Shown piece after piece: positions 1 through 64,000 of a stretch of 64,000 nucleotides of DNA (the first letter of the stretch is position 1; the number at the start of each line of letters is the position of its first letter). The notes beneath the pieces are model-generated. The model was not told the origin of the DNA. It saw nothing but the letters and a program-made list of their open reading frames with translations, and made no database searches. The position numbers were made by a program, and so were the translations under genes. Location: IMG/VR virus record IMGVR_UViG_3300037439_000038, positions 3,944 through 67,943 of that record. One strand, written 5' to 3'. This DNA comes from a virus.

Positions 1-214
1 AATTCTTTGGGCCACCTACGAATTCACGCCACTCCACAGCATATAGATAAGTTGTTCGTTTAAATATCATTTCTTAATCCTATACTCAATATCACTAAAA
101 TGCTCGTAGTCATACTGCTTGACTTGACCACTTGAAACTTCTGTTATCACAAGGGTTTTCGGCAATGGTGTGCTATAAGTTATCCATTGTCCATCTTTAG
201 GACCACCGATTAAC

Positions 215-457
215 TTAACCTTTGTGATAGCCATGGTGCTCCCTTATCATTTCACTTTTACATTCAGTCAAAGCCACTGTGATATCATCTATTTCAGCAC
301 GTTCAAAGTTGAAAAATTCTCCTGTCCTAAGATTGAGAGCAAATCCACAGTCATCAGTTGACGTAACAACCCAATGACCAGATTCGATTTTAGTAACATT
401 TCCGTGTAGCTTTCTAATTTTCATTGGGCCACAGCTTCTTTCGGAACTTTTTACCAT
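215..457 (-). CDS. hypothetical protein
   Basis: 80-aa ORF on the coding strand, overlapping the upstream gene; no recognisable motif. Confidence 0.5.
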   Translation of the reverse strand: MVKSSERSCGPMKIRKLHGNVTKIESGHWVVTSTDDCGFALNLRTGEFFNFERAEIDDITVALTECKSEMIREHHGYHKG

Positions 458-986
458 TAGGCTTTTCCATGCACCTACGCACTGTCATCAACACGTGTCG
501 ATCTGCGTCGCGAGCATGATCTAGTCCTCCAATAGATGTATAGACACCAAGATGCTTCAGGCGGGCATTGTCCAGTCGTTTTGCCATAGCAGCTTGTTGT
601 TTATGCAAAATACGACCCTTCATCCAAAGATGGTGCCTCGCAATAGCAATCAATTCAACAGGTGCTAGATCTACTGCAATTTGTTTAATCCAGAAATCCT
701 CAAAGATAATTACCGCACGAGACCATTGATCACAAAGCTCACGAATCTCTTTAGCTCCCTCATCAATTGGATTGCAATCAATATGTCCATGAAACCAACA
801 GACTTTACTTTCTAACACAGTCTCAACTGAGGTATCCAGTGCGTCAATTCCACCAATCACCTTGGGAAAAGCCAACATTGACCACCCTGTTGTTCCGCCC
901 GGGTCAAAAGCTAGTATGCTGTAGCATTTGTTGTTTGGGTAAACAATTTTGTTTGGAATTACCGGTCCAAGGTAAGTCATCACCAT
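414..986 (-). CDS. ruvC: RuvC-like Holliday junction resolvase
   Basis: N-terminal LAFDPGGTTGW (RNase H fold first acidic residue), central IIFE, C-terminal HARDA acidic motif; lies in replication cluster. Confidence 0.8.
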   Translation of the reverse strand: MVMTYLGPVIPNKIVYPNNKCYSILAFDPGGTTGWSMLAFPKVIGGIDALDTSVETVLESKVCWFHGHIDCNPIDEGAKEIRELCDQWSRAVIIFEDFWIKQIAVDLAPVELIAIARHHLWMKGRILHKQQAAMAKRLDNARLKHLGVYTSIGGLDHARDADRHVLMTVRRCMEKPNGKKFRKKLWPNEN

Positions 987-1327
987 TTACTCCAACTGGC
1001 GAAATCCTCTTCGTTTCTGCCGTGACTTTTCCTGATGTGAGCATAGAAATCATCAATTATTACTTGGGTTTCAGAAAGCGGCAGCTCACTTACCAATCCA
1101 GTTCTGTTTCCATCTGCACCGCAACTGTGACAATGCCAGAACCAAAGATTCGAATCTTCATCTGATTGAATTAGTTCGACATGTTTGTATGGATTATGAT
1201 CAAAACTCATTTCTTTCTCAGCTTTACATTTAGCAGGACAATCCAAACTGCTTGTGCAGCAATGATTCCCAACACCACAACACCTGACCAAGGAAATATC
1301 GGTAGTCCATAGCACTGCATCATTCAA
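980..1327 (-). CDS. hypothetical Cys/His-rich protein
   Basis: 115-aa ORF with CxxC-type motif (HCHSCG) and Cys-rich N-terminus; start may be internal. Confidence 0.5.
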   Translation of the reverse strand: MNDAVLWTTDISLVRCCGVGNHCCTSSLDCPAKCKAEKEMSFDHNPYKHVELIQSDEDSNLWFWHCHSCGADGNRTGLVSELPLSETQVIIDDFYAHIRKSHGRNEEDFASWSKW

Positions 1328-1559
1328 TCCCTAGCCTCTCATTCGAACGTTCAATTTCGTGAGGGATTGATGAGTTACGCATGATTGAAATAGCAAGTGC
1401 TAGACCTTCATATCGACCTTTATTCAGGGTGTGCTCTTTACCTGCGCCAATCTCGATAAGAATCTTTTCCATCTGTTTACGGCGTTTATCCATTTGGATT
1501 TCAAGACGTTCAATGATGCTGCGCCCCGGTTTAACTGAGTGCGTTGATTCTTTTCTCAT
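1320..1559 (-). CDS. hypothetical protein
   Basis: 79-aa ORF with overlapping start/stop junctions to neighbours. Confidence 0.6.
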   Translation of the reverse strand: MRKESTHSVKPGRSIIERLEIQMDKRRKQMEKILIEIGAGKEHTLNKGRYEGLALAISIMRNSSIPHEIERSNERLGIE

Positions 1560-1813
1560 TTCATAATTCCATTAACAGTAACAGAAGCTCTCTTTAAGGT
1601 GTCTGTGTTATTTTTGATACCGCCAAGATTGAACATAATAATCATCAACATGATATAAACTCCAGCATTCCAGTTGATAAAAGCTAACGCTATGAGAAGT
1701 CCTAGAAAGCTAAACCCAAATCCAATGAACGCAATTCGCTTGATGAGCAAAGAACGCTTAGCCTTTTTAACTGCTTTCTGTCGGGCTAGGGTTTCCTCGT
1801 TCACAACTTCCAT
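1556..1813 (-). CDS. membrane protein
   Basis: two hydrophobic segments (IAFIGFGFSFLGLLIALAFI; AGVYIMLMIIMFNLG) after a basic N-terminus. Confidence 0.65.
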   Translation of the reverse strand: MEVVNEETLARQKAVKKAKRSLLIKRIAFIGFGFSFLGLLIALAFINWNAGVYIMLMIIMFNLGGIKNNTDTLKRASVTVNGIMK

Positions 1814-1943
1814 TACTGTTCCCTTTCTCGATATGATCTGCTAGTTGGCGTAATACGTTGGGAATCTCTGACTTTGGCATCCCTGAGTAGGTGTAGTCAT
1901 AGATCGCAGGACTAACACCTTCAACAGTTAAGTTCAATTTCAC
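1767..1943 (-). CDS. small hypothetical protein (58 aa, below ORF-track cut-off)
   Basis: translated by hand: GTG start after GGAG, MKLNLTVEGVSPAIYDYTYSGMPKSEIPNVLRQLADHIEKG...; fills the gap between neighbours. Confidence 0.5.
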   Translation of the reverse strand: MKLNLTVEGVSPAIYDYTYSGMPKSEIPNVLRQLADHIEKGNSNGSCERGNPSPTESS

Positions 1944-2143
1944 AATGCTCTCCTAGCAATCTGTGAAAGGTCATCTCCGCGTAGCCATTTCGGCAATGGT
2001 GGAGTCTTACGCGGCTCGGGGCGGTGGTTAGGCACACAATGCGAGATCCGACCACTATGAGGACATTTGAACAGCTCTGCTTTTCCCTTGGCATCAAACA
2101 TAGCACCAATAGGCTTAGAACAACTAGAGCAACGATAATGCAT
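1940..2143 (-). CDS. small zinc-ribbon protein
   Basis: CSSC ... CPHSG motifs; start overlaps the upstream stop. Confidence 0.55.
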   Translation of the reverse strand: MHYRCSSCSKPIGAMFDAKGKAELFKCPHSGRISHCVPNHRPEPRKTPPLPKWLRGDDLSQIARRAL

Positions 2144-2427
2144 TACATTCCTTCCGGTGCTTTGAACGAAATCCCTTGTGCCTTAAGCTCATCCATCAAT
2201 TCTTTCAAAACTGGACCTTTATCTTTGATCTTCTGTTCACCAACCATAAACTCTTTCCACTTTATGATTACACAGTCTTGCTCATCGATAGTCTTTCTCT
2301 CCCAAGGAATATCAAATTGATTCAAAAGATCCATTATTGTAAGAGGTTGTCTTGCAAGCACTCTCATCATGGTCATTTGAGCAGGACTGATATTTCCTTC
2401 TTCTGGATTTAGCATTGGATGACTCAC
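2143..2427 (-). CDS. hypothetical protein
   Basis: 94-aa ORF starting directly after the DnaE stop, SD GGAG. Confidence 0.65.
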   Translation of the reverse strand: MSHPMLNPEEGNISPAQMTMMRVLARQPLTIMDLLNQFDIPWERKTIDEQDCVIIKWKEFMVGEQKIKDKGPVLKELMDELKAQGISFKAPEGM

Positions 2428-5400
2428 TTATTTCTCCTTAATAATAAACATTTCATCTGCTTGCAGACCTAACCCGCCCCAGTCACTTGTCTTTCCTTGT
2501 GCGACAACAACATCGCCTTTGGATAGATTTTCAATATCATTAGTATAGCTGGGATACTTCCATCGATTAACACCAATCCTAATTGTTTCTCCGTATTCAT
2601 CCTCCACATATAGAGCAACATACTTGATGAGATGATTGTCCTTCAATCTCTTTAGAGCATCACTGTACTCATCAATATTTTCACGCTTACACAACTGCTC
2701 TACTGCATCATAATATTTTTTCTTCTTCAAAACCCCTGTGTGACAAACAATCTGACCGTCTGGAACTATATCTATTGAATAGTGCGTAGGAGTTGGGCAT
2801 CCGAAAGGCAAAGAACGCCTTACCTTCTCAAGAGTCTTACGGGTATTTTGCACCCCAAATGGATCATCTGATTCTACAAAATCTACAATTTTTTGTATCG
2901 TCTTTTTGCCAATTCCCTTGACCTCAACCAAATCATCCCATTCAAGATCGCGAGTGTAAATTTCACCGCGCCAATCAATGATGGCTTGAGCGGTCTTAGG
3001 TCCAATTCCTTCAATAGCTTCAAGTCCTGCAACAATTGTAGGAACTCCACCAGCCTTGGCAAGAGTCCAATCATGACCGGAATGCATAATATCAGGAGGC
3101 AGAACCGCTATCCCCATCCGATCAGCTTCTTGAATAAACTTGGCACGCTTGTCGTTATCTTTACACTTAGTGAATTTTGCTCTGTAAAACGCAGCAGGAT
3201 AGTGAATCTTGAGCCACTGTTGCCAATACCCAATATGAGCATAGGATACGGAGTGTGCGATGTTGAACGCATAACCGGACGCACTAACCATACCGTCCCA
3301 TATTTTTCGTGCGGTATTTTCCGAAAGTCCGTGCGTCCCAGCACCTTTGATGAATCTCTCAAGATACTTGTTAAATTGCGTTGACCCAAGTTTATCATGG
3401 ATAATCTTTCTCATTCGGTTTAGTTCAGCAGGTTCAAAGCCACCCAAATCCCTTAGCACATAAAGGATCTGTTCTTCATACGTGAGCACTCCGTAAGTGT
3501 TAGGCCACTCAGTTGTGTAGTGACGAATAATATCGTGAGCGAATTCCGGTAGTTGTCCAGAGTTTTTATTAGAGATATACCCCTTGTCATTAGCACCAGG
3601 GCGGGATAGAGCATTGACATCTGCCAAGTGCATGAAAGTTGTTGGCTGGACTGCTTTTAGGATGCGCCTGGTGGTGATTCCTTCAAACTGAAAGATTCCC
3701 ATAATTTCACCGTCACGAAATGCTTGCAACGTTGGCTCATCATCTAGAGGAACCTGATATAGATCATCAACAAGAGAAATACCTGCATCTCTGCATATTT
3801 GGGCAATTTCTCCCATTGCTACCAGGGAAAGCAAGTCAACTTTGAGCAAGCCAAGGTAGGCAGCATCTCTTTTATCATATGGAATTGATTGTGCCACACG
3901 TCCTGTCGTAGAAAGTTCACGTTCATAGGTAGCACAAATTTCATCCAAAGATTTGGCATCCCCGCCTGCGATAACCATACCTGCAGCGTGAATGGAAAAA
4001 TTCTGTAGATCGCTTTCTAACTCTATTGCGTAGCGAAATTCTGGGGTTTCTTTAAACGCTTTTGCCACTTCGGGAAATGTGTTGACAGTATCCAATACTG
4101 AGTAGGCAAAGCGAGGATGACCCTCTTCTCTTTCGAGAAGTTTGCTTTTAACCCGATCCACTTTCCATGAGGGAATGTGATAGACCCTTGCAATGTCATC
4201 AATCGCAGATTTGCCCAAATACCTTTGAAAGTTAGCGATATTCGCAACCCTATCACTGCCGTATTTTCTTGCAGCATAATCGAATACCTCATCCCTTCTC
4301 TCATCTTCGAAATCTAGATCAATATCTGGTGGATCAGTTCGCGTTGGATCGAGAAACCTTTCGAAAAGCATAGGGAATTGCATTGAATCGATTTCGGTGA
4401 TCCGTAGGAGATAGCAAACCAAGCTCCCAGCTGCCGAACCTCTTCCTGGTCCAACCGCAATGCCCTGACTTTTGGCCCAGACCACCAGATCAGCGACAAT
4501 GAGGAAATAGTCAGCGAAACCTTCTCTCGCACAGATAGTTTCGTACTCATGCTTGATCCGTTCTTTATAAGCTTTCACGTTTGCGTGAATGTTTTTATTG
4601 TGTTTGACCCGATGATTCCAACCAATCGTAATCCATTCACGTAGAAGGTTTTCTGGCGATTCTACTCCGAATTTTGGTGGGCTTGACTTGGGTAACCGAA
4701 CTCCTGTGCAACGTCTAGCGATTTCCTCAGTTGCGAGTATGGCTTGTTTCGCATCATCTTCTGAGAGTCCTGTTCCTTTAAGATCTTTGAAGATTTCTGC
4801 ATCAGATTTTGGATATGTAAGTAGAATGTCATATTCCCACGAAGCATCAACAGTTTGCACATCTTTTCCGCGATCTGCAGCATGAAGAATCCTTTGAATC
4901 GCATTTTGCTCAGGGAGGGGATAATGCACATCGCTTGTAGCAACAAGGGGAACGCCTGTGTCCCTCGATATTTGGGCCAGTAACGGGTTAAGAACACAAG
5001 TACGCTCAAGCCCAGGAAATCGCTGAACTTCCAAGTAGTATCGATCGCCAAAAATCTTTTGAAACCTTCGTACTCCCCTAACAGCACGTTCATACGCCCC
5101 GTCAGAGGGTTGAAGTGATTTTTCACCGAAATACTTTCCACCCAACAGCGTACAAGATAATGCTGAGTCTGCGCACCCCGAAAGGGCAATGATCCCTTCA
5201 TTCCATTTAACCAAATCTTCCCAGTAAACAGTTGGGCTGTAATAGAATTGCTGCCAAGATTTCGTAACGATACGATTAATATTCTGCAAACCAAGCTGCG
5301 TCATGGCTAGCAAAATCATGTGAGTCTTAGATTGGATGCCGGGTTTACCGAAATAAATTTCAATTCCGAAAATTGGCTCTACGCCTGCCTTTTCGCACGC

Positions 5401-5556
5401 TTGCTCCAAAGCCACCCAACTAGACACATTTCCGTGCTCAGTAAGTGCCCCTGCTTTCATACCTAATTCAACCCAACGGGCGACATGTGCTTTTGGTTGC
5501 TTATGCCCATCTCCAGTTGAAAACGTTGAATGACTATGGAGCGAAACGTATCTCAT
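2428..5556 (-). CDS. dnaE: DNA polymerase III alpha subunit (DnaE-like, family C)
   Basis: PHP domain (HSHS, TEHGN, SDVHY), GPGRGSAAGSLVCYLL, FERFL, PDIDLDF, HAAG, LLKVDLL, YAFNIAHSVSY motifs. Confidence 0.97.
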   Translation of the reverse strand: MRYVSLHSHSTFSTGDGHKQPKAHVARWVELGMKAGALTEHGNVSSWVALEQACEKAGVEPIFGIEIYFGKPGIQSKTHMILLAMTQLGLQNINRIVTKSWQQFYYSPTVYWEDLVKWNEGIIALSGCADSALSCTLLGGKYFGEKSLQPSDGAYERAVRGVRRFQKIFGDRYYLEVQRFPGLERTCVLNPLLAQISRDTGVPLVATSDVHYPLPEQNAIQRILHAADRGKDVQTVDASWEYDILLTYPKSDAEIFKDLKGTGLSEDDAKQAILATEEIARRCTGVRLPKSSPPKFGVESPENLLREWITIGWNHRVKHNKNIHANVKAYKERIKHEYETICAREGFADYFLIVADLVVWAKSQGIAVGPGRGSAAGSLVCYLLRITEIDSMQFPMLFERFLDPTRTDPPDIDLDFEDERRDEVFDYAARKYGSDRVANIANFQRYLGKSAIDDIARVYHIPSWKVDRVKSKLLEREEGHPRFAYSVLDTVNTFPEVAKAFKETPEFRYAIELESDLQNFSIHAAGMVIAGGDAKSLDEICATYERELSTTGRVAQSIPYDKRDAAYLGLLKVDLLSLVAMGEIAQICRDAGISLVDDLYQVPLDDEPTLQAFRDGEIMGIFQFEGITTRRILKAVQPTTFMHLADVNALSRPGANDKGYISNKNSGQLPEFAHDIIRHYTTEWPNTYGVLTYEEQILYVLRDLGGFEPAELNRMRKIIHDKLGSTQFNKYLERFIKGAGTHGLSENTARKIWDGMVSASGYAFNIAHSVSYAHIGYWQQWLKIHYPAAFYRAKFTKCKDNDKRAKFIQEADRMGIAVLPPDIMHSGHDWTLAKAGGVPTIVAGLEAIEGIGPKTAQAIIDWRGEIYTRDLEWDDLVEVKGIGKKTIQKIVDFVESDDPFGVQNTRKTLEKVRRSLPFGCPTPTHYSIDIVPDGQIVCHTGVLKKKKYYDAVEQLCKRENIDEYSDALKRLKDNHLIKYVALYVEDEYGETIRIGVNRWKYPSYTNDIENLSKGDVVVAQGKTSDWGGLGLQADEMFIIKEK

Positions 5557-6167
5557 AATTTTATATATCCTTTTGATAGATATTCAGGGATTCCCTTAGC
5601 CCTTTCTGATTCCATCCATCCTAAAGCTATATTACAAGATCGGCAAACTAATCCACGAATACATTTTCCACAGCTAACACTCTTTTTATCACCCTTTTTA
5701 TATGGGCAACATTTGTGATCGTGGTCTAAATATAGAATTTTATCATCGGATCTACAAGCTATATTGGCGCATTTGAAGTCTTGGCTTATCAATATGTTTA
5801 TGTATTGAACTCTGGTTATATTAAAATCTGAAAGTTTTCGTATGCTTCCACTTTTTCTAAAAATAATATGTTCATATTCCTTTAGTATAAGTGAACACTT
5901 AGGGCATCTAAAAACATTACCTGTGTGTAAATCTGAGCCAGGAATTGAATAAACAAATTCGTTTTTACATTCATAACATTTAACTAATGGAAGAGGGGTT
6001 CCATGAATCATATTCATTCTTCGATGCTTTGGACAATATTTTTGATATGGTTGTGGTAATTTATCGCACCAGTCTATAGCACAGCCAACGTTATTATCGT
6101 CTAATTCTAAATCTTCCAAAAGCTCAGTATAAGTTAAGCTTTCAAGCAATTCTTCTGCTGTTGTCAT
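5553..6167 (-). CDS. endonuclease VII-like (His-Me finger) nuclease with N-terminal zinc fingers
   Basis: YLDHDHKCC...CGKCIRGLVCRSCNIALG matches recombination endonuclease VII / HNH family; extra CxxC pairs. Confidence 0.85.
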   Translation of the reverse strand: MTTAEELLESLTYTELLEDLELDDNNVGCAIDWCDKLPQPYQKYCPKHRRMNMIHGTPLPLVKCYECKNEFVYSIPGSDLHTGNVFRCPKCSLILKEYEHIIFRKSGSIRKLSDFNITRVQYINILISQDFKCANIACRSDDKILYLDHDHKCCPYKKGDKKSVSCGKCIRGLVCRSCNIALGWMESERAKGIPEYLSKGYIKL

Positions 6168-6209
6168 ATAATACTCATCCTTGGGTGAATAACGAATTCT
6201 TCACTGTTT

Positions 6210-6467
6210 TTAAAAATTTAGGAAAAACCCTATTAAAAGCGATCTATTTTCTTTGCTTATTGGCTCTTCTTTAAGAATTTTTCTAATTGCTCTTAGCTGA
6301 CTATGTCCTTGTTCTGTCAAGTCGATGATTCTAGATATCAAGCCCTGTACTAAATCTTTCTGGACTTGCTCTGATTCCAAATAGTTTTCATTGTTATCGT
6401 TGGTTAGTGATTTAATCATGATAAATTTCCCACTTCCGTTCAACTCGGCGGCGTTTGATTTTAACAT
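6210..6467 (-). CDS. hypothetical protein (AT-rich)
   Basis: 85-aa ORF in an AT-rich patch; start uncertain. Confidence 0.4.
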   Translation of the reverse strand: MLKSNAAELNGSGKFIMIKSLTNDNNENYLESEQVQKDLVQGLISRIIDLTEQGHSQLRAIRKILKEEPISKENRSLLIGFFLNF

Positions 6468-6720
6468 TTTTCCAATTTTGCCTACGCCTTACTTTTGCCA
6501 AATGTCTTGCGTCATCACGGTTTTCACATAATTCAAAATGTTTCTTACCTGGCCATTTTTCTTCATTTGCCCAGTCGTATTCAACTGCCCACTGCCATCG
6601 AAACATCTCTGGTAAAAGCCAAGACTTAACATTCGTTATTCGAATTGTTTTGAGTTTGTAGGGAAACCGACCACCATTGCCACCTCCCCCAGGATTCTCA
6701 CTTACCGTCTCAATACTCAT
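6412..6720 (-). CDS. hypothetical protein
   Basis: 102-aa ORF with ATGA overlap with upstream gene. Confidence 0.6.
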   Translation of the reverse strand: MSIETVSENPGGGGNGGRFPYKLKTIRITNVKSWLLPEMFRWQWAVEYDWANEEKWPGKKHFELCENRDDARHLAKVRRRQNWKNVKIKRRRVERKWEIYHD

Positions 6721-7253
6721 GCAAGCTTCCCGCCGTGTCTAAATGGCCTAGTGTAGTTGTAGGCGTGCTTTTGAATTGTGGCTTTTGCCAAAGGAACTGG
6801 TTTACCTGCGGCCTTTTGCGCTCCAACCCAATCAAAAATACGTATCAATATATCGGCAACTTCTGCAGTGATTCCTTCGGGTTTTGCAACTTCATTATCT
6901 GCTACAGGTGATGTAGATTTGCTTGGCCCGTAAGTAATTCGTGTTGCGTCATCACCATCACGATATGCCTCAAAGGCTTCTGAAATTTCACTAGTGAACA
7001 ACATGCAAAGTTCACCAAAATTGCGTTGCACCAGTTGAGATTTCGGTTCATCATCTGTTCCAAGCCATTCATACCAACCGTGAGCATCTGCATTGACAAA
7101 GCAGGCTTTGGCAAGGATTTCGAAAGCTAGCGCTATTGCTGCCTCTCCTGCTTCGGTGATCTTTCCATCCATGTTTACAAAAGCATAAGTGACGTCGTGA
7201 TTGGCACGTTCTTCGTCTGTCTCAGGAATCAATGCTTGGAGCTGCTTCATCAA
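6717..7253 (-). CDS. MazG-like nucleotide pyrophosphohydrolase
   Basis: SEISEAFEAYR...EGITAEVADILIRIFD acidic helix pattern of the MazG/all-alpha NTP-PPase family; H/KAY NxTRPFRHG tail. Confidence 0.8.
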   Translation of the reverse strand: MMKQLQALIPETDEERANHDVTYAFVNMDGKITEAGEAAIALAFEILAKACFVNADAHGWYEWLGTDDEPKSQLVQRNFGELCMLFTSEISEAFEAYRDGDDATRITYGPSKSTSPVADNEVAKPEGITAEVADILIRIFDWVGAQKAAGKPVPLAKATIQKHAYNYTRPFRHGGKLA

Positions 7254-7533
7254 TCTTTCCTTTCAAAAAGTCAGTGAACGGTATTGATACACGCTGCAAT
7301 TCGCGCAATGTTTGAAATTTTTTGTACTCATCCATGTCTGCATCTAGAACTCTTCGCAGATCTGCAAAAAATCCAAGTGCTTGTTTTGCGATAGTTACTG
7401 CTTCATTTTGTGCTTGTTGAATTTTTTCTTTGTTTTTGATAGCACCTTCCAAAAACTCTGAAATACCTTCTGGTGTAAGACTTTTTGCACCTGCAAACAC
7501 ATCAAGTGGTAAGGTGATCTGAATTTCGCTCAT
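7222..7533 (-). CDS. hypothetical protein
   Basis: 103-aa helical ORF in operon context. Confidence 0.6.
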   Translation of the reverse strand: MSEIQITLPLDVFAGAKSLTPEGISEFLEGAIKNKEKIQQAQNEAVTIAKQALGFFADLRRVLDADMDEYKKFQTLRELQRVSIPFTDFLKGKIDEAAPSIDS

Positions 7534-7784
7534 TCTTCTACCACCGTAATCTCTGCTTTATCTTGATAAAAGTCAACAAATTCAGTCAAACTACTACTTC
7601 CGTCCTTAAACCATTTAACATCTAATTCTGCTGCCTGTCGCTTGGATTTTGGAGCGTTCTTATCATCCTCATCATAATCAGCAAGATCTGGATCAATGGG
7701 GATTCTAATGTTGATGTAAAGGCTCATAAAAGCTCCTAAAGTCTCATAGTTATGGTTATAAAAATTGGGGGCAGGGCGAACCAT
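7530..7784 (-). CDS. hypothetical protein
   Basis: ORF in operon context; true start probably the internal Met (MSLYINI) after GGAG. Confidence 0.5.
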   Translation of the reverse strand: MVRPAPNFYNHNYETLGAFMSLYINIRIPIDPDLADYDEDDKNAPKSKRQAAELDVKWFKDGSSSLTEFVDFYQDKAEITVVEE

Positions 7785-7798
7785 ACCCCCAATTCCAG

Positions 7799-8431
7799 TT
7801 ATGACCAGGGATCATCACTGTCGTCTGAGTCATCTTCTGCTGCAACCTCTTCTGCTACCGCTTCTTCGGTAGTTGGATTTGAAGTGGTTTCCTCAGCAAA
7901 TTCACCCAATCCATCTGACGAATCCTCTTCTGGCGCTGGTTCTTCTGCACCCTGACCCTCTTGAGGAACCAAGAAACGATCAACTTGGGCATATTCGCCA
8001 TTCATTGATGTAACGAATACTACCGGCTTGCCAATTGGCTTGAAAGCTGGCTTACCGATATATTCGATCTGTGTTCCCAGATTCTTGATTTCCTCATCGC
8101 TAAGCTTGTAACCAAGCTTGTAATACCACTTTTTAATGAGTGCTGTTTGCTTTTCCGACCCATCTGTCATTGCCTTGAGGAATTGATTAAATGACCATGC
8201 GGCCTTTTTGATCATCGTGAACGAGGTAATAACACCAGCACCCTTGAATGGACCATCTGCAATCTCAAGTGCCACAACCCATTTGTCGGCACCTTCGTTC
8301 TCACCAGACTTAACCTTAGAAAGTCCCATGCGAGTAACCTTACCGCGATACGTTCCTGGCGTCGGAGGTGGTCCATCGTAAAAGCCAGATTCTTCATCTG
8401 ACCAGTCCTCTTGCGGCTTAATCAGTACCAT
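7799..8431 (-). CDS. single-stranded DNA-binding protein-like (DUF669-type)
   Basis: PPTPGTYRGKV N-terminal beta-rich domain plus long acidic tail ending DDPWS; adjacent to recombinase-like ATPase. Confidence 0.65.
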   Translation of the reverse strand: MVLIKPQEDWSDEESGFYDGPPPTPGTYRGKVTRMGLSKVKSGENEGADKWVVALEIADGPFKGAGVITSFTMIKKAAWSFNQFLKAMTDGSEKQTALIKKWYYKLGYKLSDEEIKNLGTQIEYIGKPAFKPIGKPVVFVTSMNGEYAQVDRFLVPQEGQGAEEPAPEEDSSDGLGEFAEETTSNPTTEEAVAEEVAAEDDSDDSDDPWS

Positions 8432-9256
8432 TTACTTACCTTTCATCTTTTCATTGGTTGATTCGATCCTTTGCCGAATCTGCTTGAGAGTAACGTTCTT
8501 TGTTTGTGCCCCAAGGACATTCAATCTATCACCTCCCTGCATCTTCCCTTCATCTTCCCATTGAATTACGTAGTCGAAAAGCTTTCGTCTGGTCTCAGGA
8601 TCAATCAATCTCTTGCGCTCTTTATTCAGACGTGGCTCTCGGTACATGTATCCATAGCTAGTAGTCATAGCTAGAATCTGTTGCGCCACCTTGTAACCGC
8701 CGGACTTTGCCCCACCTTGAATTTGAGGATAGAGAAATTCATTACCCTCTTTGTCCTCTTTTGTCATAACGTGAGCAAGGTATAAAACATTGACCGGCAA
8801 ATCATTTAGACGCTTTATGTACTCAACTAGCATAATTTGGTTACGTCCATAATCAGGCTGATCTGGAACGTAAAGATCACGACGGGAGTTCTTAGCATGA
8901 GCTTGATCTAGCACCCAACGCATTAGTACTCGATCTTGAAGAGTCGTAATTGTGTCTACTACAACCCACTTCAGATCAATAGTGTTATTGTGTTTGTCGG
9001 CATAATCTTCAAGCCAAACAACGTGTTTATCAAAGCTTTCCCATTTGGTGCAATCAACTTGTTTTACGTTGTTACCCAATGTATTTGATCGATTAGCAGA
9101 AATTGTACCATGCGCTTCTGTATTGAGAATAAGTACATCATCATCAGAAGCAGCTAGAGTTGTCTTACCCGCCTTGGGTTTTGAAAACACTAGGATTTTC
9201 GGATTCTTAACGATAGCATCTAAATCTACCGCATCGGGTGGAAATACGGCACTCAT
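8432..9256 (-). CDS. AAA ATPase, Sak4/AAA_24-like recombinase
   Basis: P-loop SKPKAGKTT, LILNTE, Walker B VVVDTIT, VLYLAH; sits between Cas4-like nuclease and SSB. Confidence 0.8.
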   Translation of the reverse strand: MSAVFPPDAVDLDAIVKNPKILVFSKPKAGKTTLAASDDDVLILNTEAHGTISANRSNTLGNNVKQVDCTKWESFDKHVVWLEDYADKHNNTIDLKWVVVDTITTLQDRVLMRWVLDQAHAKNSRRDLYVPDQPDYGRNQIMLVEYIKRLNDLPVNVLYLAHVMTKEDKEGNEFLYPQIQGGAKSGGYKVAQQILAMTTSYGYMYREPRLNKERKRLIDPETRRKLFDYVIQWEDEGKMQGGDRLNVLGAQTKNVTLKQIRQRIESTNEKMKGK

Positions 9257-9441
9257 TTAATCAACTCCAAAATCATGTGTGCAAATCTGCGTGTTCCATT
9301 GTTTGCATCCTTATCGGATTTTGTTTCCTGGCAAAGACTTTCAATACGTTCTAGCTTTTGCTCTAATTGCAGAGCATATTCTCGTAACTCATCCTTCTGC
9401 AATACGACGCTCCAATCCAACAGCATCAGCATAGACAGCAT
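9253..9441 (-). CDS. hypothetical coiled-coil protein
   Basis: short ORF overlapping both neighbours; start uncertain. Confidence 0.4.
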   Translation of the reverse strand: MLSMLMLLDWSVVLQKDELREYALQLEQKLERIESLCQETKSDKDANNGTRRFAHMILELIK

Positions 9442-10411
9442 ATGGTTCTTCTTTTTGGAACATCATTTTCTTGGTTTCCTCAACATTGCCATCAACTTCG
9501 TGAATTTGGCATAGAGTGAAAAAATCACAATCCCAAGCACAATCGCGAGTAGGGTTCTTGTGCAAACCTAATTTTCCAGTGCGAAAAGCCTTCATATGCA
9601 ATGCTTCTGCAGCAATATGCTTTACTTGTGTATTCCGCTCTTTAGCGGTTTTTCTTACAACGTGACGATCAAAAAATGGTGACGGTTGACGCTTTGCTAC
9701 TGTGCCATCTTTGTTAAGAAATTCACCTGTTATCGGATCACGGTTTTTATCAGGATAATTAGCCTTACGGAGGAAATTATAGACTAAATCACGTACTGCC
9801 TCTTTTTCATTGATAATTCCCAACTTTCGCATCTGATGAGTACCAATTGCTAGGTACCCACCGTTTTGGGAATCAATGGTAAGATGGCGTGTTTGAATTT
9901 GCTTCATAAACTTGTGATCGACGTAACGAATTCGTCCATTGGCTGAATGATCGCGAACAATCAAATCCATTGTGTAACAGTAGTTTACGATAGGACCTTT
10001 ATTAGCAGGGTTCAAAACAATTTGATTACCAGGCTTTTCTACCCACAAAACTTCCCAGTGATCATCATTACCATACAAATCAACGTAATTGACTAGCATG
10101 TTATGACCAAGCTGTCGGGCATCTTCCCAAGTCATTTCGGTATCTTCATCTATGTAGCCTGTCTCAGGCACACGAACGGCATCAACAAAATCTTCAGTAA
10201 TCTTGTCCCAAGTTTCGGCAGGATGAATACCGCGCTTATCTCCAACAGGATACCAGTGTTGCAAGGCAATGTGACCAAAAGCCCCAAAAACCAAAGGGCC
10301 ATGACCTCTTTCGATGGGAATTAAATGCTCATTCCATCGCCAGTGCCAGCGTTGAGGGCAACGCCGAAAATCAGTGCGTTCCGAATTGCGAAGTAACGGA
10401 ACAGAATTCAC
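9389..10411 (-). CDS. Cas4-like / PD-(D/E)XK exonuclease
   Basis: FRRCPQRWHW N-terminal Cys, MDLIV..YVDHK catalytic motif, C-terminal CAWDCDFFTLC cluster. Confidence 0.85.
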   Translation of the reverse strand: MNSVPLLRNSERTDFRRCPQRWHWRWNEHLIPIERGHGPLVFGAFGHIALQHWYPVGDKRGIHPAETWDKITEDFVDAVRVPETGYIDEDTEMTWEDARQLGHNMLVNYVDLYGNDDHWEVLWVEKPGNQIVLNPANKGPIVNYCYTMDLIVRDHSANGRIRYVDHKFMKQIQTRHLTIDSQNGGYLAIGTHQMRKLGIINEKEAVRDLVYNFLRKANYPDKNRDPITGEFLNKDGTVAKRQPSPFFDRHVVRKTAKERNTQVKHIAAEALHMKAFRTGKLGLHKNPTRDCAWDCDFFTLCQIHEVDGNVEETKKMMFQKEEPYAVYADAVGLERRIAEG

Positions 10412-10445
10412 CTAGCATCACATCTTTCCCTAATCGACCCTGAAA

Positions 10446-10569
10446 ACTCAAAAGGATTGTGGGACAGCATGATAATTATGCTGCCTTGTGAGCGCACAGT
10501 GATCGGTGCCCCACAACCCATTTGAGTCACCGGAACCGGAGGATGGTGTACTACAGTCCCGGTGCTCAA
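10446..10569 (-). promoter_or_regulatory. structured intergenic element with mutually exclusive pairings (attenuator-like)
   Basis: helices 10523-10533/10559-10569, TTGTGGG/CCCACAA multi-branch with two inner hairpins, alternative ACTCAAA/TTTGAGT pairing. Confidence 0.5.
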
Positions 10570-10580
10570 GTATTTAATTG

Positions 10581-11069
10581 TTAACCAAAGGTAGCTTCTA
10601 CCTTCTCATCTCCAAAAGCATCTTCGTCGTCGTCATCTGAAGAATCATTGGAAGTATCCTCAAATTCCTCGTCCTCTTCGTCCTCTTCGTCGTCGTCGTC
10701 CAGATCCCCTTCGTCAGTGAACTTCGAAAGCTCAGAATCAGCCTCGCGAAGCATAGCAAGTGCCTTTTCACGGCGATCCTGCAGCTTAGCCTTTTCAAGC
10801 TTCTTATCCATGTTCTCACGAAGAGTCTTGGTAGAATCTGCGTTCGACCACTTAGGCAGGCAATACCGAACAGCACGAATGGTTTCAGTTGAAACCTCCT
10901 TGCCTGTCTCGGATTTGATGTATTCAGCCAAAGAGCCGTTCATTACACGCTCACGGGCAGTGGGCTTGTCGCGGAATGGGCGCTCTCCGCGCTGGCCGCC
11001 GCGCTTCTTCGTTCCCTCACCGTTGACTGTCTCTGCTGTGGCCTCTGCTGCGTCGGTACTCATGGTCAA
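10581..11069 (-). CDS. protein with basic N-terminal domain and highly acidic C-terminal tail
   Basis: KKRGGQRGER N-terminus, coiled coil, then DEGDLDDDDEEDEEDEEFEDTSNDSSDDDDED. Confidence 0.8.
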   Translation of the reverse strand: MTMSTDAAEATAETVNGEGTKKRGGQRGERPFRDKPTARERVMNGSLAEYIKSETGKEVSTETIRAVRYCLPKWSNADSTKTLRENMDKKLEKAKLQDRREKALAMLREADSELSKFTDEGDLDDDDEEDEEDEEFEDTSNDSSDDDDEDAFGDEKVEATFG

Positions 11070-11154
11070 CCTTTCATCGGTTTTATTTATAGTGTTGGCC
11101 TTTCGACCCGTTGACTAGTCTAGTGTATCTCAATGTTGGCCTGACACAAGGGTT

Positions 11155-11427
11155 TCAGTCATCTTTTCCTGTTTCTTGTATATGGCTTAAAGTCATGGCA
11201 CCAGGGATCACAGGAAATAGATTGCTTTGCTCACTTGGCCCACCAGCATCAGGTCGAACTTCAGTGTCTCTACCGTATTCGATTATGTCTCTTCGTAATT
11301 CAGCCTCTTGAGCTGCTAATTCTTGTTCCCTATGTCGTTCACGACGATATGACAAATTAGCCACAATAGTCCAAATAAGATAATTGCTGCTAATAGCTCC
11401 ACAGATTACCCCACTCACGAATTCCAT
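11155..11427 (-). CDS. membrane-anchored hypothetical protein
   Basis: hydrophobic N-terminal helix followed by charged coiled coil. Confidence 0.6.
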   Translation of the reverse strand: MEFVSGVICGAISSNYLIWTIVANLSYRRERHREQELAAQEAELRRDIIEYGRDTEVRPDAGGPSEQSNLFPVIPGAMTLSHIQETGKDD

Positions 11428-11429
11428 TG

Positions 11430-13295
11430 TTAGATAGCGTCCTTTAGCAACAGGCGGGCGAAGTCAACTCCACGGTCACCATCTAAGATTTTCTTGATGG
11501 ATGTATCCATCTTGTATGTGTGACGCGCAATCGATTCGTCAATGCTGTTGGAGGAAGCCAAGTTCCAAATCGTAACGTTGTGATCCAAACGCGAAAGACG
11601 ATGGGCGCGATCTTCAACTTGTTCCTGGTCATCATGGTTAAAAGTTGAATCAACAATGACAACATCATCGGCGGCGTCCAGAGTAAGTGAAACTCCCCCG
11701 GCTTTAGTGTTGAGCAAGAACACGTCGGGGGAAGGAGTTCCATCTCCCAATTTGCCAGTTTGAAAAGCTTTTTGTAGTCTGATTCTCTCATCTGCACTGG
11801 TAGCTCCTGTCAAAACAAAGGCTGGAATTTTGTGCTTGTCTCTAAGTTGTTTAGCAAATAGATCAATATGCTTTGTAAACTGGCTTGCGATAAGCACTTT
11901 CGACTCACCTTGCCCAGTGCCATCAATTCCACGATCTTTAAGAAAATCAACAATCCAATCAAATTTATTCGATGGAAACGTCGGAAAGAATTCATCTGTC
12001 CCACCTATGAATCCATAGCTATTTGCAAATTGCTTAAGTCGAATCATCTCTGCTAGAACACCATTAGCCATTAGTGTTCCACCCTCAAGTTCAGCTTGCG
12101 CTTGCTGAACCATTGACTCATATGCTTTCTTTTGCTGCCCAAACATATCTAGCCACACTGCAATTGGGCCAGCGCGCCCAGTACCAAGTATCAACGGAGT
12201 CCCGCCGTAGCGCTTACGTGGAAGTTCCTTTGCCACTTCTTGTTTAGTACGGCGAATCATTATGTGCTCTAGCTCTTTTGAAAGCTTTTTCTCATCGCGA
12301 AGATCACCAACGATTCGTTGCTTGGTATCGGGATCAATATAGACATGAAAATGTTTTTGTACCCAAGTCCAATAAGCTGTATAAATTTGAGGATAAAGCC
12401 AATTAAGTATTCCCCATAGGTTTTCGTGCTTGCCTCGGAAAGGTGTGCCAGTCAAGGCAATTCGCAACCCATTGTCAGCAATTGAAAGCAGACCTAATCC
12501 CTGTCGCTGTGCTGATTGCTTTTTCGGATCACCTACAGCACCAGCTAGGGTTTGGTGTGCTTCGTCAACAATTATTGCAGCGTAATCGATTGCTAGAAAA
12601 GCAGGTTGAGCCTCTCTAATTGGCTCTATGATCTTCTCTTTATCCTCATCATAGATGTAGTTTTTCTTTTTATCTAACTTTGGTTTAAATCTCAAGTAAT
12701 TTGGAGAAACGATAACCCACTGGCGGGGGCCGATGCGTCCTTTTCCCATATCCCACTTGAGAATTCGACGCATGGCACGCACTCTAGCTAGTGGAGTCAT
12801 TTTGCCGCCATAGATCACCCACTCATCGTAGGGCGCAACATCTTCAAACCAGGTTTTCAATTCGTGCGGCCATGTCACATAAACAGCAGTCTTGGGTGCA
12901 ACCACCAAAACTGTTCCTGTACAACCAGATTCAATAACCCCACTCATTGCCTGCAAGGTTTTGCCTAGACCGGGTTCATCGGCAATCATTACAACTTTAT
13001 GATCCTTGACAAATTGAACACCGTCACGCTGAAATGATCTGCCTGCCAAAGCATTTCCCAAAGGTGTATTGGTAGGGATCAATTCAAACGGCCATTTAAT
13101 TTTTACCGTCTCATTCTTGATCCACTCTCGCAAACGTTCCTCAACATGACAACGCCAACCCCTCTCTTGGCAAATGTCCCGAACCTTAAGTGTTTCTTCA
13201 TAATTGAATGGAATAAGGTGAACTTTGCCTTCTGGAGTAGTAAACTCAAGTTGCGTCTTGTTCTTCCGGCGTAGCTTCGCCTTTGGCTGACTCAT
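11430..13295 (-). CDS. SNF2-family (SF2) DNA helicase
   Basis: IADEPGLGKT, IIVDEAH, LTGTP, GGVSLTL, QVEDRAHR motifs. Confidence 0.93.
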   Translation of the reverse strand: MSQPKAKLRRKNKTQLEFTTPEGKVHLIPFNYEETLKVRDICQERGWRCHVEERLREWIKNETVKIKWPFELIPTNTPLGNALAGRSFQRDGVQFVKDHKVVMIADEPGLGKTLQAMSGVIESGCTGTVLVVAPKTAVYVTWPHELKTWFEDVAPYDEWVIYGGKMTPLARVRAMRRILKWDMGKGRIGPRQWVIVSPNYLRFKPKLDKKKNYIYDEDKEKIIEPIREAQPAFLAIDYAAIIVDEAHQTLAGAVGDPKKQSAQRQGLGLLSIADNGLRIALTGTPFRGKHENLWGILNWLYPQIYTAYWTWVQKHFHVYIDPDTKQRIVGDLRDEKKLSKELEHIMIRRTKQEVAKELPRKRYGGTPLILGTGRAGPIAVWLDMFGQQKKAYESMVQQAQAELEGGTLMANGVLAEMIRLKQFANSYGFIGGTDEFFPTFPSNKFDWIVDFLKDRGIDGTGQGESKVLIASQFTKHIDLFAKQLRDKHKIPAFVLTGATSADERIRLQKAFQTGKLGDGTPSPDVFLLNTKAGGVSLTLDAADDVVIVDSTFNHDDQEQVEDRAHRLSRLDHNVTIWNLASSNSIDESIARHTYKMDTSIKKILDGDRGVDFARLLLKDAI

Positions 13296-13510
13296 ATATC
13301 CTTCCGGCGCAAAATGGAATAAACCTCATTAATTGCTTTACGACGTAGTTTATGCAAATGATCTTCTGAAATGTGTTCTGACACAAGCTTTTTTCGCAAA
13401 TGAAACTCGTCTAAGATTTCGCGGATAGCCTTAAGCTTACGCGAATCACGCCGCAATTTATTTAGTTCAGCCAATGGAACAACTTCACCAGGATCAATAG
13501 AAGTCATCAT
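13292..13510 (-). CDS. hypothetical protein
   Basis: 72-aa ORF with ATGA overlaps at both ends. Confidence 0.6.
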   Translation of the reverse strand: MMTSIDPGEVVPLAELNKLRRDSRKLKAIREILDEFHLRKKLVSEHISEDHLHKLRRKAINEVYSILRRKDI

Positions 13511-14067
13511 GCCACCTTGATTAATGAATCTAGTAAAACAGCACGGTATCCAGCTTGGGCACCTATAAAATGAAATAGCTTGCGGTGTCCTATGTCTTGA
13601 ATACGAGTCTTAGCAGATTTCTTTGGTAGAACTACGTCTTCATGGATCTTGGTGGATTCGTGTCCATACCAGAAAATCTTTGTACCCCTTAGCTTCTCAA
13701 TGATTGTTTCATTCGGATCATCGAAACTAAAAGGTAGCTTGCGGTATGTCTCAGTTAGTAAGGGGCGGTTGGCTTTTGGAAACCAGTCATAAAGTTTAAT
13801 TACATCAGGCCAACCTGTAAGCCTGGCAATCATTTGCTTAGAGTGAGTGATTTTTACTTCGTGACGTTCGTTATCAAATGACATGAAATAGACTGCATAA
13901 GAAAGCTTTTGGTTAGCCCATTGCATTTCAAAATACTCATCATTTCGTTGACCCGTAATCGTTGTGATACGAGTGCCTTTTTGAACCTCAGAAACTAAAT
14001 TACCTGCCCAATCATTTTCTTTGGCAATTCGGCCTATATGCTGTGCCTTAGCTATCGCGGGGTGCAT
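13507..14067 (-). CDS. hypothetical protein
   Basis: long ORF; start set to MHPAIAKA behind SD GAAAGGA. Confidence 0.7.
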   Translation of the reverse strand: MHPAIAKAQHIGRIAKENDWAGNLVSEVQKGTRITTITGQRNDEYFEMQWANQKLSYAVYFMSFDNERHEVKITHSKQMIARLTGWPDVIKLYDWFPKANRPLLTETYRKLPFSFDDPNETIIEKLRGTKIFWYGHESTKIHEDVVLPKKSAKTRIQDIGHRKLFHFIGAQAGYRAVLLDSLIKVA

Positions 14068-14206
14068 ACTGCATCCTTTCAAACAATTCTGCTATAGCTA
14101 TCGAATAGGATACAGCATGAGAAGGATTAAAATCCTCTGGCTTGAATTTGATTTCAGGTCTGTTTTGATTTAAATGAGAGATTCGTGTTGGCTTTTGTTG
14201 ATCCAT
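14048..14206 (-). CDS. small hypothetical protein (52 aa)
   Basis: translated by hand: MDQQKPTRISHLNQNRPEIKFKPEDFNPSHAVSYSIAIAELFERMQYAPRDS; starts right after upstream stop. Confidence 0.5.
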   Translation of the reverse strand: MDQQKPTRISHLNQNRPEIKFKPEDFNPSHAVSYSIAIAELFERMQYAPRDS

Positions 14207-14207
14207 T

Positions 14208-14369
14208 TCAACGGTGCTTTGCTAGTAGTAGACCAGCCTGAACAAAATCACGCAAGTTTTGCAAAGTAATCCGGTATTTAGAGCTATCAGGAATGTGAGT
14301 CAACGTGAGGTGACCATCATCATCTTTGCGTACTGATACAGGATTACCGGCCTTTGATATGAACTGCAT
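14208..14369 (-). CDS. small hypothetical protein (53 aa)
   Basis: start moved to MQFISK behind SD TAGGAG; the longer track ORF runs into the tRNA-like element. Confidence 0.6.
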   Translation of the reverse strand: MQFISKAGNPVSVRKDDDGHLTLTHIPDSSKYRITLQNLRDFVQAGLLLAKHR

Positions 14370-14395
14370 GATATCTCCTAGTTTTGCTGAATTAA

Positions 14396-14466
14396 CGTGC
14401 CTCACAAGGGAATCGAACCCTTCCGCTGCCAGGTGCTAAAGCTGGCATTAGGACCAGTCGTAAGGC
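14396..14466 (-). ncRNA. tRNA-like element A (D-armless, with anticodon-like arm)
   Basis: GCCTTAC/GTGAGGC 7-bp acceptor, TGCCAG/CTGGCA arm, AAGGG-TTCGATT-CCCTT T-arm, trailer ACG. Confidence 0.7.
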
Positions 14467-14609
14467 TTGGTGCTCGACCGCGATACAAAGGGACTTCCCG
14501 ACCATTACCCTTGCCCGTTCGGCCTGCTGATCTCCCTTTTCAGGATTCGGGACATCTGTGCTCGCCTCTAAACTTTATACTGAATAGCTATATGTAGCAT
14601 AGCAATTCG

Positions 14610-14683
14610 CTGCCCTGCTAGGATTCGAACCTAGAACCTACGGGACCAAAACCCGTCGCAGCTACCAATTGTGCTACAGGGCA
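14610..14683 (-). tRNA. tRNA-Gln (anticodon UUG), CCA not encoded
   Basis: cloverleaf: TGCCCTG/CAGGGCA acceptor, D-loop AATTGGT, ACGGG-TT TTG GT-CCCGT anticodon arm, CTAGG-TTCGAAT-CCTAG T-arm, discriminator G. Confidence 0.92.
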
Positions 14684-14769
14684 ATATATTTTGGGATGCA
14701 GTGAGGCTTCCACTCTTCAAAGGGACTCCCGGCCATTATTTTCCGTTAACCCGATACACCCCGGTCTAT

Positions 14770-15459
14770 TTACACTTCCACCTTCTCCGACACCACACTC
14801 ATCCCCATTGCTGCGGTACTCAAATCCATTGCAGCAGAAGAGATTTGGTTCAATAAGCCATCCTTATCATCGGGAACCGCACCGATCCGAACCAGTCGCT
14901 CCCCTAGGCTGCGCACCGATTCCAGAACCTCAAGCAATTCATTTCGCATAATAGATGAATCTGCTTCTGCTGCTTCATCTTCGGTCATTACTGGCTCAGA
15001 GATTCCAAAATCGTCATCGATTGAGTCATCAACAGGTTTTTGCTTCTTTTCCTTCTGCTCTTTCTTTGCCGGGGGATTCTTGGCTAATTGATAGAAGTGA
15101 CTCCAATGAGTTCGTGGATTATCTTCAACTTCAATTGAATCCGCTTCTATATCAATGTCCTCATCGCCAGGTTCGATCTTGTCTGCTGCCGGAACAAGGT
15201 TTGCATGTGCGGCCAGTTCCCAAGCGTCATAGTAGTACTTAACGTGAGAGACAGATACACCAGCGATTTCTGCAAATTGATTAAAACTCAGCTTCGCATC
15301 GGAATCGTTCTCTAGAGAACGATTACTTGGTCGCCCTGCCTTACCAGGAGCACAAGAGCGAGCAACCAGCAGACCAAGCCTCCACCCGCCGCAGCGAACC
15401 CCCACGCCAAACTCAGCTGCATCTCTTTCGATTTGGCTTTGTTCCTTGGCTTTTACCAT
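14770..15459 (-). CDS. putative DNA-binding protein (HTH-like)
   Basis: LSFNQFAEIAGVSVSHVKYYYDAW resembles a helix-turn-helix; start behind AAAGGATGGAA. Confidence 0.6.
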   Translation of the reverse strand: MVKAKEQSQIERDAAEFGVGVRCGGWRLGLLVARSCAPGKAGRPSNRSLENDSDAKLSFNQFAEIAGVSVSHVKYYYDAWELAAHANLVPAADKIEPGDEDIDIEADSIEVEDNPRTHWSHFYQLAKNPPAKKEQKEKKQKPVDDSIDDDFGISEPVMTEDEAAEADSSIMRNELLEVLESVRSLGERLVRIGAVPDDKDGLLNQISSAAMDLSTAAMGMSVVSEKVEV

Positions 15460-15505
15460 TTCCATCCTTTCAAACTAGAACCTTCACACAACGGTACTAC
15501 AGAGA

Positions 15506-15718
15506 TCAGTGATCCTCTAGCAAAACGGTAAATGCTGCCAAGTAAGTAACGCACAGCGAAAAATCATTGTTAGGAATGGTTTTGAGAACATTGTTGCGAA
15601 GATCGCGCCATTCATTCTCGGGAACAACTGAAACGTCAATAACTATTCCAGTTTCATCTGCTAGTTCGATTTTTACGTAACCATCTTTAAGGTCCGTAAT
15701 TTTAACTCGCTCAATCAT
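15506..15718 (-). CDS. hypothetical protein
   Basis: 70-aa ORF with plausible SD. Confidence 0.6.
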   Translation of the reverse strand: MIERVKITDLKDGYVKIELADETGIVIDVSVVPENEWRDLRNNVLKTIPNNDFSLCVTYLAAFTVLLEDH

Positions 15719-15932
15719 TTTCGACCCTTCTCAGATTGCATAGAGTCCCTATACTTGCCGGTCAACTATCCACAACGGCGGGACCAGAAGCCACCATAGC
15801 ACCCTCTGAGATCCACGCCTAGGGCCAATTCTCGGCGTGTCGGCATTTGGACTTTGGTCTAAACGCAGAAAAGCCCTGGCGATCAGTCAACTCATTGTGT
15901 GAATTAACTAATACACCAAGGCTTTTCAACGT

Positions 15933-16088
15933 TTAATCCATCCTCTTGGATTTCTCTGATTTAGATTCACGGATCTGATTTATCAGATCTGAATGAAACT
16001 CCATCAGTTGTTGGTCAGAAATATGCTTGCCGAATCCACGTTGACGAATCTTTCTAGCACGCACTCGTTTTCGCACCTTGTCTCTCAT
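15933..16088 (-). CDS. small basic hypothetical protein
   Basis: start at MRDKVRK gives ATGA overlap with the upstream stop. Confidence 0.5.
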   Translation of the reverse strand: MRDKVRKRVRARKIRQRGFGKHISDQQLMEFHSDLINQIRESKSEKSKRMD

Positions 16089-16273
16089 GTTTTGCTTACC
16101 GCCAAAGTGCCAAATCGTAAGCACCCCTTTCTGAACAAAGGAACAACGGCACGATCAGCGTTGGTCTCCACTGGAATCTGTTGGTTGTCAATGTTTCTCA
16201 TCAACCAAACTAATTGAAGCATCATGTCCTCTGTGTTCTTAACATGAGGGAGATTGATTGTTACAGAGTACAT
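16085..16273 (-). CDS. hypothetical protein
   Basis: 62-aa ORF starting right after the upstream stop. Confidence 0.55.
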   Translation of the reverse strand: MYSVTINLPHVKNTEDMMLQLVWLMRNIDNQQIPVETNADRAVVPLFRKGCLRFGTLAVSKT

Positions 16274-16274
16274 T

Positions 16275-16430
16275 TCAGATCACCCCTTTCTCAACACGGC
16301 AATCTACACACTTACAATATCTGTGGTGTTTGCCATCAAAACCAGGTGTAACCGGCTCATTCATTATCTTGTTCCGGTGCCTCCGCTTTTGTTGAGCAAA
16401 TTTGAAGTCTCGCAACAAATTCTCGAACAT
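16275..16430 (-). CDS. small hypothetical protein (51 aa)
   Basis: translated by hand MFENLLRDFK...HHRYCKCVDCRVEKGVI; preceded by GAGAGGATGGAAAA. Confidence 0.65.
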   Translation of the reverse strand: MFENLLRDFKFAQQKRRHRNKIMNEPVTPGFDGKHHRYCKCVDCRVEKGVI

Positions 16431-16461
16431 TTTTCCATCCTCTCTGCTTTGCACTACCTGT

Positions 16462-16507
16462 GCGCTCCCCGCCGCAGACTCGAACTGCGGTGAATTCCAA
16501 ACGGGGA
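16462..16507 (-). ncRNA. mini-tRNA element B
   Basis: TCCCCG/CGGGGA stem, linker TTTGGAATTCA, CCGCAG-TTCGAGT-CTGCGG, trailer GCGC. Confidence 0.8.
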
Positions 16508-16518
16508 CAATATAACTT

Positions 16519-16677
16519 TCAGAGTGTTGATTGGTTAGCTGTCTTTTTCATGCGACCCGCAACTTTCAAGACTTCATCTGAGATAAAATCTTTTCGGTTT
16601 TGTTGATGTACCAGTCTAACCAGTTCTTCTGCGTAGTCGAACATTTCATCTGCCAGGGTCTTTACTGAATACGTCAT
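16519..16677 (-). CDS. small hypothetical protein (52 aa)
   Basis: translated by hand MTYSVKTLADEMFDYAEELV...; SD GGAG upstream. Confidence 0.55.
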   Translation of the reverse strand: MTYSVKTLADEMFDYAEELVRLVHQQNRKDFISDEVLKVAGRMKKTANQSTL

Positions 16678-16691
16678 CCTATCTCCTTCTG

Positions 16692-16844
16692 TTACCTTGC
16701 TGCCGTGAACTTGTCAGTGTCTGAAAAGCCTTGGGACAGACCGGAATAGTGTCGTGGTAGAGGACAAGCATTATCACTTGTTCTATGTTCACCCAAGGTT
16801 GAACAACACTTTTCACAAAATGTATCCAATTGGTGTTCGCTCAT
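16692..16844 (-). CDS. small Cys-containing hypothetical protein
   Basis: start at MSEHQLD (ATGA overlap), CEKCC...H..C motif. Confidence 0.5.
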   Translation of the reverse strand: MSEHQLDTFCEKCCSTLGEHRTSDNACPLPRHYSGLSQGFSDTDKFTAAR

Positions 16845-17119
16845 CAGCCAATCTCCTTCAAGATTGCCAGAACCATCTTGCGCGCCAATACTTCTGGTAC
16901 CCAAGCATGAATTTCTGCAAACAGTTGCATATGTCCTGAAATCATTGCTCCTACTTGCCAGGACATATGATCATTAGCGCGAACAGCTTTGGCGGTAACC
17001 TTGCCATTTGAAACCGCTTCTACTAAGCAACGATTCCTGACATAAACTTCTACCTCCGGTGGTACTTGAGTGTGGTAGTCAACATCTTTCACTTCAATTC
17101 CTTTCTTAGCAAAGGACAT
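16844..17119 (-). CDS. hypothetical protein
   Basis: 91-aa ORF in operon context. Confidence 0.6.
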   Translation of the reverse strand: MSFAKKGIEVKDVDYHTQVPPEVEVYVRNRCLVEAVSNGKVTAKAVRANDHMSWQVGAMISGHMQLFAEIHAWVPEVLARKMVLAILKEIG

Positions 17120-17421
17120 TCGACCACATCAGACATGAATTGACCAACCTCAATGATCCGCACGGCATCTCCGACAATTCCAGCTTTGTGCAGAGCTTCC
17201 CAAACCCATTCGTTTTCAGAATAATTCTTGATGAAAACGTTTCCAGGTTCGGGTTTTTCACCGTACTGAGCAAGGTTGATGGTAGCGATGCAAAGCTGTT
17301 CTCCCTCAATACTTTTCAGTATCAAGGCGATCGATCCGTCGTTGTAAAAAGATTTTGCAATCTTAATACCCCTTGGTTCATTGATGTATTTGGTTTTGAA
17401 CTGTCTGTTCAAATCCAACAT
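17089..17421 (-). CDS. conserved phage hypothetical protein (DUF4313-like)
   Basis: YNDGSIAL..EGEQLCIATINL..IKNYSENE pattern; preceded by GAGAGGATGGGAA. Confidence 0.6.
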   Translation of the reverse strand: MLDLNRQFKTKYINEPRGIKIAKSFYNDGSIALILKSIEGEQLCIATINLAQYGEKPEPGNVFIKNYSENEWVWEALHKAGIVGDAVRIIEVGQFMSDVVECPLLRKELK

Positions 17422-17447
17422 TTCCCATCCTCTCTGTTTTGTGTCTA

Positions 17448-17491
17448 GCGTGGGTGCCAGGGACTCGAACCCTGGTGTCTGCCAGTCACCC
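17448..17491 (-). ncRNA. mini-tRNA element C
   Basis: GGGTG/CACCC stem, linker ACTGGCAGACA (D-loop-like TGGCAGAC), CCAGGG-TTCGAGT-CCCTGG, trailer ACGC. Confidence 0.8.
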
Positions 17492-17499
17492 TTTCCGTT

Positions 17500-18678
17500 C
17501 TATGCGTTCTGCAAAACCCATTCGGGTTTATTCAGAACTTCGGCCATTGCTGAAACCACGTTGTTGTCAAAACGTTTCGTGGCTCCCCGAATCGTTGCAT
17601 CCATATTCTTTTGGAAGCGGTAGAAATCATCACCATTTAGTTGACGTTTCCGTGTCCAGTGAGTATTGAATGCATGAAGCAATCCAAGGGCAGTACCCTT
17701 GTAATCTGAGCACATCGGATCACGAGTGTATGTATCCCAGAACGCTTCCCTGCGAGTCTTTGCACGGCCAATCTTGGTTGGCGTCGGATTGTCGTCACGG
17801 TCGGGCAACGGAATGATTATATCCATTACCTTAATCGCTTGCCCCCTGGTCACTTTCACGCTGACCAATTCTTTGTGTTCGGCAACGATATCTTTGGCGG
17901 TATCAACCAAGATCTTCATTGAGTCGCGAACCTCTTGTATCCGGTCCCAATCAAGTGATCTTGCAGTGTGTTTCGCTGTGTAAATCATGCCAGCGTTTGC
18001 CGACTGCCTTAAAGCACAATCGCGAGTGTTGTCACACACCACATACAGAGATTGACGCGAAATAGTGGTTGCCATCGAACCGTCTAATGAGGTCGAAATC
18101 ATCATGAACGGAACGAAATTCAAACCAGTACTTGAATCATGCACGCTTTCTGGCAAAGCAACTTGAACGTAAGCTTGCAAGCCTTGTTTCAGAAGTCCAG
18201 CACCAAGAATTGAAAGGTTCTGTGCTCCAATTACTTTGGCCTGCAAGCCAAGTAGCCACTCTTTGTAGTCATGGATTTTATAACCCGATCCATGAGTTGC
18301 TAGATGTGCATGAGTATCTGAGCGCACAATGCCCTGTTCAAGACCGTGAAATTCATAGTCATCTAGTAGTTCGCCATCGGTGCCAGGCTTTTTACGCCAA
18401 ACACCAGTAGGCATAACTTTGAACGGTTGACCTTGTGGCCCAAAGAAATTCGCGTCCTTCTTATCACATGGAATAAGGTTCGCTTTAGGGACTGCCTCAG
18501 CTTCCCAGTTGAACAGGCGGGCAATGACAGTATCCATTTCGATGTAATCATCAAAGTGGTTATCTGCCCATCCTTTTCGTCTGCGAAGCTCAGGATCATT
18601 GTGCCATGCTGCTGGTCGATTGGCACAATTGCCAACCAGTACAAAGCGATTCAATGTCTCCCTAGTTTCTCTACTCAT
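17500..18678 (-). CDS. DUF932 / TIGR03299-like phage protein
   Basis: FNWEAE..P, VRSDT, ISTSLDGS, VVCDNT, YTAKHT, GTALGLLHAFN motifs; start set behind GAGAGGATGGAA. Confidence 0.8.
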   Translation of the reverse strand: MSRETRETLNRFVLVGNCANRPAAWHNDPELRRRKGWADNHFDDYIEMDTVIARLFNWEAEAVPKANLIPCDKKDANFFGPQGQPFKVMPTGVWRKKPGTDGELLDDYEFHGLEQGIVRSDTHAHLATHGSGYKIHDYKEWLLGLQAKVIGAQNLSILGAGLLKQGLQAYVQVALPESVHDSSTGLNFVPFMMISTSLDGSMATTISRQSLYVVCDNTRDCALRQSANAGMIYTAKHTARSLDWDRIQEVRDSMKILVDTAKDIVAEHKELVSVKVTRGQAIKVMDIIIPLPDRDDNPTPTKIGRAKTRREAFWDTYTRDPMCSDYKGTALGLLHAFNTHWTRKRQLNGDDFYRFQKNMDATIRGATKRFDNNVVSAMAEVLNKPEWVLQNA

Positions 18679-18713
18679 TTCCATCCTCTCTTGTTGTCGC
18701 TCATTGTGAGCGT

Positions 18714-18812
18714 CGTGCCTGTCGGGGAATCGAACCACCGACAACTCAATATTCGCATATACGAAAGCTCTTGTCTAGAGCCATGTTTCATTGAGTTGTA
18801 ACCGTTACAGGC
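18714..18812 (-). ncRNA. tRNA-like element D with a large inserted domain
   Basis: GCCTGT/ACAGGC acceptor, AACGGTTA linker, 9-bp CAACTCAAT/ATTGAGTTG helix carrying two hairpins, T-loop TTCGATT, trailer ACG. Confidence 0.75.
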
Positions 18813-18855
18813 GATCACGACAATTCTGACCACAATGTCCTTGCCGTGTTACGGA

Positions 18856-19074
18856 CTAAGCGAGCTTGACGCGATCGCCCATACCGTAAATGAAAACACG
18901 AGATCGTTTGCCTCGCTTGGGAACGGGGATCAAATACACGTGAACCTCTTTACCATCAACAACTTGTGGTATGCGGGTCACCTCCCAAGTTCCATCAGCA
19001 TCGGTGAATTGATCACCAACACGCAACCTACGAACGTAGGCAGTTGCGCGAAGCTCTGCTGTCATGTTTGCCAT
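18856..19074 (-). CDS. small beta-barrel (SH3-like) hypothetical protein
   Basis: LRVGDQF motif; start behind GAGGATGGAA. Confidence 0.65.
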   Translation of the reverse strand: MANMTAELRATAYVRRLRVGDQFTDADGTWEVTRIPQVVDGKEVHVYLIPVPKRGKRSRVFIYGMGDRVKLA

Positions 19075-19113
19075 TTCCATCCTCATTTCTTTTGTGTGCC
19101 AAGGGGTTTGGCA

Positions 19114-19159
19114 GCGTGCCCGGTAGAGGAATCGAACCTCTACCAAGAACCATTCGGGC
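19114..19159 (-). ncRNA. mini-tRNA element E
   Basis: GCCCG/CGGGC, linker AATGGTTCTTG, GTAGAGG-TTCGATT-CCTCTAC, trailer ACGC. Confidence 0.82.
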
Positions 19160-19335
19160 TATTTACACTTGTGCTCTCTTCTCAGGTTGTACGGGATAGA
19201 TCTATCAAACCAAACAAACTGTCCCAGTGAGCTTTTCAACCAGCCACAGTAAAGGCACTCCACATAGAAGCATCGAATGCCAAAAGCCATTTTGTACCTG
19301 ACTTTTACTTTATCCGATTTTTGGTGTGTAACCAT
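19159..19335 (-). CDS. small hypothetical protein with CxxC
   Basis: ECLYCG motif; start uncertain (internal Met chosen). Confidence 0.4.
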   Translation of the reverse strand: MVTHQKSDKVKVRYKMAFGIRCFYVECLYCGWLKSSLGQFVWFDRSIPYNLRREHKCK

Positions 19336-19555
19336 GCGGTCCCATCGTTCCGGGGATACCGTCAATTGGTGTCCAAAAGTTGCCTGGCACAGGTGGATTG
19401 GCTGCACACGGTGACCAAGGTACTGTAGCAATATAGCCACAACCGGGATTCGGAGTCTGTGTTTGTGCGTTGGATCTAATCGCTAAACCTATTGATGCAC
19501 CAATGATTAACGATGCAATCATTAGCGACACAACCGCACTGATTTTATTGTTCAT
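19310..19555 (-). CDS. secreted or membrane-anchored small protein
   Basis: signal-peptide-like MNNKISAVVSLMIASLIIGASIGLAI followed by Pro/Gly/Cys-rich domain; start behind GAGAGGATGGA. Confidence 0.7.
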   Translation of the reverse strand: MNNKISAVVSLMIASLIIGASIGLAIRSNAQTQTPNPGCGYIATVPWSPCAANPPVPGNFWTPIDGIPGTMGPHGYTPKIG

Positions 19556-19582
19556 TCCATCCTCTCTTTGTGAGTGTTTCCC

Positions 19583-19628
19583 ACGCTCCCGCCGTTGGAA
19601 TCGAACCAACGTGAAAACCATTGCGGGA
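19583..19628 (-). ncRNA. mini-tRNA element F
   Basis: TCCCGC/GCGGGA, linker AATGGTTTTCA, CGTTGG-TTCGATT-CCAACG, trailer GCGT. Confidence 0.85.
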
Positions 19629-19637
19629 CACCACGAT

Positions 19638-19790
19638 TTACATATGACCGATCTCTCCGTAGTCGGAGGAATAACTCATTTGAACTGAATGAGATCCGCT
19701 AAAGCTTTTGATAACTTTTTCGACCTCTTTCTTAAGTTCCTTTGCTGTAGCTGCTGTTTCATGTTCTCCAACATGAATTACGATTCTCAT
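19638..19790 (-). CDS. small hypothetical protein (50 aa)
   Basis: translated by hand MRIVIHVGEHETAATAKELKKEVEKVIKSF...; start overlaps the upstream stop. Confidence 0.55.
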   Translation of the reverse strand: MRIVIHVGEHETAATAKELKKEVEKVIKSFSGSHSVQMSYSSDYGEIGHM

Positions 19791-20194
19791 TCATGATCCT
19801 TTGATTTGTGGCCGTATTTCTTACAGACTCCACACGGTTCATAATCTCCATGATGAAAATATGCTTTCTGAATTACCGTGTCCCACCATGCATCTGAGAA
19901 CGATTCCTCGTATGCGTCGATTAGTTTATCGTGGTAGTCCTTCGGTACCGCAGGATCAAAGCCAAGTTCTTTGAGAACGCTGTAAGTTGTTGGGCCACCG
20001 GCAAATTCACCAGACAGCGGAGAGGGACAAAGATCGAGTATCTCGGGATCACCGTCTTCAAATCCCTCAATGATCTTGGCGCAGTACTCTTTTGAGTTAG
20101 TTGAGTCAACAACCCAAGCACCTAACATTTCGCCGTATTCCTTGCCCATTTCTACTGCCTTGCTGGTCATTTCGTCAATGCCAACTGTGCTCAT
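19787..20194 (-). CDS. acidic hypothetical protein (PLSGE motif)
   Basis: start MSTVGID behind GAGAGGATGGAAAA. Confidence 0.7.
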   Translation of the reverse strand: MSTVGIDEMTSKAVEMGKEYGEMLGAWVVDSTNSKEYCAKIIEGFEDGDPEILDLCPSPLSGEFAGGPTTYSVLKELGFDPAVPKDYHDKLIDAYEESFSDAWWDTVIQKAYFHHGDYEPCGVCKKYGHKSKDHE

Positions 20195-20227
20195 TTTTCC
20201 ATCCTCTCTTGTGCCCATCGTGGGCAA

Positions 20228-20271
20228 CGTTCCCCGGTAAGGAATCGAACCTTACGAAAACCATTCGGGGA
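20228..20271 (-). ncRNA. mini-tRNA element G
   Basis: TCCCCG/CGGGGA, linker AATGGTTTTC, GTAAGG-TTCGATT-CCTTAC, trailer ACG. Confidence 0.85.
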
Positions 20272-20279
20272 CACCATGA

Positions 20280-20591
20280 TTAACTCACCAATAACCCTTC
20301 AACACTCTTACGCCAGCTTTCCAGGTTTTCCACTCGTTCCTCAAGTGTTCTTTTATCCTGCTCAGGCGAGACCGACGGAATTTCGCTGTGCTCATTGGTT
20401 TTTCCCTTCCCATGAAACATGTTGTGATTCTCGCTTGGCTTACCAATTGCTTTGCTCACAGATCCGTTGATATTCAACGTCATTCGACCATGGTTATCTG
20501 TGAGAACAGTGATTGAATCACCGTCGTCCACCTTGGCAAGAAAACCCTTGAGATAGTAAAGGTCTCGACCTTCAATCACGACTTCATGCAT
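20280..20591 (-). CDS. hypothetical protein
   Basis: start MHEVVIEG behind GAGGATGGA. Confidence 0.65.
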   Translation of the reverse strand: MHEVVIEGRDLYYLKGFLAKVDDGDSITVLTDNHGRMTLNINGSVSKAIGKPSENHNMFHGKGKTNEHSEIPSVSPEQDKRTLEERVENLESWRKSVEGLLVS

Positions 20592-20632
20592 TCCATCCTC
20601 ATTTCTCAACTGCGCCAAGACATTTGACGCAC

Positions 20633-20675
20633 AGTACCCGCTCATGACTCGAACATGAGTGTATGCCTTTCGGGC
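20633..20675 (-). ncRNA. mini-tRNA element H
   Basis: GCCCG/CGGGT, linker AAAGGCATACA, CTCATG-TTCGAGT-CATGAG, trailer ACT. Confidence 0.78.
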
Positions 20676-20682
20676 TGTCTTA

Positions 20683-20886
20683 CTAGCTAAATTCCTCTTC
20701 TATCATTGGTTGATAGTTCGACCATGGCTCAGGTTGCCCACGGTCGAAAGAATCCAGCATTTTGTTGAGCAGACCAAGAGCATATGCAGCTTTGTCTAGC
20801 GCCATAGCGCCAAGATAAAAACTAATATCCGCAATTGCCTTGTGTATCTGCTTCTTTCGGCTTAGATCTGGCTGAATGTTTTTCAT
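20683..20886 (-). CDS. hypothetical protein
   Basis: start MKNIQPD gives ATGA overlap with the upstream stop. Confidence 0.55.
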   Translation of the reverse strand: MKNIQPDLSRKKQIHKAIADISFYLGAMALDKAAYALGLLNKMLDSFDRGQPEPWSNYQPMIEEEFS

Positions 20887-21095
20887 GCGGAAGCCGTTCC
20901 TTTGACGTATCCGAAACTGTCCAAGCCGCAAGCCTCAAAGAAGTAGTCATACCTGAACTTTGAAGCATCACGTTTGAGCACGTCGGCTGTTTTTCTGACA
21001 CAATGAGCGACCGTATCAGAGCAGGTGTCATCTCTGGACAAAGCAAGCGAAAACTCTTCTGCTAGTTCGCAATACAGTTTTCTGGTTGCAGCCAT
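20883..21095 (-). CDS. conserved small phage protein
   Basis: LKRDASKFRYDYFFEACG resembles the common phage '..DNPRFD..RF..ACG' motif; start behind GAGAGGATGGAAAA. Confidence 0.7.
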   Translation of the reverse strand: MAATRKLYCELAEEFSLALSRDDTCSDTVAHCVRKTADVLKRDASKFRYDYFFEACGLDSFGYVKGTASA

Positions 21096-21126
21096 TTTTC
21101 CATCCTCTCTTGTGCCCGTTTGGGCA

Positions 21127-21172
21127 GCGTAGCCAGGGGAGGAATCGAACCTCCCTGAAAACCGTTCTGGCT
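21127..21172 (-). ncRNA. mini-tRNA element I
   Basis: AGCCAG/CTGGCT, linker AACGGTTTTCA, GGGAGG-TTCGATT-CCTCCC, trailer ACGC. Confidence 0.85.
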
Positions 21173-21180
21173 TACCATGA

Positions 21181-21384
21181 CTAAATCAACTGCACTCTGG
21201 TGTCAGCTTTGAATCGACGCCGTGTCTGATTTGATGGCGTATCGATCTTGACTATCGGAACCTGAATCGTTCCGTCGTCACGACGACCAACAGGAAAACC
21301 GTTGCACTGCAATCCCTCTCCGGTACGGGGATCAACAAAACGGTCGCCCTTGCGCAGACGTGCCATATTGCTTGACTTTCTCAT
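21181..21384 (-). CDS. small beta-barrel (SH3-like) hypothetical protein
   Basis: LRKGDRFVD motif; start behind AGAGGATGGAAACC. Confidence 0.65.
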   Translation of the reverse strand: MRKSSNMARLRKGDRFVDPRTGEGLQCNGFPVGRRDDGTIQVPIVKIDTPSNQTRRRFKADTRVQLI

Positions 21385-21424
21385 GGTTTCCATCCTCTAT
21401 CTTACTACTACGTCTGGTGACGTA

Positions 21425-21468
21425 TGGTGCGCCTAGTGGAATCGAACCACTACGAAAACCGTTGGCGC
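21425..21468 (-). ncRNA. mini-tRNA element J (encoded ACCA end)
   Basis: GCGCC/GGCGC, linker AACGGTTTTCG, TAGTGG-TTCGATT-CCACTA, trailer ACCA. Confidence 0.85.
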
Positions 21469-21474
21469 TCTTGC

Positions 21475-21744
21475 CTAATTCAAAATGGCTAGGTCGAACT
21501 TGTGGGAGTAAACATTGCGACTGCAGTTGTCGCACATGAATTCCTGTTTGTCATCACCTGTGCAATCGTCTGGGCAAGCGATAACCTTGTGACCGTCTGG
21601 AAGTTCGGCAGCGCTTGCCTCTACGCCTGCTTCCCATTCGGCACGATACTCAGGACCATAAAAATCGAGTCCTGATGTATCCCCATTGGCAATTGCGCAA
21701 GCGCAATCATCGCAGCAATGTAGTTCGCCAATGACAGTTGCCAT
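21475..21744 (-). CDS. Cys-rich acidic hypothetical protein (first early gene)
   Basis: CCDDCAC..IANGD and CDNC motifs; start behind GAGAGGATGAGGAAAA. Confidence 0.7.
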   Translation of the reverse strand: MATVIGELHCCDDCACAIANGDTSGLDFYGPEYRAEWEAGVEASAAELPDGHKVIACPDDCTGDDKQEFMCDNCSRNVYSHKFDLAILN

Positions 21745-21850
21745 TTTTCCTCATCCTCTCATTTTTGGGGAAAACCCCAGGTTGTGACCAGGGCATTAAG
21801 AGTACATAATGCCTGGTAGAAAGCCCATTAATGGGCCTGTAGTCCATTCT

Positions 21851-21904
21851 GAGACACCTTATAAAAAAGTGACTATTATAGGCCCTAAGAAAAACTGAAG
21901 TCTC
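21851..21904. promoter_or_regulatory. candidate bidirectional SigA-type promoter
   Basis: minus-strand TATAAT (21880-21875) with GAGACT 18 nt upstream; plus-strand GAGACA-17 nt-TATTAT (21851-21879); GAGAC/GTCTC inverted symmetry. Confidence 0.55.
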
Positions 21905-22690
21905 TGAGCATTCTAATGCGTGCCGTTATGGCGATTTATTCTGTTGAACCACTGGCCTGCATAGATCCTATGCAAACTAGTGGCGCAACGGAAAACCGTT
22001 ACGCCGAGGATGGATGGAATTAGGTTGCAGTGCAATCGATTTGGCGCGGCCAACTTGACGAATTGTCTTGTCTACCAACGTCTTACAAACCTTGCTTACT
22101 CTGCTAACCTCGCGACATAGATCGTCGCGTGCTGCTCACGGTGGTTGAATACTATCCCGATCAAACCAGGTCACTAGCTGTCGCTATATGCCGGGCACCT
22201 ATTTGGTGACTCCCGTTGTCTCTCGGTTATCGGCAGATGGAATGCGGGTAGCTCTTACGCTTAAACACGTTGCAGCAGAACACTATTCAGAATATCTATC
22301 GCACGAAAACCGTTGCGAGACAATAACTCTCGTATCGGTAGACTTGCACTTGATATTCGGTTTTAGATGGATGCCACCCACCATAGGGAATCGCTTTGAC
22401 TACAGACACTCATTCAATCCAGCGTGTTTAGCATGGTGGATTGATCCTGGTGTACCGTCATACCCTCCCGGTTTCCGGCCGGTCGGGAACGCTTGCTTCC
22501 GATATACGATTGCGATTGCTCATACCGACCGCTCACATCATTGGAACGATAGAACAATCTCGCTTTGATCAAACGTCGGCGCGCTACCGTCCAACTAAAA
22601 CGATTCTAGGTTTGCGACCATTGTCGAATCCTGGCACTCACGCGCGTACGTTTGAACTACGGAAGTAGTTCGCTTGCGATTCCCTATTTA
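21886..22690. ncRNA. candidate large structured non-coding RNA (~800 nt)
   Basis: no credible ORF; nested long-range helices (perfect 12 bp 22383-22394/22676-22687; 22070-22076/22337-22343; 22030-22035/22344-22349; 22569-22576/22648-22655) and many hairpins. Confidence 0.65.
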
Positions 22691-23002
22691 GTTCTCAAAT
22701 AAACACACTTCAACCTCTATACTACCAAAACCCCACCAAACCGCAGGTGAATGAGATAATCTGTTATTAGAATGAGGTCTAATAGGACCTATAATCCCAG
22801 GTCAGAGCATGTGACGGAAATCACACTATTCATTTCACACTGTTGGTCCAACTGTTGATTCTACTGTAAGACCAACGGGACTCAGTTAATCCTAGCTAAC
22901 TAAATAGGTACGAATCATCTTGTGCCACAAGGCATTTGAAATTTGAAAACCCTTGCACAACAACAACTTTCAAACTTGACACCTGTCAAGTTCAACTTTC
23001 GC

Positions 23003-23027
23003 AAAATGGTACATCAGTACCACTTTT
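23003..23027. terminator. possible bidirectional terminator at the end of the late operon
   Basis: TGGTAC-ATCA-GTACCA hairpin flanked by short T tracts on both strands; weak. Confidence 0.35.
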
Positions 23028-23535
23028 ACAACTTTTCAGCATCGGCAATCTGACGCTCCCGCCAAGCTCGATAGCGTTCGCTCATGTCCGGTCTGGAATT
23101 GTTCTCTTGAGAACGATTAGATGAATCCCCGGAAACAAAATCCTCAACAGGGACCGCAACAGGTACAGTTTGCTCAATTGGAAGGTTTCTCTTCTGCCAC
23201 CTAGTAGCAACCAGTGCAACGGCTTTGGCGCGATCCATTCCTGTTTGACGAACCAATGAAGAAACTGCTAACTGTTGCAGCACTTCACCTTTGAAGTCGA
23301 TTCTGGTATCCTCCCAAGGTTCTCCAGTAAGTAGTTCTAGGAATGCTCTGTATTTACATTCGTTAACACAAAGGGCTGCAACGGTTCCCTCCAGTACCCC
23401 AATGTATGTAGCAGTATCAGAATCTACTTCTAGTGGCATGGGAGCGGCCTTTAATGGTACAAATTCTACGGATTCAGTCATCCTTTTGATCCTTTCCATA
23501 CTGAATGAATTGCTTTGGTGGAGTTTGTATTTCAC
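23026..23535 (-). CDS. hypothetical protein
   Basis: long ORF after lysin B; start may be internal (MTESVEF). Confidence 0.65.
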   Translation of the reverse strand: MKYKLHQSNSFSMERIKRMTESVEFVPLKAAPMPLEVDSDTATYIGVLEGTVAALCVNECKYRAFLELLTGEPWEDTRIDFKGEVLQQLAVSSLVRQTGMDRAKAVALVATRWQKRNLPIEQTVPVAVPVEDFVSGDSSNRSQENNSRPDMSERYRAWRERQIADAEKL

Positions 23536-23621
23536 GAAGTTCTGCTAGCGTTCTCATTCCTCCAATCATATTTTTTGTTCTAGGCAAACCAAACAATGAG
23601 AGTTGTTCTCCTACAGTGTTT

Positions 23622-24560
23622 TTAGATCCCTGGGACCGCATAACCCAAACCTTTCGCTAGATACTTCGCACTTCTGATGGAATGAAAGATTGGCGAAAAA
23701 CCGGGAATGATGTGCCAATCGTGATAATGACCATGAGCGCCACTAGATGCAAACCTAGCCGCTGCGCTAATTGTGTTGACTGCTTTAGTACTTGCGCTGA
23801 TAAAGAAAGGAATGTTGCCTATGACCCACATTGGACTAGTCGGATTAGCACCAGCAAGTTTCATCAGATCAGTCTTGCCGACGTTAATTATCAAGTCCTG
23901 CACAGCTTTCCATGGATTATTGAACTGCAAATCTGTCAATGTAGCATAGAAATCAAACAAGTAACTATTAGGATTTGCGTTAGCGTACATATCGTCATAG
24001 AAAGCGTAATCACGCCACAAAACCCCAGGCGGGGTTTCCACTAAAGTATCTTTGGCAATTCCATGCCAGGGCAACATGTTTCCGTTGGGAAATGTCCTAT
24101 CTTGGAATCTGCATGGGTTACCGAAAGTATAAACAGCCTTTAATTGATGCAATCGATGCTTAAGACGTCCACTAGCAAATTCTCGCACTAGTTCTGAAAT
24201 CAGCTGTGCCCCTTGGGAATACCCGCCCAAGACTATATTGTCGTCCATTGGCAATGTCTCAATTTGAGCAACGGCAAAAGTTACCCCATCATCAACAGAT
24301 ACTTCATAACTCGGTGCTCTCAAAGCACTAAAGGGATTGAAACCCGATGGACCCATTGCTGGAATTGGACCAAATGAGCCAGAGTATCCCGGTGGACAAA
24401 GCATAAATGGTTCGAAAATATTCCTAGGTAAGCGATCTGGAAATCTATCATCAAATAACCAAAGACCAAGTCCAACTGGCTTTTTCGGAGCAGGATTTTC
24501 ATTACGGAACATTTCTACTTCCCATGTTCCTGGTGCCCAAAGATAAAAAATTTTCTTCAT
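23622..24560 (-). CDS. lysB: lysin B (cutinase-like mycolyl-arabinogalactan esterase)
   Basis: GGYSQGA nucleophile motif, YTFGNPCR, DDMYA and C-terminal HGHY; located in the lysis cassette. Confidence 0.9.
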   Translation of the reverse strand: MKKIFYLWAPGTWEVEMFRNENPAPKKPVGLGLWLFDDRFPDRLPRNIFEPFMLCPPGYSGSFGPIPAMGPSGFNPFSALRAPSYEVSVDDGVTFAVAQIETLPMDDNIVLGGYSQGAQLISELVREFASGRLKHRLHQLKAVYTFGNPCRFQDRTFPNGNMLPWHGIAKDTLVETPPGVLWRDYAFYDDMYANANPNSYLFDFYATLTDLQFNNPWKAVQDLIINVGKTDLMKLAGANPTSPMWVIGNIPFFISASTKAVNTISAAARFASSGAHGHYHDWHIIPGFSPIFHSIRSAKYLAKGLGYAVPGI

Positions 24561-24988
24561 TAGTCCTTAGCCTTTCCTTTATTGCGTAAAAATATCAACC
24601 AGCTTGGAGGCAAAGGGAAATCAGGGTTAGTCTTTTGAATTTCAGAAGCCGCTATACGATCCCAAGGCGCATGATGTTCGAAAAAGAATTCCTCTAGCAA
24701 TCCTGCCTCGTCACGAACCTCTGCCAATTCCTTTCTGGTAGCCCCCAATTCATCACGAAAAAGTCTTATATCATCTTTAAGTGAATCGATTCGTTCAATA
24801 TACATCTGCTCTGTTGATTCAGCTAATTGCTGAACAATTTGAGCTTGTTGTGTCTCATTCAAACTTGTTTCAGACTGAACCTTTGCAGTCTCCCCCTTGC
24901 GATTTCGGATTGAAATGTAAGCTCCTGTAATAGAAATAATGGCAGCAGCAACAATTCCGAGAGGTTCTAAGAAGGAGACTATGCTCAT
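24560..24988 (-). CDS. lysis-cassette membrane protein (N-terminal TM plus coiled coil)
   Basis: GIVAAAIISITGAYISI helix followed by heptad repeats. Confidence 0.75.
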   Translation of the reverse strand: MSIVSFLEPLGIVAAAIISITGAYISIRNRKGETAKVQSETSLNETQQAQIVQQLAESTEQMYIERIDSLKDDIRLFRDELGATRKELAEVRDEAGLLEEFFFEHHAPWDRIAASEIQKTNPDFPLPPSWLIFLRNKGKAKD

Positions 24989-24989
24989 A

Positions 24990-25481
24990 TTATTCCAGCG
25001 TCTTTCCTAGCCTAGCATTCAGGCTATCAATTTCGTTAGCGAAATCCCAGGCGTTCCAAAGACTTCCAATTAAAATTCCAAGCCCAATAGATCCCCCTAG
25101 AGCAGAAAGCAAAAAATTGCCATAGTTTAGAAAGACAGCCGTAACGTAAACTCCCATACTAACTCCGATAGCGACAATTGACCATTTAGCTAGCTCATAT
25201 GAATCACGAATGTCAGCATGTCTTTTCCAAATCCGTGTGCCTCTTAGGAATCCGGCAATTGTCATAGTAGATCCGACCCACAAAACGCAAGCCATAGATT
25301 GCTGAGTGAAAAAATCTAGGTTAGAAAGAGTTGAATTAGGTACTGGCCCAAGGATTAACATCGAAGTAGCTGTCATCCACAAAGAAACCATAATGCACAT
25401 ATACATGCGTCCATGGTCTAGTCTCTGCGGTCGCTGAAAGAATGAGGCAGGTAACCACTTTCGTAAGTAATTCCTGATCAC
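24990..25481 (-). CDS. lysis-cassette membrane protein (about 4 TM)
   Basis: four hydrophobic segments. Confidence 0.75.
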   Translation of the reverse strand: MIRNYLRKWLPASFFQRPQRLDHGRMYMCIMVSLWMTATSMLILGPVPNSTLSNLDFFTQQSMACVLWVGSTMTIAGFLRGTRIWKRHADIRDSYELAKWSIVAIGVSMGVYVTAVFLNYGNFLLSALGGSIGLGILIGSLWNAWDFANEIDSLNARLGKTLE

Positions 25482-25744
25482 CCTAGTATGCCTCCAATTG
25501 CATCAACAATTCGTCCGATAATTCCTGTGTTTCCTGAACTACCACCACCTCCGTAAGGACGTGGAGAACCACCGAAACCGCCAGTAGGGTTAAGACTTGG
25601 GCACTGATCTTTATTCCAGACATGAGCATTAGATCCAGGGCATTTATAAAGTTGTGCATCATCTGAATTAGATTGCGCGTATGCAGCAGTAGTGCTAAGA
25701 TTTAGAAATATCAACACCACTGCTGCAATACGCTTGTAATTCAT
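25478..25744 (-). CDS. secreted small protein
   Basis: signal peptide ending AYA, two Cys, Gly-rich tail. Confidence 0.65.
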   Translation of the reverse strand: MNYKRIAAVVLIFLNLSTTAAYAQSNSDDAQLYKCPGSNAHVWNKDQCPSLNPTGGFGGSPRPYGGGGSSGNTGIIGRIVDAIGGILG

Positions 25745-26178
25745 TATGGCACAACATCATTCAAATCAGGACCGTTGCGAGTTTTCGGAACCAAAGCAGA
25801 AGTTGCTGTGTTAAACCTGGCAAATAGTGATCCGAAGATTGTTGCTCCTGCAGTTACCAATATAGGAATTTGAGGATTGTCTGTAAATACAGCAACCGCA
25901 GCAGAACTACCCTGAAGTAAAGTTACCAAACCGTAGATTATTCTACGAACTTTGTCTTGAGTAGCACCAATTGAAAGCAATGGATCAACAATTGCAAACA
26001 AATATGGAATCCACAGGTTTGCATCGTTTTCTGTAACAATGCTCATACCAATCAAGGTAGTAACAATGATTGGAACAGCATCGTGAAAGAGTGCTCGCCA
26101 GTCCTCCAGAGTCTTTGGCTTAGTTACACCAGAAACAGGTTGTGTAGTAGCAACTTTAGGCTGTGTTTGCGTTGTCAC
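25744..26178 (-). CDS. putative holin
   Basis: about 4 TM segments directly after lysin A; GTG start behind AAGAGGG. Confidence 0.65.
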   Translation of the reverse strand: MTTQTQPKVATTQPVSGVTKPKTLEDWRALFHDAVPIIVTTLIGMSIVTENDANLWIPYLFAIVDPLLSIGATQDKVRRIIYGLVTLLQGSSAAVAVFTDNPQIPILVTAGATIFGSLFARFNTATSALVPKTRNGPDLNDVVP

Positions 26179-27712
26179 CGTTTCCCTCTTCTTCCGATTC
26201 TTTAAGTGCTTTGAGAATGGATTGGGCATATTTCCTCGCTCCCTCGTTGTCACCTGCTGGTCCCAAACCGTCTGCTACCCTTTGGATTCGGGCAAGATTT
26301 TTAGAATCTCCCAGCATTGCCCCAATAATTACTTTATTATCCCAAGTATTTCCATCAGTGTTCAAAAGCATTCCAATGGTATCATCGACACCCTCATCAG
26401 AATCTCTGAAAACTGCTCTACTAGGCCACTTTCCACCAATGCTTGCTACATCAGGATATGCCATAACTTTTTGCCACATCTGGTGAATTTTCTCATCTGT
26501 AGTTGGCACTTTAATAGCCTCCTTCATTCCAAACAAAACTAGCATTTCGTTGATATTGTAGGGTGACCAGTTAACGTCGACATTCATTCCCTCCCAAGGC
26601 TTTTGATCTAATGCCGTAGAAGTAAATTGATGAGCTATAGCGTCAATCTTGACTTGCGAGTCGCGTATTCCACTAATATCTCCGGGCGTCCGATTATATT
26701 GGGGGACAACAAGATTGACATTTCCTCGCGTGGGCCAAAGCGCAGGATCGGCATTTGAGTTGTAATACCCGATGACCCTTGCAAAATTGCTATACCACTT
26801 ACGAATACGGTTGACTTCATCGTTGATTTCCCAACTGTTATTTCCGGTGACAAGTCCTGTCTTTGGATCGCCACCCTCAATATCAACCATCGTCACTGTT
26901 CGTGGATGATTGAAAAGTCCTGCCTCTTCAAGCATTTCACGGTGAAGATCGCAGTTAGCCTGCATTGGCCGGAAAAAGTAGTAAGGAATAACTATGTCAA
27001 GTTTGCCCTTGTCAAGCAATTCCTTTGCAGCTCTTGCGTTTTCAATTCCAAGTGCATCCCGTTTATCTCCGCTGTTTGTACGGAAACTGAATATACGATG
27101 TGAATATGATTCATCGACCACTTTAACTTGATATTGTGAAACGTCGCACCAGAACAAACCACCTGCATCAGGTACAACGATTTTTCTTGGAATAACTGGA
27201 CCACCGCCACCACGACGGAGGGTAGAGAATCCATCAGGTCGAATAAACTTAGAAATAAACTCTCCCACAAGAGGATTGTTATGAGTATTACCATTCATCT
27301 GAAAATGCATTGAGTCTCTGGGACTTGTCCAATCCTGGCCCCAAAAAACGATTTTCAGACCCTTATAGGTATAGAATGCTAAAAGCTCTCTAATACCAGC
27401 CTCTTCGGCGGGAGTAAATCCTGCCAATGAAATACGGAAAGTATGATCTGACCAGTTATAATCAAATGCTGTACCCGACAAGTGATTTGAATTCCAAACT
27501 GAATTTTGCGGTGTCCACCCGCCTTCGTCTGTGCCGCCTCTCGCGTTATATATGCTTTCAACGTAAGCATGTATATCCGCAGCGAAAGCCTTTAAAACTA
27601 TTGATGGCCAACCTATTTGAAGTGGTATAACCACATCGGTTCCGGGAATGGGGGATCTATCTAAAAGGTCTGCCCCAACCTGAAACCAACCATTTTCAGT
27701 CTGTAATGCCAT
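26156..27712 (-). CDS. lysA: lysin A (M15-like Zn peptidase + GH25-like muramidase)
   Basis: TENGW N-terminus, SNHLSGTAFD and DSMHFQ peptidase motifs; WCDVSQYQ, DIEGG, HQFTS glycoside hydrolase motifs. Confidence 0.92.
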   Translation of the reverse strand: MALQTENGWFQVGADLLDRSPIPGTDVVIPLQIGWPSIVLKAFAADIHAYVESIYNARGGTDEGGWTPQNSVWNSNHLSGTAFDYNWSDHTFRISLAGFTPAEEAGIRELLAFYTYKGLKIVFWGQDWTSPRDSMHFQMNGNTHNNPLVGEFISKFIRPDGFSTLRRGGGGPVIPRKIVVPDAGGLFWCDVSQYQVKVVDESYSHRIFSFRTNSGDKRDALGIENARAAKELLDKGKLDIVIPYYFFRPMQANCDLHREMLEEAGLFNHPRTVTMVDIEGGDPKTGLVTGNNSWEINDEVNRIRKWYSNFARVIGYYNSNADPALWPTRGNVNLVVPQYNRTPGDISGIRDSQVKIDAIAHQFTSTALDQKPWEGMNVDVNWSPYNINEMLVLFGMKEAIKVPTTDEKIHQMWQKVMAYPDVASIGGKWPSRAVFRDSDEGVDDTIGMLLNTDGNTWDNKVIIGAMLGDSKNLARIQRVADGLGPAGDNEGARKYAQSILKALKESEEEGNGDNANTA

Positions 27713-27715
27713 GCG

Positions 27716-27829
27716 CTACACCTTCTTTACTTGTCCATGTCTGGGACAAATCCAGAACTTTCCTGCAACAAGTATCAATCCTAAATTGCAGTTTCTTTTT
27801 GTGCATGTGGGTTGAAGTGGATTAGACAT
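27716..27829 (-). CDS. 37-aa Cys-rich peptide
   Basis: translated by hand MSNPLQPTCTKRNCNLGLILVAGKFWICPRHGQVKKV; exactly fills the gap; SD GAGG. Confidence 0.45.
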   Translation of the reverse strand: MSNPLQPTCTKRNCNLGLILVAGKFWICPRHGQVKKV

Positions 27830-27831
27830 AA

Positions 27832-28233
27832 TTACACCTCAAACAATCCACCAGTAACCACAAAAGTAATATCAGATCCGTTGGTAGCCTTGGGCAATCC
27901 AGCAGCTTCATCATCAACATGAATCAGTCGTGCTAGAGCAGGATCTGCATTATACTTAGCGACAACAATTTTTGCGATATCGTCACCTTCCGCAACTTCT
28001 GGAAAGGTAGGATTAGTGAAACTGAAAACCCCTGCTGTGACTGATCTTCCAGTAACATTGGGAGAAACTGCTCGAATATATCCAGCTGTTATTACTGACA
28101 GAAACTCGTCTGTTGCCAGATTTGGCGTATATCCCGAAGTTACTGCGTAGCAACGGATATCATCGCCACCCTCACTAAGATCAAACTCTCCAGTGAGCAA
28201 TTCTTCGTTAAAATGATCATACCTTGACTTCAT
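27832..28233 (-). CDS. minor tail protein
   Basis: beta-rich, ends LPKATNGSDITF, typical of small tail-tip proteins; last gene of the tail module. Confidence 0.7.
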   Translation of the reverse strand: MKSRYDHFNEELLTGEFDLSEGGDDIRCYAVTSGYTPNLATDEFLSVITAGYIRAVSPNVTGRSVTAGVFSFTNPTFPEVAEGDDIAKIVVAKYNADPALARLIHVDDEAAGLPKATNGSDITFVVTGGLFEV

Positions 28234-28262
28234 TTCTTCCTTCTTTCTACTTTGTTATTGAA

Positions 28263-29384
28263 TTACGGTGCAGTCCCTCTCCATTCAAGAAGAATTGCAC
28301 CATCTCCACCGTTTTGGCCTGGTTGCCCATAAACATTACCGTTGGAATATCCACCTCCACCACCTGATGCATAATCCCCACCAAGTTGTCCTTCGCCACC
28401 GCCTGCTCCTGCATTTAGTGGAGGTGGCGCATCAGCGTTTGCTCCTGCACCTGTAGTTCCTGTTTTTGTAGTGGAACTACCACCAGCGCGAACAGCGCCA
28501 GAAATACCACCATACGAACCACGACCACCAGCACCACCAGGACCGGCATTTTCTGTATTACTTACACCAGGTTGCCCTCCTTGCATATGACTACTGCCAC
28601 CAGCTGAACCGTTAGCCCCAGTTACTCCGGTGAATCCAGATTGAGACCATCCACCCCCAGCTCCACCAGGTGCAGTAGCATTATAATTACCATTTAGTGA
28701 TCCGTTCACTCCACCTAGAGCACTTAAGTTTTTACCTGTTTGAGTGCTAAATATGGAAGTCCTTGTGCCAGCTGGATTTCCGGGTACAGCTGAATACCAA
28801 TCTCCAATATCAGCAAGACTGACCCAAAAACGATTAGTTCGTCCACCGCCACCGCCGCCAGATCCACCTGTTACATTGTAAGCAGTAGAACCATTAGCGC
28901 CACGACCTCCAGCGGCTAGATTAGTTACATAACAACCAGCTGCTCCATCCGGCGGCGTTTGTTCTATCCTAGGAGCACCAAAAAGAATTAATTCATCTAG
29001 ACTGGTAAAGATTCGTAGAACTTCTGTGTCTCCGTACACATTTGAAGGATCGGATTTCGTAGCTGTAATTTCAGCATCACCTGAAGCTTCAACTCCTGTT
29101 TCTCCATAAGTTGTACTAGCAGAACTTGAAGTAGTCTCAATTCGTAGAGTCTCTTTAATTGAGGTGTCGCCGTAGATAATTGAAGGATCTGTAAGTTCTG
29201 CTTCAATTAGTGCTGAGCCTGTGGCCTCAATATCAGTGGTACCGTAGAGAATTGAGGGTCCACTTGGCAATGCCATAATTAACGCATCACCTTCAACTAC
29301 CACACCTGTTGTTCCGTAAAAAATACTTGGAGAAGTCTTAACTGAATGAACAAATTTTTCAGCGTGCCAAGTGGGAGTAGTCAT
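28263..29384 (-). CDS. glycine-rich minor tail protein
   Basis: repeated PSxxYGxT units followed by GGGGG-rich domain. Confidence 0.8.
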   Translation of the reverse strand: MTTPTWHAEKFVHSVKTSPSIFYGTTGVVVEGDALIMALPSGPSILYGTTDIEATGSALIEAELTDPSIIYGDTSIKETLRIETTSSSASTTYGETGVEASGDAEITATKSDPSNVYGDTEVLRIFTSLDELILFGAPRIEQTPPDGAAGCYVTNLAAGGRGANGSTAYNVTGGSGGGGGGRTNRFWVSLADIGDWYSAVPGNPAGTRTSIFSTQTGKNLSALGGVNGSLNGNYNATAPGGAGGGWSQSGFTGVTGANGSAGGSSHMQGGQPGVSNTENAGPGGAGGRGSYGGISGAVRAGGSSTTKTGTTGAGANADAPPPLNAGAGGGEGQLGGDYASGGGGGYSNGNVYGQPGQNGGDGAILLEWRGTAP

Positions 29385-31681
29385 TAGACAAACCTAGCAT
29401 TTGTAAGACCATCTCCACCATAACCACTGGTTCCTACTACGTCCCAACCACTTCCACCACCACCACCACCGCCGCCAGGAGTACCACCATTTCCACCTGC
29501 ATATCCAGCAGAAGGATATGTGAGTGCATTTCCTAATCCACCTGTGCCAGCAGATCCAGCGTGCAAATCTTCACCATTTTTTCCATGCGGATCATAGACT
29601 GAAGCATTAGATACTCCACCAGGTTGAGTACTAGAATCTCCACCCTTTGTTCCTGGTGTAATATATCCCCAAAATGCAGGTCCACCACTTCCACCACCGG
29701 GACCAGCGTTTACAGTGTTATTTGCACCAGGCCCAGATCCCTGTCTTGTAACAACACCTGTCAATCCTGTTACAAGACAAAGTCCTCCAACCTTACTAGC
29801 TCCACCTTTAGATCTAATCTCGCAAAGCAAATCACCCGCAGTATTTTTTATATTAAAGAATGAATCTCCACCGGCTTGACCATGTGCCGATCCACCTTTT
29901 AATCCTTGAGCACTCGAATAATAAAGCGCGCCATGGGTTTCAGCTAAATCATCAAGCAATTCTTTAGTAATGAGGTATTCATCGTTAGCGCCACCACCAG
30001 CACCACCTGAACCACCATAAGTATTGAATCCTCCACCGGCATATCCTCGCTGACCTGCTCCTACAGTACGAACATAAATTCCCTCTGTAAGTCCAACTGG
30101 GACAGGCTCATTGGTGCGAGTTATATTCTTTTCAGTGAATGGCTCAAAGGTAACCCCGCCGGTGAGTTCTGTTGTACCATAGAAACTAGAAGCAGGTGAC
30201 TTACCTTGTGATTCAATAGAATCCGGCATAATAGAAATAACACTGGTAGTTCCATAGTATCCTGATGGATTACTCTTTTCAGAAACAACCATATCTGGCT
30301 GACTGAGATACATTGGGTCACCCAATGATCCAGGATAAAGTCTTTCAGCAACTCTTGTGAAGATTTCTGCCATTACCTCAACGTTTGGTGTTTGAAAGTT
30401 CCCTTGAACGGTAATAATTGCACCAGTTGGAATGTGGAAGAACAATGAACATTCATAACCAGGAACAGTTCCAGGATGACCAAGCCATTCGCCGATTTGA
30501 ACAACGGATAAACCATACCCGTATTGTGTTGCCCCATAAGCATGGAAAGGAACAAGTTCAAAGGTGCTGCGTCGCACTATTTCTGAGTTCAAACTAATAA
30601 GAATATTGTCTCGTAGCGCTTTTGCAAAGTTATGCAAAGCACCAGATTGAGCAACCAAAGCACCTGATGGTCCTGCATAATTGGGATTCCATATTGTTTG
30701 ATCATTTGTAGCACCAGCTGGAATAATTCCAAGCATTCCCAAAAGACCAGCAATTAGACCACCAAGAATAGGAATAGCAGCAGCTATCCCATTGTAAATA
30801 TGATTAACTCCGTAGCCGTGTGCGTATGGGGTAGGCATGTTCGCGCTATTAGGCCAACGAATTCCATCCGAAAGACCAAGTACCCCAATGACATCCTCTT
30901 CGATAATCTGCTTTATTTTCCTACCTGAATCATCAAGTTTCTCGGCAATCGCAGCCAGTAGAATATGATTACCGTTGCTATACTGAAAAGCTGTATCTGG
31001 TTCGAATTGCGTTGCGCCAGCTTTAATTGCAGCAATTGCTGTTGCATCTGAATATGCACCAGTTGGACTCATTACGTTAGCTTGCTGGAAAGCCGGTTGA
31101 ATATCATAAGGGAAAATTCCAGAACGCATCATAAGCATATCTTTAACGCTTATTTTTTCCCCATTAGGAATGTCATCAACATACTGATTAAGTTTATCTG
31201 TAAGTTTAAGCTTTCCTTCATCAATAAGCATAAATGTTTTTAAACTATTGAAAAGCTTTGTGGTACTACCGATTCTAAGAAAATCATCTAAGGTAATCGC
31301 CCTATTGCCAGCAGAGCCTTGAGCAACTGAATATTGCCCAGCTGGGCCGTCAGTAGTGAGAATTACACCTGGTAGTTTACTAACAGCACGTCTTGCAGCA
31401 ATAGTTTGATCAATAAAATCTTTGTCCTCTTGGAGCATTTCTCCACCAAAAGGAGCACCTGCTGAAGTAGTACCTATTAAAGCTGTTGGAAATAGATCAG
31501 ATTCCCAACCTGCTGAATCAATATTTGTACCATAGAAAGCATAACTTCTACCAGAACGAAAACCTTCTACTCTCACCGGAGTACCAACTGGCACAGGAGA
31601 ATCCGTGTACTTTATGTAATCTCCGGTTTCAACACCTCCGATAATTTCTCGGTAATAGAGATTACGAGAAACGATTGCCAT
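29384..31681 (-). CDS. minor tail protein with D-Ala-D-Ala carboxypeptidase/beta-lactamase domain
   Basis: SxxK (STTK), YxN (YSN) and HxG (HPG) motifs between a short N-terminal domain and a glycine-rich C-terminal domain. Confidence 0.88.
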   Translation of the reverse strand: MAIVSRNLYYREIIGGVETGDYIKYTDSPVPVGTPVRVEGFRSGRSYAFYGTNIDSAGWESDLFPTALIGTTSAGAPFGGEMLQEDKDFIDQTIAARRAVSKLPGVILTTDGPAGQYSVAQGSAGNRAITLDDFLRIGSTTKLFNSLKTFMLIDEGKLKLTDKLNQYVDDIPNGEKISVKDMLMMRSGIFPYDIQPAFQQANVMSPTGAYSDATAIAAIKAGATQFEPDTAFQYSNGNHILLAAIAEKLDDSGRKIKQIIEEDVIGVLGLSDGIRWPNSANMPTPYAHGYGVNHIYNGIAAAIPILGGLIAGLLGMLGIIPAGATNDQTIWNPNYAGPSGALVAQSGALHNFAKALRDNILISLNSEIVRRSTFELVPFHAYGATQYGYGLSVVQIGEWLGHPGTVPGYECSLFFHIPTGAIITVQGNFQTPNVEVMAEIFTRVAERLYPGSLGDPMYLSQPDMVVSEKSNPSGYYGTTSVISIMPDSIESQGKSPASSFYGTTELTGGVTFEPFTEKNITRTNEPVPVGLTEGIYVRTVGAGQRGYAGGGFNTYGGSGGAGGGANDEYLITKELLDDLAETHGALYYSSAQGLKGGSAHGQAGGDSFFNIKNTAGDLLCEIRSKGGASKVGGLCLVTGLTGVVTRQGSGPGANNTVNAGPGGGSGGPAFWGYITPGTKGGDSSTQPGGVSNASVYDPHGKNGEDLHAGSAGTGGLGNALTYPSAGYAGGNGGTPGGGGGGGGSGWDVVGTSGYGGDGLTNARFV

Positions 31682-34530
31682 TAGTCGCTACCTCCCTGGA
31701 TATCAATAAGGAATCCAGTTGGGTTAGTTTCCAAAATCGTCATACTTGTCGGAGGTGTCGGAGGCGTCAAATCACCTGTTCCACTTGAAGGAATTTCACC
31801 CTCAACAGGATCTTGTCTAAACCTAACGTAGGCACCAGCTTTCGCGCCTGCTCCCCCGCCGTTGAGAATTCCAGTCAGCCAGTGCCCCCCGGCTCCACCG
31901 CCACCCGGAGAAAGACCGGCTCCACCAGCAGATTTTTGATCGCCACCGGCAACGTATGGAAATCCTTTGTACTCAAAAACTTTCGGACCACGTCCAATAG
32001 TGCCACTGCCACCAAAGGCAGGACCAGAGCCAGCAGCACCAGCGGTTGCTGTAACTCCGTATTCATCAAGCCAAATTCTCATTGCTGTTATATCGAATTC
32101 CACAATTTGATCGCCAACGAAGTGATCCCCGCGAACAACGGTAGTTGCGTTGAAAAGTCCTGGGCTACCACCCATTCCACCAAACGGAGGAATACCACCA
32201 GCGCCCGGTCCACCTCGACCAACAACAACCAAGTCAACGTAAACTGCCCACTTAGGAACAATAACTGTAGTTGATTCAGTAAGTGGTCCAACCATTACCG
32301 GATCATGATAATTAGTAGAGTTGCCAGTATCAATACCAGTTTCTATATACATCACTTTGGTAGTAGTAGCTACTGCTCCACTAGCGATAGAAGAAGCTGG
32401 AAAGGTTGGTGTAGTTTCATTACGTTGTGCTGCAAGAGCTTTCACTAATGCGTGCGGATGATCAGGAATAGGATCTTCTGTATCAAATCCCTTAACAAAG
32501 ATCGATCCACCAACGGGAACTAGTTGATATTCATAATCTTCACCAATAACCTGTGCTGGAGGAACAGGGAATTGGTAGAAAACCCAATCCCTACTAGCAG
32601 AAGTAGCACCTGGTGGGAATTCACTGATTATATTGGTACTATGGTGAACTAGTACTCTAGCAGCAGTTTCAGCATTAATTTTTCTAACATTGCAATAAAC
32701 AGCTGTAGTTCCAGATCCAAGATATCCCAAAAATGAAAGAACACCTAATGGACGAGATTTTCCAATTCGATGTGTAACACAAAGACTTTCAGCTTGGGTT
32801 ACCTCAAGATAAGTATTTGCAGAGGTGTACGGAATGTTTGAATCGCTAGTTGCCATAAGACCATTGGCAACAGGTTCAGCATTTCTAATTCCTAAAAGAC
32901 TATAAGCAAGTTGACCAAGAAATGAGTTAGATCCAAGAATATTAAATACATTAAATGCATCTGCAGGGCTAGCGCCAGTTCCGCCCGGCGCATTTACAGC
33001 TCCACCGACTATTGCATCTAGAATCCCCATAAGAGATTCCCCGATATTTCCACCGCCAAGGACGCCAGAGATAATAGTGAACGGAATGCTAGTGAGGGCA
33101 CCAATTAATTGTGGAATTGTTGCAAGCAGCGAACTTGAACCAGTGAGAGCATTGAAAATGGTATTAATGATATTCTGGTCTGAGCCAAATAGTGTTTCAA
33201 GGAATCCCGGCAATCCGTTGACAACTTCAGGATCAATCAAAGATTCCTGACTAACCCAAGAATCATCGAAATCAAAGGTGCCAGTTGTTGCTTGAGGTGT
33301 AACTAGAACTCTCTTCTGAATTCCAGTTACATCATCTGGTGTATCATAAGTTGCAGCTAGTTCAAATCCCGGCCATGCGAGCATCGAAGCTGTTGGGGCA
33401 TAAGCAGTTAGAAGCTCTGGTGGTTGTTTTACGTTTCCCTTCCAAGGAATAACCCAAAGTTCAATTGGTGATCCTGTACCAGTGTATCCACTATAAGATA
33501 AAAAGATTGAAAGATCAACTGGCTTACCAGGAACCACAAGCATTTGAGAGTTGTGGTCTTTTCCGGTGACTAGGGAATGATATCTACCATCAGCGACAAT
33601 CCTTGCTGATCCGGTGCCATCATCATCTTTGGAATTATAAGCAACAGTTAAGCCCTCTTGGTTTGTTGAAATAGAACCAAATGGAAAGTCTTCATTCTCA
33701 ACAAGATTGACGTCCTCCCCGGTAATAGCACTCGCAGGAACTTGAGTAGTACCAGGACGTAAAAACCCGAACAGATTTGCAGCATTAAGTGGGGAAAAAA
33801 CCGTAAGGAACGAACTTGCTGTATTGACAATAAATGTCAAAGCCTCAATAAAAGGAACGCCCAGAGTTGAAAGCAGAGAAAAAACCGGCTTTAGAGGTTC
33901 AAGTGCGAGTAAATCAAACAAATCTAGAACACTAGCTAAAAGATCGCCAAGGTCACCAAAGCTGATAAATCCCAACGCATCTAGCAGACCTGATAAGCTT
34001 TGAAAGAATTCTTCAAAACTGTCAGTGAAAAGGTATATAGCATCACGTAATTCAGTGAGACTTTCGATAAAGGCCGGTGACATGCCAAGATCTTCTGCCC
34101 AGGCAAGGATTGCGTCAAAGATTACATCGGTGAATTGATCAAGTGGAATAATGTAGTTATTGAACATATTCCACGCTGCTTCAAAGAGATTCAGCGGGAA
34201 CGGTGTATCAGGATTAATGCCTAAAAGAGCGCCAAGGCCCTGAATAATATACTTAAGATCACCAAGTTCAATTCCAGTTGGTTCAAGTCCTGCGAACAGA
34301 ACAAACAGATCACCAGCAAAACCTGTGATCTGTTCAATAATATTCTGATTCGCGCTGTCTACACCCTTTTGCAACTTGGATAGAAATGCAGTGTGAGTAT
34401 CAGCAACCTGGTTAAGAAAGCTAATGTTCTTTACAAAGTCTTTGTTAGCAAAACTCTTTTGTCCAACGTTCAAGTCCCGCAACAACGCAGCTTCGCGAGA
34501 TACCGGGGAGGCGTTTAGGCTAGCTGTCAT
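31681..34530 (-). CDS. minor tail protein (large, central fibre/receptor-binding candidate)
   Basis: 949 aa, helical N-terminus, carbohydrate-binding-like central beta domain, Gly-rich C-terminus. Confidence 0.8.
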   Translation of the reverse strand: MTASLNASPVSREAALLRDLNVGQKSFANKDFVKNISFLNQVADTHTAFLSKLQKGVDSANQNIIEQITGFAGDLFVLFAGLEPTGIELGDLKYIIQGLGALLGINPDTPFPLNLFEAAWNMFNNYIIPLDQFTDVIFDAILAWAEDLGMSPAFIESLTELRDAIYLFTDSFEEFFQSLSGLLDALGFISFGDLGDLLASVLDLFDLLALEPLKPVFSLLSTLGVPFIEALTFIVNTASSFLTVFSPLNAANLFGFLRPGTTQVPASAITGEDVNLVENEDFPFGSISTNQEGLTVAYNSKDDDGTGSARIVADGRYHSLVTGKDHNSQMLVVPGKPVDLSIFLSYSGYTGTGSPIELWVIPWKGNVKQPPELLTAYAPTASMLAWPGFELAATYDTPDDVTGIQKRVLVTPQATTGTFDFDDSWVSQESLIDPEVVNGLPGFLETLFGSDQNIINTIFNALTGSSSLLATIPQLIGALTSIPFTIISGVLGGGNIGESLMGILDAIVGGAVNAPGGTGASPADAFNVFNILGSNSFLGQLAYSLLGIRNAEPVANGLMATSDSNIPYTSANTYLEVTQAESLCVTHRIGKSRPLGVLSFLGYLGSGTTAVYCNVRKINAETAARVLVHHSTNIISEFPPGATSASRDWVFYQFPVPPAQVIGEDYEYQLVPVGGSIFVKGFDTEDPIPDHPHALVKALAAQRNETTPTFPASSIASGAVATTTKVMYIETGIDTGNSTNYHDPVMVGPLTESTTVIVPKWAVYVDLVVVGRGGPGAGGIPPFGGMGGSPGLFNATTVVRGDHFVGDQIVEFDITAMRIWLDEYGVTATAGAAGSGPAFGGSGTIGRGPKVFEYKGFPYVAGGDQKSAGGAGLSPGGGGAGGHWLTGILNGGGAGAKAGAYVRFRQDPVEGEIPSSGTGDLTPPTPPTSMTILETNPTGFLIDIQGGSD

Positions 34531-35783
34531 GATGGCACGTATTCAATTGGATCATAATTAAATGCACCCTCTGCCATAAGATTTAGCTGCACTTTGTTAG
34601 TTTTTTCATCCCAGACCATAGCCATAATTTTATGCTTTTGATTGATATCTGGACCCCAAGCTGTTGGACCCTGAACGCGCACAAGATCTCCCACATCAAA
34701 TGAACCAAACGGAGCATTGAAATGATATGGTTCAATAACAATTGATTCAAACTGACGAGGAAACTGCCTGCGACTTAGTTTTCTTCGCGCCCATGCTGCC
34801 GCACGTTCGTTTGAATCAACATGCAAATCAACCTCATCTAACACGCGGCGGTATCTATCAGGATCAGCATTTTCTAGAGTATGTGAATAGACTTTCCCAG
34901 GAAAATAACCGTTAATAGTGATATCAGAAATCCACTCAACTTCTGATTCTTGTTTGTGAGTTGCTGCAATTACATTTTCTCCCATTCGAAAAACTAAATC
35001 AGTTTGATCAACTCCCCCTTGGGGATAGGCAAGTCGAATCTTCTTGGCAATTGCGGTCTTTGCCTCATTAAAAGTAGATTCTTCCCAGTAATCAAAAGGA
35101 ATATCACGAGCCAACCGATTGATGTAGTCTCCGCAATCATTTCTATCAACTGCCCTAATGAAGATAGCAAAGAAATCTTGCACGAATTCTTCGTTGTTGA
35201 ATGAAAATCCTGGCAGCATTTGAGTTCCAGAATCAGTGGGATATACGGTAACTCCCAAGTCTCCGTTGACAAACGGAATACTTCCAGATGCAGAACCATG
35301 CTGTATGTGATCCCAAATACGATCAACAATTTCAAACGGATCAACAGCAATAGGATTCCAATTCTGAAGCCACGGAATACCTTTCGGATAATCTGCAAAT
35401 CCTTGAGCACGAACAGTCATGATCCCAGATTCAGGATCTATTTCTGATGGCTGGAAAATTCCACTAGCCCAAATCTTTTGCTCACCATCTAAGCCCATCT
35501 TCACTGCATGAATCCAATGACCCCAAGGCTTGAATTGAATTGGACCAGAGCCATCAGGCATTTGAACACTTGGCTCTTTAGGATGAATTTTAAACTCAAT
35601 CTGGCAGGGACCAGCCAACATTCGAGTGATGTTAGCCTCTTGAACAATTAAGTCTCTGGCTAAGATTTCTCCATGAATATCTTCCACCAAAAAATGAAAA
35701 CGGTCATAATAAGCCGAAGTTGGTGGAGTAGGCCGAGTTTCAGAATCAAACTCAGCCGGAAAGGAAAAATCAAATGCTGTCAT
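34527..35783 (-). CDS. minor tail protein (baseplate hub/Tal-like)
   Basis: position after distal tail protein; FGSFDVGDLVRV-type C-terminus. Confidence 0.78.
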   Translation of the reverse strand: MTAFDFSFPAEFDSETRPTPPTSAYYDRFHFLVEDIHGEILARDLIVQEANITRMLAGPCQIEFKIHPKEPSVQMPDGSGPIQFKPWGHWIHAVKMGLDGEQKIWASGIFQPSEIDPESGIMTVRAQGFADYPKGIPWLQNWNPIAVDPFEIVDRIWDHIQHGSASGSIPFVNGDLGVTVYPTDSGTQMLPGFSFNNEEFVQDFFAIFIRAVDRNDCGDYINRLARDIPFDYWEESTFNEAKTAIAKKIRLAYPQGGVDQTDLVFRMGENVIAATHKQESEVEWISDITINGYFPGKVYSHTLENADPDRYRRVLDEVDLHVDSNERAAAWARRKLSRRQFPRQFESIVIEPYHFNAPFGSFDVGDLVRVQGPTAWGPDINQKHKIMAMVWDEKTNKVQLNLMAEGAFNYDPIEYVPS

Positions 35784-36215
35784 TTATGTCCAGGCCCAAC
35801 CGCTCCAAGTGCCTTCCCAGCGTCTACGCTGAGCACCTTTAGTGTTTCCATCCATTGACCAAAAACGTTGAAAGATAACAAGATTGCCAGACAATTGACA
35901 AGTTACAATCATAATAAACACTGGACCGCTATTACCTGGCACATTGTAGGTATTTGGATCTGGGGCATCTCCGTTTAAAAAAGAACCACCAATCCAGAAA
36001 AATCCTGGCGTAACAAGACTATTGAAATCAACTGGATCAGTAATCTGTGGAACCGCTAAATCAACAGTTGAGATAGAAGAAAGTAAAGCAGTTAAAGCAG
36101 CATCTTGCTCTACATCCTTAACCTCTTGTTCTTCCAGTTCATTTGAAGCAGCCGTCCATTCAGCAGAGGTTAGCTGATCACCCGTTGATTTCGGCTTAGG
36201 TACATAATCAGGCAT
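35784..36215 (-). CDS. minor tail-associated protein
   Basis: K..GDQLTSAEW N-terminus and pyocin-knob-like C-terminal domain (FNSLVTPGFFW...IFQRFW). Confidence 0.55.
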   Translation of the reverse strand: MPDYVPKPKSTGDQLTSAEWTAASNELEEQEVKDVEQDAALTALLSSISTVDLAVPQITDPVDFNSLVTPGFFWIGGSFLNGDAPDPNTYNVPGNSGPVFIMIVTCQLSGNLVIFQRFWSMDGNTKGAQRRRWEGTWSGWAWT

Positions 36216-36223
36216 TTTTACTC

Positions 36224-37096
36224 CTAATCCAAAAGCTGGTATGCGTCATGCCAATACACGCGCATCTTAGAATTTGAAGTGATAGCTCCACTTGAACTCC
36301 AATAGATTTCAATAGGTGCATGATCATAGATTTTAACCTTCTCTAGATAAGTATCTGTTTTTGCAGCTAGAGAAAGCCCGTCGCTATTAATGATTCGTCT
36401 ACCTAACCAAGGATAGCTAGTTAACTCAACCAATTCATCTGCAGCCAATGTCCAATCTAATGCGATTTGACTTGTTCCAAAATGGATTACGGGGTTTGTC
36501 ATTGGTCCCCACATAATCACCCGAATCCAGCTTGGCGCATTTCCTCGTGTAAGAAAAAAGTTGGCAGGAGTATCTGGAAGATCAAGGTTTGCATAGTATT
36601 CCGTTTCAGAATATGCAAAAGTATCAGATCGTCTAAACTCAGCAGTGATATTGTAATAAGCACTATCAACTAGTCTATGAAGTGTATATCCGAACTTTCC
36701 AGGGCGACCAAAAAACATCTTTGTAACGCCGTCTCCACCACGGAAATACAAAGGTTTAATCTGGTTCCATTCAGAGAAGATATCTTCGGCTCGCCACTCC
36801 CGCTGGATATCGCCGAGTTGAGGATCATTATCAAAATTCAATATTTTACTTGAACCCATAAGTCCTGCAACGTTTTCCAGAATCTTATTCTTTGTCAAGT
36901 GAATAGTCATCTGGATTGGTGTGGGCTTAAGAGTATCCTGACCGAACCTAAGTTCGTTACTTGATTGTGCTTGATAGTCTTGAACATTCACATCATAGTT
37001 ACCAATATCCAAAGATTCCACCTTGAACATGGTGTGACGACCCATGATTAGATCACCAATTTGAAACTGCCCTATTTCAAGATTTCTACTGGGCAT
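36224..37096 (-). CDS. distal tail protein (Dit-like)
   Basis: immediately follows tape measure; start MPSRN overlaps the TMP end. Confidence 0.75.
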   Translation of the reverse strand: MPSRNLEIGQFQIGDLIMGRHTMFKVESLDIGNYDVNVQDYQAQSSNELRFGQDTLKPTPIQMTIHLTKNKILENVAGLMGSSKILNFDNDPQLGDIQREWRAEDIFSEWNQIKPLYFRGGDGVTKMFFGRPGKFGYTLHRLVDSAYYNITAEFRRSDTFAYSETEYYANLDLPDTPANFFLTRGNAPSWIRVIMWGPMTNPVIHFGTSQIALDWTLAADELVELTSYPWLGRRIINSDGLSLAAKTDTYLEKVKIYDHAPIEIYWSSSGAITSNSKMRVYWHDAYQLLD

Positions 37097-40000
37097 ATCC
37101 GAATGCCCCCAATCCAGCAGACTTAATAGTAAACATTGCATCATCCATTGTATCTCGTGGATCTTGGCCTGGCCCTTGATAAATCACGAAGCTATTAGCC
37201 ACGGCGGGTCTGTCGGGATAATCCTTTCCAAGTGCTCTTGGAAGTGTGTTGAAAACATTCTTCATTTGCGGATTTTCAGAAGTGTAAGCTTGAAGCTGTC
37301 CTGTCGTTTCATCAAGCAAAAACTTCATATCCTGAGCACCGGGGAATCCTAGCCAACTAGTAAGAAATCGACCAAGATACTTAGTGGCAATTCTGTATCC
37401 CTCTTGAGCTACATCTATTCCGGTATTTACTGCTGTAATCACTTGTGAGACAAGCTGTAACATTCCCCCAGCAGCAGAGGTAGCTCCAAAATCTGATCCA
37501 CCCGTGAATTGTCCTGCAAATGAAGCGATTCCACCAGCAGCTTGGAAAGCTTTTGCAAAGAAATCTAATCCAGTTTGGAAGTTATCAATTAGATTCATGA
37601 TATCTTGAGTGTTAGAAACACCGCGAACTAAAGTACCTGTTGTATCCTTCAGTGCCCCAATATATTTGATTCCAGCATCTATCGTTGCGAAAATATCACT
37701 AGCGATACCAGAGACACCGTTAGCAAGTGTAGTAGCTTGATCAATAGCATTTGGACCTTCTTTAAGTCCAAACTGACCCATCACCTGAGAACGACTCTGC
37801 CCCAAAGCATCTACAAGAGGTTGATTACCTTGCTTTTCTGCATCGATAATTCGACTATCGATGTCTTGCAACCACTTAACAGCCCCCTCTTGATCTTGAG
37901 GCATTTGTCCCAAAAGATCGCGTTGGTTCTCCAATCCTGGCGGGAGTCCAGGCAAACCGTTTTGACCCCAAGGATTAATTTGCTGAATTTGACTGTTAGG
38001 CAATGAAACTGGCACCGTTCCTGGTGGTTGACCGGCTCGGTTGCCGTGCTGGTTTGCCTGCCCCCACTGCTGCCACACATCGCCCGTTAGCCCGCCTGGT
38101 TGAGGCGTAGCAGGGAGATTTCCTAGGATGCTAGCCACTGACCCACCAGGGCCGGAGAAATTAGCCTGAGCGCCTTTATCAAAATGCACGTCTACATGAT
38201 TGAAGTGCCCACCAGCCTCAAATCCAACGCCTTCCTGACCAGGATAGCGACCTTGGTTGCGCCAGATTGAATACTTAACTCCTAGTTGAGGTCCGAATTG
38301 TTGGAAGAAAGAATTGATCTCATCGCCAAGGCCCATTTGATCAGGACTAATCGGAATGTCAATAGATAGACCAGCGTCGTGAGTATTTGGTGCAGTACCC
38401 GTATCTCGACTACCTCCGATAGTTCCACGAATCTGTTCACCCCAGATTTGTTGAACAAAAGTTGCGGCTTGTCGGGAAAGTGCCCCAGAGGGAATAGAAC
38501 CTGTATCTTTAAGAATTGACGGAGAAGAGACGGCATTACTTATGGCAGAAGTAAATTGAGCAGAGAAAGAATTAAGATACTGTTGTGCAGCTTCTTCTGC
38601 TCTCTGACGATGACCCACATTTGATGGATGAAGTGGTCCACCAATTGAAACTTGAGTTCCTAATTGCGTTGGGTCAGTAAAGGATTCAGGTGTTAAACCA
38701 CGTTCTCTAGCTAAATCGAAATAAGCATCAATGTTGTCTTGAGCATTTGTGATAGAACCAGGTCTATTGCCCCAAGTGCCAGGAGTGAATTGGAATACTC
38801 CCCTAACATCACCTGATCCATCCTGATTACCGCCATTTGCAAGAGGATTGAGACCACTTTCGCCAACAGCTTGAATAACAAACTGATTAGCTTGCTCTCT
38901 TGTATATCCAAGAGACATAGCTTTTTGAATAATATAATTAGCAGTTTGTTGCTTACCAGGATTTGCATCCAAAGCACTTGGCGCAGCACCTCTTCCGGTT
39001 GGAGAACCAAAAGTAGTATTTTGAAGCAAAGTTGGATTCCAACTACCAAGAGCAGAACCACCAGGCTTAAAATTAGGATCTTGCTCATATGATTTCGGGA
39101 AAAGACGACCGCCGCTGAAATCATTTGCAAGAGTTGCAACACTGATACCAATATCGAAGAGTTGCTTACCAAAATCAAAAATTGATTTACCAAAGTCTGA
39201 AAGTTCTTGAAGATCTTTGACCATAGTTTCCACTTGATCAAACAGGGGAGTTGAGGCACCACCTGCCATAGCAGAAACAGCACCTTTAGCTGTCCCTGTT
39301 TCAGAAGCTATACCTTCTGCAAAAGCTTTCGTAAAAGCCTTACCACGGTACAGAGTCCAGCCCTTACCAGATAAAGGACCGTATTTAGCTGGCGACCCTG
39401 GCATTCCCCCTGCAGCTATTTCAGCTAATCTAAGTATTGCATTACGAACTTCTTCGCTACTTGAATTAATACCCTCTGCAAAGGCTTCCGACAAAGACTT
39501 TCCAGAAGCTTCCGCGTTTGAGATATAAGTCTGCAGAAGCGATTGCACCTGGGGGTCAAGTGAACTAGCATCTTTAGCTATAAAATCTTTAATTTGTTGA
39601 TCTGTGGCATTTTTCAATGAGTCTGGAAGCGTGAATTGTGTACTGCTACTTCCACTTCCGGGAGATGGTAAGCCTAGATCCCTTGTGGGATTGAAATCTC
39701 TATACCAAGGAACTGTTGAATTAGGAGCAGTAGAAGTACCTGAGACAGGAGGTAATCCAAGTATAGGCTTTGGGGCACCTGGTTGATTGAAAAACGACCC
39801 TTGGCTAGTAATGCTACTACCAGCAGAAGCACCAGGTAAACCCGAAACATCAAGTGTTGTAGGAATTTTCAAAGTAGAACCAGGACCACCAGTAATTTCA
39901 TTAATGATATCTTCTTTGGTGGTCATCAAATCAAGAACTGAATTTAGCTTAGCAGGATCATCTGCAAAAGTTTGTTCAATGATTGTCTTGGGATCAGCAC

Positions 40001-42335
40001 CACTAAATTGGGCCTCAAATCCGGCTTGACCTGTGCCACCTGGTGAAAGATACTTGTTGATAACATCATCGGCTTCTTTACCGAGAATTTGATAATCTTG
40101 TAAAATAAATCGAAGTTGCTCAGCAGATCGACCAAAAACCTCGCCAGCAGGAACTTCACCGGAAGCTGCTAAAGTAAACATCGATTCTTGAATCTGTTGA
40201 ATTTTTTCAAACAGATCAGTAGCATTAGTTCCGGCAGAGGTATTAATTGATCCATCGAGATTAAGTAACGATTTTCCAACATTACCCAAAGGATCAGGCA
40301 AATCCCTTGCGTAACTTGTCATTTCATCAAACTGCTTGTTGTATTCAGCAAGTGCATTACCGCCAGGCAGTAATCCAAGTTTTTGAAGAGAAGTAATCAA
40401 AGCATTGGCCTTTGTTGAGGCATCAATGGTTTGATCGCTCATATTTTCTAGAGCTTCTTCATAGCTCTCCGCAGCACGCCCGCCGTTGTCGTATTCGGCG
40501 CGCAATTGCTCTAAGGTGTCGATCAATTCCCTTGGAGCGTTTTTGTTTTCAAGCTGTTCAATTAAATCTTGGAATTCCTGAACAGTGCCAGTAATTGATT
40601 TACTAACTGAATCTGCTTTAATACCAAGAACTTCCAAAGCCTCAGACAATGTCTGCATGGGAGGACTAGCATTTTCTGCCCCTGATCCCAGATTGTCTAG
40701 GGAAGTGTTTGCAGTCCTTGCCTTTTCAGCCAACTCTTCAAGCTTTTGCCAACCCTTGTCGAGTGTTTGCTCAAAACCATAAACTGATTCGCTAGCCTGA
40801 TTTAGGCTCTTGGCCTGATCACTGAAGTTCAATACGCTAGCTATTGTTCCAGCAGCTTTAAGTACTCCACCTAAAACATCGCTAACAATCTGACCATAAG
40901 TGAGGGTAGCTTTTCCAATGAACACCCAAAAATCAACGATGCCATCTCTGTTATCAGCAAGCCATCCTTCAAACTCCTTCAGCTTGTTAGTCAAGCCCTG
41001 AATAATCTGAGCCATTGTAGAAGCTTCGCCGCTTGCTTGACCAAACAAAGGTGCCAAAAGCATTGCGCCAATACGACTTACAGAGGCCATTAAGTTGCTG
41101 AATGATCCACCAACGGTGTTGCCCATAATTCTAGCAGCTTCACCGTTTTTACTCATAGCATTAACAAAGCGGTCAAAGCTCACTTCGGAATTGGAAACCA
41201 TTTCCTGAGCTTTTTGTTGCGTTACACCATATTCATCTGCAAGCAGTTGCAACACAGGAACATTGCGAGCATACAAAGATTGCAGGATATCTCCGGTAAG
41301 CTTTCCTTGTACCTTGGCCTCAGAGAACTGGTAGCCCAAGTCCTCCATTGAAACCCCTGCTAATGCAGCGGTATTTGAAACAGCAGCAAGATATTTGTCT
41401 AGTTCTTGACCTGGTTTAACACCAGATGAAATTGCATTGGCTGCAGTATTGAAAGCTGCATCCAAACCAAAAGCAGTACCCTCTACTGACTTTAGGGCAG
41501 ACTGGCTAATTGCTGCAATTTCTTCAGATGACTTACCCAAAGCTGAAAGTTTAACTGCAGCTTGATCTAGACCTTGTAAACGCGAAAAGCCTTTGGTAAG
41601 AACAACGCTGAGTGCTGTTACCGGAATTAGCGCACCGGCAGCAATTGCTCCAACTGGTCCTGCACGACCAAGCATTGCTAAACCGCCACCGGCAGCAGCT
41701 AATCCACCTGCACCGCTGCCGCGACTACCAGTTTGAGTAGCTTGCTGAATCTGACCAGTATCAACATTTGATGGTTCAACACGAATCGGTGCTCTAACGG
41801 TAACTTGTCTGATTTGTGTTGCACGAATAGCGTTTTCAATAGCACCAATATCAACTGAAACATCTGTTGCTTCAACAGCAATTTGTGAACGCATCTTGAT
41901 TTTATGCTGAGATTGCGTTCTGGAAAATGTATCAATAGCTCTAGTGATTGAGCCTTTATCAATATCTACTTTAGAAGCCGTAACATTAACTGGCGCATTG
42001 ACTTTGATTGTCTGCTTTTTATTGTGCTTAAAAGCATCAATAGCCTTGGTAATAGCCCCGCTGTCAAGTTCAACTTTAGATGGCGAAATATTGATAGGTG
42101 CTTTTACATGCACACCTTTTTCAAGAGTTCTAAGCGCAGCCTGAGTTGAAGCAACAATTTGAGATTGAGCTTTTGAAACTTGTTTGGCACTGGAAGTAGC
42201 AGCACTCCCGGCATGAACTAGCGAACTTTCAAGTGACTCAACGGTTTTTACAGCTCTAGCCGCACCAGATGATTCGTATTCAATACGAACTTTGCCAAAT
42301 GCGGTTCCAACATTGGAGCCACCAGGAGTTGTCAT
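37086..42335 (-). CDS. tape measure protein with lysozyme-like and peptidase domains
   Basis: 1749 aa Ala/Gly-rich; ESGLNP..GVFQFTPGTW transglycosylase-like motif; HDAGLSID...HFNHVDV peptidase motif. Confidence 0.95.
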   Translation of the reverse strand: MTTPGGSNVGTAFGKVRIEYESSGAARAVKTVESLESSLVHAGSAATSSAKQVSKAQSQIVASTQAALRTLEKGVHVKAPINISPSKVELDSGAITKAIDAFKHNKKQTIKVNAPVNVTASKVDIDKGSITRAIDTFSRTQSQHKIKMRSQIAVEATDVSVDIGAIENAIRATQIRQVTVRAPIRVEPSNVDTGQIQQATQTGSRGSGAGGLAAAGGGLAMLGRAGPVGAIAAGALIPVTALSVVLTKGFSRLQGLDQAAVKLSALGKSSEEIAAISQSALKSVEGTAFGLDAAFNTAANAISSGVKPGQELDKYLAAVSNTAALAGVSMEDLGYQFSEAKVQGKLTGDILQSLYARNVPVLQLLADEYGVTQQKAQEMVSNSEVSFDRFVNAMSKNGEAARIMGNTVGGSFSNLMASVSRIGAMLLAPLFGQASGEASTMAQIIQGLTNKLKEFEGWLADNRDGIVDFWVFIGKATLTYGQIVSDVLGGVLKAAGTIASVLNFSDQAKSLNQASESVYGFEQTLDKGWQKLEELAEKARTANTSLDNLGSGAENASPPMQTLSEALEVLGIKADSVSKSITGTVQEFQDLIEQLENKNAPRELIDTLEQLRAEYDNGGRAAESYEEALENMSDQTIDASTKANALITSLQKLGLLPGGNALAEYNKQFDEMTSYARDLPDPLGNVGKSLLNLDGSINTSAGTNATDLFEKIQQIQESMFTLAASGEVPAGEVFGRSAEQLRFILQDYQILGKEADDVINKYLSPGGTGQAGFEAQFSGADPKTIIEQTFADDPAKLNSVLDLMTTKEDIINEITGGPGSTLKIPTTLDVSGLPGASAGSSITSQGSFFNQPGAPKPILGLPPVSGTSTAPNSTVPWYRDFNPTRDLGLPSPGSGSSSTQFTLPDSLKNATDQQIKDFIAKDASSLDPQVQSLLQTYISNAEASGKSLSEAFAEGINSSSEEVRNAILRLAEIAAGGMPGSPAKYGPLSGKGWTLYRGKAFTKAFAEGIASETGTAKGAVSAMAGGASTPLFDQVETMVKDLQELSDFGKSIFDFGKQLFDIGISVATLANDFSGGRLFPKSYEQDPNFKPGGSALGSWNPTLLQNTTFGSPTGRGAAPSALDANPGKQQTANYIIQKAMSLGYTREQANQFVIQAVGESGLNPLANGGNQDGSGDVRGVFQFTPGTWGNRPGSITNAQDNIDAYFDLARERGLTPESFTDPTQLGTQVSIGGPLHPSNVGHRQRAEEAAQQYLNSFSAQFTSAISNAVSSPSILKDTGSIPSGALSRQAATFVQQIWGEQIRGTIGGSRDTGTAPNTHDAGLSIDIPISPDQMGLGDEINSFFQQFGPQLGVKYSIWRNQGRYPGQEGVGFEAGGHFNHVDVHFDKGAQANFSGPGGSVASILGNLPATPQPGGLTGDVWQQWGQANQHGNRAGQPPGTVPVSLPNSQIQQINPWGQNGLPGLPPGLENQRDLLGQMPQDQEGAVKWLQDIDSRIIDAEKQGNQPLVDALGQSRSQVMGQFGLKEGPNAIDQATTLANGVSGIASDIFATIDAGIKYIGALKDTTGTLVRGVSNTQDIMNLIDNFQTGLDFFAKAFQAAGGIASFAGQFTGGSDFGATSAAGGMLQLVSQVITAVNTGIDVAQEGYRIATKYLGRFLTSWLGFPGAQDMKFLLDETTGQLQAYTSENPQMKNVFNTLPRALGKDYPDRPAVANSFVIYQGPGQDPRDTMDDAMFTIKSAGLGAFGYAQ

Positions 42336-42721
42336 CGTCTTTTGAACTCCTCAAGTCTGCGAGGCTTTCTTGCAGCTCTCATGAATTCTCTTGGGGGAGC
42401 TTCTGTTTGACCATCTTTCCCACCGGGAGTTGTAGGAGCTGCAAAAGCTTGTGCAGAAGAGAGGCCCATTAATTTATTGTAAGCCAGAATCCTTGCGGAC
42501 TGAATAAAGCCTGATGGGTTGCCTTTCATCTTTCGAGTTTGGTTCACCGCCAACGCCTCCGCTTCATTCACTCTCCGGTCTACAAAATTAGCCCAATTTC
42601 GTAATCCTCTATCAAGATAGAAAGCTGTTGTAGGCCAAGTGATTCCAAATCTTTCACTCGGTCTTATCCCCAGATCCTTCGACTCCTGCCACAGCTTGTA
42701 CGCTAACTGTCGATCCTTCGC
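42332..42721 (-). CDS. tail assembly chaperone, frameshift extension (gpT-like)
   Basis: frame open upstream of the 42571 start: AKDRQLAYKLWQESKDLGIRPSERFGITWPTTAFYLDRGL..., with no ATG in that stretch; +1 relative to the upstream chaperone. Confidence 0.75.
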   Translation of the reverse strand, partial: AKDRQLAYKLWQESKDLGIRPSERFGITWPTTAFYLDRGLRNWANFVDRRVNEAEALAVNQTRKMKGNPSGFIQSARILAYNKLMGLSSAQAFAAPTTPGGKDGQTEAPPREFMRAARKPRRLEEFKRR

Positions 42722-43448
42722 GAAATGGCTCGATAAACCTCAAGGGTTTATTTAGCTCCTGAAATAGATGCAATCTATCATTGAAATCAGCATATCCTGA
42801 ATAACTTTCAGTACCATCTTCTGTAAGATAAGGAATTGGCTTTTTAAAGTACTCAAGCTGCTCATCTGGAGTTAGTTGGTAACCAAACTTCATTACCTTC
42901 TTTTCCCCTACCTCAAGAATTGCCACACCATCATGAACAACCTTTGGCTTTAGATGTGCTGCCTCCATTAGCTTTCCGGTCATATCATAAAAGCGCTGAC
43001 GCTTTTTAGGATCTTTGAGAGCTTGGAAGATATTTTCCTTATCTTCTTCCTTCTCAATTGGATTTCCACTGTCATCAAATTCTCTTGGGAACAAGCGTCG
43101 AGTAAAAAAGTCCAATTCTTCAATTAGATCAAACTCAACCAAATCCAAAGTATCCAAATGCTTTACAAGTGCAATTTGACCACTGGGATATTCAATCTTG
43201 AATTTGACAATATTTCGCGGTGCCCAAGCTTCTTGATTAACCTTGAACATATCTGTAACTGCTTGTGCTACAGCATTATTCAAAGCAGTCTCATGCATCT
43301 CTTTGGAAATAACTTCAGTTGGTTTAGGCTCACCAGGTGAATACTGGCTAGGTTGCGGAATAGAAAGAGTTTCACCTGACGAGTGCTCCTGTGTCCCAAC
43401 AGGATTCATAGTCTGCACATCGCCAGGGTCAACATTCGGATAGGACAT
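42654..43448 (-). CDS. tail assembly chaperone (gpG-like)
   Basis: between major tail and tape measure genes. Confidence 0.8.
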   Translation of the reverse strand: MSYPNVDPGDVQTMNPVGTQEHSSGETLSIPQPSQYSPGEPKPTEVISKEMHETALNNAVAQAVTDMFKVNQEAWAPRNIVKFKIEYPSGQIALVKHLDTLDLVEFDLIEELDFFTRRLFPREFDDSGNPIEKEEDKENIFQALKDPKKRQRFYDMTGKLMEAAHLKPKVVHDGVAILEVGEKKVMKFGYQLTPDEQLEYFKKPIPYLTEDGTESYSGYADFNDRLHLFQELNKPLRFIEPFREGSTVSVQAVAGVEGSGDKTE

Positions 43449-43482
43449 TTAACATTCCTCTCTCGGAATTTTGTTTGTTCAA

Positions 43483-44319
43483 TTACGGAGTGGTAAACTC
43501 TACCGGAGTTCCGTAGGTTCCAACATCTGTACCAATCTTGCCTGCCACACGAACCAAATAATCAGTGGCAGTAACCAATCCAGTCAAGTTTGCAACAGGA
43601 TCAGTAACCTCAACTGCAGTCTCCCATGTTACCCCTGCATCATCGGAAGTCTGGTACATATACGCAGTATATGTAGAAACAGGCTCCCAAATAACCTTTG
43701 CAGTAGTAGCCGAAAGTGGCACTGCATAAACGTTCTTCGGTGCAACAATCGGAATAGGAGTAGATTCCAATGCCAAGAAGGTACGTGATTCATGTTGCAC
43801 GAAATCGTAGAGAAGTTTCGTGCCAGGAATAGCCATACCAATTCCATCAGCACTAGTGACAAAGAACGTTCCTTCACCAAACTGACCGGAAATATCACCA
43901 TTGCACTTAGCGCGATAGACATATCCGACGGTATCCCCGCCGTTGTCGTTCATCGCCAATCCAACAACCTGGAAATAAGGACGTGCATCATCAGAGCACT
44001 TGCGAAGCGTGATGGTACGATTCGGAGCAGCGCCAGATTCAATGATTTGACCACCAGTAAAGATTGCCCATGCAGCTAGAGAAATACCACCAGCTTCAAG
44101 GGTCCAGTTTACTTGTGCCCCATTGCCATGGGAAGCCAAAAGCGCATCATCACCACGAAGATCGGTGAAATCCTCTGAATCAGCGAATGAAAACGTTTGT
44201 GCGGCAGGCAAATCAATGCCCTCATCTGCAAGGACAGTTCCCTCTTGATCAAGGAACGGGTAGATCTTTACATCATTCAGTCCAAAAGGGTACTTAGCAG
44301 GACTCATTGGTGCGGTCAT
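43483..44319 (-). CDS. major tail protein with C-terminal FN3/Ig-like domain
   Basis: PFGLNDVKI, LRGDD, YRAK tail-tube motifs; PKNV..VP..TTAKVIWEPV..Y.VRVAG FN3 pattern. Confidence 0.9.
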   Translation of the reverse strand: MTAPMSPAKYPFGLNDVKIYPFLDQEGTVLADEGIDLPAAQTFSFADSEDFTDLRGDDALLASHGNGAQVNWTLEAGGISLAAWAIFTGGQIIESGAAPNRTITLRKCSDDARPYFQVVGLAMNDNGGDTVGYVYRAKCNGDISGQFGEGTFFVTSADGIGMAIPGTKLLYDFVQHESRTFLALESTPIPIVAPKNVYAVPLSATTAKVIWEPVSTYTAYMYQTSDDAGVTWETAVEVTDPVANLTGLVTATDYLVRVAGKIGTDVGTYGTPVEFTTP

Positions 44320-44546
44320 TATTCATTCACCTTTCGTCGATTAGGTGGTTCGCGGAACTTTTTTGTGTGATCTAACTCGCCTGTTTCGACGTTAAAGTAA
44401 TGCAGGACAACAATTCCCGCACCGCGATCTGCGCACCATTTATCCTTGCAACGAACCTCAAGTAATCTTTTTCCATCAGGATAATCTTTGAGGATACCTT
44501 GCAATTTACTCCGACACCGAAGTTGAATAGGTGCGACAGCAGTCAT
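44319..44546 (-). CDS. Com-like zinc-finger protein
   Basis: LRCRSKLQG...LLEVRCKDKWC resembles the Mu Com zinc finger. Confidence 0.55.
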   Translation of the reverse strand: MTAVAPIQLRCRSKLQGILKDYPDGKRLLEVRCKDKWCADRGAGIVVLHYFNVETGELDHTKKFREPPNRRKVNE

Positions 44547-45046
44547 TATTTAGTTGTTGCCTCTGCGTCTACAGTCACAAGTTCAAAGCGACCGTCTATG
44601 CGGAGAAGATACTGTAGTTGATGCTCATTGAAGAGTGAACGAGGAATTCGCTTGTGATTCAGGTAATTCCATTCATGGTACCAATCATCTGATACCTCAA
44701 CACCTTCCACACCTTTTAGCGCATCGCGCCAAGCATCAGGAGTCATAGTGCGAACGGTACCAACACCATTGTATTGAATGTATTGATTCTTGGGATCTTC
44801 CATCTTGCGATCGTCAAGTTCCATCGGCGAATTGCCTTCTGATAGAACAACATTGGTGCCAAAAGCTTCATCAGCACCGTGCTTTGGATCAGATCCCTTT
44901 TTGTCCTCCGTGCCGCCCGTATCGATTTGCTCAGGCGGGGTTTCATTCCCGAATACATTACCCTCTGGCATTTCTTCTCCTATCTCAACTCTTGACGGAA
45001 AATAGTTGGTACTCAGCATTTTTCGTGATAGTTCCAAATCCATCAT
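44546..45046 (-). CDS. hypothetical virion-module protein
   Basis: ORF between terminator-like and Com-like genes; start uncertain. Confidence 0.55.
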   Translation of the reverse strand: MMDLELSRKMLSTNYFPSRVEIGEEMPEGNVFGNETPPEQIDTGGTEDKKGSDPKHGADEAFGTNVVLSEGNSPMELDDRKMEDPKNQYIQYNGVGTVRTMTPDAWRDALKGVEGVEVSDDWYHEWNYLNHKRIPRSLFNEHQLQYLLRIDGRFELVTVDAEATTK

Positions 45047-45407
45047 CAGTAAAATCTTCTGATCGATCCCCGATTGTCACGAAAGACAAAGTATAGCCAT
45101 CAACTCCTGCAACATCACGAAGTTCTTTTACTACACGGTCAACAGCATCTAGAATGTTGATTATCTTGAAGAAATCATTAGTAAGTTTAATTGGCCAATG
45201 TACCCAAACTCTAACGCTCTCAGGACCTTTCACTTCACCATTAAACATTGGAGCAGGAGTGCGACCCCATCTCAGAATGATAAATGGACCATCTTCACGC
45301 GGAAGTTCTTCGCTAGACCAGTTGTGAAAGATTGAATCATCGTCTAGCCCAAAACTATTCAGCTCAGAATCATTACAGAGGGCATCATGAAATGCAGCTC
45401 TACTCAT
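44985..45407 (-). CDS. tail terminator-like protein
   Basis: position and size; PFIILRW, VRVWVH pattern. Confidence 0.65.
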   Translation of the reverse strand: MSRAAFHDALCNDSELNSFGLDDDSIFHNWSSEELPREDGPFIILRWGRTPAPMFNGEVKGPESVRVWVHWPIKLTNDFFKIINILDAVDRVVKELRDVAGVDGYTLSFVTIGDRSEDFTDDGFGTITKNAEYQLFSVKS

Positions 45408-45784
45408 GAGGCAAACTCCAAACGATTGATCGTTTCAGCTAGTCTCTGAATAAGTAAAGCACCGATGTAATCTACCGTTGGCTGAATAATTGCGTATTTA
45501 CCAGAGAATCGTACCTCCAACCAAATTCCATATGAAACACTATGTGCCACAATCAATTCAAAAGCATTGCCTTGATCAACAATATTAACTTCAGCATGAA
45601 GTCCACTACGAGCATTTCCTGTACGATCAATCCATGGCGCATTGCTTCGAGCAAAAGTTTCAGCTTCACCTTTAGCGTAAAGAAACTGACCGGCTATGGC
45701 ACGTTTGACTTTTAGATCATGTGCTTCAATAGCTCTAGCAAGATTATCTATTCCAGTCATTTTGACTGTTGATTTAACTGCCAT
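45404..45784 (-). CDS. neck/tail completion protein (HK97 gp10-like)
   Basis: NAPWIDRTGNARSGL and SYGIWLE motifs. Confidence 0.7.
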   Translation of the reverse strand: MAVKSTVKMTGIDNLARAIEAHDLKVKRAIAGQFLYAKGEAETFARSNAPWIDRTGNARSGLHAEVNIVDQGNAFELIVAHSVSYGIWLEVRFSGKYAIIQPTVDYIGALLIQRLAETINRLEFAS

Positions 45785-46196
45785 AAGCCGGGTCTTTTCC
45801 AATAGCCTCAACCACGGCAGTTTTTTCATAAAAGTTGTACGGATTTAAAGCTGTTACACGATATTCAGTTTCACCGTTCTTCCAGGTGTCACCGATTTCA
45901 ACCAATGAATCATATCGACCCGTTAAAGTATATGCCCATTTATGAGCTTTAGCACCTTCAAGATTGGTAATACCACCACTAGCGCCAGTCAATCCTTGAA
46001 GAGTCGCATTTACAGGTTCAATATTGAAAACCTGTGGATCGCGTGGAGTCTGAGGCTCCCAATCATAAACTCCCCCAGGCTTTTTCACGCGCAAATGAGG
46101 GGTTAAAGTTATCAGTGTTCCAAACTGATCTAGAATTACATCAGTTCCTTTTCGGAGCGCATTAATAAGAGGCTGCTTCATCCCATGGCCTCTCAA
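45774..46196 (-). CDS. head-to-tail stopper-like protein
   Basis: position; VEIGDTW..YRV beta-barrel pattern. Confidence 0.6.
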   Translation of the reverse strand: MRGHGMKQPLINALRKGTDVILDQFGTLITLTPHLRVKKPGGVYDWEPQTPRDPQVFNIEPVNATLQGLTGASGGITNLEGAKAHKWAYTLTGRYDSLVEIGDTWKNGETEYRVTALNPYNFYEKTAVVEAIGKDPAYGS

Positions 46197-46518
46197 TCTC
46201 TCCGAAACTCAGTGGGCGCTTTGCTGTTTCGGGCAATGGACCCATTCCATCAGGATTGGTTCCAATAATTTTATCCCAGTAATCCAGCATGGCTCTAGCT
46301 TGCTTATGAATCTGAGTTAGCGGTTTTCCGGCATCCAAATATTCAGCTGTCTCATTTACCCGTTGTAACCAGAAATGCCTAACAGCCTGGGCTGGACTGA
46401 AAACCATTGTCTCCATTAAGGTTTCAATAAATCCATCAGTCCAGCCGTAGCCATCATCACCTTCCAACTTAGCAACTGTTGGAAGGTTCTGATTGACTAA
46501 CTCAAGCGCTGTTGGCAT
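46162..46518 (-). CDS. head-to-tail adaptor-like protein
   Basis: helical 118-aa protein in the connector position. Confidence 0.6.
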   Translation of the reverse strand: MPTALELVNQNLPTVAKLEGDDGYGWTDGFIETLMETMVFSPAQAVRHFWLQRVNETAEYLDAGKPLTQIHKQARAMLDYWDKIIGTNPDGMGPLPETAKRPLSFGEIERPWDEAASY

Positions 46519-46825
46519 TCCGTTCCTCTTGTAAGAACTTCGCTAGACGAACTTTCAAATCGGGTTCTGAACCCTTTTGTGAAAGATTGCGCTTTTGAAG
46601 CTCTGACTTGAGTTCCAACTCATCCAGACCATTAACATTCTCAAAAATATCTGGATCAAGTTGCAATTTCGGTGAATTCTCTTCTGAGGCAGGCTTTTCC
46701 GCTAGTTCACTTCCAGGCGGCCAATCCTTCTCATTTTGCTCAACTTCGTATTTTCGCCCACGAGCAAGTTGATAGTCAATTTCCTCTTGACTCCAAGGAT
46801 GATCGTTTTTGATTACCCTAGACAT
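46502..46825 (-). CDS. SAP-domain protein
   Basis: LDELELKSELQKRNLSQKGSEPDLKVRL fits the SAP consensus; start MSRVIK behind GAGG. Confidence 0.65.
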   Translation of the reverse strand: MSRVIKNDHPWSQEEIDYQLARGRKYEVEQNEKDWPPGSELAEKPASEENSPKLQLDPDIFENVNGLDELELKSELQKRNLSQKGSEPDLKVRLAKFLQEERNANSA

Positions 46826-47351
46826 TTTCCTCGTTGTTCTCTTCTGGCTGAGGTTGAACCTCTCCGGGAGAAATGTTTTCCGGCTCCGGTGTCGGCTCTG
46901 GCTCAGGCTCCGAATTATCTTCTGGGACAACCGGATTCGACCCGCCTGGTTCGCCCGGTGATTCAGAAGTGGTCTCATCCGTAGGGGGATTCAACACACC
47001 AGGATCAACGATTGTGCCAGGTCCAGCGGGGGGTTCCTCCACTTGCTCAGGATCGGGACGATCCAAGCCTTGCAGTCGAGAAACAGTAGAGCGAAGCTCA
47101 CCTATTTCCTCCGAAACATCTTCTGCTGCAGGAGTATTGGCGATCTTGTCCTCAAGACGCTTAAGATCAGCATCAAGTTTGTCGCCTACGTCATTAAGAT
47201 CTGAATTCAATTGCTGCAAGTCAGCTTTAAGGCCCATTTGATTTCTCCTTATATCATTCAGTACGTTAAAAATTGAGTACAGGGGTCCAACGAACAAAAA
47301 CTGTAGAATGTCTTTGTCCATTGGAAACCCCTGTCTCTCAACCTTTTTCAA
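46818..47351 (-). CDS. coiled-coil plus Pro/Glu-rich protein
   Basis: heptad region followed by low-complexity EP/PE tail; start may be internal. Confidence 0.6.
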   Translation of the reverse strand: MKKVERQGFPMDKDILQFLFVGPLYSIFNVLNDIRRNQMGLKADLQQLNSDLNDVGDKLDADLKRLEDKIANTPAAEDVSEEIGELRSTVSRLQGLDRPDPEQVEEPPAGPGTIVDPGVLNPPTDETTSESPGEPGGSNPVVPEDNSEPEPEPTPEPENISPGEVQPQPEENNEENV

Positions 47352-47354
47352 GCG

Positions 47355-48605
47355 TTATGCAACAGCCAAGAAATTAGGATTGCTGCGATCGAATGTTGCA
47401 GGAACTTCGTATGAACCTGCGCCCTTGATCTGCATAACCACTGCGCCTGCTCGCTGGCGAATACCAGTTCCGAAAGCCCTTGCAAAATAGGACTCAACAA
47501 GTGGGTAGTTCTGATCATTACCCTGCAGAATCCGCAAGCCCCGATAGAAGGGGTTTTTATGCTCACGGAAACCAACGAGGTTTTGCAGGTTGCCAGCCCC
47601 GCCGGTGCCAAACATCAGGAAATAATTGTTCGGCATAAACGGTTCTTCGATGAGCAACATATCACCGTAAGAACCATAAACCCGCAAACCATTCCAGGTA
47701 TCGGGTGGCAAAGAACCAAGCAAACCCGTTGGACTATCAAGGAATTGAGAGGGTTGGTTACGCGACGGAATAAAGTCGTAGTTTGCGACTACAGTGTTCG
47801 CCGAAACCTCCCCTTGACGCCATAGACGAACCTTCTTCAGTTGCGCACGATTCATCAGCACGACAATTTGAGTACCAGCCTCAATTGTATAACCATGCTC
47901 TGCGATATTCTCGTATGCATCTTCCAGATCGCCAGAGTCAATCTCGGTGTTTCCACTCACCATATAGTGAGAGTGGTTGCTAGTAAACGAAGTTCCGCGA
48001 TACGACGGGGGGACAACACCATCCGTTCCGTTGTAAAGCGAATAAACGTTGTAAGCACGATTGCGAATATCAGCAACACGATTTTCATTGTCAAAGATTG
48101 CAGCCATGACATTCTTGAAAATCGTAATTTCATCCGCTTGGAAAAGAGCATTCGTAACTGCACGAACTTGCTGTGCATCAGCGTCACGCAAGAACTTCCA
48201 AGTGAATCGAGTTGCACGGTCGTAATCTTCGAAATCATAACCAAGCTGGAAGTAGCTAATCTTCAGCCGTTCGCCTTCCGGCTCTCCCATTTCAGTTGCG
48301 ATTTCGAAACGTGCTTCGCCAACCTGCGGTACCGTTTCAACCTCGTTGACAACCGGAAAGGTAAGAATATCAACGAGTTTGGATCGGCCCTGATTCCAAA
48401 TAGCAAGTGCCGCTTGAGCTTCTGCCCAAAGGTTATTAATAGGCACGCCATCTTCGGTAGTGAATACCAAATCACCTTCGGTACCAATACCGCCAGACGT
48501 ATCATCGGCACCAAACGGAATGGTTTGCCAAAGGTTTGACGGCAGACTCAACATCTGCGAATCCCTTTCTGTCATAAGGCTTTTGGGAAGAGTTAGTTGA
48601 GTCAT
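47355..48605 (-). CDS. major capsid protein
   Basis: 416 aa after scaffold and decoration genes; FEIATEMGEP, GYDFEDY..RFTW motifs of actinobacteriophage HK97-fold capsids. Confidence 0.88.
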   Translation of the reverse strand: MTQLTLPKSLMTERDSQMLSLPSNLWQTIPFGADDTSGGIGTEGDLVFTTEDGVPINNLWAEAQAALAIWNQGRSKLVDILTFPVVNEVETVPQVGEARFEIATEMGEPEGERLKISYFQLGYDFEDYDRATRFTWKFLRDADAQQVRAVTNALFQADEITIFKNVMAAIFDNENRVADIRNRAYNVYSLYNGTDGVVPPSYRGTSFTSNHSHYMVSGNTEIDSGDLEDAYENIAEHGYTIEAGTQIVVLMNRAQLKKVRLWRQGEVSANTVVANYDFIPSRNQPSQFLDSPTGLLGSLPPDTWNGLRVYGSYGDMLLIEEPFMPNNYFLMFGTGGAGNLQNLVGFREHKNPFYRGLRILQGNDQNYPLVESYFARAFGTGIRQRAGAVVMQIKGAGSYEVPATFDRSNPNFLAVA

Positions 48606-49045
48606 GGCGTCACATCCACAGGAATGCCAGGACGCAGACGAAGAATCAGACGCGATCCATTGTCCACTGTATGACCAATGTAAACGCCATCTTCACCTAC
48701 AGTGTCGTCAACTGTTCCATCTGCGTGTCCATAATATGCCTTGCCAGGATCACCCAAATCCACACCAGGCTCGGCAGTTCCGGCATCAGCAGTTGCCGTA
48801 TGGTCATTCGGACCAAACTCGACAACCTCACCGTCAGTGTGAACATCGATTCGCTTACCGGCTGGGCAAACCTTCGTCTGGCAGACAACACCAGTTATTC
48901 CCGAAGTGCCATCACCGAATTCAATACGTCCATTTGCATCGTGTCCGACTGCAACTAGTTGTTCTACCAAATGCTGAGGCAGAGCGGCTGCAAGCGTAGC
49001 ACGATAACTACCAACCTTCGGGTTGGTCTTATCAATCCTACTCAT
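48602..49045 (-). CDS. capsid decoration / minor capsid protein
   Basis: 147 aa, Gly/Asp-rich beta protein between scaffold and capsid. Confidence 0.65.
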   Translation of the reverse strand: MSRIDKTNPKVGSYRATLAAALPQHLVEQLVAVGHDANGRIEFGDGTSGITGVVCQTKVCPAGKRIDVHTDGEVVEFGPNDHTATADAGTAEPGVDLGDPGKAYYGHADGTVDDTVGEDGVYIGHTVDNGSRLILRLRPGIPVDVTP

Positions 49046-49078
49046 TTCTTCCTTTCAGTCCCATAGTGGGCGAAATAC

Positions 49079-49858
49079 CTACGACTTCACACCTTCTCGC
49101 GTGCGAAGGGCAGGCATGATCTTTACCAACTCATCGTAATTTTCTGTAATTCCTGAACCACTAGAGTTGGAACCGCCCTGACCGGGCTGAAAGCCTGATG
49201 GCCCATTATTCTGTTGTTGTTGATTGTTATTCTGATTGTTTTGATCATCCTGCTGTTGCGTATTGTCCTTTGCAAGCATGAACTTACAAGACTCATCTTT
49301 GGCGATTCGAGCAAGTGCCTTAGTTAGACCAGTTACCTTACCATCGTCATCTACGGTAACTTCACCCGAATTGAATTGTTGTGCAACGACTTTCGGGTTA
49401 TGCCATTCAAAACGCTTATCGTCGCGGATTCCACCAGTAATCGCTTGCTCTGCAAGTGCGCTCCGTAGCTGGGCAATAGTCTTATCGCGGCTAGCAACAT
49501 CTGCCTTCAAATTTGTGTTTTCATCATTCTTTTTGCGCTCTGCTGCTGTTTGAGCATCTCGCAATTGTTGAAGCTCAGCTGCCGTCTTGGTGTTGTCATT
49601 TTCAGCATCTGAAAGAAGTTTCTTCAATTCCTTTGCAGTAAGCCCTTTATAAGGATCATCGTCATCATCGTCGGTAGACTGATTATTTTGATTTCCTTGC
49701 CCACCAGAGTTTTGATTTTGGCCCGAATCACCTTGCCCGCCTTGGTTATTCTGATTACCGGAGTTCTCTCCTGAATTTCCAGAATTTCCATTATCATCAT
49801 CAGGGTCCGCTCCCATAGGAGTTATAGGCCAAAGTGGGAAAATCGAATCGGAAGTCAT
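49079..49858 (-). CDS. scaffolding protein
   Basis: N/Q/G/D low-complexity linkers around a coiled coil; upstream of capsid genes. Confidence 0.8.
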   Translation of the reverse strand: MTSDSIFPLWPITPMGADPDDDNGNSGNSGENSGNQNNQGGQGDSGQNQNSGGQGNQNNQSTDDDDDDPYKGLTAKELKKLLSDAENDNTKTAAELQQLRDAQTAAERKKNDENTNLKADVASRDKTIAQLRSALAEQAITGGIRDDKRFEWHNPKVVAQQFNSGEVTVDDDGKVTGLTKALARIAKDESCKFMLAKDNTQQQDDQNNQNNNQQQQNNGPSGFQPGQGGSNSSGSGITENYDELVKIMPALRTREGVKS

Positions 49859-49970
49859 TGTTATTCAACCCTTTTCATAGACAGCACTGCTCGCCATTAG
49901 TGCCATAGTAAGGTCTGACCCCCAAGTCGTGCAAGCACATCGCCATATATTCTTCCCTCGGCGTGTCGGC

Positions 49971-50204
49971 CTAGCCGCGAGCCAGAATATCCATGTCCTC
50001 TGAGAATTCATTTTGTGCATTCTGTATGGAATCGCTTCTAGCATAAGGATATTCGCTAGCAACTTGATTAATGGCATCTTTGGTGAGAATATTCAATTGG
50101 TACTGAGTCCCAGGGTATGTTCCTAGTTCGATGGCATTTTTCAATGCCTCATTAAATTTGGCTTCCAGTTGCCTGCGTGTCAGCAACTTTGAATACTCAC
50201 TCAT
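49971..50204 (-). CDS. hypothetical protein (possible amber read-through to 49875)
   Basis: 77 aa to TAG; frame stays open for 31 more codons. Confidence 0.6.
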   Translation of the reverse strand: MSEYSKLLTRRQLEAKFNEALKNAIELGTYPGTQYQLNILTKDAINQVASEYPYARSDSIQNAQNEFSEDMDILARG

Positions 50205-52120
50205 TTCTTTCTCCGTTTCTTAACGAAGATCTTAAAGTCAGAATGATTTATTGCTTTGAGTTCTGCAATCTCTTCTTTTAGTCGTGCGGTGATAAACACA
50301 CCCAATGGTTTTCCGTTGTAGGCATTGTTTGCAAAAGCTTCTGCAACAGCCTCTTCTGCATTGACAACTGTTTTTGCTTTGTTTCTGAAAGAATATCCAG
50401 ATTCAAGCTGATCAAGCATCCAATCTTGGTATTCCTCAAAAATTTTCGGATCACTTCTATCTGCATCAGGATCGAAAACAGCAAAAAAGTTGGGAGGAAC
50501 TCTAACCTCTTGTCCTGTAATCCTTTTCCAAACTTTAGGATCAAGTTGTCTTTGAACGCGAGTCAGTGAAGTAAAGTCTAGAACATGTCCCCATTCATGA
50601 GTCATTGTTCCTTCCCAAGGCTTTTCAGGATCTCGTTTAACTAACCATCCTGAATCTTGGTTGGATTTAGATTCGCGCTTGAACTTCTCGTAATCAGAAA
50701 TCATTTGATCATTAAGCAGGATTTCGATCTTACGTGTCTTCGGGTTCTGCCTAGTCTCGGCAGGTACACCATCTGGAAGTTGTCCTATACGAATATATTT
50801 CACTGATGTATCTGGATATTCATTCTGCAGTCGCTCAAATGCAGTGGCTATCTCTTTAGCAGATTCAACATCCACATCTGTAGTATCCATGTCAATGACT
50901 TCCAGACCTTCATAATTGGAATGAAGCCAATTGGAAACTTGAGTTGGGTTCTTTGCTGCCACAATGGTTTTCGGGATAGTTTTGTCAATTATCTTTTCGC
51001 GTGCTTTAGGAGTCGTTTCCTCAATCGCTAGAAAAGCTTGACGGTCAACATTGAACTTGTTGACTAGCTTTCGTTCTGGAGGACTGATCCCACCCCACGG
51101 ATAAATATCCTTACCAGACGCTTTGGCCTTTTCAACTTCTGCTTTGAATTTCTCAGTATTTCCGGGGTCATTTTCGAAAGTCATTCTAGCACTTAGGTTT
51201 TCGTCGTGCTGAACTCCAAGTACGCCATCTAAGTATTCATCATAATGACCAGAGATTAGAGAGTTTTCAAAGTCTGCATAATCTTGCTGTTTAGGAGTTA
51301 CGTAGCATCGACAAAAAGGATGTGGCTTGTCTGGCACCAATTCAATATCAAAATACCTTTGGATAGCATAGATTTCACATTCATCCCCAGGATCTTTTTC
51401 ATGAACCTTCGAAAGATTCCACTCCATTTGTTCAACCCATGGTGTAGTTTGAGCACCATGAATTGCCTGAGCATGAAAAGCATTGTTTATCTCAGTAGTT
51501 CCCAAGCGCCTTGCAGCATAAGACACTCCACCAGGAACAGCGGGATCAATCAAACTCGTAACCGACTTGGCTAAATCCTTAGCAGTATCTCCACGCGCAA
51601 GAGAGCGGTTTATCGCTTGGGAAACAAGGTGATTCGCGAGAGCCTCACTTTTGTAGACTCTTGAACTAAGGGGACGCTCAGAAAAAAGTATGCGAGTCGC
51701 GACCGATTCCACATTTCTTCTAGCCGTTTGTCTAAGACTGTCAGCGTATTGACTACGCTGGAAAGGTTCGGGGAAAATTCTGCTGAGAATCCCTCTCTCA
51801 TCATACAACTGGGCATCGACGGCAGCCATTGCTGCATCTTGTCGATGGTCGTTGATGAGATTTGTTGTGGTTCCGAATATCTCGTGAATAAATTCTCGCA
51901 TTGATCGTTTGGCAGATGAAAGTTGCTGTCGCCTAACATCTTTGGAAAATCCATCGCCTAGCCTTTCAAATACATCACTAACATCGGCTATTGCATCTGT
52001 CAGAGTAGACTTAAGCTTGTCGTCAAATCTACGCTCTACATCGAGATAACGACCTAACCAGTTGGCCCGCCTGATATTTGGCGGGTCTGGTTCTACAATC
52101 CGACGGAGCGGCTGACTCAT
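50201..52120 (-). CDS. MuF-like minor head protein fused to a zincin metallopeptidase domain
   Basis: RLGTTEINNAFH...C...PHPFCRCY MuF motif; C-terminal HEWGH with downstream EAVAEAF. Confidence 0.85.
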   Translation of the reverse strand: MSQPLRRIVEPDPPNIRRANWLGRYLDVERRFDDKLKSTLTDAIADVSDVFERLGDGFSKDVRRQQLSSAKRSMREFIHEIFGTTTNLINDHRQDAAMAAVDAQLYDERGILSRIFPEPFQRSQYADSLRQTARRNVESVATRILFSERPLSSRVYKSEALANHLVSQAINRSLARGDTAKDLAKSVTSLIDPAVPGGVSYAARRLGTTEINNAFHAQAIHGAQTTPWVEQMEWNLSKVHEKDPGDECEIYAIQRYFDIELVPDKPHPFCRCYVTPKQQDYADFENSLISGHYDEYLDGVLGVQHDENLSARMTFENDPGNTEKFKAEVEKAKASGKDIYPWGGISPPERKLVNKFNVDRQAFLAIEETTPKAREKIIDKTIPKTIVAAKNPTQVSNWLHSNYEGLEVIDMDTTDVDVESAKEIATAFERLQNEYPDTSVKYIRIGQLPDGVPAETRQNPKTRKIEILLNDQMISDYEKFKRESKSNQDSGWLVKRDPEKPWEGTMTHEWGHVLDFTSLTRVQRQLDPKVWKRITGQEVRVPPNFFAVFDPDADRSDPKIFEEYQDWMLDQLESGYSFRNKAKTVVNAEEAVAEAFANNAYNGKPLGVFITARLKEEIAELKAINHSDFKIFVKKRRKK

Positions 52121-52497
52121 ACAAACTTCGACCAATCAGTTTGTGTATTGTACTGTGCTACATCATCTTTGGTCACAATTAGATATGCCCAGTTTCCATA
52201 AGCTTCACCCAATCCAGTCATGTGCTTTTGATCCACATCTGATGGATAAAGCTTTCCACTAGGATGAGTGTGCCAAATAGCAATTACATCAACAGGGTTG
52301 ATCTTCAGTAGTTGTCGAGAATCCATCCTGAATTGCTTATATGGATAAGGATCATTATTGCGGATTTCTTTTATCGTTCCATCACGTAGGATGAATCCGC
52401 AAGCTTCTTCTGGTGCTGATTGAAAAGCTCTACGGCATAACCAATTTCGTTGGTCCTCTGTAAGAATGAACGTCCCGACCGGACTTGATTGAGTCAT
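52117..52497 (-). CDS. JAB/MPN+ metallopeptidase
   Basis: PEEACG and WHTHPSG..PSDVD match the E-x-HxHx7Sx2D JAMM motif. Confidence 0.88.
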   Translation of the reverse strand: MTQSSPVGTFILTEDQRNWLCRRAFQSAPEEACGFILRDGTIKEIRNNDPYPYKQFRMDSRQLLKINPVDVIAIWHTHPSGKLYPSDVDQKHMTGLGEAYGNWAYLIVTKDDVAQYNTQTDWSKFV

Positions 52498-52498
52498 A

Positions 52499-52681
52499 CT
52501 ACGGAGTCCGCATCACACCAGAAGTAGTACCGTTGGCTTGCTTGAACTTCTTTCCGCGAGTTCCCTTACCTCCCTTGCCTTTTGAAACCTTTTGACCAGA
52601 AACCTTAGTATTCTTAATTCCTGCATTGGGTGGAACAGGAACAGAACCACCAACCATACTGGTACCGTTTGCATTTGCCAT
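52499..52681 (-). CDS. small basic Gly/Lys-rich protein
   Basis: 60 aa with no acidic residues. Confidence 0.6.
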   Translation of the reverse strand: MANANGTSMVGGSVPVPPNAGIKNTKVSGQKVSKGKGGKGTRGKKFKQANGTTSGVMRTP

Positions 52682-52842
52682 TATTTCTTTTTCCTAACTT
52701 TGTTGGGTAACTTCTTTGTGAACGGTTTGCCTAAGTCACGAATGTTCCGGTGTGCCCAGGTTTTTGCAAATGATTTCTTGTTTGCAAATGCCCAGCGAGC
52801 TTGAGCCTTAGACTTAAACCTCCCCTTTTTACGACGTCCCAT
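52681..52842 (-). CDS. small highly basic protein (53 aa)
   Basis: translated by hand MGRRKKGRFKSKAQARWAFANKKSFAKTWAHRNIRDLGKPFTKKLPNKVRKKK. Confidence 0.65.
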   Translation of the reverse strand: MGRRKKGRFKSKAQARWAFANKKSFAKTWAHRNIRDLGKPFTKKLPNKVRKKK

Positions 52843-54349
52843 TTAGCACTCTCCCATTGGTACTGTTACCAAGTGCTCCAACAAGATTGGGAGAAGTTGC
52901 TCCTTCTTCTCCAAATGCAGACCCCATCGCTTTATCTGCTTTTTCTTGCATCTGGTTGTAAAGTTCTTCTGCTGCAACCTTTTTATAACCGATTTTCTCT
53001 AGATCTTCAATCATTTGCTCAGTGGTAATTGCATCAATTGTCCAAAGGTCTACTCGTTCTTGGATATAAGCAGCGCGATCAATCGGCATCGGATCTTCAA
53101 AGGTAACCTTGAAAGTTCCTGTGTGACCTCGTTCTTCAAAAGCAGGAATCCAGCCTTTGATTAGATCATAGGCCATTTGATTCCACTTGCTTTCGATACC
53201 AAGTTGCTTATCTTCATTCTCAGCTAGAATCGGAGCCATCTTCAAAATACGTGCAATCCCAGATTCCGCAGTTTGAACGTCAACATCACCAGTTGCCATG
53301 TCTGGCAATCCAATTGTGGCCCACTGATCCAGCGATTTCATATGATCTTGCCACGGAGCAACTGAAGCAACCCCAGTCACCCGCTCGAAAGAATCCCCTT
53401 CTGAAATTTCAATGACATTGCCAGGATGCATCCGATACTTGGCTGGCTTTTTTGTTATAGGATCTATTGGGGGAGAAGCAGTTGTGACATAAACTCCAAG
53501 CCCTTGCAAAACCAAGCTTAGATCTTCATAGGTAATTGCCTGATTCATTCCGTTTATTAGATATTCAACACCAGCGACTTGGCTTACTCCCCAAGAGCTT
53601 CCATCAGGTTCATCGTTTGGGATATGATAAATGGGAAGTTGGGTAATTTCTTCCGGAAGAGTCTTTTCTTCCATATATTGCCAAACCGGCTTTAGTTTGT
53701 CCTTTTCAAGTACACGGTCATCCCAAGTACCAATTTCAAATCCGACGCACTCAGTTGTGATGCGTCCGTTGACTTTTCGATAGGTCTGCCGACGTGCGAT
53801 CTGTTTGGTAGTTTTCTTTCCCTTGGGTTCTCTGGGATCAGGTACCAAATCAACTATGTGATAACCGATTACACGATCCCCATTTTCAGGATCTTCTATA
53901 CGGAAAACAGATTGAGGATGGATGGTATTGAGCGTGATTCGTTCACCTTTTTTCTTTCGATCATCTGCGGTGATGTACCACATTTGGTCGCCTCTAGTTA
54001 GGAGGGATCGCTTTCCGCGAACAAACCGTTTCGAAATCTCTTCTCTAATCCAGATATTCGCGAACCATTCCTTAAGACCAGCTTCTCCTGTAATGACATG
54101 ATCAAAACCCACAGCCAAGTATCTAGCTGTCGAATTGACAATCTTCTTCGTTGATGGAACATACAACTCCGTATCCGTTGTGCCACGTTTCGTGACCTTG
54201 AACGTTTCGGGACGATTGTAATAAAAGTCATCGTATAGGTTATAAGCTGTAATGCGTTCTCTATCATCAGGATTAGGAATGTTACCCAAATTTGGGTAGC
54301 CCTTGAACCAGAGTCTAGCTGAGGCGTATTGCTTAGGAATGAATGGCAT
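52829..54349 (-). CDS. portal protein
   Basis: about 506 aa after terminase; LPIYHIPN...WGVSQV..INQAIT SPP1-like portal motifs; start MPFIP behind GGAAGGAG. Confidence 0.88.
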   Translation of the reverse strand: MPFIPKQYASARLWFKGYPNLGNIPNPDDRERITAYNLYDDFYYNRPETFKVTKRGTTDTELYVPSTKKIVNSTARYLAVGFDHVITGEAGLKEWFANIWIREEISKRFVRGKRSLLTRGDQMWYITADDRKKKGERITLNTIHPQSVFRIEDPENGDRVIGYHIVDLVPDPREPKGKKTTKQIARRQTYRKVNGRITTECVGFEIGTWDDRVLEKDKLKPVWQYMEEKTLPEEITQLPIYHIPNDEPDGSSWGVSQVAGVEYLINGMNQAITYEDLSLVLQGLGVYVTTASPPIDPITKKPAKYRMHPGNVIEISEGDSFERVTGVASVAPWQDHMKSLDQWATIGLPDMATGDVDVQTAESGIARILKMAPILAENEDKQLGIESKWNQMAYDLIKGWIPAFEERGHTGTFKVTFEDPMPIDRAAYIQERVDLWTIDAITTEQMIEDLEKIGYKKVAAEELYNQMQEKADKAMGSAFGEEGATSPNLVGALGNSTNGRVLNGTS

Positions 54350-54507
54350 TAGACCAAACTCCTTCCGAATGTAAGGAATTCGCCTGTCGCGCAAGCGTCT
54401 TGAAATTCCTTACGGCGCTTAGCTTCTCGCTCTTTGCGCAGTTGTTCAAAGTATTCTGCTGGAATCTGTTGAAAGAACGCTGTTGCCGTATAGCCCTCAC
54501 CGCACAT
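54349..54507 (-). CDS. small hypothetical protein (52 aa)
   Basis: translated by hand MCGEGYTATAFFQQIPAEYFEQLRKE...; TAATG overlap with portal. Confidence 0.5.
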   Translation of the reverse strand: MCGEGYTATAFFQQIPAEYFEQLRKEREAKRRKEFQDACATGEFLTFGRSLV

Positions 54508-54939
54508 TTACTCGTTCACCTTTCCGGTAAAAGCAGTTTTTACATCAACCTCTGTCCCAACCTCACGAACCATATATGGATCATTGCCTGGACCGTGACT
54601 TGGAGCATATGGTCTATGACCATCTATTTCAAAGAATTCCATTGCTTCATGTTTTTCAACCAGTAGCACCTGTTCGAAAAGCCAACGCCGCCAAGATCTT
54701 TCATCGTAAGCCGCTGGAGGAACTGGGAAATAGTGTGCAACTCTTCGCAATTCATGCGGAGAATAAGAATTAGGAGTTTCAATAGTGATAACTAATGTAT
54801 GACCAACCGAACCTTGCCCACGATTCAATAACGATTCTAGTTCAAAAGTCCAATTCTCTTTGTACTCAAGCTTTTCCACTAAGTAATCAAGTGTTTCAGG
54901 ATAATTGGCTGTTTGCCACATTTGGTCTTCAAACATCAC
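54508..54939 (-). CDS. conserved hypothetical protein
   Basis: 143 aa, HEAMEFF...RPYAPSHG pattern. Confidence 0.7.
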   Translation of the reverse strand: MMFEDQMWQTANYPETLDYLVEKLEYKENWTFELESLLNRGQGSVGHTLVITIETPNSYSPHELRRVAHYFPVPPAAYDERSWRRWLFEQVLLVEKHEAMEFFEIDGHRPYAPSHGPGNDPYMVREVGTEVDVKTAFTGKVNE

Positions 54940-55076
54940 AATTCCGTTTCTATCGGATCATCCCAAATATCGATGATTGCGCCCTCTTCGTTTCTAGAAT
55001 AGTGATGCGTAGTATTTCTTAAATGTTCTGCAGAGCAGGTATTTCCGCGTGAACTTTCTGGACACTCTTTAGTCAT
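54936..55076 (-). CDS. small hypothetical protein (46 aa)
   Basis: translated by hand MTKECPESSRGNTCSAEH...; overlaps terminase stop and next start. Confidence 0.45.
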   Translation of the reverse strand: MTKECPESSRGNTCSAEHLRNTTHHYSRNEEGAIIDIWDDPIETEL

Positions 55077-56709
55077 CGTCGTAAGCTCCGCTCATCCAGT
55101 TTCCAAGTGCATCATTGATTACTGGGAAATCCTCACGGCGTTTTTCCCCTCGCATCGGCCTGCGGTACAACGGATCATCTGGAGAAACTTCTTCACCTGG
55201 CATAGTGTCATCATAAGCAAAAGATGCTTGGTGAACCCTTGCACCACTTGCCTTTCCAAATGTTCCATGACGACCAGCGAAAAACCGTCCCAATGCTTCT
55301 GGACCATGATCATATTTCTTCATAGGGTTGTCGAAACGCTTTTGACTAGTTTCAGATTCAGCTTTCTTTTCAGGATAGCGATACGCCAGCATATCCTCAA
55401 TAGTCCGCTTGCACCGTCTGTCAAACAGCAACCTTGGACGAATTTGACCGGGAACTAAAATTACGTTCTCTTTCATCCAGTAATCTTCAGTTACATATCT
55501 GGGATCACGCAAAGCTTTTCGAATGTGATTAATACGCGAATTTAGTTCTCCCCCAGTGCCTCCCACTCCACGCAATCCTAGTTTCTTTTCAAGAACTGAC
55601 GTGTAACCAGGTAGAGCAGGATCGGGATAGAAGAACCGCATATTGGCGGGACGCATTCTGCGCCAACGAATTTCATCAGCAAAATCTTCGGGATCTAAAC
55701 CTTCTTCGTAGATCTCATCCAAAACATTTATTTCTCCGTATGGTCCTTCTTGAATAACTAACCAAACGTTAGGATTGTTATATCCATAGTCAACTGCCGC
55801 GAATGTTTGCCATCCTGGATTGAATTCAAGGTCTGTGACGTGTTTTTCTTCGTCGAACTCTTTAAAGACTCGTCCCACAAATTCAGTGAAATCCGCAGCA
55901 ATTTCTTGTAAAAAAGCCTCAGCTGTAAGCTCATCTATTGATGCTAATACCTCTTTGTTGATAATGAAGTCATTTTCTGCTGCAAGCTTGTATACAGAAC
56001 GGTTCGTTTGTTGTTGCATCGCAAGCAGTTTGGTGACATGCTCATCAACAGTTGGTGTTTTATACACATGGTTGTTCACCCATGCGGGCATACGCCACGA
56101 AGCCCAGTCTAAATTGTTTGGGTCTTGTCCATGTCTCCAGACATTGTAGAACCAGTTCTTTCCTTCCGGCGTTGACGAATGGTACGACCACCCATCGAAG
56201 TCCGCAAGCGTGGGTCGAATATATTTGTACCAAATGGACTCTTTGAGCTTAGCAGCCTCAGAAAGAATGACACCTGAAAGTCCCTCTCCGACAAGCCTTT
56301 CGGGATTCTGCGCAGACTTGGCAACAATTTCCATTGCATTACTGAACAAAGATATACGCATCTGTCCAGTCTCAGGAGAATTGTATGATCCTTTATCCAT
56401 TGGAATTTCAAGCTTTTTACACCAATTCCATATCACACGGAATTCTTTTTCGGAGTCTGAATAGTTGGGTCCAACAATCCAAAAGACTCGCTTTTTACCC
56501 TCTGAAAGCAGAGTAGAGGCAATCGGCTTAGTGTAAAAAATCTCAGGTAACAATTTGTCGGTGGCCCCGCCGAAGCTCTTGCCAAAACGACGTCCAGCAG
56601 CTAAAACCTTATGACGGCAAGAGTTTTCGGCTACTTTGAGTTGGCCTACGTGAGGTTCCCAGCCGATAAGAGGGTGATCAAAGATCGCCCACTTATCCAA
56701 GACTGGCAT
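55069..56709 (-). CDS. terL: terminase large subunit
   Basis: AGRRFGKS Walker A, VILSEAA Walker B, SSTPEGKNWF, VDYGY and DHGPEAL nuclease motifs. Confidence 0.93.
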   Translation of the reverse strand: MPVLDKWAIFDHPLIGWEPHVGQLKVAENSCRHKVLAAGRRFGKSFGGATDKLLPEIFYTKPIASTLLSEGKKRVFWIVGPNYSDSEKEFRVIWNWCKKLEIPMDKGSYNSPETGQMRISLFSNAMEIVAKSAQNPERLVGEGLSGVILSEAAKLKESIWYKYIRPTLADFDGWSYHSSTPEGKNWFYNVWRHGQDPNNLDWASWRMPAWVNNHVYKTPTVDEHVTKLLAMQQQTNRSVYKLAAENDFIINKEVLASIDELTAEAFLQEIAADFTEFVGRVFKEFDEEKHVTDLEFNPGWQTFAAVDYGYNNPNVWLVIQEGPYGEINVLDEIYEEGLDPEDFADEIRWRRMRPANMRFFYPDPALPGYTSVLEKKLGLRGVGGTGGELNSRINHIRKALRDPRYVTEDYWMKENVILVPGQIRPRLLFDRRCKRTIEDMLAYRYPEKKAESETSQKRFDNPMKKYDHGPEALGRFFAGRHGTFGKASGARVHQASFAYDDTMPGEEVSPDDPLYRRPMRGEKRREDFPVINDALGNWMSGAYDDD

Positions 56710-56734
56710 AATAAATCATTCTCCAAAGAATAAA

Positions 56735-57085
56735 TTAATCCATCCAACCCCGAAGCAGGGTAAGACCTTTCGCGAGATATTCCAACGGCTTCTCAAATTC
56801 ATCCGGAATCAGGAAACGAAATCGCAAAGCCACACCGATTGAACTGATAACGGTATCAAGTGCTTTCACAATTTCATTGCGTTGATCAGGCGTAGCCTCT
56901 GGAAGAATCACCGGGTTCTGCGGAATAGACGGAGTCGGAACGTTCGGATCAACCACTGCCACAGCAGTTTTTACTGCAGCTTTGATCGCCTCATCCATTC
57001 CACCTGGAAGATTCGGCACCAGATTGGAAATATCACCTACCAGATCAGCTAGCAATCCTTCTTTGATTTCAGGCATGTATGGCAT
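56735..57085 (-). CDS. hypothetical protein
   Basis: 116-aa ORF upstream of terL. Confidence 0.65.
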   Translation of the reverse strand: MPYMPEIKEGLLADLVGDISNLVPNLPGGMDEAIKAAVKTAVAVVDPNVPTPSIPQNPVILPEATPDQRNEIVKALDTVISSIGVALRFRFLIPDEFEKPLEYLAKGLTLLRGWMD

Positions 57086-57284
57086 TTGGATCTTCTTTCT
57101 GAATTGTTAGTGCTGCGAATCGGATTCGGCCACTTGTATCCATAATTGAACAGAAGCGTAAATCACGTAAAAAGAATGGGTCAGGGGAAATACCCGGTAG
57201 TGGGTCGAGGACTACCGGGTTTCCCGTCCCAACGGCTGCCCCGTGTGCGGCGCTCAATTGGGTTGCCTCCATTCGTATTTCAAA

Positions 57285-57518
57285 TCACGGTCGAACAACC
57301 GCGTTATTTGGTCCTTGGGCACTTGAAGCATTGCCCTCAAAGCTTCCACGGCGAATTTTCTTAGAACCTGGATGTGGGAAGGGACTAGCTGCAGATCGTG
57401 CCTTTAGTTCTGCCTCAACTAGATCATCAGTATTGTCTCGATCCCTAGGAATATTTTGAATCTTAGTCTCGGTATCGTGCATACGTGTAACTTTTGGTGC
57501 GCGTCCTTTGCGTCCCAT
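57285..57518 (-). CDS. hypothetical protein
   Basis: 77-aa basic, low-complexity ORF; weak support. Confidence 0.35.
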   Translation of the reverse strand: MGRKGRAPKVTRMHDTETKIQNIPRDRDNTDDLVEAELKARSAASPFPHPGSKKIRRGSFEGNASSAQGPNNAVVRP

Positions 57519-57618
57519 TTTGAATTCCTTTCTTGGACAGCAGGATTCACCTGGATAGGTCTCCGTTGCCAGGATAGGTCACATCTAGGGTAGTGCGCAA
57601 GAGACACGCCGAGAAATC

Positions 57619-58809
57619 TTAGGTGAAATCACTTAGCGTGTACTGCTTACGCGATACATTTTGGGATTTTGGTGCTGGCTTGGGTGCTTTCGGTAAAACA
57701 TGCCGGAACATTCCGTTAGAGAGAGCTTCGCGTATGAAGTGTATATCCCCATCGACTTCCGCTGCCCTTGAGGCATAGCGTTTTTGGGTGGATTTTTTGA
57801 TGTCGTCACTTTTATCCGTTAGGTCATATTCAAATGGTTTAATTTCTACTGTTTGAGCAAGGACCGCAGGGTTTCTTGCATTGAGGCGACTTGCGCCTGA
57901 ATCGGTTGTAGCTCCATTTGAAGCTTCAATTTCCCTTGTATATGGGTCAGTTCCCCTACTTGTATCTGTATATTGTTCAGCTGAAACGCTATGTTGTTCA
58001 GTCTCGCCCAGTTCAACCACATCTGCATCAATAACGTTTGCTCTTGCGGCTCTTGAGGATTCTCGGCTTCCACTTAAGATCCCTTCAAATACTTGTTCAA
58101 AGCTAGAATCTGCTGCTAAAGTAATTGTCTGCGAAGCCTTACCAAGTCCTCTGTCTAGCAAGGTATTTGCAGCTTTAAGCCGAATATCTGGTTCAATATT
58201 CTTATTCATCATGATTTCGGCTACAGTATGTGCAGCCTTAACCGTATGAGCCTTTAATTCCTGTTGCGCTCGCTCATATATCGCCTTTGTGAAAGCCTGG
58301 GCAAGGTCACGAGGAATATTTCGCGGCTTGTAGATTTTCCCGTTTTTTGCACGAAACCCGCAAGTAGCAAGTTCCTCATCGTCCAGATCGTCAACTGTAA
58401 TTTGACCTGCTTTATACAAAGCGTAACGCGAAAGGGATTCTTTTTCACGTTCACTAAGATTTTCTTCATCTTCGACCTTAATCAACTGATCTAACGGATG
58501 CAGTCTCCCGCCGTGGATATTGCAACGAGGACAACGGTTTTCGGCTCTCTTTAGGCACTTTTCACCAGCCTTAGTAAAACCACTACATAGGACATAGCCA
58601 AGATTATCAACCCGATAACCATAGTTTGGGGAATAATTAGCTAACTGATCTGGTCTAAAAGGTCCGCGCATGTTAAGCGGCACATGATATTCCAACGCTG
58701 GTAGTTTACCACCAGGTGCTTCTAAAAATGTGCCGACCTCTTTACCCAACTCTTTAACGAAAAGCTTTGGTCCAGAGGGCATTCCGGCAAACTTAACGGG
58801 TGCATTCAT
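57619..58809 (-). CDS. terminase small subunit-like protein (long, zinc-knuckle)
   Basis: C..TKAGEKC....CPRCNIHGG motif and IRLKAANTLLDRGLGK helix typical of TerS; upstream of terL. Confidence 0.7.
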   Translation of the reverse strand: MNAPVKFAGMPSGPKLFVKELGKEVGTFLEAPGGKLPALEYHVPLNMRGPFRPDQLANYSPNYGYRVDNLGYVLCSGFTKAGEKCLKRAENRCPRCNIHGGRLHPLDQLIKVEDEENLSEREKESLSRYALYKAGQITVDDLDDEELATCGFRAKNGKIYKPRNIPRDLAQAFTKAIYERAQQELKAHTVKAAHTVAEIMMNKNIEPDIRLKAANTLLDRGLGKASQTITLAADSSFEQVFEGILSGSRESSRAARANVIDADVVELGETEQHSVSAEQYTDTSRGTDPYTREIEASNGATTDSGASRLNARNPAVLAQTVEIKPFEYDLTDKSDDIKKSTQKRYASRAAEVDGDIHFIREALSNGMFRHVLPKAPKPAPKSQNVSRKQYTLSDFT

Positions 58810-58965
58810 ATTCCCTCATCGCTATACCTAGTTCGGTCCACCAATCAAGTTCTTTTTGCATTCTGTTCCTAGCTTCACGAACCCTGTCATGGAATTCAGC
58901 TTTAGAGGGATCAGCGAGAACTTTATCGGCTTCATTGATTGCGGCCTTTGCCTGCTCACCAGGAG

Positions 58966-59235
58966 TCATATCTGTTCGTACTTCACATAGGGAACTGTAC
59001 CGTCAGGGTCTGAAACAGGTTGATACACAATCTTTTTCCGAATGAAATGTTTAAACGCCTGCGACCAAACAACCATCGTATATTTCTGCACTTCGCTAGT
59101 ATGTTTACGCGGCTGACGAATCAATGGAGCATTGGCGTTGTCTAGCTGAGCATAGGGAATACCGTTATAAAGGCGCGTTCCGTCACCGCGATTCAAAGTC
59201 CACACTCCGCAATGGACTTCCATTACTGCTGTCAT
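58966..59235 (-). CDS. hypothetical protein
   Basis: 89-aa ORF, ATGA overlap. Confidence 0.55.
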   Translation of the reverse strand: MTAVMEVHCGVWTLNRGDGTRLYNGIPYAQLDNANAPLIRQPRKHTSEVQKYTMVVWSQAFKHFIRKKIVYQPVSDPDGTVPYVKYEQI

Positions 59236-59588
59236 TTTAAATCCCTTATACCTCTTACAATTTCCATGCTTAGCTTCTCTACATTACGTGGCGTCATCGT
59301 GTGACGATTCATACCTTCAATTAGTACAGCAAGAGAGGCTGCAAGTCTAGTGACCGCAACCGTGTCGTCGGAGACTTTCTCAAAGACAGTCTGCGTCTTA
59401 GTAATTGAGTCTTTTAGCTGCGCAATCGTAATTCTAAGGGCTTCTGCACATTTCTCGCAAAGGTGCTCAATTGCTCTAGGCATCCCGAATTCAGAGATTT
59501 CTTCAATCGGTGGTAGTGAAGATGGCGATTTAGTATCATTACCGCACCAATCACATTGATATTCAACACTTCTCATGGTTTCGGCCAA
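59232..59588 (-). CDS. zinc-ribbon plus coiled-coil hypothetical protein
   Basis: CDWC ... HLCEKC. Confidence 0.6.
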   Translation of the reverse strand: MAETMRSVEYQCDWCGNDTKSPSSLPPIEEISEFGMPRAIEHLCEKCAEALRITIAQLKDSITKTQTVFEKVSDDTVAVTRLAASLAVLIEGMNRHTMTPRNVEKLSMEIVRGIRDLK

Positions 59589-59893
59589 TCCATCATTTGC
59601 CCTTGTTCTTTCTCTGGTTCAATACGACCCTCCCAACCACGCCAATCAGTTGGTCCCCCAATAATTCCTAAGCCATATTCAAACATTTGGGGAGGGTTTA
59701 AGAGATCATGATACATTCGTCTTTGGCGTGCGAACCTACCCATTAATCGATCCTGAGCAGTAAATTCACCTTTAAGAATTGATTCAATGTTTAGAAGTTC
59801 TTCAAGGTAATCAAGAGTTACCTTGAGTTTGATTAGACCCCAGGTCTTTTGGGGAACATCTACACTAACGCTAATTATTGCTTGGCCTGGCAT
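59573..59893 (-). CDS. hypothetical protein
   Basis: 106-aa ORF in operon context. Confidence 0.55.
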   Translation of the reverse strand: MPGQAIISVSVDVPQKTWGLIKLKVTLDYLEELLNIESILKGEFTAQDRLMGRFARQRRMYHDLLNPPQMFEYGLGIIGGPTDWRGWEGRIEPEKEQGQMMDWPKP

Positions 59894-60137
59894 TATCCAT
59901 CACCTCAATCAAATGATCGACATCGTATAGTTCGCCACAAGTACAATATCCATCATAGTATGGATTATGTTCTGATTTAGTAGCTTTCAGTTCTGCTATG
60001 GTGAAGATTGGAGACTTATATTTAGTTCTGTGCTCTGATTCAGTATGTCCGCAATTAGTGCAAAGTTTCAAGCATCGACAGTTCTTACCTTTATGTGGGT
60101 GATCATATGTCGCACAAACTAATTCATCGCGTGGCAT
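59871..60137 (-). CDS. Cys/His-rich hypothetical protein
   Basis: multiple CxxC/H motifs. Confidence 0.6.
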   Translation of the reverse strand: MPRDELVCATYDHPHKGKNCRCLKLCTNCGHTESEHRTKYKSPIFTIAELKATKSEHNPYYDGYCTCGELYDVDHLIEVMDNARPSNN

Positions 60138-60307
60138 GGGATACCTCTAAAATTGCCATAATAGCCCAAGCAACCATAACGAGAACAACAAAACTAATCA
60201 ATGCAAGCTTCACAGGTTTTCTCTTTCTCGACAAGTAAAAAATGGTAACAATCGGTATGTTCTTTTACTTCCGAAAAACCACAGTGATTTTCTTTGAATG
60301 ACAAACC

Positions 60308-60652
60308 TCATCTTTTATCCCTGCCTGCTATCCAATGAACGCATCTACGTGGAATGTCTTGCCGCACTTGAATTTCAGTACCAAATGTACGCCATTTAAC
60401 CTTACAGAAACAAACTTCATATAAATTCCACCAACCTAATTCAGTCCATGGCATATCCACACTAAGACTGTATGCCATAAGCGGAGTTCGACCCAAAGAA
60501 ATGTGTGGATTGCGATGACCTTCTGAACAAGTAACTGGAACAACAAGTTTCGGATGCTTATTGGGTACTAGCAATCCATGCTTGGCTATCGAATGAAAAT
60601 TCCTATCAGGAGACCAATGATATCCAATCATATTTTGCCCTTGACTTCCCAT
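60308..60652 (-). CDS. ADP-ribosyltransferase-fold (Tpt1/PARP-like) protein
   Basis: GYHWS...SIAKHGLLVP, HISL, EIQV...DIP match the H-S-E/Q layout of minimal ART domains. Confidence 0.55.
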   Translation of the reverse strand: MGSQGQNMIGYHWSPDRNFHSIAKHGLLVPNKHPKLVVPVTCSEGHRNPHISLGRTPLMAYSLSVDMPWTELGWWNLYEVCFCKVKWRTFGTEIQVRQDIPRRCVHWIAGRDKR

Positions 60653-61240
60653 TCTCCAATATCCGTTCTTTCCTCATCTGTTGGAGAACGAACAGAATTC
60701 ACCCTGAGCTTTCTCGACCAAAAACCTTCATGCAGTTGTTAATTGCTTCTTCTAGCTGGTTATATGCTTTGTCTTGTTCTTCTGTTAAAGCCATCTAAAC
60801 CCCAGCCCAATCTAACCAGTCTATTTCATCTTGACGCTGCTGTTCTAGCTCTTTCATTACTTCCAGATCCTTGTATATTGCTTCCAAGAGAATCTGAGTC
60901 ATCGTCTTTCTAGGAGAAGGGCACATCAAATCCACCTCGCTATTACTTCATTGTTTTCATCTTCTGCTTCATGCCAGCCTTTGTGATTGACATCTAAAGT
61001 ACAAAGATATTGCATCTCATGGTTTGACTCAGCTAAGCATAGAATATCAGCCAAAGCTATTGCAGCACTTTGTGCTTCAGGATCATCAATCATCTTCTAG
61101 ATCCTTCTTTAGCCACTCCATGTACTTGTCTGCTGTAGCCAAAACGCTTGCGTCCCTATCTCTTATAGCAGAAATTCCACCCCATGATGTCGCTGCAGCA
61201 TGTAGTGCAATAGCACGAAGAATCAGTTCATCCTCATCCA

Positions 61241-61432
61241 TTATTCTGGTCCTTTCAAGTTATTCAAACCCATTGATATAGCAATGAATGCAGATCCACC
61301 CAAAAGCCTTGTCATAGCACTGACTCCGATTGCTCTATCCAAATCGCGTACAAAGAAATCCCAAACTCCCCACATACCCAACATCAATGTGAGAAACCCA
61401 AAGATGAATATCCAACTAATTATAAACTTCAT
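61241..61432 (-). CDS. small membrane protein
   Basis: two TM segments. Confidence 0.6.
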   Translation of the reverse strand: MKFIISWIFIFGFLTLMLGMWGVWDFFVRDLDRAIGVSAMTRLLGGSAFIAISMGLNNLKGPE

Positions 61433-61622
61433 CCATCAATCTCCTAAATCCTTCTTTTGCTCTATCCCAATCGAAAACCTCACTTGGCCTTGGTGTTTCA
61501 GCACGGAGTTTGTTTATAACTGCAGAATTCATTCGCGCATTTCTTAGCTGATCTGAAGTATGCGATCCTGTTTTACCTATGGCAAAATCAGCGCCCATAT
61601 TTTCAGCCTCCCATAATCTCAT
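61416..61622 (-). CDS. hypothetical protein
   Basis: 68-aa ORF. Confidence 0.45.
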   Translation of the reverse strand: MRLWEAENMGADFAIGKTGSHTSDQLRNARMNSAVINKLRAETPRPSEVFDWDRAKEGFRRLMDEVYN

Positions 61623-61848
61623 TGATCTTAGCTACTGCTTCATCGCCAGCATCTTTTGCAAGAGTAGATTGGAAAACTCCTGTGCCGCTCATATTCTCCC
61701 AGCAAGTTGAAGCAAAACCCATAGCTTGAAATACAACTTCTTCTATGCTATTACAGCTATCAAATCGATTGGTCATTAAATTTCCTTGTGTAGTAATGAT
61801 TTCCAAGGCAGTATTTGATGTGATGTTTTTCCCACCACCGTGACCCAC
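61603..61848 (-). CDS. hypothetical protein
   Basis: VFQAMGFASTCWE..GVFQS pattern seen in small phage proteins; start probably MTNRF. Confidence 0.55.
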   Translation of the reverse strand: MGHGGGKNITSNTALEIITTQGNLMTNRFDSCNSIEEVVFQAMGFASTCWENMSGTGVFQSTLAKDAGDEAVAKINEIMGG

Positions 61849-61955
61849 TTTGCATTGTTTCTGCTTGAAAATTCAAACCGCAACCATCATCACCACCGCA
61901 TCTAAAAAATCTCATATCATATGGCCGAATGATACTGCGCTCTATAACAATTCGT

Positions 61956-62294
61956 TTATTCCGAAGCGCTGGCAATACAGGCATTTTTACGATCCTGCTT
62001 TCTGATCTTATTTTGCATATGCCGAACATAACGGTGTGCAATCACAGCATCACGGAATGGATGTTTTGGAATCTTAAATCGCTTGCGCGTAGCTACCATT
62101 CCGCTTGCCCTGCGACTTGCGCGATTAGAGACAGGACGGAAAATTTGCCCCATTTGAATTCCGGGTATCGGTTGATTAGTTCCCAGTTTAAACGGTGAGA
62201 TCCGTTGCGGCGTAGCTTCTTCCCGTAGTTTTGCATTACCTTTATCCATGCTGGTACGCTTTACTACAGTCTTGCGCAATTGATCAAATTTCAT
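61956..62294 (-). CDS. basic hypothetical protein
   Basis: 112 aa, NRASRR motif, ATGA overlap. Confidence 0.55.
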   Translation of the reverse strand: MKFDQLRKTVVKRTSMDKGNAKLREEATPQRISPFKLGTNQPIPGIQMGQIFRPVSNRASRRASGMVATRKRFKIPKHPFRDAVIAHRYVRHMQNKIRKQDRKNACIASASE

Positions 62295-62536
62295 GCTGAT
62301 GAAATCCTTCCATATTCGCCATCCCAGTTTACAATATGAATCATGGTATTAAACAAGGGAATTGGTAGTGTATCAAATTCTGGTATTTCTGTGATATAGA
62401 TCTGTAGTGGTCTAATCCCAATCTCCATGAATGATTTTTCAAGCCACTCATTAACCCAAACTACATAATCGGTTGAATCTTTAAGTACAGCAATAACCTT
62501 CACTCGCGAACCGTAGTCAGCTTGAATTACTTTCAC
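62291..62536 (-). CDS. hypothetical protein
   Basis: 81-aa ORF, SD AGGAG. Confidence 0.55.
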   Translation of the reverse strand: MKVIQADYGSRVKVIAVLKDSTDYVVWVNEWLEKSFMEIGIRPLQIYITEIPEFDTLPIPLFNTMIHIVNWDGEYGRISSA

Positions 62537-62656
62537 CAGTGCATCTCCTGTTCATCTTCGACCCTTTCCATTTCACTTCGTTGTTCTAATTCAACCCTAC
62601 GATCTAGGTATTCCGAATGCCTTAAGCCGGAATCAATTTCGATTCTTATATCATCA

Positions 62657-62941
62657 TCAAACTTTTGCGAGTGCATCACGGATACCTTCAAAAGCCTTCT
62701 CTAACTCTAAACCCCACTTAAGACGTTCTATCACAACGTATTCCGGCCTTGGTTCATCATTGTCACGTTTGAGATCCCAGTAATCATCTCGCCATGTAGG
62801 CATGAATTCTTCTAGCCATGCAATGATTTCATCCATTCTAGATAACCTCTGGCATTGGATTGATATTTTGGAACACATGAATAGCTCCACCATTAATCTC
62901 TCTACGCTCAAGAGGCACAACATAAATACGTGAGAAATCAA
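62657..62941 (-). CDS. hypothetical protein
   Basis: true start probably MDEIIAW. Confidence 0.45.
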   Translation of the reverse strand: MISHVFMLCLLSVERLMVELFMCSKISIQCQRLSRMDEIIAWLEEFMPTWRDDYWDLKRDNDEPRPEYVVIERLKWGLELEKAFEGIRDALAKV

Positions 62942-63137
62942 GAGATTGATCTCGTGTCATTGCTAGCATCAAATCAAATTCACCATACTTATAAAACTTA
63001 GTGAATATCGGTCTAACCTGCATTGTGTACGCTGAATCAATGGAATGCTCAAACTCAGCAAATACAGGGTAAGCAATTACCCTTAGCTGAACTCCCTTGT
63101 CTACTACCATAAGCCAACACCAAACACCTGCTTTCAT
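62838..63137 (-). CDS. hypothetical protein
   Basis: 99-aa ORF. Confidence 0.55.
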   Translation of the reverse strand: MKAGVWCWLMVVDKGVQLRVIAYPVFAEFEHSIDSAYTMQVRPIFTKFYKYGEFDLMLAMTRDQSLDFSRIYVVPLERREINGGAIHVFQNINPMPEVI

Positions 63138-63309
63138 TACACAGCCTTCAATCCAGACGATCCCTTAAGAAATGCTTCGAATTTCTTTGCATCTTCTACT
63201 ACTTGATCCGCTAAGCTATCCTGTTGAAGATGTGATCCACGAATATCTGCTAGATGCATAGCTTCTGCCAATGCACCTCTTCGATTCATTGAATCAAATT
63301 CACCTGGTG

Positions 63310-63711
63310 TCATCTCGACCCTTTCATTCTCATCAATTGGCGAAATCCTCTGTGAGAGTTACCAATTCGCACACCTGACGGTGCCTGAGTATATGGTACC
63401 CCTCCTGGGCTGGTTCCGGTAGACCCAAACCCTTTCTCGTCAGTAAAAGAATATCCTGGAAGTATTCCTGGTTTATTCTGATTTATCTCTGTGCTGTAAT
63501 AATCCTGATATTCTTCACTTGGTGCGAAAGTTATTCCCTTACTACTTCTTTCGCTCAAGCTTTCTTTCTTCCAATTCTGGCCGTTGAGATACATTGCTGA
63601 CTGTTGGAGCTTGGACCAACGGAGGCTGCCCGCCGTAGCGATCAGAAATACCATGCGCTGCAATAGAATTAGACCAATAAAGATAGCAATCCACCAATAC
63701 CATGCAATCAT
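63310..63711 (-). CDS. membrane-anchored hypothetical protein
   Basis: Trp-rich N-terminal TM helix. Confidence 0.55.
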   Translation of the reverse strand: MIAWYWWIAIFIGLILLQRMVFLIATAGSLRWSKLQQSAMYLNGQNWKKESLSERSSKGITFAPSEEYQDYYSTEINQNKPGILPGYSFTDEKGFGSTGTSPGGVPYTQAPSGVRIGNSHRGFRQLMRMKGSR

Positions 63712-64000
63712 CGGTCGTACCTCTTCTGTCCAGCATATAATCCAGCTTGTTTTAATTCATCAAACATTGGAGTAGAGAAGATGAAAGGTGCTCTCCTGAT
63801 CCACTTTTCAAGTTCAGGAATTTCAGGCATCATACCTTTGCAGCTCTCATACCCTGCCATCATCAAATTGCATGAGCGACAAAGCAATCCACGAATACAC
63901 CTACCACACGATCTAGCACCTCTAGCAGGTGCTCTGCCAATTCGTATATCGTGGCAACATATATGATTATGATCTATATGAAGTGCCCTCCATCCCTCGC

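Follow-up and report, generated by a model that had tools for sequence, protein, structure and literature searches.

tRNA-like elements between small genes of an actinobacterial phage belong to a widespread, unannotated RNA family

Ten tRNA-like elements lie between small genes of an actinobacterial phage, all on its minus (coding) strand, and comparative sequence evidence supports their interpretation as selected, structured, sense-strand tRNA mimics. We analyzed a 64-kb stretch of the phage genome (the window), in which the elements punctuate a run of ~20 small same-strand genes (gene map, 14208..21744, minus strand). Recognizable products in this region were limited to DUF932 and PHROGs of unknown function, and no tRNA-processing gene was recognizable in the phage. 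A sequence-only reading had described an "early operon" here; that label is inferred from location, the region having the lysis cassette on one side and the replication genes on the other.

Ten elements in the window

We counted 11 instances of the motif G-TTCGA-N-TC in the window, every one on the minus strand and none on the plus strand. One copy resides in each element and one in a tRNA-Gln gene, confirming the ten loci and the strand that had been proposed. Eight elements are short (~44 nt), with an acceptor of 5–6 bp, an N3-GG-N5-6 linker, a T stem of 6 bp, and an R-C-N trailer; each folds independently into a 5–6-bp acceptor, a 10–11-nt bulge, a 6-bp T stem, and a 7-nt loop. As claimed previously, these eight minihelices have no arm at the anticodon position. 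The other two, A and D, share the acceptor, linker, and T-arm frame and carry an inserted arm or domain. A structure scanner applied to both strands of the 64 kb recovered the same eight short elements and one artefact within tRNA-Gln (expectation, ~1 hit per shuffled window). Covariance model R1 also retrieved these eight from the window and the whole 72-kb genome (E 5e-12 to 1.5e-6), with no further match in either when filters were turned off. In the window, ARAGORN (standard mode) and Rfam reported tRNA-Gln only, calling none of the ten elements.

All features described below are on the minus strand, and pairings are given as acceptor plus T stem. Mini-tRNA J (21425..21468; 5+6 bp, 58.3 bits, E 5.9e-11) combines the type 1 linker AACGGTTTTCG with the T loop TTCGATT. 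It starts 6 nt past the stop codon of the gene at 21744-21475 and is followed by a hairpin at 21409..21424 (−6.7 kcal/mol) that begins 4 nt past the acceptor. Type 1, the commonest subtype in the window, recurs in I (21127..21172; 6+6 bp, 54.6 bits), 8 nt past the stop codon of the gene at 21384-21181, in G (20228..20271; 10-nt linker, 6+6 bp, 46.8 bits), in F (19583..19628; 6+6 bp, 51 bits), and, as the variant AATGGTTCTTG, in E (19114..19159; 5+7 bp, 39.2 bits, E 1.5e-6). Mini-tRNA H (20633..20675; 5+6 bp, 53.1 bits) has the linker AAAGGCATACA and the loop TTCGAGT, with linker nt 9-10 (A, C) able to pair with loop nt 7-6 (T, G). Hairpins follow I (21113..21126; −8.2 kcal/mol, z −3.4), H (20611..20631; −10.0 kcal/mol), G (20212..20226; −8.5 kcal/mol, z −2.8), F (19570..19584; −4.8 kcal/mol, z −3.0), and E (19097..19113; −6.8 kcal/mol, z −3.8).

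The extended element D (18714..18812; −34.7 kcal/mol, z −4.2), located upstream of the DUF932 gene, pairs GCCTG with CAGGC in its acceptor, has the linker AACGGTTA, and contains an inserted three-helix domain of ~60 nt and a single bulged T in the T arm. Its hairpin lies at 18698..18712 (−7.6 kcal/mol, z −4.9). At the equivalent junction, Cuke and Fowlmouth display the same design with other acceptor stems and an encoded ACCA. Mini-tRNA C (17448..17491; 5+6 bp, 62.9 bits) carries the type 2 linker ACTGGCAGACA and the loop TTCGAGT, and matches unannotated intergenic elements in three Streptomyces phages (phiScoe10, phiScoe2, and Verse) with 100% identity across 42-43 nt. Mini-tRNA B (16462..16507; linker TTTGGAATTCA, loop TTCGAGT, 6+6 bp, 44.8 bits) has a near twin in Fowlmouth with the linker TTTGGAATTAA. 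Element A (14396..14466) is tRNA-like but has no D arm; it combines a 7-bp acceptor, the 12-nt linker GACTGGTCCTAA, a 5-bp T stem, and an anticodon-like arm, and ARAGORN in mitochondrial mode draws it as a tRNA with a D-replacement loop and the anticodon UAG.

The trailers are ACCA in J, ACT in H, GCG in F and B, and ACG in I, G, E, D, C, and A. The true tRNA-Gln (UUG) at 14609..14683 (60.6 bits), which shares 97% identity with its counterpart in Mycobacterium phage Labelle and is without an encoded CCA, ends in the trailer GCG; the R-C-G trailer ascribed to it was indeed present.

A conserved fold on one strand and at a fixed module position

Stem covariation in homologous loci, the test that the sequence-only reading had set for itself, proved very strong. 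Among 56 hand-picked members, both partners change in 11/12 stem pairs, and the covariation score reaches 0.871 versus 0.175 for shuffles. Across 132 model-aligned members, the five inner acceptor pairs contain zero unpaired cells and the T stem is 99.9% paired. The proposed retention of a D-loop-like GG in the linker was likewise upheld: a stem-and-T-loop scan that did not require GG yielded 298 unique members, 284 of which have GG at linker nt 4-5, and nt 5 is G in all 281 members with an 11-nt linker.

Neighboring linker positions covary with the T loop. Linker nt 4 and loop nt 2 occur as G-T (267) or A-G (11), while linker nt 10 and loop nt 6 form C-G (239) or G-C (4). At linker nt 9 and loop nt 7, we counted A-T 182, G-C 43, C-G 11, T-A 4, and 6 wobbles (MI 0.80). 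The latter pair is absent from the covariance model, yet was recovered on its alignment (AU 80, GC 16, CG 4, UA 2, GU 4). These patterns identify Watson–Crick tertiary pairing of linker nt 9-10 with T-loop nt 60-59, a new finding that shows a dedicated elbow fold. At the 3′ side, A (or G) precedes C, and the trailer has C as its first letter in 259/281 members. An A-C-N of this kind is also found behind the phage tRNA-Gln and behind host tmRNA genes without an encoded CCA.

The elements occupy a fixed place in a module that runs from a stop codon through ~9 nt to the mini-tRNA, then a hairpin 2-5 nt past the discriminator, a strong Shine-Dalgarno sequence, and a start codon. For the 281 unique members, the median stop-to-element distance is 9 nt (IQR 7-15) versus 67 for the random control, with a sharp peak at 5-9 nt (128/263), and the median from element to Shine-Dalgarno-led start is 44 nt. 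In most members the hairpin begins 1-5 nt past the acceptor, and 87% fold better than shuffles. The arrangement reported by the sequence-only reading, namely elements close behind a stop codon and ahead of a hairpin or spacer and a conserved ribosome-binding site, was reproduced in the window: seven elements lie 6-11 nt past a stop codon, and 8/10 are followed by a hairpin and then the conserved AGAGAGGATGG ribosome-binding site. Genes directly downstream of an element carry a AGAGAGGATGG-type Shine-Dalgarno sequence. In the window, elements appear only at translationally uncoupled junctions and at no ATGA-overlap gene join. The module is maintained across unrelated phages, and orthologous gene junctions retain an element though the stems, and even the linker subtype, differ.

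Family distribution and comparable RNAs

Family members occur well beyond the window. They are present in 139 GenBank phage records, including Streptomyces Arquatrovirinae and Mycobacterium phages Oaker, Send513, Cuke, and Fowlmouth, and are annotated in none. A further ~150 IMG/VR stretches contain them, as do prophages of Actinomycetota, Bacteroidota, Gemmatimonadota, and Planctomycetota. Genomes carry eight to thirteen copies. None of 147 loci has copies on both strands, and the copies were on the coding strand in 6/6 annotated phages examined. About 4% of copy-to-copy spacings are below 150 nt, forming tandem arrays with no room for intervening genes, as in an Amycolatopsis prophage with four copies ~115 nt apart. 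We found no description of the family in Rfam or the searchable literature, in line with the sequence-only reading, to which no described phage system of this form was known.

Several phage RNAs are RNase P substrates or tRNA-like stable RNAs, among them phi80 M3 RNA, the P1/P7 C4 antisense RNA precursor, and T4 species 1/2 RNAs. These borrow host tRNA-processing enzymes, as proposed here for the mini-tRNAs, but each is a lone gene or part of a tRNA cluster, whereas the mini-tRNAs form a repeated anticodon-less module between protein genes. In plant mitochondria, t-elements set both termini of mRNAs by way of RNase P and RNase Z (Forner et al. 2007, PMC1920247). Like the mini-tRNAs, these elements and mitochondrial tRNA punctuation place an acceptor and T-arm mimic within mRNAs beside coding regions, and the processing logic we propose for the phage is theirs. 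The sequences are unrelated, however, the setting is phages and bacteria rather than organelles, cleavage in the phage is only proposed, and the mini-tRNAs additionally have a defined linker that forms the elbow and are coupled to a hairpin and ribosome-binding site downstream. The mascRNA/MALAT1-type signals (RF01684) also place a tRNA-like fold in a long transcript, where RNase P and RNase Z cut and CCA is added, but they are eukaryotic with a full cloverleaf-like fold, and the phage elements have no Rfam match even at E<10. YrlA and other bacterial Y RNAs, some encoded by mycobacteriophages, possess a tRNA-mimicking T arm and D-like elements (PMC4201824); unlike the mini-tRNAs, they have a Ro60-binding stem and adjoin the rsr gene.

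The mini-tRNAs also resemble the tRNA-like domain (TLD) of tmRNA, including the TLD-only tmRNA of mycobacteriophage DS6A (PMC4131195). Shared features are an acceptor/T-arm stack without a D stem or anticodon arm, a single-stranded D-loop analogue whose GG docks on the T loop, and an A-C-N gene trailer. In Kribbella, an actinobacterium, the tmRNA D-loop analogue AACGGTTTCGAC and loop TTCGATT nearly match the type 1 linker and T loop. The mini-tRNAs differ in having a 5-6-bp rather than a 7-bp acceptor, in lacking G3:U70, helix 2, the GGAC strand, and the mRNA-like domain, and in occurring as many copies per genome within operons. Their type 2 linker (ACYGGCAGACA) also forms its own Watson–Crick pairs with T-loop nt 59-60, unlike tmRNA.

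Proposed processing and alternative readings

We consider the chances about even that the elements serve as cis-acting processing and stability modules for the host's RNase P, its RNase Z or RNase E, and its CCA-adding enzyme; we infer recognition and cleavage by tRNA-processing enzymes, with an effect on mRNA stability and translation. Bacterial RNase P, RNase Z, and CCA-adding enzymes accept acceptor/T-arm minihelices as substrates, and bacterial mRNA is stabilized by a hairpin at its 5′ terminus. The elements would be transcribed within the polycistronic message of the small-gene region, where the 11-12-bp acceptor/T-arm coaxial stack and the 11-nt linker docked on the T loop would rebuild a tRNA elbow. 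Host enzymes that gauge the distance from elbow to acceptor end could then recognize it, with RNase P acting on the 5′ side, an RNase Z or RNase E-type cut falling past the discriminator and ahead of the conserved C, and the CCA-adding enzyme possibly following. The post-discriminator cut would leave the upstream cistron capped and protected by a tRNA-like 3′ end, and would give the downstream cistron a protected 5′ end 2-5 nt before the hairpin and strong ribosome-binding site. A tRNA-type 3′ end is suggested by the A/G-C trailer and by the ACCA encoded in J and in the D-type elements of Cuke and Fowlmouth. A universal host partner would fit a family that spans four phyla in the absence of a recognizable phage tRNA-processing gene. 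Against this proposal, after RNase P cleavage the upstream mRNA would retain only a 5-10-nt tail and lack 3′ protection, and most members have a helix of 11 bp versus the canonical 12. A purely punctuating role is also insufficient, given the tandem arrays without genes between copies.

Those arrays, and a copy number that would give a high dose, suit another reading, in which excised ~44-nt mini-tRNAs act in trans as decoys or sponges that capture a host factor with affinity for the tRNA/tmRNA elbow and acceptor end. It would likewise need the processing step of the cis module. Candidate targets are SmpB, with trans-translation blocked, or a defence toxin directed against tRNA acceptor ends. 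The Kribbella likeness and the existence of the DS6A RNA favor this reading, and a similar molecule reportedly inhibits tmRNA, perhaps via SmpB titration (PMC4131195). We nonetheless judge decoys unlikely: no member has the alanine identity pair, G3:U70, at the corresponding position, the helix 2 and GGAC strand flanking the T arm in real tmRNAs and DS6A are missing, and neither the placement 5-10 nt past a stop codon nor the hairpin and ribosome-binding site would be explained. Without an anticodon arm the mini-tRNAs could not decoy anticodon nucleases, and their freely varying acceptor stems rule out mimicry of any single tRNA. The near-constant post-stop spacing could instead reflect interaction with the terminating ribosome. 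Uncut elements would then be cis structures at cistron ends, positioned at the mRNA entry channel, that separate translation units from one another, influence termination or re-initiation, or protect the untranslated spacer against Rho and nucleases. The 5-9-nt peak is within the range where downstream structures affect ribosomes, as frameshift and read-through stimulators do, and the restriction to uncoupled junctions, each with a strong Shine-Dalgarno sequence downstream, agrees with such a role. Any stable hairpin would suffice for it, however, and we regard it as rather improbable because the invariant T loop, GG, tertiary pairs, A-C trailer, and occasional ACCA, which it leaves unexplained, are features read by tRNA-specific enzymes.

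A role at the DNA level, as cassette-exchange boundary repeats, stoperator-like repressor sites, or tRNA-derived miniature mobile elements, appears highly improbable. This 44% GC phage and Streptomyces phages of 65-70% GC have one 43-nt copy in common without a mismatch, one subtype can replace another at orthologous junctions, and elements adjoin stoperators in R4-like phages (PMC10276819), but the stoperator motif published for R4 (TGTGCAAGTGTNGC) differs in sequence and all copies within every locus share one strand. Tolerated G-U wobbles and all four Watson–Crick types at a tertiary pair argue for a folded single strand rather than a duplex DNA site, and an unsystematic look noticed no terminal repeats or target duplications. 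Functionless decay of a former phage tRNA gene array could account for the nearby tRNA-Gln and for the intermediate-like forms of A and D. It is scarcely credible, since random decay would not yield a single precise architecture across 281 unique copies that show compensatory changes, have a dedicated tertiary pair, and keep to set places in gene junctions across phyla; the covariation already disfavors it.

The elements of this phage represent a widespread yet unannotated RNA family whose members number in the hundreds of phages and prophages and are common in sequenced actinophages.

Ten tRNA-like elements in an actinobacterial phage

The sequence-only reading had described ten elements (A–J) with canonical T loops on the coding, minus strand at 14396–21468 of the window. 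The motif G-TTCGA-N-TC was found 11 times in the window, always on the minus strand, once in each element and once in the phage tRNA-Gln. Each of the eight short elements (~44 nt) folded alone into the proposed shape, here called a mini-tRNA, which consists of an acceptor stem, an N3-GG-N5-6 linker, and a T arm. Applied to both strands (128 kb), a structure scanner matched only these eight and one artefact in the tRNA-Gln, about one match being expected by chance over both strands of the window. With R1, a covariance model of the family, the window and the whole genome alike yielded those eight (E 5e-12 to 1.5e-6) and no others. ARAGORN and Rfam called only the tRNA-Gln in the window and none of the ten elements, for which no Rfam model reached E < 10; the gathering threshold likewise gave no family. 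Five of the eight short elements (J, I, G, F, and a variant, E) carry the type 1 linker subtype, and C carries type 2 (ACYGGCAGACA). The two extended elements share the acceptor/linker/T-arm frame, with an arm inserted in A and a three-helix domain in D. Element A was drawn by ARAGORN in mitochondrial mode only, as a D-armless form; the idea that it is a decayed copy of the Cuke tRNA-Lys was disfavoured, as a comparison by eye showed no evident similarity.

The window, bases 3944–67943 of a 72,393-bp virus record rated complete by CheckV, originates from sediment metagenome runs, has a GC content of ~44%, and carries every long ORF on the minus strand. Its large terminase shares 72–74% protein identity with those of the Mycobacterium phages Cuke, Indlulamithi, Fowlmouth, and MrMiyagi. 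This kinship, along with genes for a cutinase-type lysin B, an SNF2 helicase, and a DnaE polymerase, marks it as a siphovirus of a mycolic-acid actinobacterium. The gene order is that of Cuke: structural genes, lysis genes, a ~0.9-kb ORF-free stretch, a run of small genes, tRNA-Gln, and replication genes. Among the small-gene neighbours, DUF932 and families of unknown function were the sole Pfam/PHROGs matches, and no phage tRNA-processing enzyme was recognised by Pfam/PHROGs among the genes of the window. A promoter and terminator scan returned nothing exceeding shuffled sequence.

Stems, linker and elbow

The claim of compensatory stem changes was borne out in an alignment of 56 members, in which 11 of 12 stem pairs vary on both sides and the covariation score is 0.871 vs 0.175 for shuffles, in rows chosen by pairing. 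In the model alignment of 132 members, no cell of the five inner acceptor pairs is unpaired, these pairs take up to six types, and pairing in the T stem reaches 99.9%. Acceptor and T stem total 11–12 bp, as had been proposed. The T loop reads TTCRANN and is closed by an invariant G53:C61 pair, and both the T-arm/acceptor stack and the D-loop-type GG that characterise a tRNA are present. In a scan that did not require GG, linker nucleotides 4–5 were GG in 284 of 298 unique copies. No locus of 147 had copies on both strands.

Contacts between linker and T loop were counted in the 281 unique copies whose linker has 11 nt. Linker nucleotide 9 and T-loop nucleotide 7 (tRNA nt 60) occur as A-T (182), G-C (43), C-G (11), T-A (4), wobbles (6), or T.T (35, in the type 1 subtype only), with mutual information of 0.80 bits; this pair lies outside the R1 model but was seen again in the model alignment. 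Linker nucleotide 10 and T-loop nucleotide 6 (nt 59) are C-G in 239 copies and G-C in 4, while linker nucleotide 4 and T-loop nucleotide 2, the analogue of G18:U55, are G-T in 267 and A-G in 11. These putative tertiary contacts, supported by covariation, are new. From them we infer that the 11-nt linker restores a tRNA-type elbow and also forms a mini-helix of two pairs with those T-loop bases that, in real tRNAs, are bulged out.

A module at gene junctions

Across the 281 unique copies, the stop codon of the upstream ORF lies a median of 9 nt from the element (IQR 7–15; control 67), and a median of 44 nt separates the element from the next SD-led start. A hairpin, variable in sequence, begins 1–5 nt past the acceptor in most copies, and 87% fold better than shuffles; such a hairpin is present at eight of the ten window elements. 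Genes directly after an element in the window have a conserved AGAGAGGATGG-type SD, and ATGA-coupled gene pairs there have no intervening element. The trailer was said to be shared with the real tRNA-Gln, and A or G followed by C indeed stands after the elements and after the phage tRNA-Gln, with the C in 259 of 281 copies. The same trailer follows host tmRNA genes without encoded CCA. Element J encodes ACCA, as do the D-type elements in Cuke and Fowlmouth; after ACG, ACT, or GCG trailers come another hairpin and a spacer rich in A. Identity with intrinsic terminators (a GC-rich hairpin and a U tract) was rejected, since the trailers differ and a terminator scan matches none of the elements. 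Orthologous junctions retain an element despite changed stems and subtype; the J junction of the window has counterparts at Cuke 6694, Fowlmouth 8456, and Oaker 10289, and in every case the upstream protein is 80% identical.

Several neighbouring features were recorded. About 150 nt without an SD-led ORF (19160–19310, minus strand) separate the stop of the gene at 19555–19310 from element E. A long, near-perfect hairpin at 15856–15940 (minus strand), with spurious microRNA-like Rfam matches, lies in a gene gap of 215 nt where no mini-tRNA is present, and possibly serves as a terminator or processing site dividing the small-gene run. Upstream of that run, the ~0.9-kb ORF-free stretch (21790–22700, minus strand) has hairpins at 22299–22318 and ~21981–22008 and a weak R1 match at 21978–22006 (11 bits, E 4). 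Its minus strand carries AACGGTTTTC twice, in one case within a TCGCA/TGCGA hairpin, whose loop it forms. On a minus-strand transcript, the motif would have the sense of the mini-tRNA linker; it would be complementary to the linker only if the region were transcribed from the plus strand. Similar ORF-free gaps are found at the equivalent position in Cuke, Send513, and Oaker.

Two bacterial loci with tRNA genes were also noted. In Gryllotalpicola koreensis (7043–7157 of the retrieved stretch L056), a mini-tRNA adjoins a same-strand tRNA-His gene, an arrangement that suggests the two would be co-transcribed and co-processed. In a Janthinobacterium lividum MAG (stretch L070, 1085–1169), a tRNA/tmRNA-type 3' end is immediately followed by a full-length tRNA of 85 nt. 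The anticodon of this tRNA, UUA, reads stop codon UAA, and the motif of the type 2 linker (CTGGCAGACA) stands just 5' of its T stem.

Family range, known relatives and function

The mini-tRNA family is large, with hundreds of copies, and neither Rfam nor phage annotations include it. Element C matches, at 100% identity over 42–43 nt, intergenic sequence that is unannotated in R4-like Streptomyces phages (Arquatrovirinae). We counted 9 copies in phiScoe10 (in a 6-kb right-arm stretch), 6 in Sujidade, ~13 in Cuke, ~8 in Fowlmouth, ~12 in Send513, and ~8 in Oaker; in all six annotated phages they lie on the coding strand, nearly all intergenic and a few under an annotated CDS. Some annotated CDS starts run through mini-tRNAs: Cuke gp043 and gp044 (stretch L011, 8430–8994) and Fowlmouth gp47 (record 35846–35889) overlap them, and their annotated start codons are probably too far upstream. 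Searching with one element by blastn gave 599 places in 139 phage records (113 Streptomyces, 25 Mycobacterium, 1 Gordonia), with no annotated feature under the 40 matches listed. In IMG/VR, two exact patterns retrieved 146 stretches, with 79 and 276 R1 matches in them.

The type 2 pattern also occurs at 23 places in bacterial genomes of Actinomycetota, Bacteroidota, Gemmatimonadota, and Planctomycetota. Those that were inspected resemble prophages: copies are clustered, the Botrimarina locus has a TerL, and a MuB-like AAA_22 gene is present in Bacteroidales. A search of low sensitivity, scoring 41 candidates per genome, gave no match in a sample of 150 other Actinomycetota genomes. One Bacteroidales genome has low-GC type 2 mini-tRNAs in two stretches (L184, 5708–5749; L185, 5766–5807), each ~30 nt upstream of a 663–710-aa gene without a Pfam match; the MuB-like AAA_22 protein comes next at L184, the copy that was scanned. 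These features suggest Mu-like transposable prophages.

The sequence-only reading knew of no phage system of this form, and we likewise found no Rfam family and no literature description, including in PMC10276819, PMC5311408, PMC10690425, PMC4201824, and PMC4131195. The closest known RNAs are tmRNA tRNA-like domains (TLDs), plant mitochondrial t-elements (PMC1920247), and mascRNA. Canonical tRNAs (RF00005) form a cloverleaf with D and anticodon arms callable by ARAGORN or the Rfam tRNA model, which the ten elements do not. The tmRNA TLD has the G3:U70 alanine identity pair, a D-loop analogue (A-A/C-N-GG-UUUCGAC), and a helix 2 whose 3' GGAC strand precedes the T arm. In Kribbella tmRNA, this D-loop analogue, AACGGTTTCGAC, nearly equals the type 1 linker, AACGGTTTTCG, matching in the first eight letters, and the T loop TTCGATT is identical. 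In contrast, the third acceptor pair of mini-tRNAs is CG, GC, or UA and never GU (55 and 120 distinct members), and helix 2 and GGAC are missing in all short ones. The TLD-only tmRNA of DS6A (PMC4131195) keeps G3:U70 and a helix-2 stub, and mini-tRNAs have neither. Plant mitochondrial t-elements mimic an acceptor/T arm in mRNA adjoining a coding region, the placement also seen here, and their class is defined as well by mapped mRNA ends from RNase P and RNase Z. A search for RNA sequencing runs listed none for the window or for the locus of phage Endor1. The stoperators of R4-like and cluster A phages are asymmetric DNA motifs of 13–16 bp (R4: TGTGCAAGTGTNGC); identity with them was rejected, as the motif differs and the elements show RNA-type covariation.

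RNase P, RNase Z, and the CCA-adding enzyme recognise an elbow, an 11–12 bp stack, and an A-C 3' end. The conservation of these three features in mini-tRNAs therefore leads us to rank first, at about even chances, a putative cis module for processing and stability. A cut past the discriminator, the base between the acceptor and the conserved C, would leave the upstream cistron capped by a mini-tRNA and the downstream cistron starting at the 5' hairpin ahead of its strong SD. A trans-acting decoy is clearly less probable, though it gains from the tmRNA resemblance and from tandem arrays without genes; in an Amycolatopsis antarctica prophage (stretch L071, 6879–7270), four mini-tRNAs follow one another ~115 nt apart, as in a tRNA array, leaving no room for genes. 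The same array has an IMG/VR copy (L080, 6612–7003), and another stretch (L101) has a similarly dense cluster.

The sharp 5–9 nt spacing from stop codon to element fits a further, somewhat less likely reading, in which an uncleaved element acts on the terminating ribosome. The linker/T-loop tertiary contacts argue against the two remaining proposals: they exclude duplex-DNA sites and decay. A DNA-level or selfish element is very improbable, and relics of a tRNA array are the least credible explanation. The cis module and the decoy could also be combined. Phages of at least four bacterial phyla would then share a dedicated ~44-nt elbow-rebuilding fold, many copies of which the tRNA-processing enzymes of the host would cut out of early transcripts; the fold would punctuate mRNA and act in trans as a decoy for a host factor that binds the elbow or acceptor end. 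We regard this joint proposal as doubtful; its candidate targets would be SmpB and trans-translation, or abortive-infection toxins of the MenT/AbiEii kind that modify acceptor ends.

The mini-tRNA is a minimal natural way to build a tRNA elbow, of value for RNA structure studies and potentially useful as a compact processing tag in synthetic operons. The family is present in cultured, easily engineered phages of M. smegmatis and Streptomyces. To our knowledge, tRNA punctuation of messages has so far been described in mitochondria and for a few eukaryotic transcripts. If RNase P, RNase Z, or the CCA-adding enzyme recognises mini-tRNAs, such punctuation would be a widespread phage strategy too, by which one long transcript would yield separately stabilised and translated mRNAs.

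Follow-up and report, generated by a model that had tools for sequence, protein, structure and literature searches.

Trans-acting RNAs that pair with Shine-Dalgarno regions through C-rich seeds include RNAIII of Staphylococcus aureus (514 nt) and the mycobacterial RNAs 6C and B11, and occlusion of the ribosome-binding site is the usual outcome of such C-rich antisense seeds. In phage T4 a protein, RegA, serves as translational repressor of many early mRNAs. Among mycobacteriophages, a 13-nt start-associated sequence (SAS) was published for cluster K by Pope et al. in 2011 with its role unexplained (PMC3203893), as was still the case in 2024 (PMC11373665), and the origin RNAs of cluster A, encoded beside parABS and opposite to parA, are required for the prophage to persist like a plasmid (PMC7157519). 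Here we describe a locus in a 64,000-nucleotide stretch of viral DNA (the window, meaning the whole stretch analysed) that is best read as the founding example of a new large phage RNA family with a new combination of features, and whose RNA may act on the start sites of early genes.

The window makes up most of a 72.4-kb viral contig and is present in three sediment-metagenome DNA runs. Its minus strand carries every gene, and since these include lysin A, holin-like genes and a cutinase-type lysin B (23622-24560), the virus is taken to be a phage of a mycolic-acid actinobacterium; its closest cultured relatives are the Mycobacterium phages Fowlmouth, MrMiyagi, Cuke and Indlulamithi. Between the last gene of the lysis cassette (23026-23535) and the first small early gene (21475-21744) lies a gap of 1.28 kb (21745-23025) devoid of minus-strand ORFs, even wider than the gene-free block that an earlier note on this DNA had pointed out. 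A 126-aa ORF on the plus strand would fit a locus without any RNA, be it the remains of a gene, a coding region with an unusual code or a structure due to chance, but the ORF had no match in Pfam or PHROG and was not conserved in relatives. Six-frame comparison of the gaps gave similar scores in every frame, and their longest ORFs vary by genome in position, length and strand. No frame is conserved although the gap sequence is, and the block is therefore conserved non-coding sequence. The protein-coding reading was dropped on these grounds and, given also the extensive compensatory changes described below, the chance that there is no RNA here is negligible.

Homologous non-coding gaps were found in 12 genomes, namely Fowlmouth, MrMiyagi, Cuke, Indlulamithi and eight metagenomic relatives, by way of the flanking proteins (the 169-aa flanking protein in the case of the metagenomic relatives). 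All share the gene order of the window, with a gene-free gap of 0.9-2.0 kb at the same place that GenBank records show as empty or filled with doubtful small ORFs. Aligned end to end, the gap of the window is 67% identical to that of relative L117, 70% to L121 and 62% to L118 and L122; identity is 69% over the 3' half with L124 and 58% over 1.1 kb with Indlulamithi, and conservation of the gap is about equal to that of the neighbouring genes. A second sub-group (group B: Fowlmouth, MrMiyagi, Cuke, L076/L116 and L123) has only the 3' third in common with the sub-group of the window (group A). The 169-aa protein, encoded upstream of the RNA, was rejected as its obligatory partner, as its homologue lies among tail genes in Gordonia phage Suzy and it is present without the RNA in phage Onyinye.

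In gene direction, the locus comprises the following features, given in coordinates of the window:

23003..23023, minus strand: terminator hairpin of the late operon with U-run (GGTAC..GTACC followed by a T-run), directly after the last late gene, which is that of the lysis cassette (23026-23535)
22976..22989, no strand assigned: perfect palindrome TTGACAGGTGTCAA, a candidate operator or -35 element, conserved in Indlulamithi and L117
22920-22930, near the palindrome: inverted repeat TTGTGGCACAA, conserved in Indlulamithi and L117
22727..22749, minus strand: small hairpin with U-run just upstream of promoter P1 (in L117, stem CACCTG/CAGGTG followed by GTTTT)
22719..22727, minus strand: promoter P1, extended -10 TGG TAGTAT, at the same position in most of group A
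21944..22713, minus strand: the predicted RNA, ending after ~730 nt with the first 3' hairpin (21982) or after ~770 nt with the second (21944)
22704..22713, minus strand: invariant 5' sequence UUGAAGUGUG, containing the predicted transcription start and beginning 6 nt after the -10
22676..22687, minus strand: 5' arm of the 12-bp helix that closes the variable 5' domain; covaries
22414..22444, minus strand: hairpin UCAAUCCA/UGGAUUGA of the 5' domain (L117, UCAUUCC/GGAAUGA; L121, UGAAUCAA/UUGAUUCA)
22383..22394, minus strand: 3' arm of the 12-bp helix, partner of 22676-22687; covaries
22126..22263, minus strand: conserved core, a multi-helix junction with joining bases CGAUAAC, GAGUC, CCCG, a GACA loop and GUGaCCUG, in both sub-groups
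22111..22129, minus strand: hairpin of variable length, replaced at the same place in relatives by longer hairpins of other sequence
between this hairpin and the motif, minus strand: further helical region
22006..22019, minus strand: invariant motif UUCCAUCCAUCCUC, complement of the early-gene ribosome-binding site
21982..22005, minus strand: hairpin directly after the motif, 6 of its 10 pairs doubly changed, with several G.U that only the minus strand permits
21944..21988, minus strand: second, longer 3' hairpin, 20 pairs, 96% paired, 11 with double changes
21873..21881, minus strand: promoter P2 CTATAATAG, presumed promoter of the early operon, TATAAT in 7 of 8 relatives
after P2, minus strand: conserved leader, then the first early gene
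15938..21758, minus strand: about 11 early genes, the proposed targets, each with GAGAGGAUGGAAA 3-10 nt before its start codon

All helices listed in the earlier note were found, including the 12-bp pair 22383-22394/22676-22687, and the 805-nt block folds more stably than dinucleotide shuffles (z = -2.9 for the plus and -4.0 for the minus strand, from only 20 shuffles). The comparative evidence is strong and upholds the idea of a large, ornate non-coding RNA on the scale of GOLLD and ROOL. The consensus fold of the whole RNA in 7 close relatives comprises 198 pairs, 95 of which show double changes, compared with 47 +/- 5 in shuffles (0 of 500 reached the observed value), and 87% of positions are paired, compared with 34-41% in slid controls. 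Across both sub-groups, the core (~140 nt, window 22263-22126) forms six helices around conserved joining bases, with compensatory changes on both sides in 18 of 22 pairs; its cells are paired in 98.5% of cases versus 66% in shuffles (again 0 of 500 as high), and pairing falls to 25-36% when the partner is slid by 1-3 columns. This junction with its conserved joining bases suggests a bound partner or tertiary structure. The 12-bp helix is among the best supported, with AAUCGC/GCGAUU changing to GAUAGC/GCUAUC, GGUGAC/GUCACC or GAGAAAA/UUUUCUC in relatives (compensatory changes in L121, L122, L124 and Indlulamithi), and covariation likewise backs the hairpins 22414/22437, 22111-22129, 21958-21974 and 22654-22671. 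Others of the proposed helices fared less well: 22569/22648 is kept in the alignment as judged by eye, but the consensus fold pairs 22645-22649 elsewhere, and the nested pairs GTGCAA/TTGCAC and GTCTACC/GGTAGAC, present in the window, are not supported, with just one side conserved in relatives. Because MAFFT alignments of the 5' domain are poor, its structure beyond the named helices is uncertain.

The family is present in at least 13 actinobacterial phages. A covariance model of the core, R1, scored the window at 132 bits and the 11 other training loci at 90-140 bits, matches that hold by construction, and gave 108-116 bits for the Fowlmouth and Cuke copies L002/L003; the matched core is syntenic, between the lysis cassette and the early genes. 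No R1 match was obtained in cluster H phages, Adephagia, Onyinye, Suzy or 11 bacterial contigs, and DNA searches of GenBank phages with the gaps of the window and Indlulamithi returned self matches only. Scans with the motif pattern gave 4 true matches among 92 in IMG/VR, 1 among 15 in JGI metagenomes and 0 among 11 in GTDB genomes, the remainder being due to chance. Rfam searches of the window, at the gathering threshold and at E <= 10, yielded only two chance-level matches, a miRNA and a snoRNA, and those of five homologous loci at E <= 1 yielded nothing within the RNA. GOLLD, ROOL, RNase P, tmRNA, group I/II introns, OLE and HEARO were thus without a covariance-model match in Rfam, in line with the earlier note as regards RNase P and tmRNA. 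The string GACAGAACC, which we take to resemble part of the RNase P conserved region, occurs in two group-B members and not family-wide, and an RNase P-like reading was dropped, as no Rfam model matched. A role of the RNA as complement of a mini-tRNA linker was also rejected: the AACGGUUUUC strings have the same sense as the linker on the minus strand, one being unconserved and the other lying within a covarying stem. A search of the literature for this RNA or these phages found nothing relevant. Large, intricate RNAs are uncommon in bacteria and phages, and new biology has come with each new class; the present family is new in that it lacks any Rfam match.

According to the earlier note, the RNA would be made rightward, from the plus strand and antisense to the genes. 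For the strand test, helices were defined with G.U pairs forbidden, and G.U (valid on the minus strand) and A.C (valid on the plus strand) were then counted. Read on the minus strand, the core contained 15 G.U versus 2 A.C, the long 3' hairpin (21944..21988) 8 versus 1, and the hairpin after the motif (21982..22005) about eight G.U versus two A.C or C.A. Counts were balanced in the poorly aligned 5' domain (21 G.U versus 18 A.C), and the strand of this domain is therefore judged from the promoter and from its continuity with the remainder of the RNA. The promoter P1 itself, with TGG followed by TAGTAT, TATAGT or TATTAT in 7 of 8 relatives from group A (the hexamer of L119 lacks the TG), reads only leftward, as its reverse complement contains no -10 hexamer, and the sequence UUGAAGUGUG is identical in 8 of 8 group-A sequences save for its last base (A in L118 and L119). 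In group B (Fowlmouth, MrMiyagi, Cuke and L123), UUU stands directly after the post-motif hairpin. Because of the G.U bias, the extended -10 promoter and this UUU, the RNA is read leftward, with the genes, and we consider a conserved structured RNA in this direction very probable. Production from the plus strand is highly improbable: although a promoter-like GAGACA-17-TATTAT ends at 21879 on that strand, and the hairpin at 22654-22671 shows A.C mismatches in L117 and Indlulamithi that are G.U on the plus strand as well as plus-strand GNRA loops in three sequences, the -35 of the plus strand is not conserved, a terminator-like plus-strand hairpin (21921-21933) would end the transcript after about 45 nt, and the counts in the core and the long 3' hairpin both favour the minus strand. 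The G.U pairs that had been cited as possible only on the plus strand did not hold up either: in the register of 21949/21977 that covaries, an A is bulged out and two U.G pairs occur that only the minus strand allows.

The RNA lies between the terminator of the late operon and the early promoter P2. In relatives, one to three hairpins of the late-terminator type are found, with compensatory changes (Indlulamithi, GCGGAC/GTCCGG). At the other end, the first 3' hairpin has a 3' arm with two possible partners, its own 5' arm and a downstream copy of the latter that forms the outer part of the second hairpin, and the three segments change together among relatives, a pattern in the alignment that suggests two alternative conformations. 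Group A has no canonical U-tailed terminator after the 3' hairpins, and for this reason the RNA may be a leader instead of a separate molecule. As a cis-acting leader of the early operon, it would be the first part of P1 transcripts that read through P2 into the early genes, and the fold and alternative 3' pairing would govern read-through, processing or downstream translation in cis; the RNA may also be released by tRNA-processing enzymes acting on tRNA-like spacers. Besides the missing terminator and the two possible partners of the 3' arm, this fits the tRNA-like elements that follow in cluster H and in L117, L121 and L118; in the window, a tRNA-like element lies upstream of most early genes that bear GAGAGGAUGGAAA. 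The leader reading is nonetheless unlikely, as a conserved promoter, P2, separates the RNA from the first gene, the hairpins of group B have terminator-like U-runs, and eleven genes carry the target site, not the first alone. We infer that the RNA is a discrete transcript. An interaction between the invariant 5' end and the 3' motif was considered as well and dropped, the predicted energy being only -2.6 kcal/mol.

The most conserved element of the RNA is a 12-nt motif: the first 12 nt of UUCCAUCCAUCCUC are identical in 13 of 13 genomes, some of which share ~58% identity or none detectable, and in all 13 the invariant UUCCAUCCAUCC is followed by a covarying hairpin. UUCCAUCCAUCCUC is the complement of GAGAGGAUGGAAA, the ribosome-binding site that is repeated before about 11 early genes and only there, a match that was noticed post hoc and involves Shine-Dalgarno regions that are purine-rich anyway. 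On the gene strand of the window, TTCCATCC occurs as a single copy, within the RNA, and exact GAGGATGG in 10 copies, all from 21397 to 15945 and each standing 3-10 nt ahead of an early start codon. In front of the first early gene, the GAGAGGAUGGAAA site is present as a close variant. The motif covers the site in two overlapping registers (UUCCAUCC with GGAUGGAA, and CCAUCCUC with GAGGAUGG), with exact complementarity over 8-9 bp. Relatives contain 1-10 copies of GAGGATGG per locus (4-10 save for 3 in Indlulamithi and 1 in MrMiyagi), all but one of them downstream of the RNA. Twelve of the 13 RNA-carrying genomes have the exact site, and the thirteenth, L119, has a one-base variant (GAGGGUGG / GAGAGGGUGG) that still pairs via one G.U; Fowlmouth uses GGAUGGAA and L123 AGAGGAUGGAA. 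The motif is invariant, which leaves no room for motif-target covariation to be seen within the family. The related cluster H phages Oaker and Predator have no RNA core, no motif and no such site. The duplex of motif and site is predicted at -16.7 kcal/mol, compared with -12.6 kcal/mol for the site with a mycobacterial-type 16S tail. In thermodynamic folds the mean unpaired probability of the motif is 0.54, versus 0.38 for the whole RNA, and the motif is unpaired in only about half of the homologues.

A leftward structured RNA might also have another job: it could be a scaffold or a ribozyme, act as decoy for a host factor or defence, or form a GOLLD/ROOL-like multimer. The match between motif and ribosome-binding site would then be incidental or reflect a shared third partner. 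Conserved cores of several helices whose joining bases are invariant typically belong to RNAs that have a tertiary structure or bind a partner, the size is far above what antisense pairing needs, and predicted folds of some homologues have the motif paired. We nevertheless regard such a job as the less likely course, if one to be reckoned with, since the most conserved element, of 12 nt, matches the one repeated start-site motif that the same genomes have, is missing where that start-site motif is missing, and has analogous complements in three other phage groups.

These groups use other motifs. In cluster H, the repeated motif at the start sites of early genes is another one, GAACGGACAAAA (ACGGACA), and the 3' end of the 1.3-1.5-kb gap of these phages has GUCCGUCCG between two covarying hairpins. 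Adephagia, of cluster K, has a single reverse copy of the SAS in the non-coding gap between gp92 and gp93, where it forms the 10-nt loop of a strong hairpin. The early genes of Onyinye share CCAACAACC, the complement of which is GGUUGUUGUUGG, and one GGTTGTTGTTGG is found in the gap. In each of the three, the complementary copy is single, on the gene strand and in a non-coding stretch. Four lineages with four motifs in the same arrangement make chance less likely, although these are observations and not tests.

Action of the RNA through pairing with the early start sites has close to an even chance of being correct, and the fuller proposal that it thereby controls translation of the early genes as a set, which we put a little short of even, is the best explanation of the locus. 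It builds on the observed non-coding nature, conservation, structure, strand, promoter and motif of the locus and on the complementarity and co-occurrence of the motif with the start sites. The RNA would be transcribed in gene direction from its own extended -10 promoter, after the late terminators and before the early promoter, and would consist of three parts. The first is the variable 5' domain, which the 12-bp helix closes, and the second the conserved core with its several helices; the third is a 3' module, where the invariant, C/U-rich UUCCAUCCAUCCUC stands between the body of the RNA and the two hairpins. The motif would base-pair with the GAGAGGAUGGAAA of the early genes, and this pairing would set their translation as a group. 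The likeliest direction would be occlusion of the ribosome-binding site, serving shut-off or timing, while the folded body may give stability or bind a protein or the ribosome. Activation or recruitment would suit the host-type promoter alongside early genes, and also the weak Shine-Dalgarno character of the cluster H motif. An antisense function of 8-9 bp does not by itself account for a conserved fold of 700 nt. A more far-reaching version, which we hold to be improbable, takes the RNA as one half of a private translation-initiation code, in which several actinophage lineages, namely this family, cluster H, cluster K and Onyinye, would each match the motif of their start sites to a complementary one carried by a non-coding RNA of the phage; the folded body would attach itself to the ribosome or to some other machinery of the host, and the RNA would recruit or gate early mRNAs independently of the host anti-Shine-Dalgarno. 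If true, the RNA would supply an orthogonal anti-Shine-Dalgarno and would not be a simple repressor.

Control by pairing would provide a candidate RNA partner for the start-associated sequences of mycobacteriophages, the role of which has been open since 2011, and several phage clusters unrelated to one another may work along the same lines. The RNA occurs in cultured phages of Mycobacterium smegmatis (Fowlmouth, MrMiyagi, Cuke and Indlulamithi) for which engineering is routine, and the proposal can therefore be tested directly. For annotation, 'empty' gaps of 1-2 kb after the lysis cassette, together with the doubtful small ORFs inside them, call for re-annotation as an RNA gene.

Compared with the systems introduced above, the RNA resembles those of cluster A origins in that both are non-coding, several hundred nt long and located outside the annotated genes of a mycobacteriophage (PMC7157519). 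A replication origin with a structured primer RNA, on the lines of ColE1 RNA II or cluster A prophage origins, would also agree with the place of the RNA at the junction of the late and early arms, a frequent place for origins. Mycobacteriophages are documented to have origins that depend on RNA, with non-coding RNAs of ~400-500 nt (PMC7157519), but the RNA described here has neither sequence or model similarity to known origin RNAs nor a comparable context, with no parABS or replication gene adjoining; moreover, the composition profile has no skew switch at the RNA, and the match between motif and ribosome-binding site would be left unexplained. The RNA-primed origins of cluster A are thus a less likely model, and an origin at this place is very unlikely.

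With GOLLD and ROOL, the RNA shares its size class (~0.6-0.8 kb), its occurrence in phages, its many covarying helices, a predicted transcription unit of its own and the abundance of tRNA-like elements nearby; it differs from both in having no match to either Rfam model even at E <= 10 and in its hosts, which are Mycobacterium and relatives. Its invariant, presumably single-stranded motif, which matches start sites of the phage itself, has to our knowledge no described counterpart in GOLLD or ROOL. Like RNAIII, 6C and B11, the RNA has a C/U-rich segment complementary to the ribosome-binding sites of several putative targets and would likewise need no Hfq, and like RNAIII it is large and multi-helical. 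It has no homology to these RNAs, however; it is phage-encoded, regulation by it is a proposal, it has one tandem seed beside 3' hairpins where they have several loop seeds, and its putative targets are one dedicated, co-transcribed gene set with an identical site. The logic would be that of T4 RegA, in which a single phage product recognises a shared element at many early start sites, except that RegA is a protein and the candidate regulator here is an RNA that would act by base pairing.

The early-gene motif itself comes closest to the SAS of cluster K, in that both are repeated 10-13-nt motifs that extend past the Shine-Dalgarno core, stand 3-10 nt before the start codons of non-structural genes only, and have one orientation (PMC3203893). 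Such a SAS-type motif is present here, but as GAGAGGAUGGAAA in place of GGGAUAGGAGCCC and in other phages; the window does not have the cluster K consensus GGGATAGGAGCCC, its motif reading GAGAGGATGGAAA. Judged by its sequence, the motif is an analogue of the cluster K SAS and not a member. The two also differ in that for cluster K only the reverse copy in Adephagia hints at an RNA partner, whereas a candidate partner is identified here.

Most early intergenic spacers of the window (15945-21475, minus strand) share one recurring layout, in which a tRNA-like element is followed by a short hairpin, then by CACAAGAGAGGAUGGAAA and finally by the start codon. The element itself consists of an acceptor stem, an AAYGGUUUUC linker and a T-arm (GGUUCGAUUCC), and one copy ends in ACCA. 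Further elements were found in the window and in L117, L118 and L121, close metagenomic relatives that carry the RNA.

Features in the window and its close relatives (A2, alignment; P1, promoter of the RNA)
L117 7719-7785: type II hammerhead ribozyme, scoring 48.7 bits (gathering score 37), in a spacer between early genes
L117 ~6290-6380, L121 and L118 (A2 columns 2200-2290): additional tRNA-like T-arm elements (GGTTCGATTCC)
Window 22900-23000 (A2 columns 250-480), upstream of P1: conserved palindrome TTGACAGGTGTCAA and inverted repeat TTGTGGCACAA
Window 22900-23000 (A2 columns 250-480), upstream of P1: repeated TTTCAAA/TTTGAAA units

In other spacers, the position of the L117 hammerhead is taken by a tRNA-like element instead. 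This exchange would fit cleavage of the early transcript in its intergenic spacers. Between P2, the presumed early-operon promoter, and the first early gene, L117, L121 and L118 have about 300 nt of additional leader; both this leader and the additional T-arm elements are absent from the window. The palindrome, inverted repeat and TTTCAAA/TTTGAAA units upstream of P1, which are duplicated two or three times in relatives, probably bind proteins, either to regulate P1 or as markers of the boundary between late and early genes.

Across the whole window, the gene strand is strongly depleted in CCATCC, with 5 copies versus 30 on the other strand, and two of the five lie in the RNA motif, the invariant stretch complementary to the early ribosome-binding site. 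The depletion might reflect avoidance of self-pairing with early start sites, or it might merely result from codon and purine bias.

Features in non-coding gaps of other phages (SAS, start-associated sequence)
Fowlmouth (L004) 3650-4472: hypothetical ORFs, genes 37 and 38, in the homologous gap
Cuke (L005) 3612-3761: hypothetical ORF, gene 34, in the homologous gap
Onyinye (L138) 5639-5650: one copy of GGTTGTTGTTGG, in a non-coding gap ~100 nt upstream of the first early gene
Oaker (L099) 4101-4109 and Predator (L100) 3330-3338: GUCCGUCCG, flanked by two covarying hairpins, close to the 3' end of the gap
Adephagia (L126) 38683-38695 (JF704105, record ~58682): its sole reverse-orientation SAS, in the gp92-gp93 gap

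The Fowlmouth and Cuke ORFs overlap the conserved RNA, show no frame conservation between the two phages and are likely over-annotations. Onyinye early genes have a common leader, CCAACAACC (5 copies). In cluster H phages (Oaker and Predator), a distinct conserved non-coding gap, 1.3-1.5 kb long, lies 3' of the lysis cassette. Its GUCCGUCCG carries the complement of ACGGAC in tandem; ACGGAC forms the core of GAACGGACAAAA, a motif recurring upstream of cluster H early genes, and ACGGACA occurs 13 times in Oaker. The start of Predator gp42 may be miscalled, since as annotated it falls inside this region. In Adephagia (cluster K), the reverse SAS sits in a strong hairpin (z = -4.2), within its 10-nt loop, and is complementary to 9 nt of the 16 forward SAS copies; it may represent an anti-SAS RNA.

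Follow-up and report, generated by a model that had tools for sequence, protein, structure and literature searches.

In phages L5, D29 and StarStuff, the early promoter Pleft gives rise to a non-coding RNA that is abundant and stable (PMC5712189). In cluster K phages, a motif of ~13 nt, the start-associated sequence (SAS/ESAS), is located immediately upstream of many gene starts, often after a structured inverted repeat (PMC3203893). Three cluster K genomes carry one copy each of SAS on the complementary strand, and the partner of the motif was left open by the authors as 'either RNA or protein' (PMC3203893).

Here, we analysed a window of 64,000 nt, which corresponds to bases 3944-67943 of a 72.4-kb viral record that is rated complete; all positions given below are those of the window. 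The first-pass annotation had described a region of ~800 nt (21886-22690) as a densely structured candidate for a large non-coding RNA. Comparative evidence indicates that the region contains a previously undescribed, conserved element predicted to be a structured RNA, and that most of the 800 nt is lineage-specific.

The Pleft RNA of cluster A resembles this locus in being a non-coding stretch (~500 nt) between the early promoter and the first early genes, in having no conserved ORF, in its fast sequence divergence and in its presumed action as RNA. There is no sequence similarity between the two. The cluster A RNA comes from temperate-type phages, in which it is encoded at the right end of the genome, and experiments have shown that it is expressed, whereas expression of the element described here is predicted from the sequence. 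In contrast to the cluster A RNA, this element lies mid-genome after the lysis cassette and has a covarying junction module and a putative anti-RBS 13-mer. With the cluster K SAS, the locus shares the presence of a single complementary copy of the motif, which is placed here in the gap between late and early genes. The motifs differ (GGGATAGGAGCCC in cluster K versus GAGGATGGAA here), and so does the upstream element, which is a tRNA-like T-arm minihelix here and a structured inverted repeat in cluster K. Unlike in cluster K, the complementary copy lies in what appears to be a conserved structured RNA. The likeness to Shine-Dalgarno-masking bacterial RNAs is one of layout only. It consists of a C/U-rich unpaired seed flanked by helices, a hairpin directly after it, and complementarity that is likewise centred on the RBS. 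Compared with those RNAs, the RNA proposed here would be longer and phage-encoded, and its putative target would be a whole co-transcribed regulon with one motif. Finally, GOLLD, ROOL and other large ornate RNAs of Rfam are also non-coding, multi-helix and found in phage DNA, but they differ from the present element in that no covariance model of theirs matched, in the size of the core (~270 nt here), and in the tRNA neighbourhood typical of those families, which is not seen beside the element.

The non-coding gap between late and early genes

According to the ORF map, nearly all long ORFs of the window are located on the minus strand. Lysin A (26156-27712) and lysin B (23622-24560) were identified, which groups the virus with phages of mycolic-acid bacteria. 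The nearest isolates are the Mycobacterium phages Fowlmouth, MrMiyagi and Cuke, with an identity of 61-62% for lysin B and 78-82% for an early protein of 89 aa. The virus is a lytic siphovirus related to the Mycobacterium phages Fowlmouth, Cuke and Papyrus. In the sense of transcription, its structural genes are followed by the lysis cassette, a 169-aa gene, a gap, and the early genes, which are many and small. The gap (21745-23025) is flanked by the 169-aa gene (23026-23535), the last of the late/lysis module, and by the 89-aa gene (21475-21744), the first of the early genes. No longer stretch of the 64-kb window is free of minus-strand ORFs of 60 aa or more. The ORF-free block reported at 21886-22690 is therefore real, and its actual extent is wider. 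The gap is probably a control region dividing the late operon (structural and lysis genes) from the early operon. The features distinguished in it are listed below, from the late genes towards the early genes.

21745..23025, minus strand: putative non-coding control region of 1281 nt (ORF map and syntenic gaps in relatives)
22919..23021, minus strand: terminator-like hairpin cluster of the late operon (terminator scan; conserved with the metagenomic relative L006 and the Fowlmouth group)
22810..22825, no strand: perfect Crp-type palindrome TGTGA-N6-TCACA (16-bp match, unique in the window)
22783..22804, plus strand: promoter-like module TAGGACCTATAAT-CC-CAGGTCA, facing right (inverted relative to the L006 segment)
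22719..22727, minus strand: putative extended -10 TGGTAGTAT in the L006-conserved block TGGTATTAT (alignment)
22575..22700, minus strand: 5' module kept with L006, including the 5' arm of the 12-bp helix (22687-22676) (alignment)
22383..22394, minus strand: 3' arm of the 12-bp long-range helix (kept in L006)
22315..22333, minus strand: hairpin CGAGA-GTTATTG-TCTCG (sequence conserved with L006)
22162..22243, minus strand: predicted three-way-junction module with GACA-loop hairpin and invariant GUGACCUG (covariance model R1, covariation)
22007..22019, minus strand: invariant 13-mer UUCCAUCCAUCCU (complement of the early-gene RBS motif)
21982..22005, minus strand: covarying hairpin directly after the 13-mer (five stem sequences, all of which pair)
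21872..21887, minus strand: TAGGGCCTATAAT, candidate proximal early promoter with -10 TATAAT at 21877-21872 (function presumed)
21745..21865, minus strand: hairpin-rich 5' UTR of the 89-aa gene (palindrome GCCCATTAATGGGC at 21836-21823; Shine-Dalgarno sequence GAGGATGAGGA)

The block had been described as having no credible gene, and the ORF map, the codon score, and the protein and PHROG searches all spoke against coding. The only sizeable ORF in the gap (22188-22568, plus strand) starts with ATG and encodes 126 aa. It matched nothing but itself among 5.8 billion proteins, and it gave no match in Pfam or PHROG and no tblastn match in the relatives. Its codon score was 0.04, compared with 0.15-0.33 for the real neighbouring genes. 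A conserved coding signal for this ORF, named beforehand as the result that would speak against a non-coding region, was looked for and none was found. None of the stop-free segments of at least 40 aa in the gap matched PHROGs, and no coding similarity emerged when the gap was compared by tblastx with the syntenic regions of Fowlmouth and Cuke. Several 'hypothetical proteins' annotated at this place, gp34 of Cuke as well as gp37 and the beginning of gp38 in Fowlmouth, overlie the conserved non-coding element and are probably not genes; gp42 of Papyrus and Send513, a reverse-strand ORF within the homologous gap, is dubious.

A non-coding gap of 0.9-1.55 kb, located after the lysin B module and before the early genes, was found in every relative whose DNA was compared, namely in six isolates and at least nine metagenomic contigs:

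Fowlmouth: gap after gp36
Cuke: gap after gp33
MrMiyagi: gap at 32385-33402, unannotated
Oaker (cluster H): gap at 35708-37263
Papyrus and Send513 (cluster R): gap after gp41
Metagenomic contigs L006-L013 and L021-L029: gap in the same synteny

L006 is the only relative collinear with the window over much of the gap, in blocks of 59-70% identity. The gene directly upstream is only 31% identical at the protein level, which indicates that constraint is tighter at the start of the gap than in the adjacent coding sequence. The segments ~22574-22395 and 22300-22245, which make up half of the putative 700-nt RNA, could not be aligned even with L006. A blastn search of the window gap against 50,697 phage records gave no match; homology to Fowlmouth, Cuke and cluster R was seen only via the synteny of flanking proteins, relaxed local blastn and a covariance model. 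Scans of IMG/VR by flanking proteins returned only Fowlmouth and Cuke, and scans by two DNA patterns returned chance matches only, with the exception of Cuke.

Two other identities of the gap were considered and rejected. It does not represent the genome ends or a cos site, because Fowlmouth, Cuke and Papyrus, whose linear records are complete, have the homologous gap in the middle of the genome. The idea that the 13-nt inverted repeats at 21875-21887 and 22783-22795 bound a mobile element was dismissed because L006 is collinear inside as well as outside the repeats.

The conserved core and its probable strand

The conserved core comprises ~270 nt (22243-21982) and lies within the region reported in the first-pass annotation. 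Its junction module (22243-22162) aligns with Fowlmouth, MrMiyagi and Cuke. In these four sequences, 93% of the cells were paired, versus 27-36% when the partners were slid, and compensatory changes were present at 8 of the 23 pairs. With Papyrus and Send513 included, the proportion was 96% versus 23-41% for slid partners, in an alignment that was fitted to the model, which favours the structure. The covariance model R1, for which the sequences of the first alignment served as training set, gave 72 bits for the window and 91-107 bits for Fowlmouth, MrMiyagi, Cuke, Papyrus and Send513, of which Papyrus and Send513 (91-94 bits) were both outside the training set. No copy was detected by R1 in L006, L007, L009, L011, L012, L021-L029, L031 or Oaker; a diverged copy seems to be present in L006, by eye only. 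A blastn comparison of Fowlmouth with cluster R recovered the module at 86% identity in ten phages of that cluster, in most cases within DNA that carries no annotation, and its flanks were unalignable. The compensatory changes are spread over four lineages and argue for structural selection on the module. The element is conserved in at least four mycobacteriophage lineages, represented by cluster R, Cuke, the Fowlmouth group and this virus. The collection of homologues, proposed in the first-pass annotation as a check, thus returned compensatory changes in several lineages, both in the module and in the hairpin at 22005-21982.

A consensus fold of the 270-300-nt core contained 66 pairs, and compensatory changes were present at 18 of these. 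Most of the 13-mer is single-stranded in this fold, with a long helix on one side and the terminal hairpin on the other; the long helix is a poor fit for the window's own sequence. Upstream of the core, similarity was found with L006. The stem of the hairpin at 22671-22654 differs in L006 at 4 of the 7 pairs and is still paired, and the 12-bp helix is represented there by 11 bp with a 2-nt bulge and one exchange of C-G to A-U. Such a perfect 12-bp inverted repeat is uncommon, being reached in 2 of 300 shuffles and in 2 of 79 other windows of the genome.

All helices and hairpins listed earlier for the region exist at their positions. Several of the proposed long-range helices are missing from L006, which is the closest relative, among them the nested pair GTGCAA/TTGCAC (22030/22344) and GTCTACC/GGTAGAC (22070/22337), which have no counterpart there. 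The idea of a large non-coding RNA is thus retained in part: a conserved, apparently structured element does lie inside the region, but its core is ~270 nt long, and the putative transcript would not exceed ~740 nt and is patchily conserved.

The folding energy of the whole region was also determined. For the 805 nt, the MFE z-score was -2.9 on the plus strand and -4.0 on the minus strand with 20 shuffles; when 10 shuffles were used, either strand gave -5.1. For comparison, twelve 805-nt windows from elsewhere in the genome had a mean z-score of -2.7 (sd 1.8, minimum -6.8). The central 300-nt windows of the region gave values from -0.7 to -1.6, equal to the genome average, and the 300-nt window 21646-21945 gave -4.5. 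The folding energy of the region is within the genome's own spread, coding parts included, so the description "densely structured" was not borne out, and the comparison with shuffled controls showed the region to be ordinary for this genome. MFE z-scores were rejected as evidence of structure because coding windows of the genome score alike.

The conserved RNA is probably read in gene sense, that is, from the minus strand. The terminal hairpin (in the window, L031, Papyrus and Send513) and the helices of the module contain U.G/G.U pairs that are valid only in this sense; a preference of hairpin 21982-22005 for the minus strand had already been noted, and it holds. In the Fowlmouth group, the canonical stem with a U-tract exists in gene sense only. 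A gene-sense extended -10 is common to the window and L006, and the block around it is conserved into the putative transcript start, which would lie near 22712. For the plus strand speak three mismatches that the module shows in the window, which would become wobble pairs on that strand. The two-sequence consensus folds of the 5' module scored about equally on both strands, and this tie led us to reject them for the strand call. The evidence favours the minus strand, without settling it, over the transcription "opposite to all genes" suggested before.

A 13-mer complementary to early ribosome-binding sites

The 13-mer UUCCAUCCAUCCU is located ~140 nt downstream of the junction module and is identical in the window, L006, L031, Fowlmouth, MrMiyagi, Cuke, Papyrus and Send513. 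It is complementary to GAGGAUGGAA, the RBS motif common to at least nine downstream early genes. The sequence AGGATGGAA occurs in nine copies on the gene strand, each just before an early start codon (starts from 21396 to 15468), and in none on the other strand. The same pattern was observed in Fowlmouth, Cuke, L006 and cluster R. Within the gap, the 13-mer is the best duplex partner for the RBS motif (9 bp, -16.7 kcal/mol), with shuffle fractions of 0.01 for the window, <0.005 for Fowlmouth and 0.02 for L006. All phages with the 13-mer use an early RBS of the AGGATGG type, whereas phages that lack it use other motifs. This suggests that the 13-mer is an anti-RBS seed.

Co-variation of seed and target in independent lineages was looked for and not found. 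In the gaps of L007 and L021, which use the motif CAAGATTGGAGA, the complement is interrupted and its shuffle fraction is 0.135-0.145. In the gaps of L009 and Oaker, no complement of their own RBS motif was found. The anti-RBS idea is thus not general across lineages, and the co-occurrence of the 13-mer with AGGATGG may reflect shared ancestry alone. A second exact complement of the 13-mer in the window (5610-5622) was rejected as a target, since the second copy of Fowlmouth lies among other genes and no such copy exists in Cuke.

The early starts are also preceded by tRNA-like T-arm minihelices, which punctuate the early transcript.

In all eight sequences with the 13-mer, the terminal hairpin directly abuts it, and the stem covaries. 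The equivalent of this hairpin (22005-21982 in the window) forms a canonical terminator with a U-tract in Fowlmouth, MrMiyagi and Cuke; the U-tract is missing in the window, L006 and L031. The first early ORF of Fowlmouth starts 27 nt past the hairpin. This spacing leaves no room for another promoter, so the Fowlmouth gap must act as a leader and its hairpin must be read through.

Proposed role and competing explanations

We propose, with roughly half of our confidence, that the region specifies a leader or regulatory RNA with an anti-RBS motif, set within a promoter, operator and terminator region and read in gene sense. The absence of genes, synteny, conservation, covariation and complementarity were computed here; transcription, its strand, the ends of the RNA and its regulatory role are what we infer. 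In gene sense, the gap would begin with the late terminators, followed by the Crp-type operator and the CAGGTCA promoter-like module, both acting as DNA, and then by a promoter. The promoter, with its extended -10 near 22727-22719, would produce a long RNA of ~700 nt that is not translated. Its core (22243-21982) would contain the three-way junction, the single-stranded 13-mer and a stable hairpin. Transcription from the early promoter would yield this RNA first; it would be a leader or, alternatively, a stable RNA that ends by termination. The anti-RBS 13-mer would pair with the ribosome-binding sites of the early genes and in this way tune or shut off early translation, and the hairpin, serving as a terminator, attenuator or processing site, would set the level of transcription into these genes. 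That the 13-mer pairs in trans with the start-associated sequence, which the whole early regulon shares, so that one RNA would jointly switch translation of a dozen early genes alongside the minihelices, is a tentative extension which we hold with low confidence.

An alternative, in our view rather improbable, is that the gap is a control region at the DNA level only, with protein-binding sites, promoters, terminators and perhaps a replication origin with single-strand hairpins, and that RNA made from it has no function of its own. In the reading proposed above, too, its right part (22783-23025), which lies outside the interval reported first, is better explained by DNA-level sites. The late terminator-like hairpins there are GGTAC-TGAT-GTACC with ATTTTG (23021-23002), an 11-bp palindrome (22995-22970) and CTTGTG-G-CACAAG (22931-22919). 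The candidate operator of the Crp/Fnr family at 22810-22825 agrees with TGTGA-N6-TCACA, the consensus for mycobacterial Crp (PMC4218801). Every metagenomic relative has a TGTGA-N6-TCAC box in its gap, as do Fowlmouth, MrMiyagi and Cuke, and the exact box was not found in the gaps of Oaker, Papyrus and Send513. The spacing between the box and the candidate start differs between lineages, so an activating or repressing geometry cannot be assigned. The adjacent promoter-like module (22783-22804), a segment inverted between the window and L006, contains TATAAT-CC-CAGGTCA, and its 13-nt left part (22783-22795) is the inverted partner of 21875-21887, the copy held by the TAGGGCCTATAAT site. Only two plus-strand copies of CAGGTCA exist in the window, both inside the gap. 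In the gaps of the relatives, this heptamer occurs in both orientations, and L011, alone among them, has an iteron-like array of 7 copies over 170 bp. Read on the opposite strand, the CAGGTCA at 22167 is the invariant GUGACCUG that belongs to the module, and conservation of the core may thus be partly at the DNA level. The ordinary MFE z-scores also agree with this explanation. On the other hand, compensatory changes that include G.U pairs are expected of RNA and unexpected for sites in duplex DNA. The DNA motifs of the window cluster at 22783-22825, outside the conserved core, and cluster R retains the core without the exact Crp box. Neither a tandem or direct-repeat family (iterons) nor an inflection of GC skew was found at the gap in the window. 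Control at the DNA level alone is plausible for the sites of the right part and leaves the wobble-containing covariation of the core unexplained.

It is similarly unlikely that the RNA works purely in cis, as a leader or attenuator whose fold and hairpin control read-through, for example via a host or phage factor, with the 13-mer as a protein or ribosome site in place of an antisense seed. The Fowlmouth hairpin and U-tract 27 nt before the first early ORF, and the position of the 13-mer directly against the hairpin in 8 of 8 sequences, fit such a device, as does L006, where an AGGATGG lies downstream of the hairpin and is available for local pairing with the 13-mer across it. However, no anti-terminator pairing is conserved across lineages, and the window, L006 and L031 have no U-tract. 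Moreover, the window has a plausible second promoter downstream (21887-21872), which would bypass the attenuator.

The original interpretation, a large ornate RNA of ~800 nt on the scale of GOLLD and ROOL, transcribed rightward from the plus strand, we consider very improbable. It can draw on the existence of the listed helices, on a promoter-like GAGACA-17-TATTAT of the plus strand that ends at 21879, just before 21886, and on the three plus-strand wobbles of the junction module. Yet the cmscan check against Rfam gave no family match. At gathering thresholds, the only match of 4227 models in the whole window was tRNA-Gln, and for 21600-23200 with E up to 10, two noise matches far below threshold were obtained (mir-241 and ACA59), so the likeness to GOLLD and ROOL found no covariance-model match. 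A tmRNA signature had been reported as absent, and indeed ARAGORN detected nothing in the gap and a single tRNA in the window (14609-14683), in agreement with Rfam. A terminator-like hairpin of the plus strand (21921-21933) would stop the proposed transcript after ~50 nt. The wobbles of the conserved helices and the U-tailed terminator of the relatives fit the minus strand, and across lineages only ~270 nt is conserved, with several long-range helices not in L006. An unrecognised or decayed protein gene, such as ORF 22188-22568 or small minus-strand ORFs, is scarcely credible at all: the 126-aa ORF has an ATG start and ORFs are annotated at this place in Fowlmouth (gp37, N-terminus of gp38), Cuke (gp34) and Papyrus/Send513 (gp42), but the ORF is an orphan with a non-coding codon score and no PHROG or Pfam match, the conserved nucleotide blocks fall in differing reading frames between phages, and the annotators of MrMiyagi left the homologous gap empty.

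Few phage non-coding RNAs are known, and hardly any of them with a mechanism. If the proposed anti-RBS leader or regulatory RNA is real, it would supply an RNA partner for the start-associated sequence of mycobacteriophages, a puzzle open since 2011. The shared RBS motif, the tRNA-like minihelices and the single complementary copy of the motif would then be joined in one testable scheme. Isolates from lineages that bear the element grow on M. smegmatis mc2 155, which makes the predictions accessible to experiment.

Minihelices and start-associated sequences of the early genes

Between the early genes, the minus strand of the window carries eight tRNA-like minihelices (listed below), each built of an acceptor-like stem, a linker and a T-arm. 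The exact motif GGUUCGANUCC was found in the T-arm of all eight, and the linker frequently reads AAYGGUUUUC. Every copy is located about 30-45 nt upstream of the ribosome-binding motif shared by these genes. The minihelices were not called as tRNAs by ARAGORN or Rfam. Comparison of 28 copies drawn from seven phages gave 94% pairing and heavy covariation in the T stem; pairing of the acceptor-like stem was well above that of slid controls. The minihelices may act as processing or stabilising signals, a role in which they would resemble the 't-elements' of plant mitochondria. A literature search found no account of such minihelices in phages.

Nine early genes share a second element, (G)AGGATGGAA, a start-associated sequence placed 0-5 nt upstream of the start codon; it shows strict strand specificity in the window. 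The same sequence is common to the Mycobacterium phages Fowlmouth, Cuke, Papyrus and Send513 and to the metagenomic relative L006. Different shared motifs occupy this place in two other metagenomic relatives, L007 and L021 (CAAGATTGGAGA), and in the Mycobacterium phage Oaker (AACGGACAAAATC).

Minihelices and start-associated sequences of the early region
14409-14419, minus, T-loop motif of minihelix 1
17461-17471, minus, T-loop motif of minihelix 2
18726-18736, minus, T-loop motif of minihelix 3
19128-19138, minus, T-loop motif of minihelix 4
19597-19607, minus, T-loop motif of minihelix 5
20241-20251, minus, T-loop motif of minihelix 6
21141-21151, minus, T-loop motif of minihelix 7
21438-21448, minus, T-loop motif of minihelix 8
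21396, minus, start-associated sequence
21106, minus, start-associated sequence
20599, minus, start-associated sequence
20205, minus, start-associated sequence
19563, minus, start-associated sequence
19083, minus, start-associated sequence
18687, minus, start-associated sequence
16441, minus, start-associated sequence
15468, minus, start-associated sequence

Annotated ORFs, ORF-poor stretches and base composition

The conserved non-coding element between the late and early genes is overlapped in Fowlmouth by gp37 together with the 5' portion of gp38 (L002:4650-5241), and in Cuke by gp34 (L003:4612-4761). These hypothetical ORFs showed no conservation as proteins. The gp42 genes of Papyrus and Send513 are dubious reverse-strand ORFs in the homologous gap, upstream of the conserved three-way-junction module. 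All of these annotations are likely artefacts, and the true start of Fowlmouth gp38 is probably an internal Met (MASKVY...).

A stretch of 588 nt (60653-61240) ranks second in length among those of the window that lack a minus-strand ORF. Two plus-strand ORFs come after it, at 61024-61281 and 61284-61547, and the stretch is possibly a divergent control region. The G+C content is 43.8% for the whole record of this uncultured virus, 48-49% for the fetched Fowlmouth and Cuke loci and 57.5% for the Oaker locus. That of M. smegmatis, on which isolates such as Fowlmouth and Cuke grow, is about 67%.

Repeats and DNA-level sites of the control region

The invariant 13-nt motif of the gap has an exact second copy at 5610-5622 on the plus strand, opposite to the gap copy. 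At this site the mRNA carries AGGAUGGAUGGAA, about 54 nt upstream of the start of a 1042-aa gene (2428-5556). The site is probably not a conserved target of the motif, because Cuke lacks a second copy altogether and the single one in Fowlmouth is situated in another gene region.

In the homologous gap of the metagenomic relative L011 (L011:4351-4524), we observed a tandem array of 170 bp, made up of 23-bp and 58-bp units and centred on GTGACCTGGCA, which looks like a set of iterons or an operator array. No array of this kind was found in the window. A 13-nt inverted repeat, TAGGRCCTATAAT, is present at 21875-21887 and 22783-22795 and nowhere else, bracketing about 900 nt. Both copies contain TATAAT; the left one is oriented toward the early genes and the right one away from them.

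The gap also contains a perfect Crp-type box at 22810-22825, whose spacing to the candidate start sites varies among phages. Since the box is kept in the gaps of very divergent relatives, its conservation suggests that the early region is controlled by host cAMP-Crp or by a phage protein that shares its specificity.
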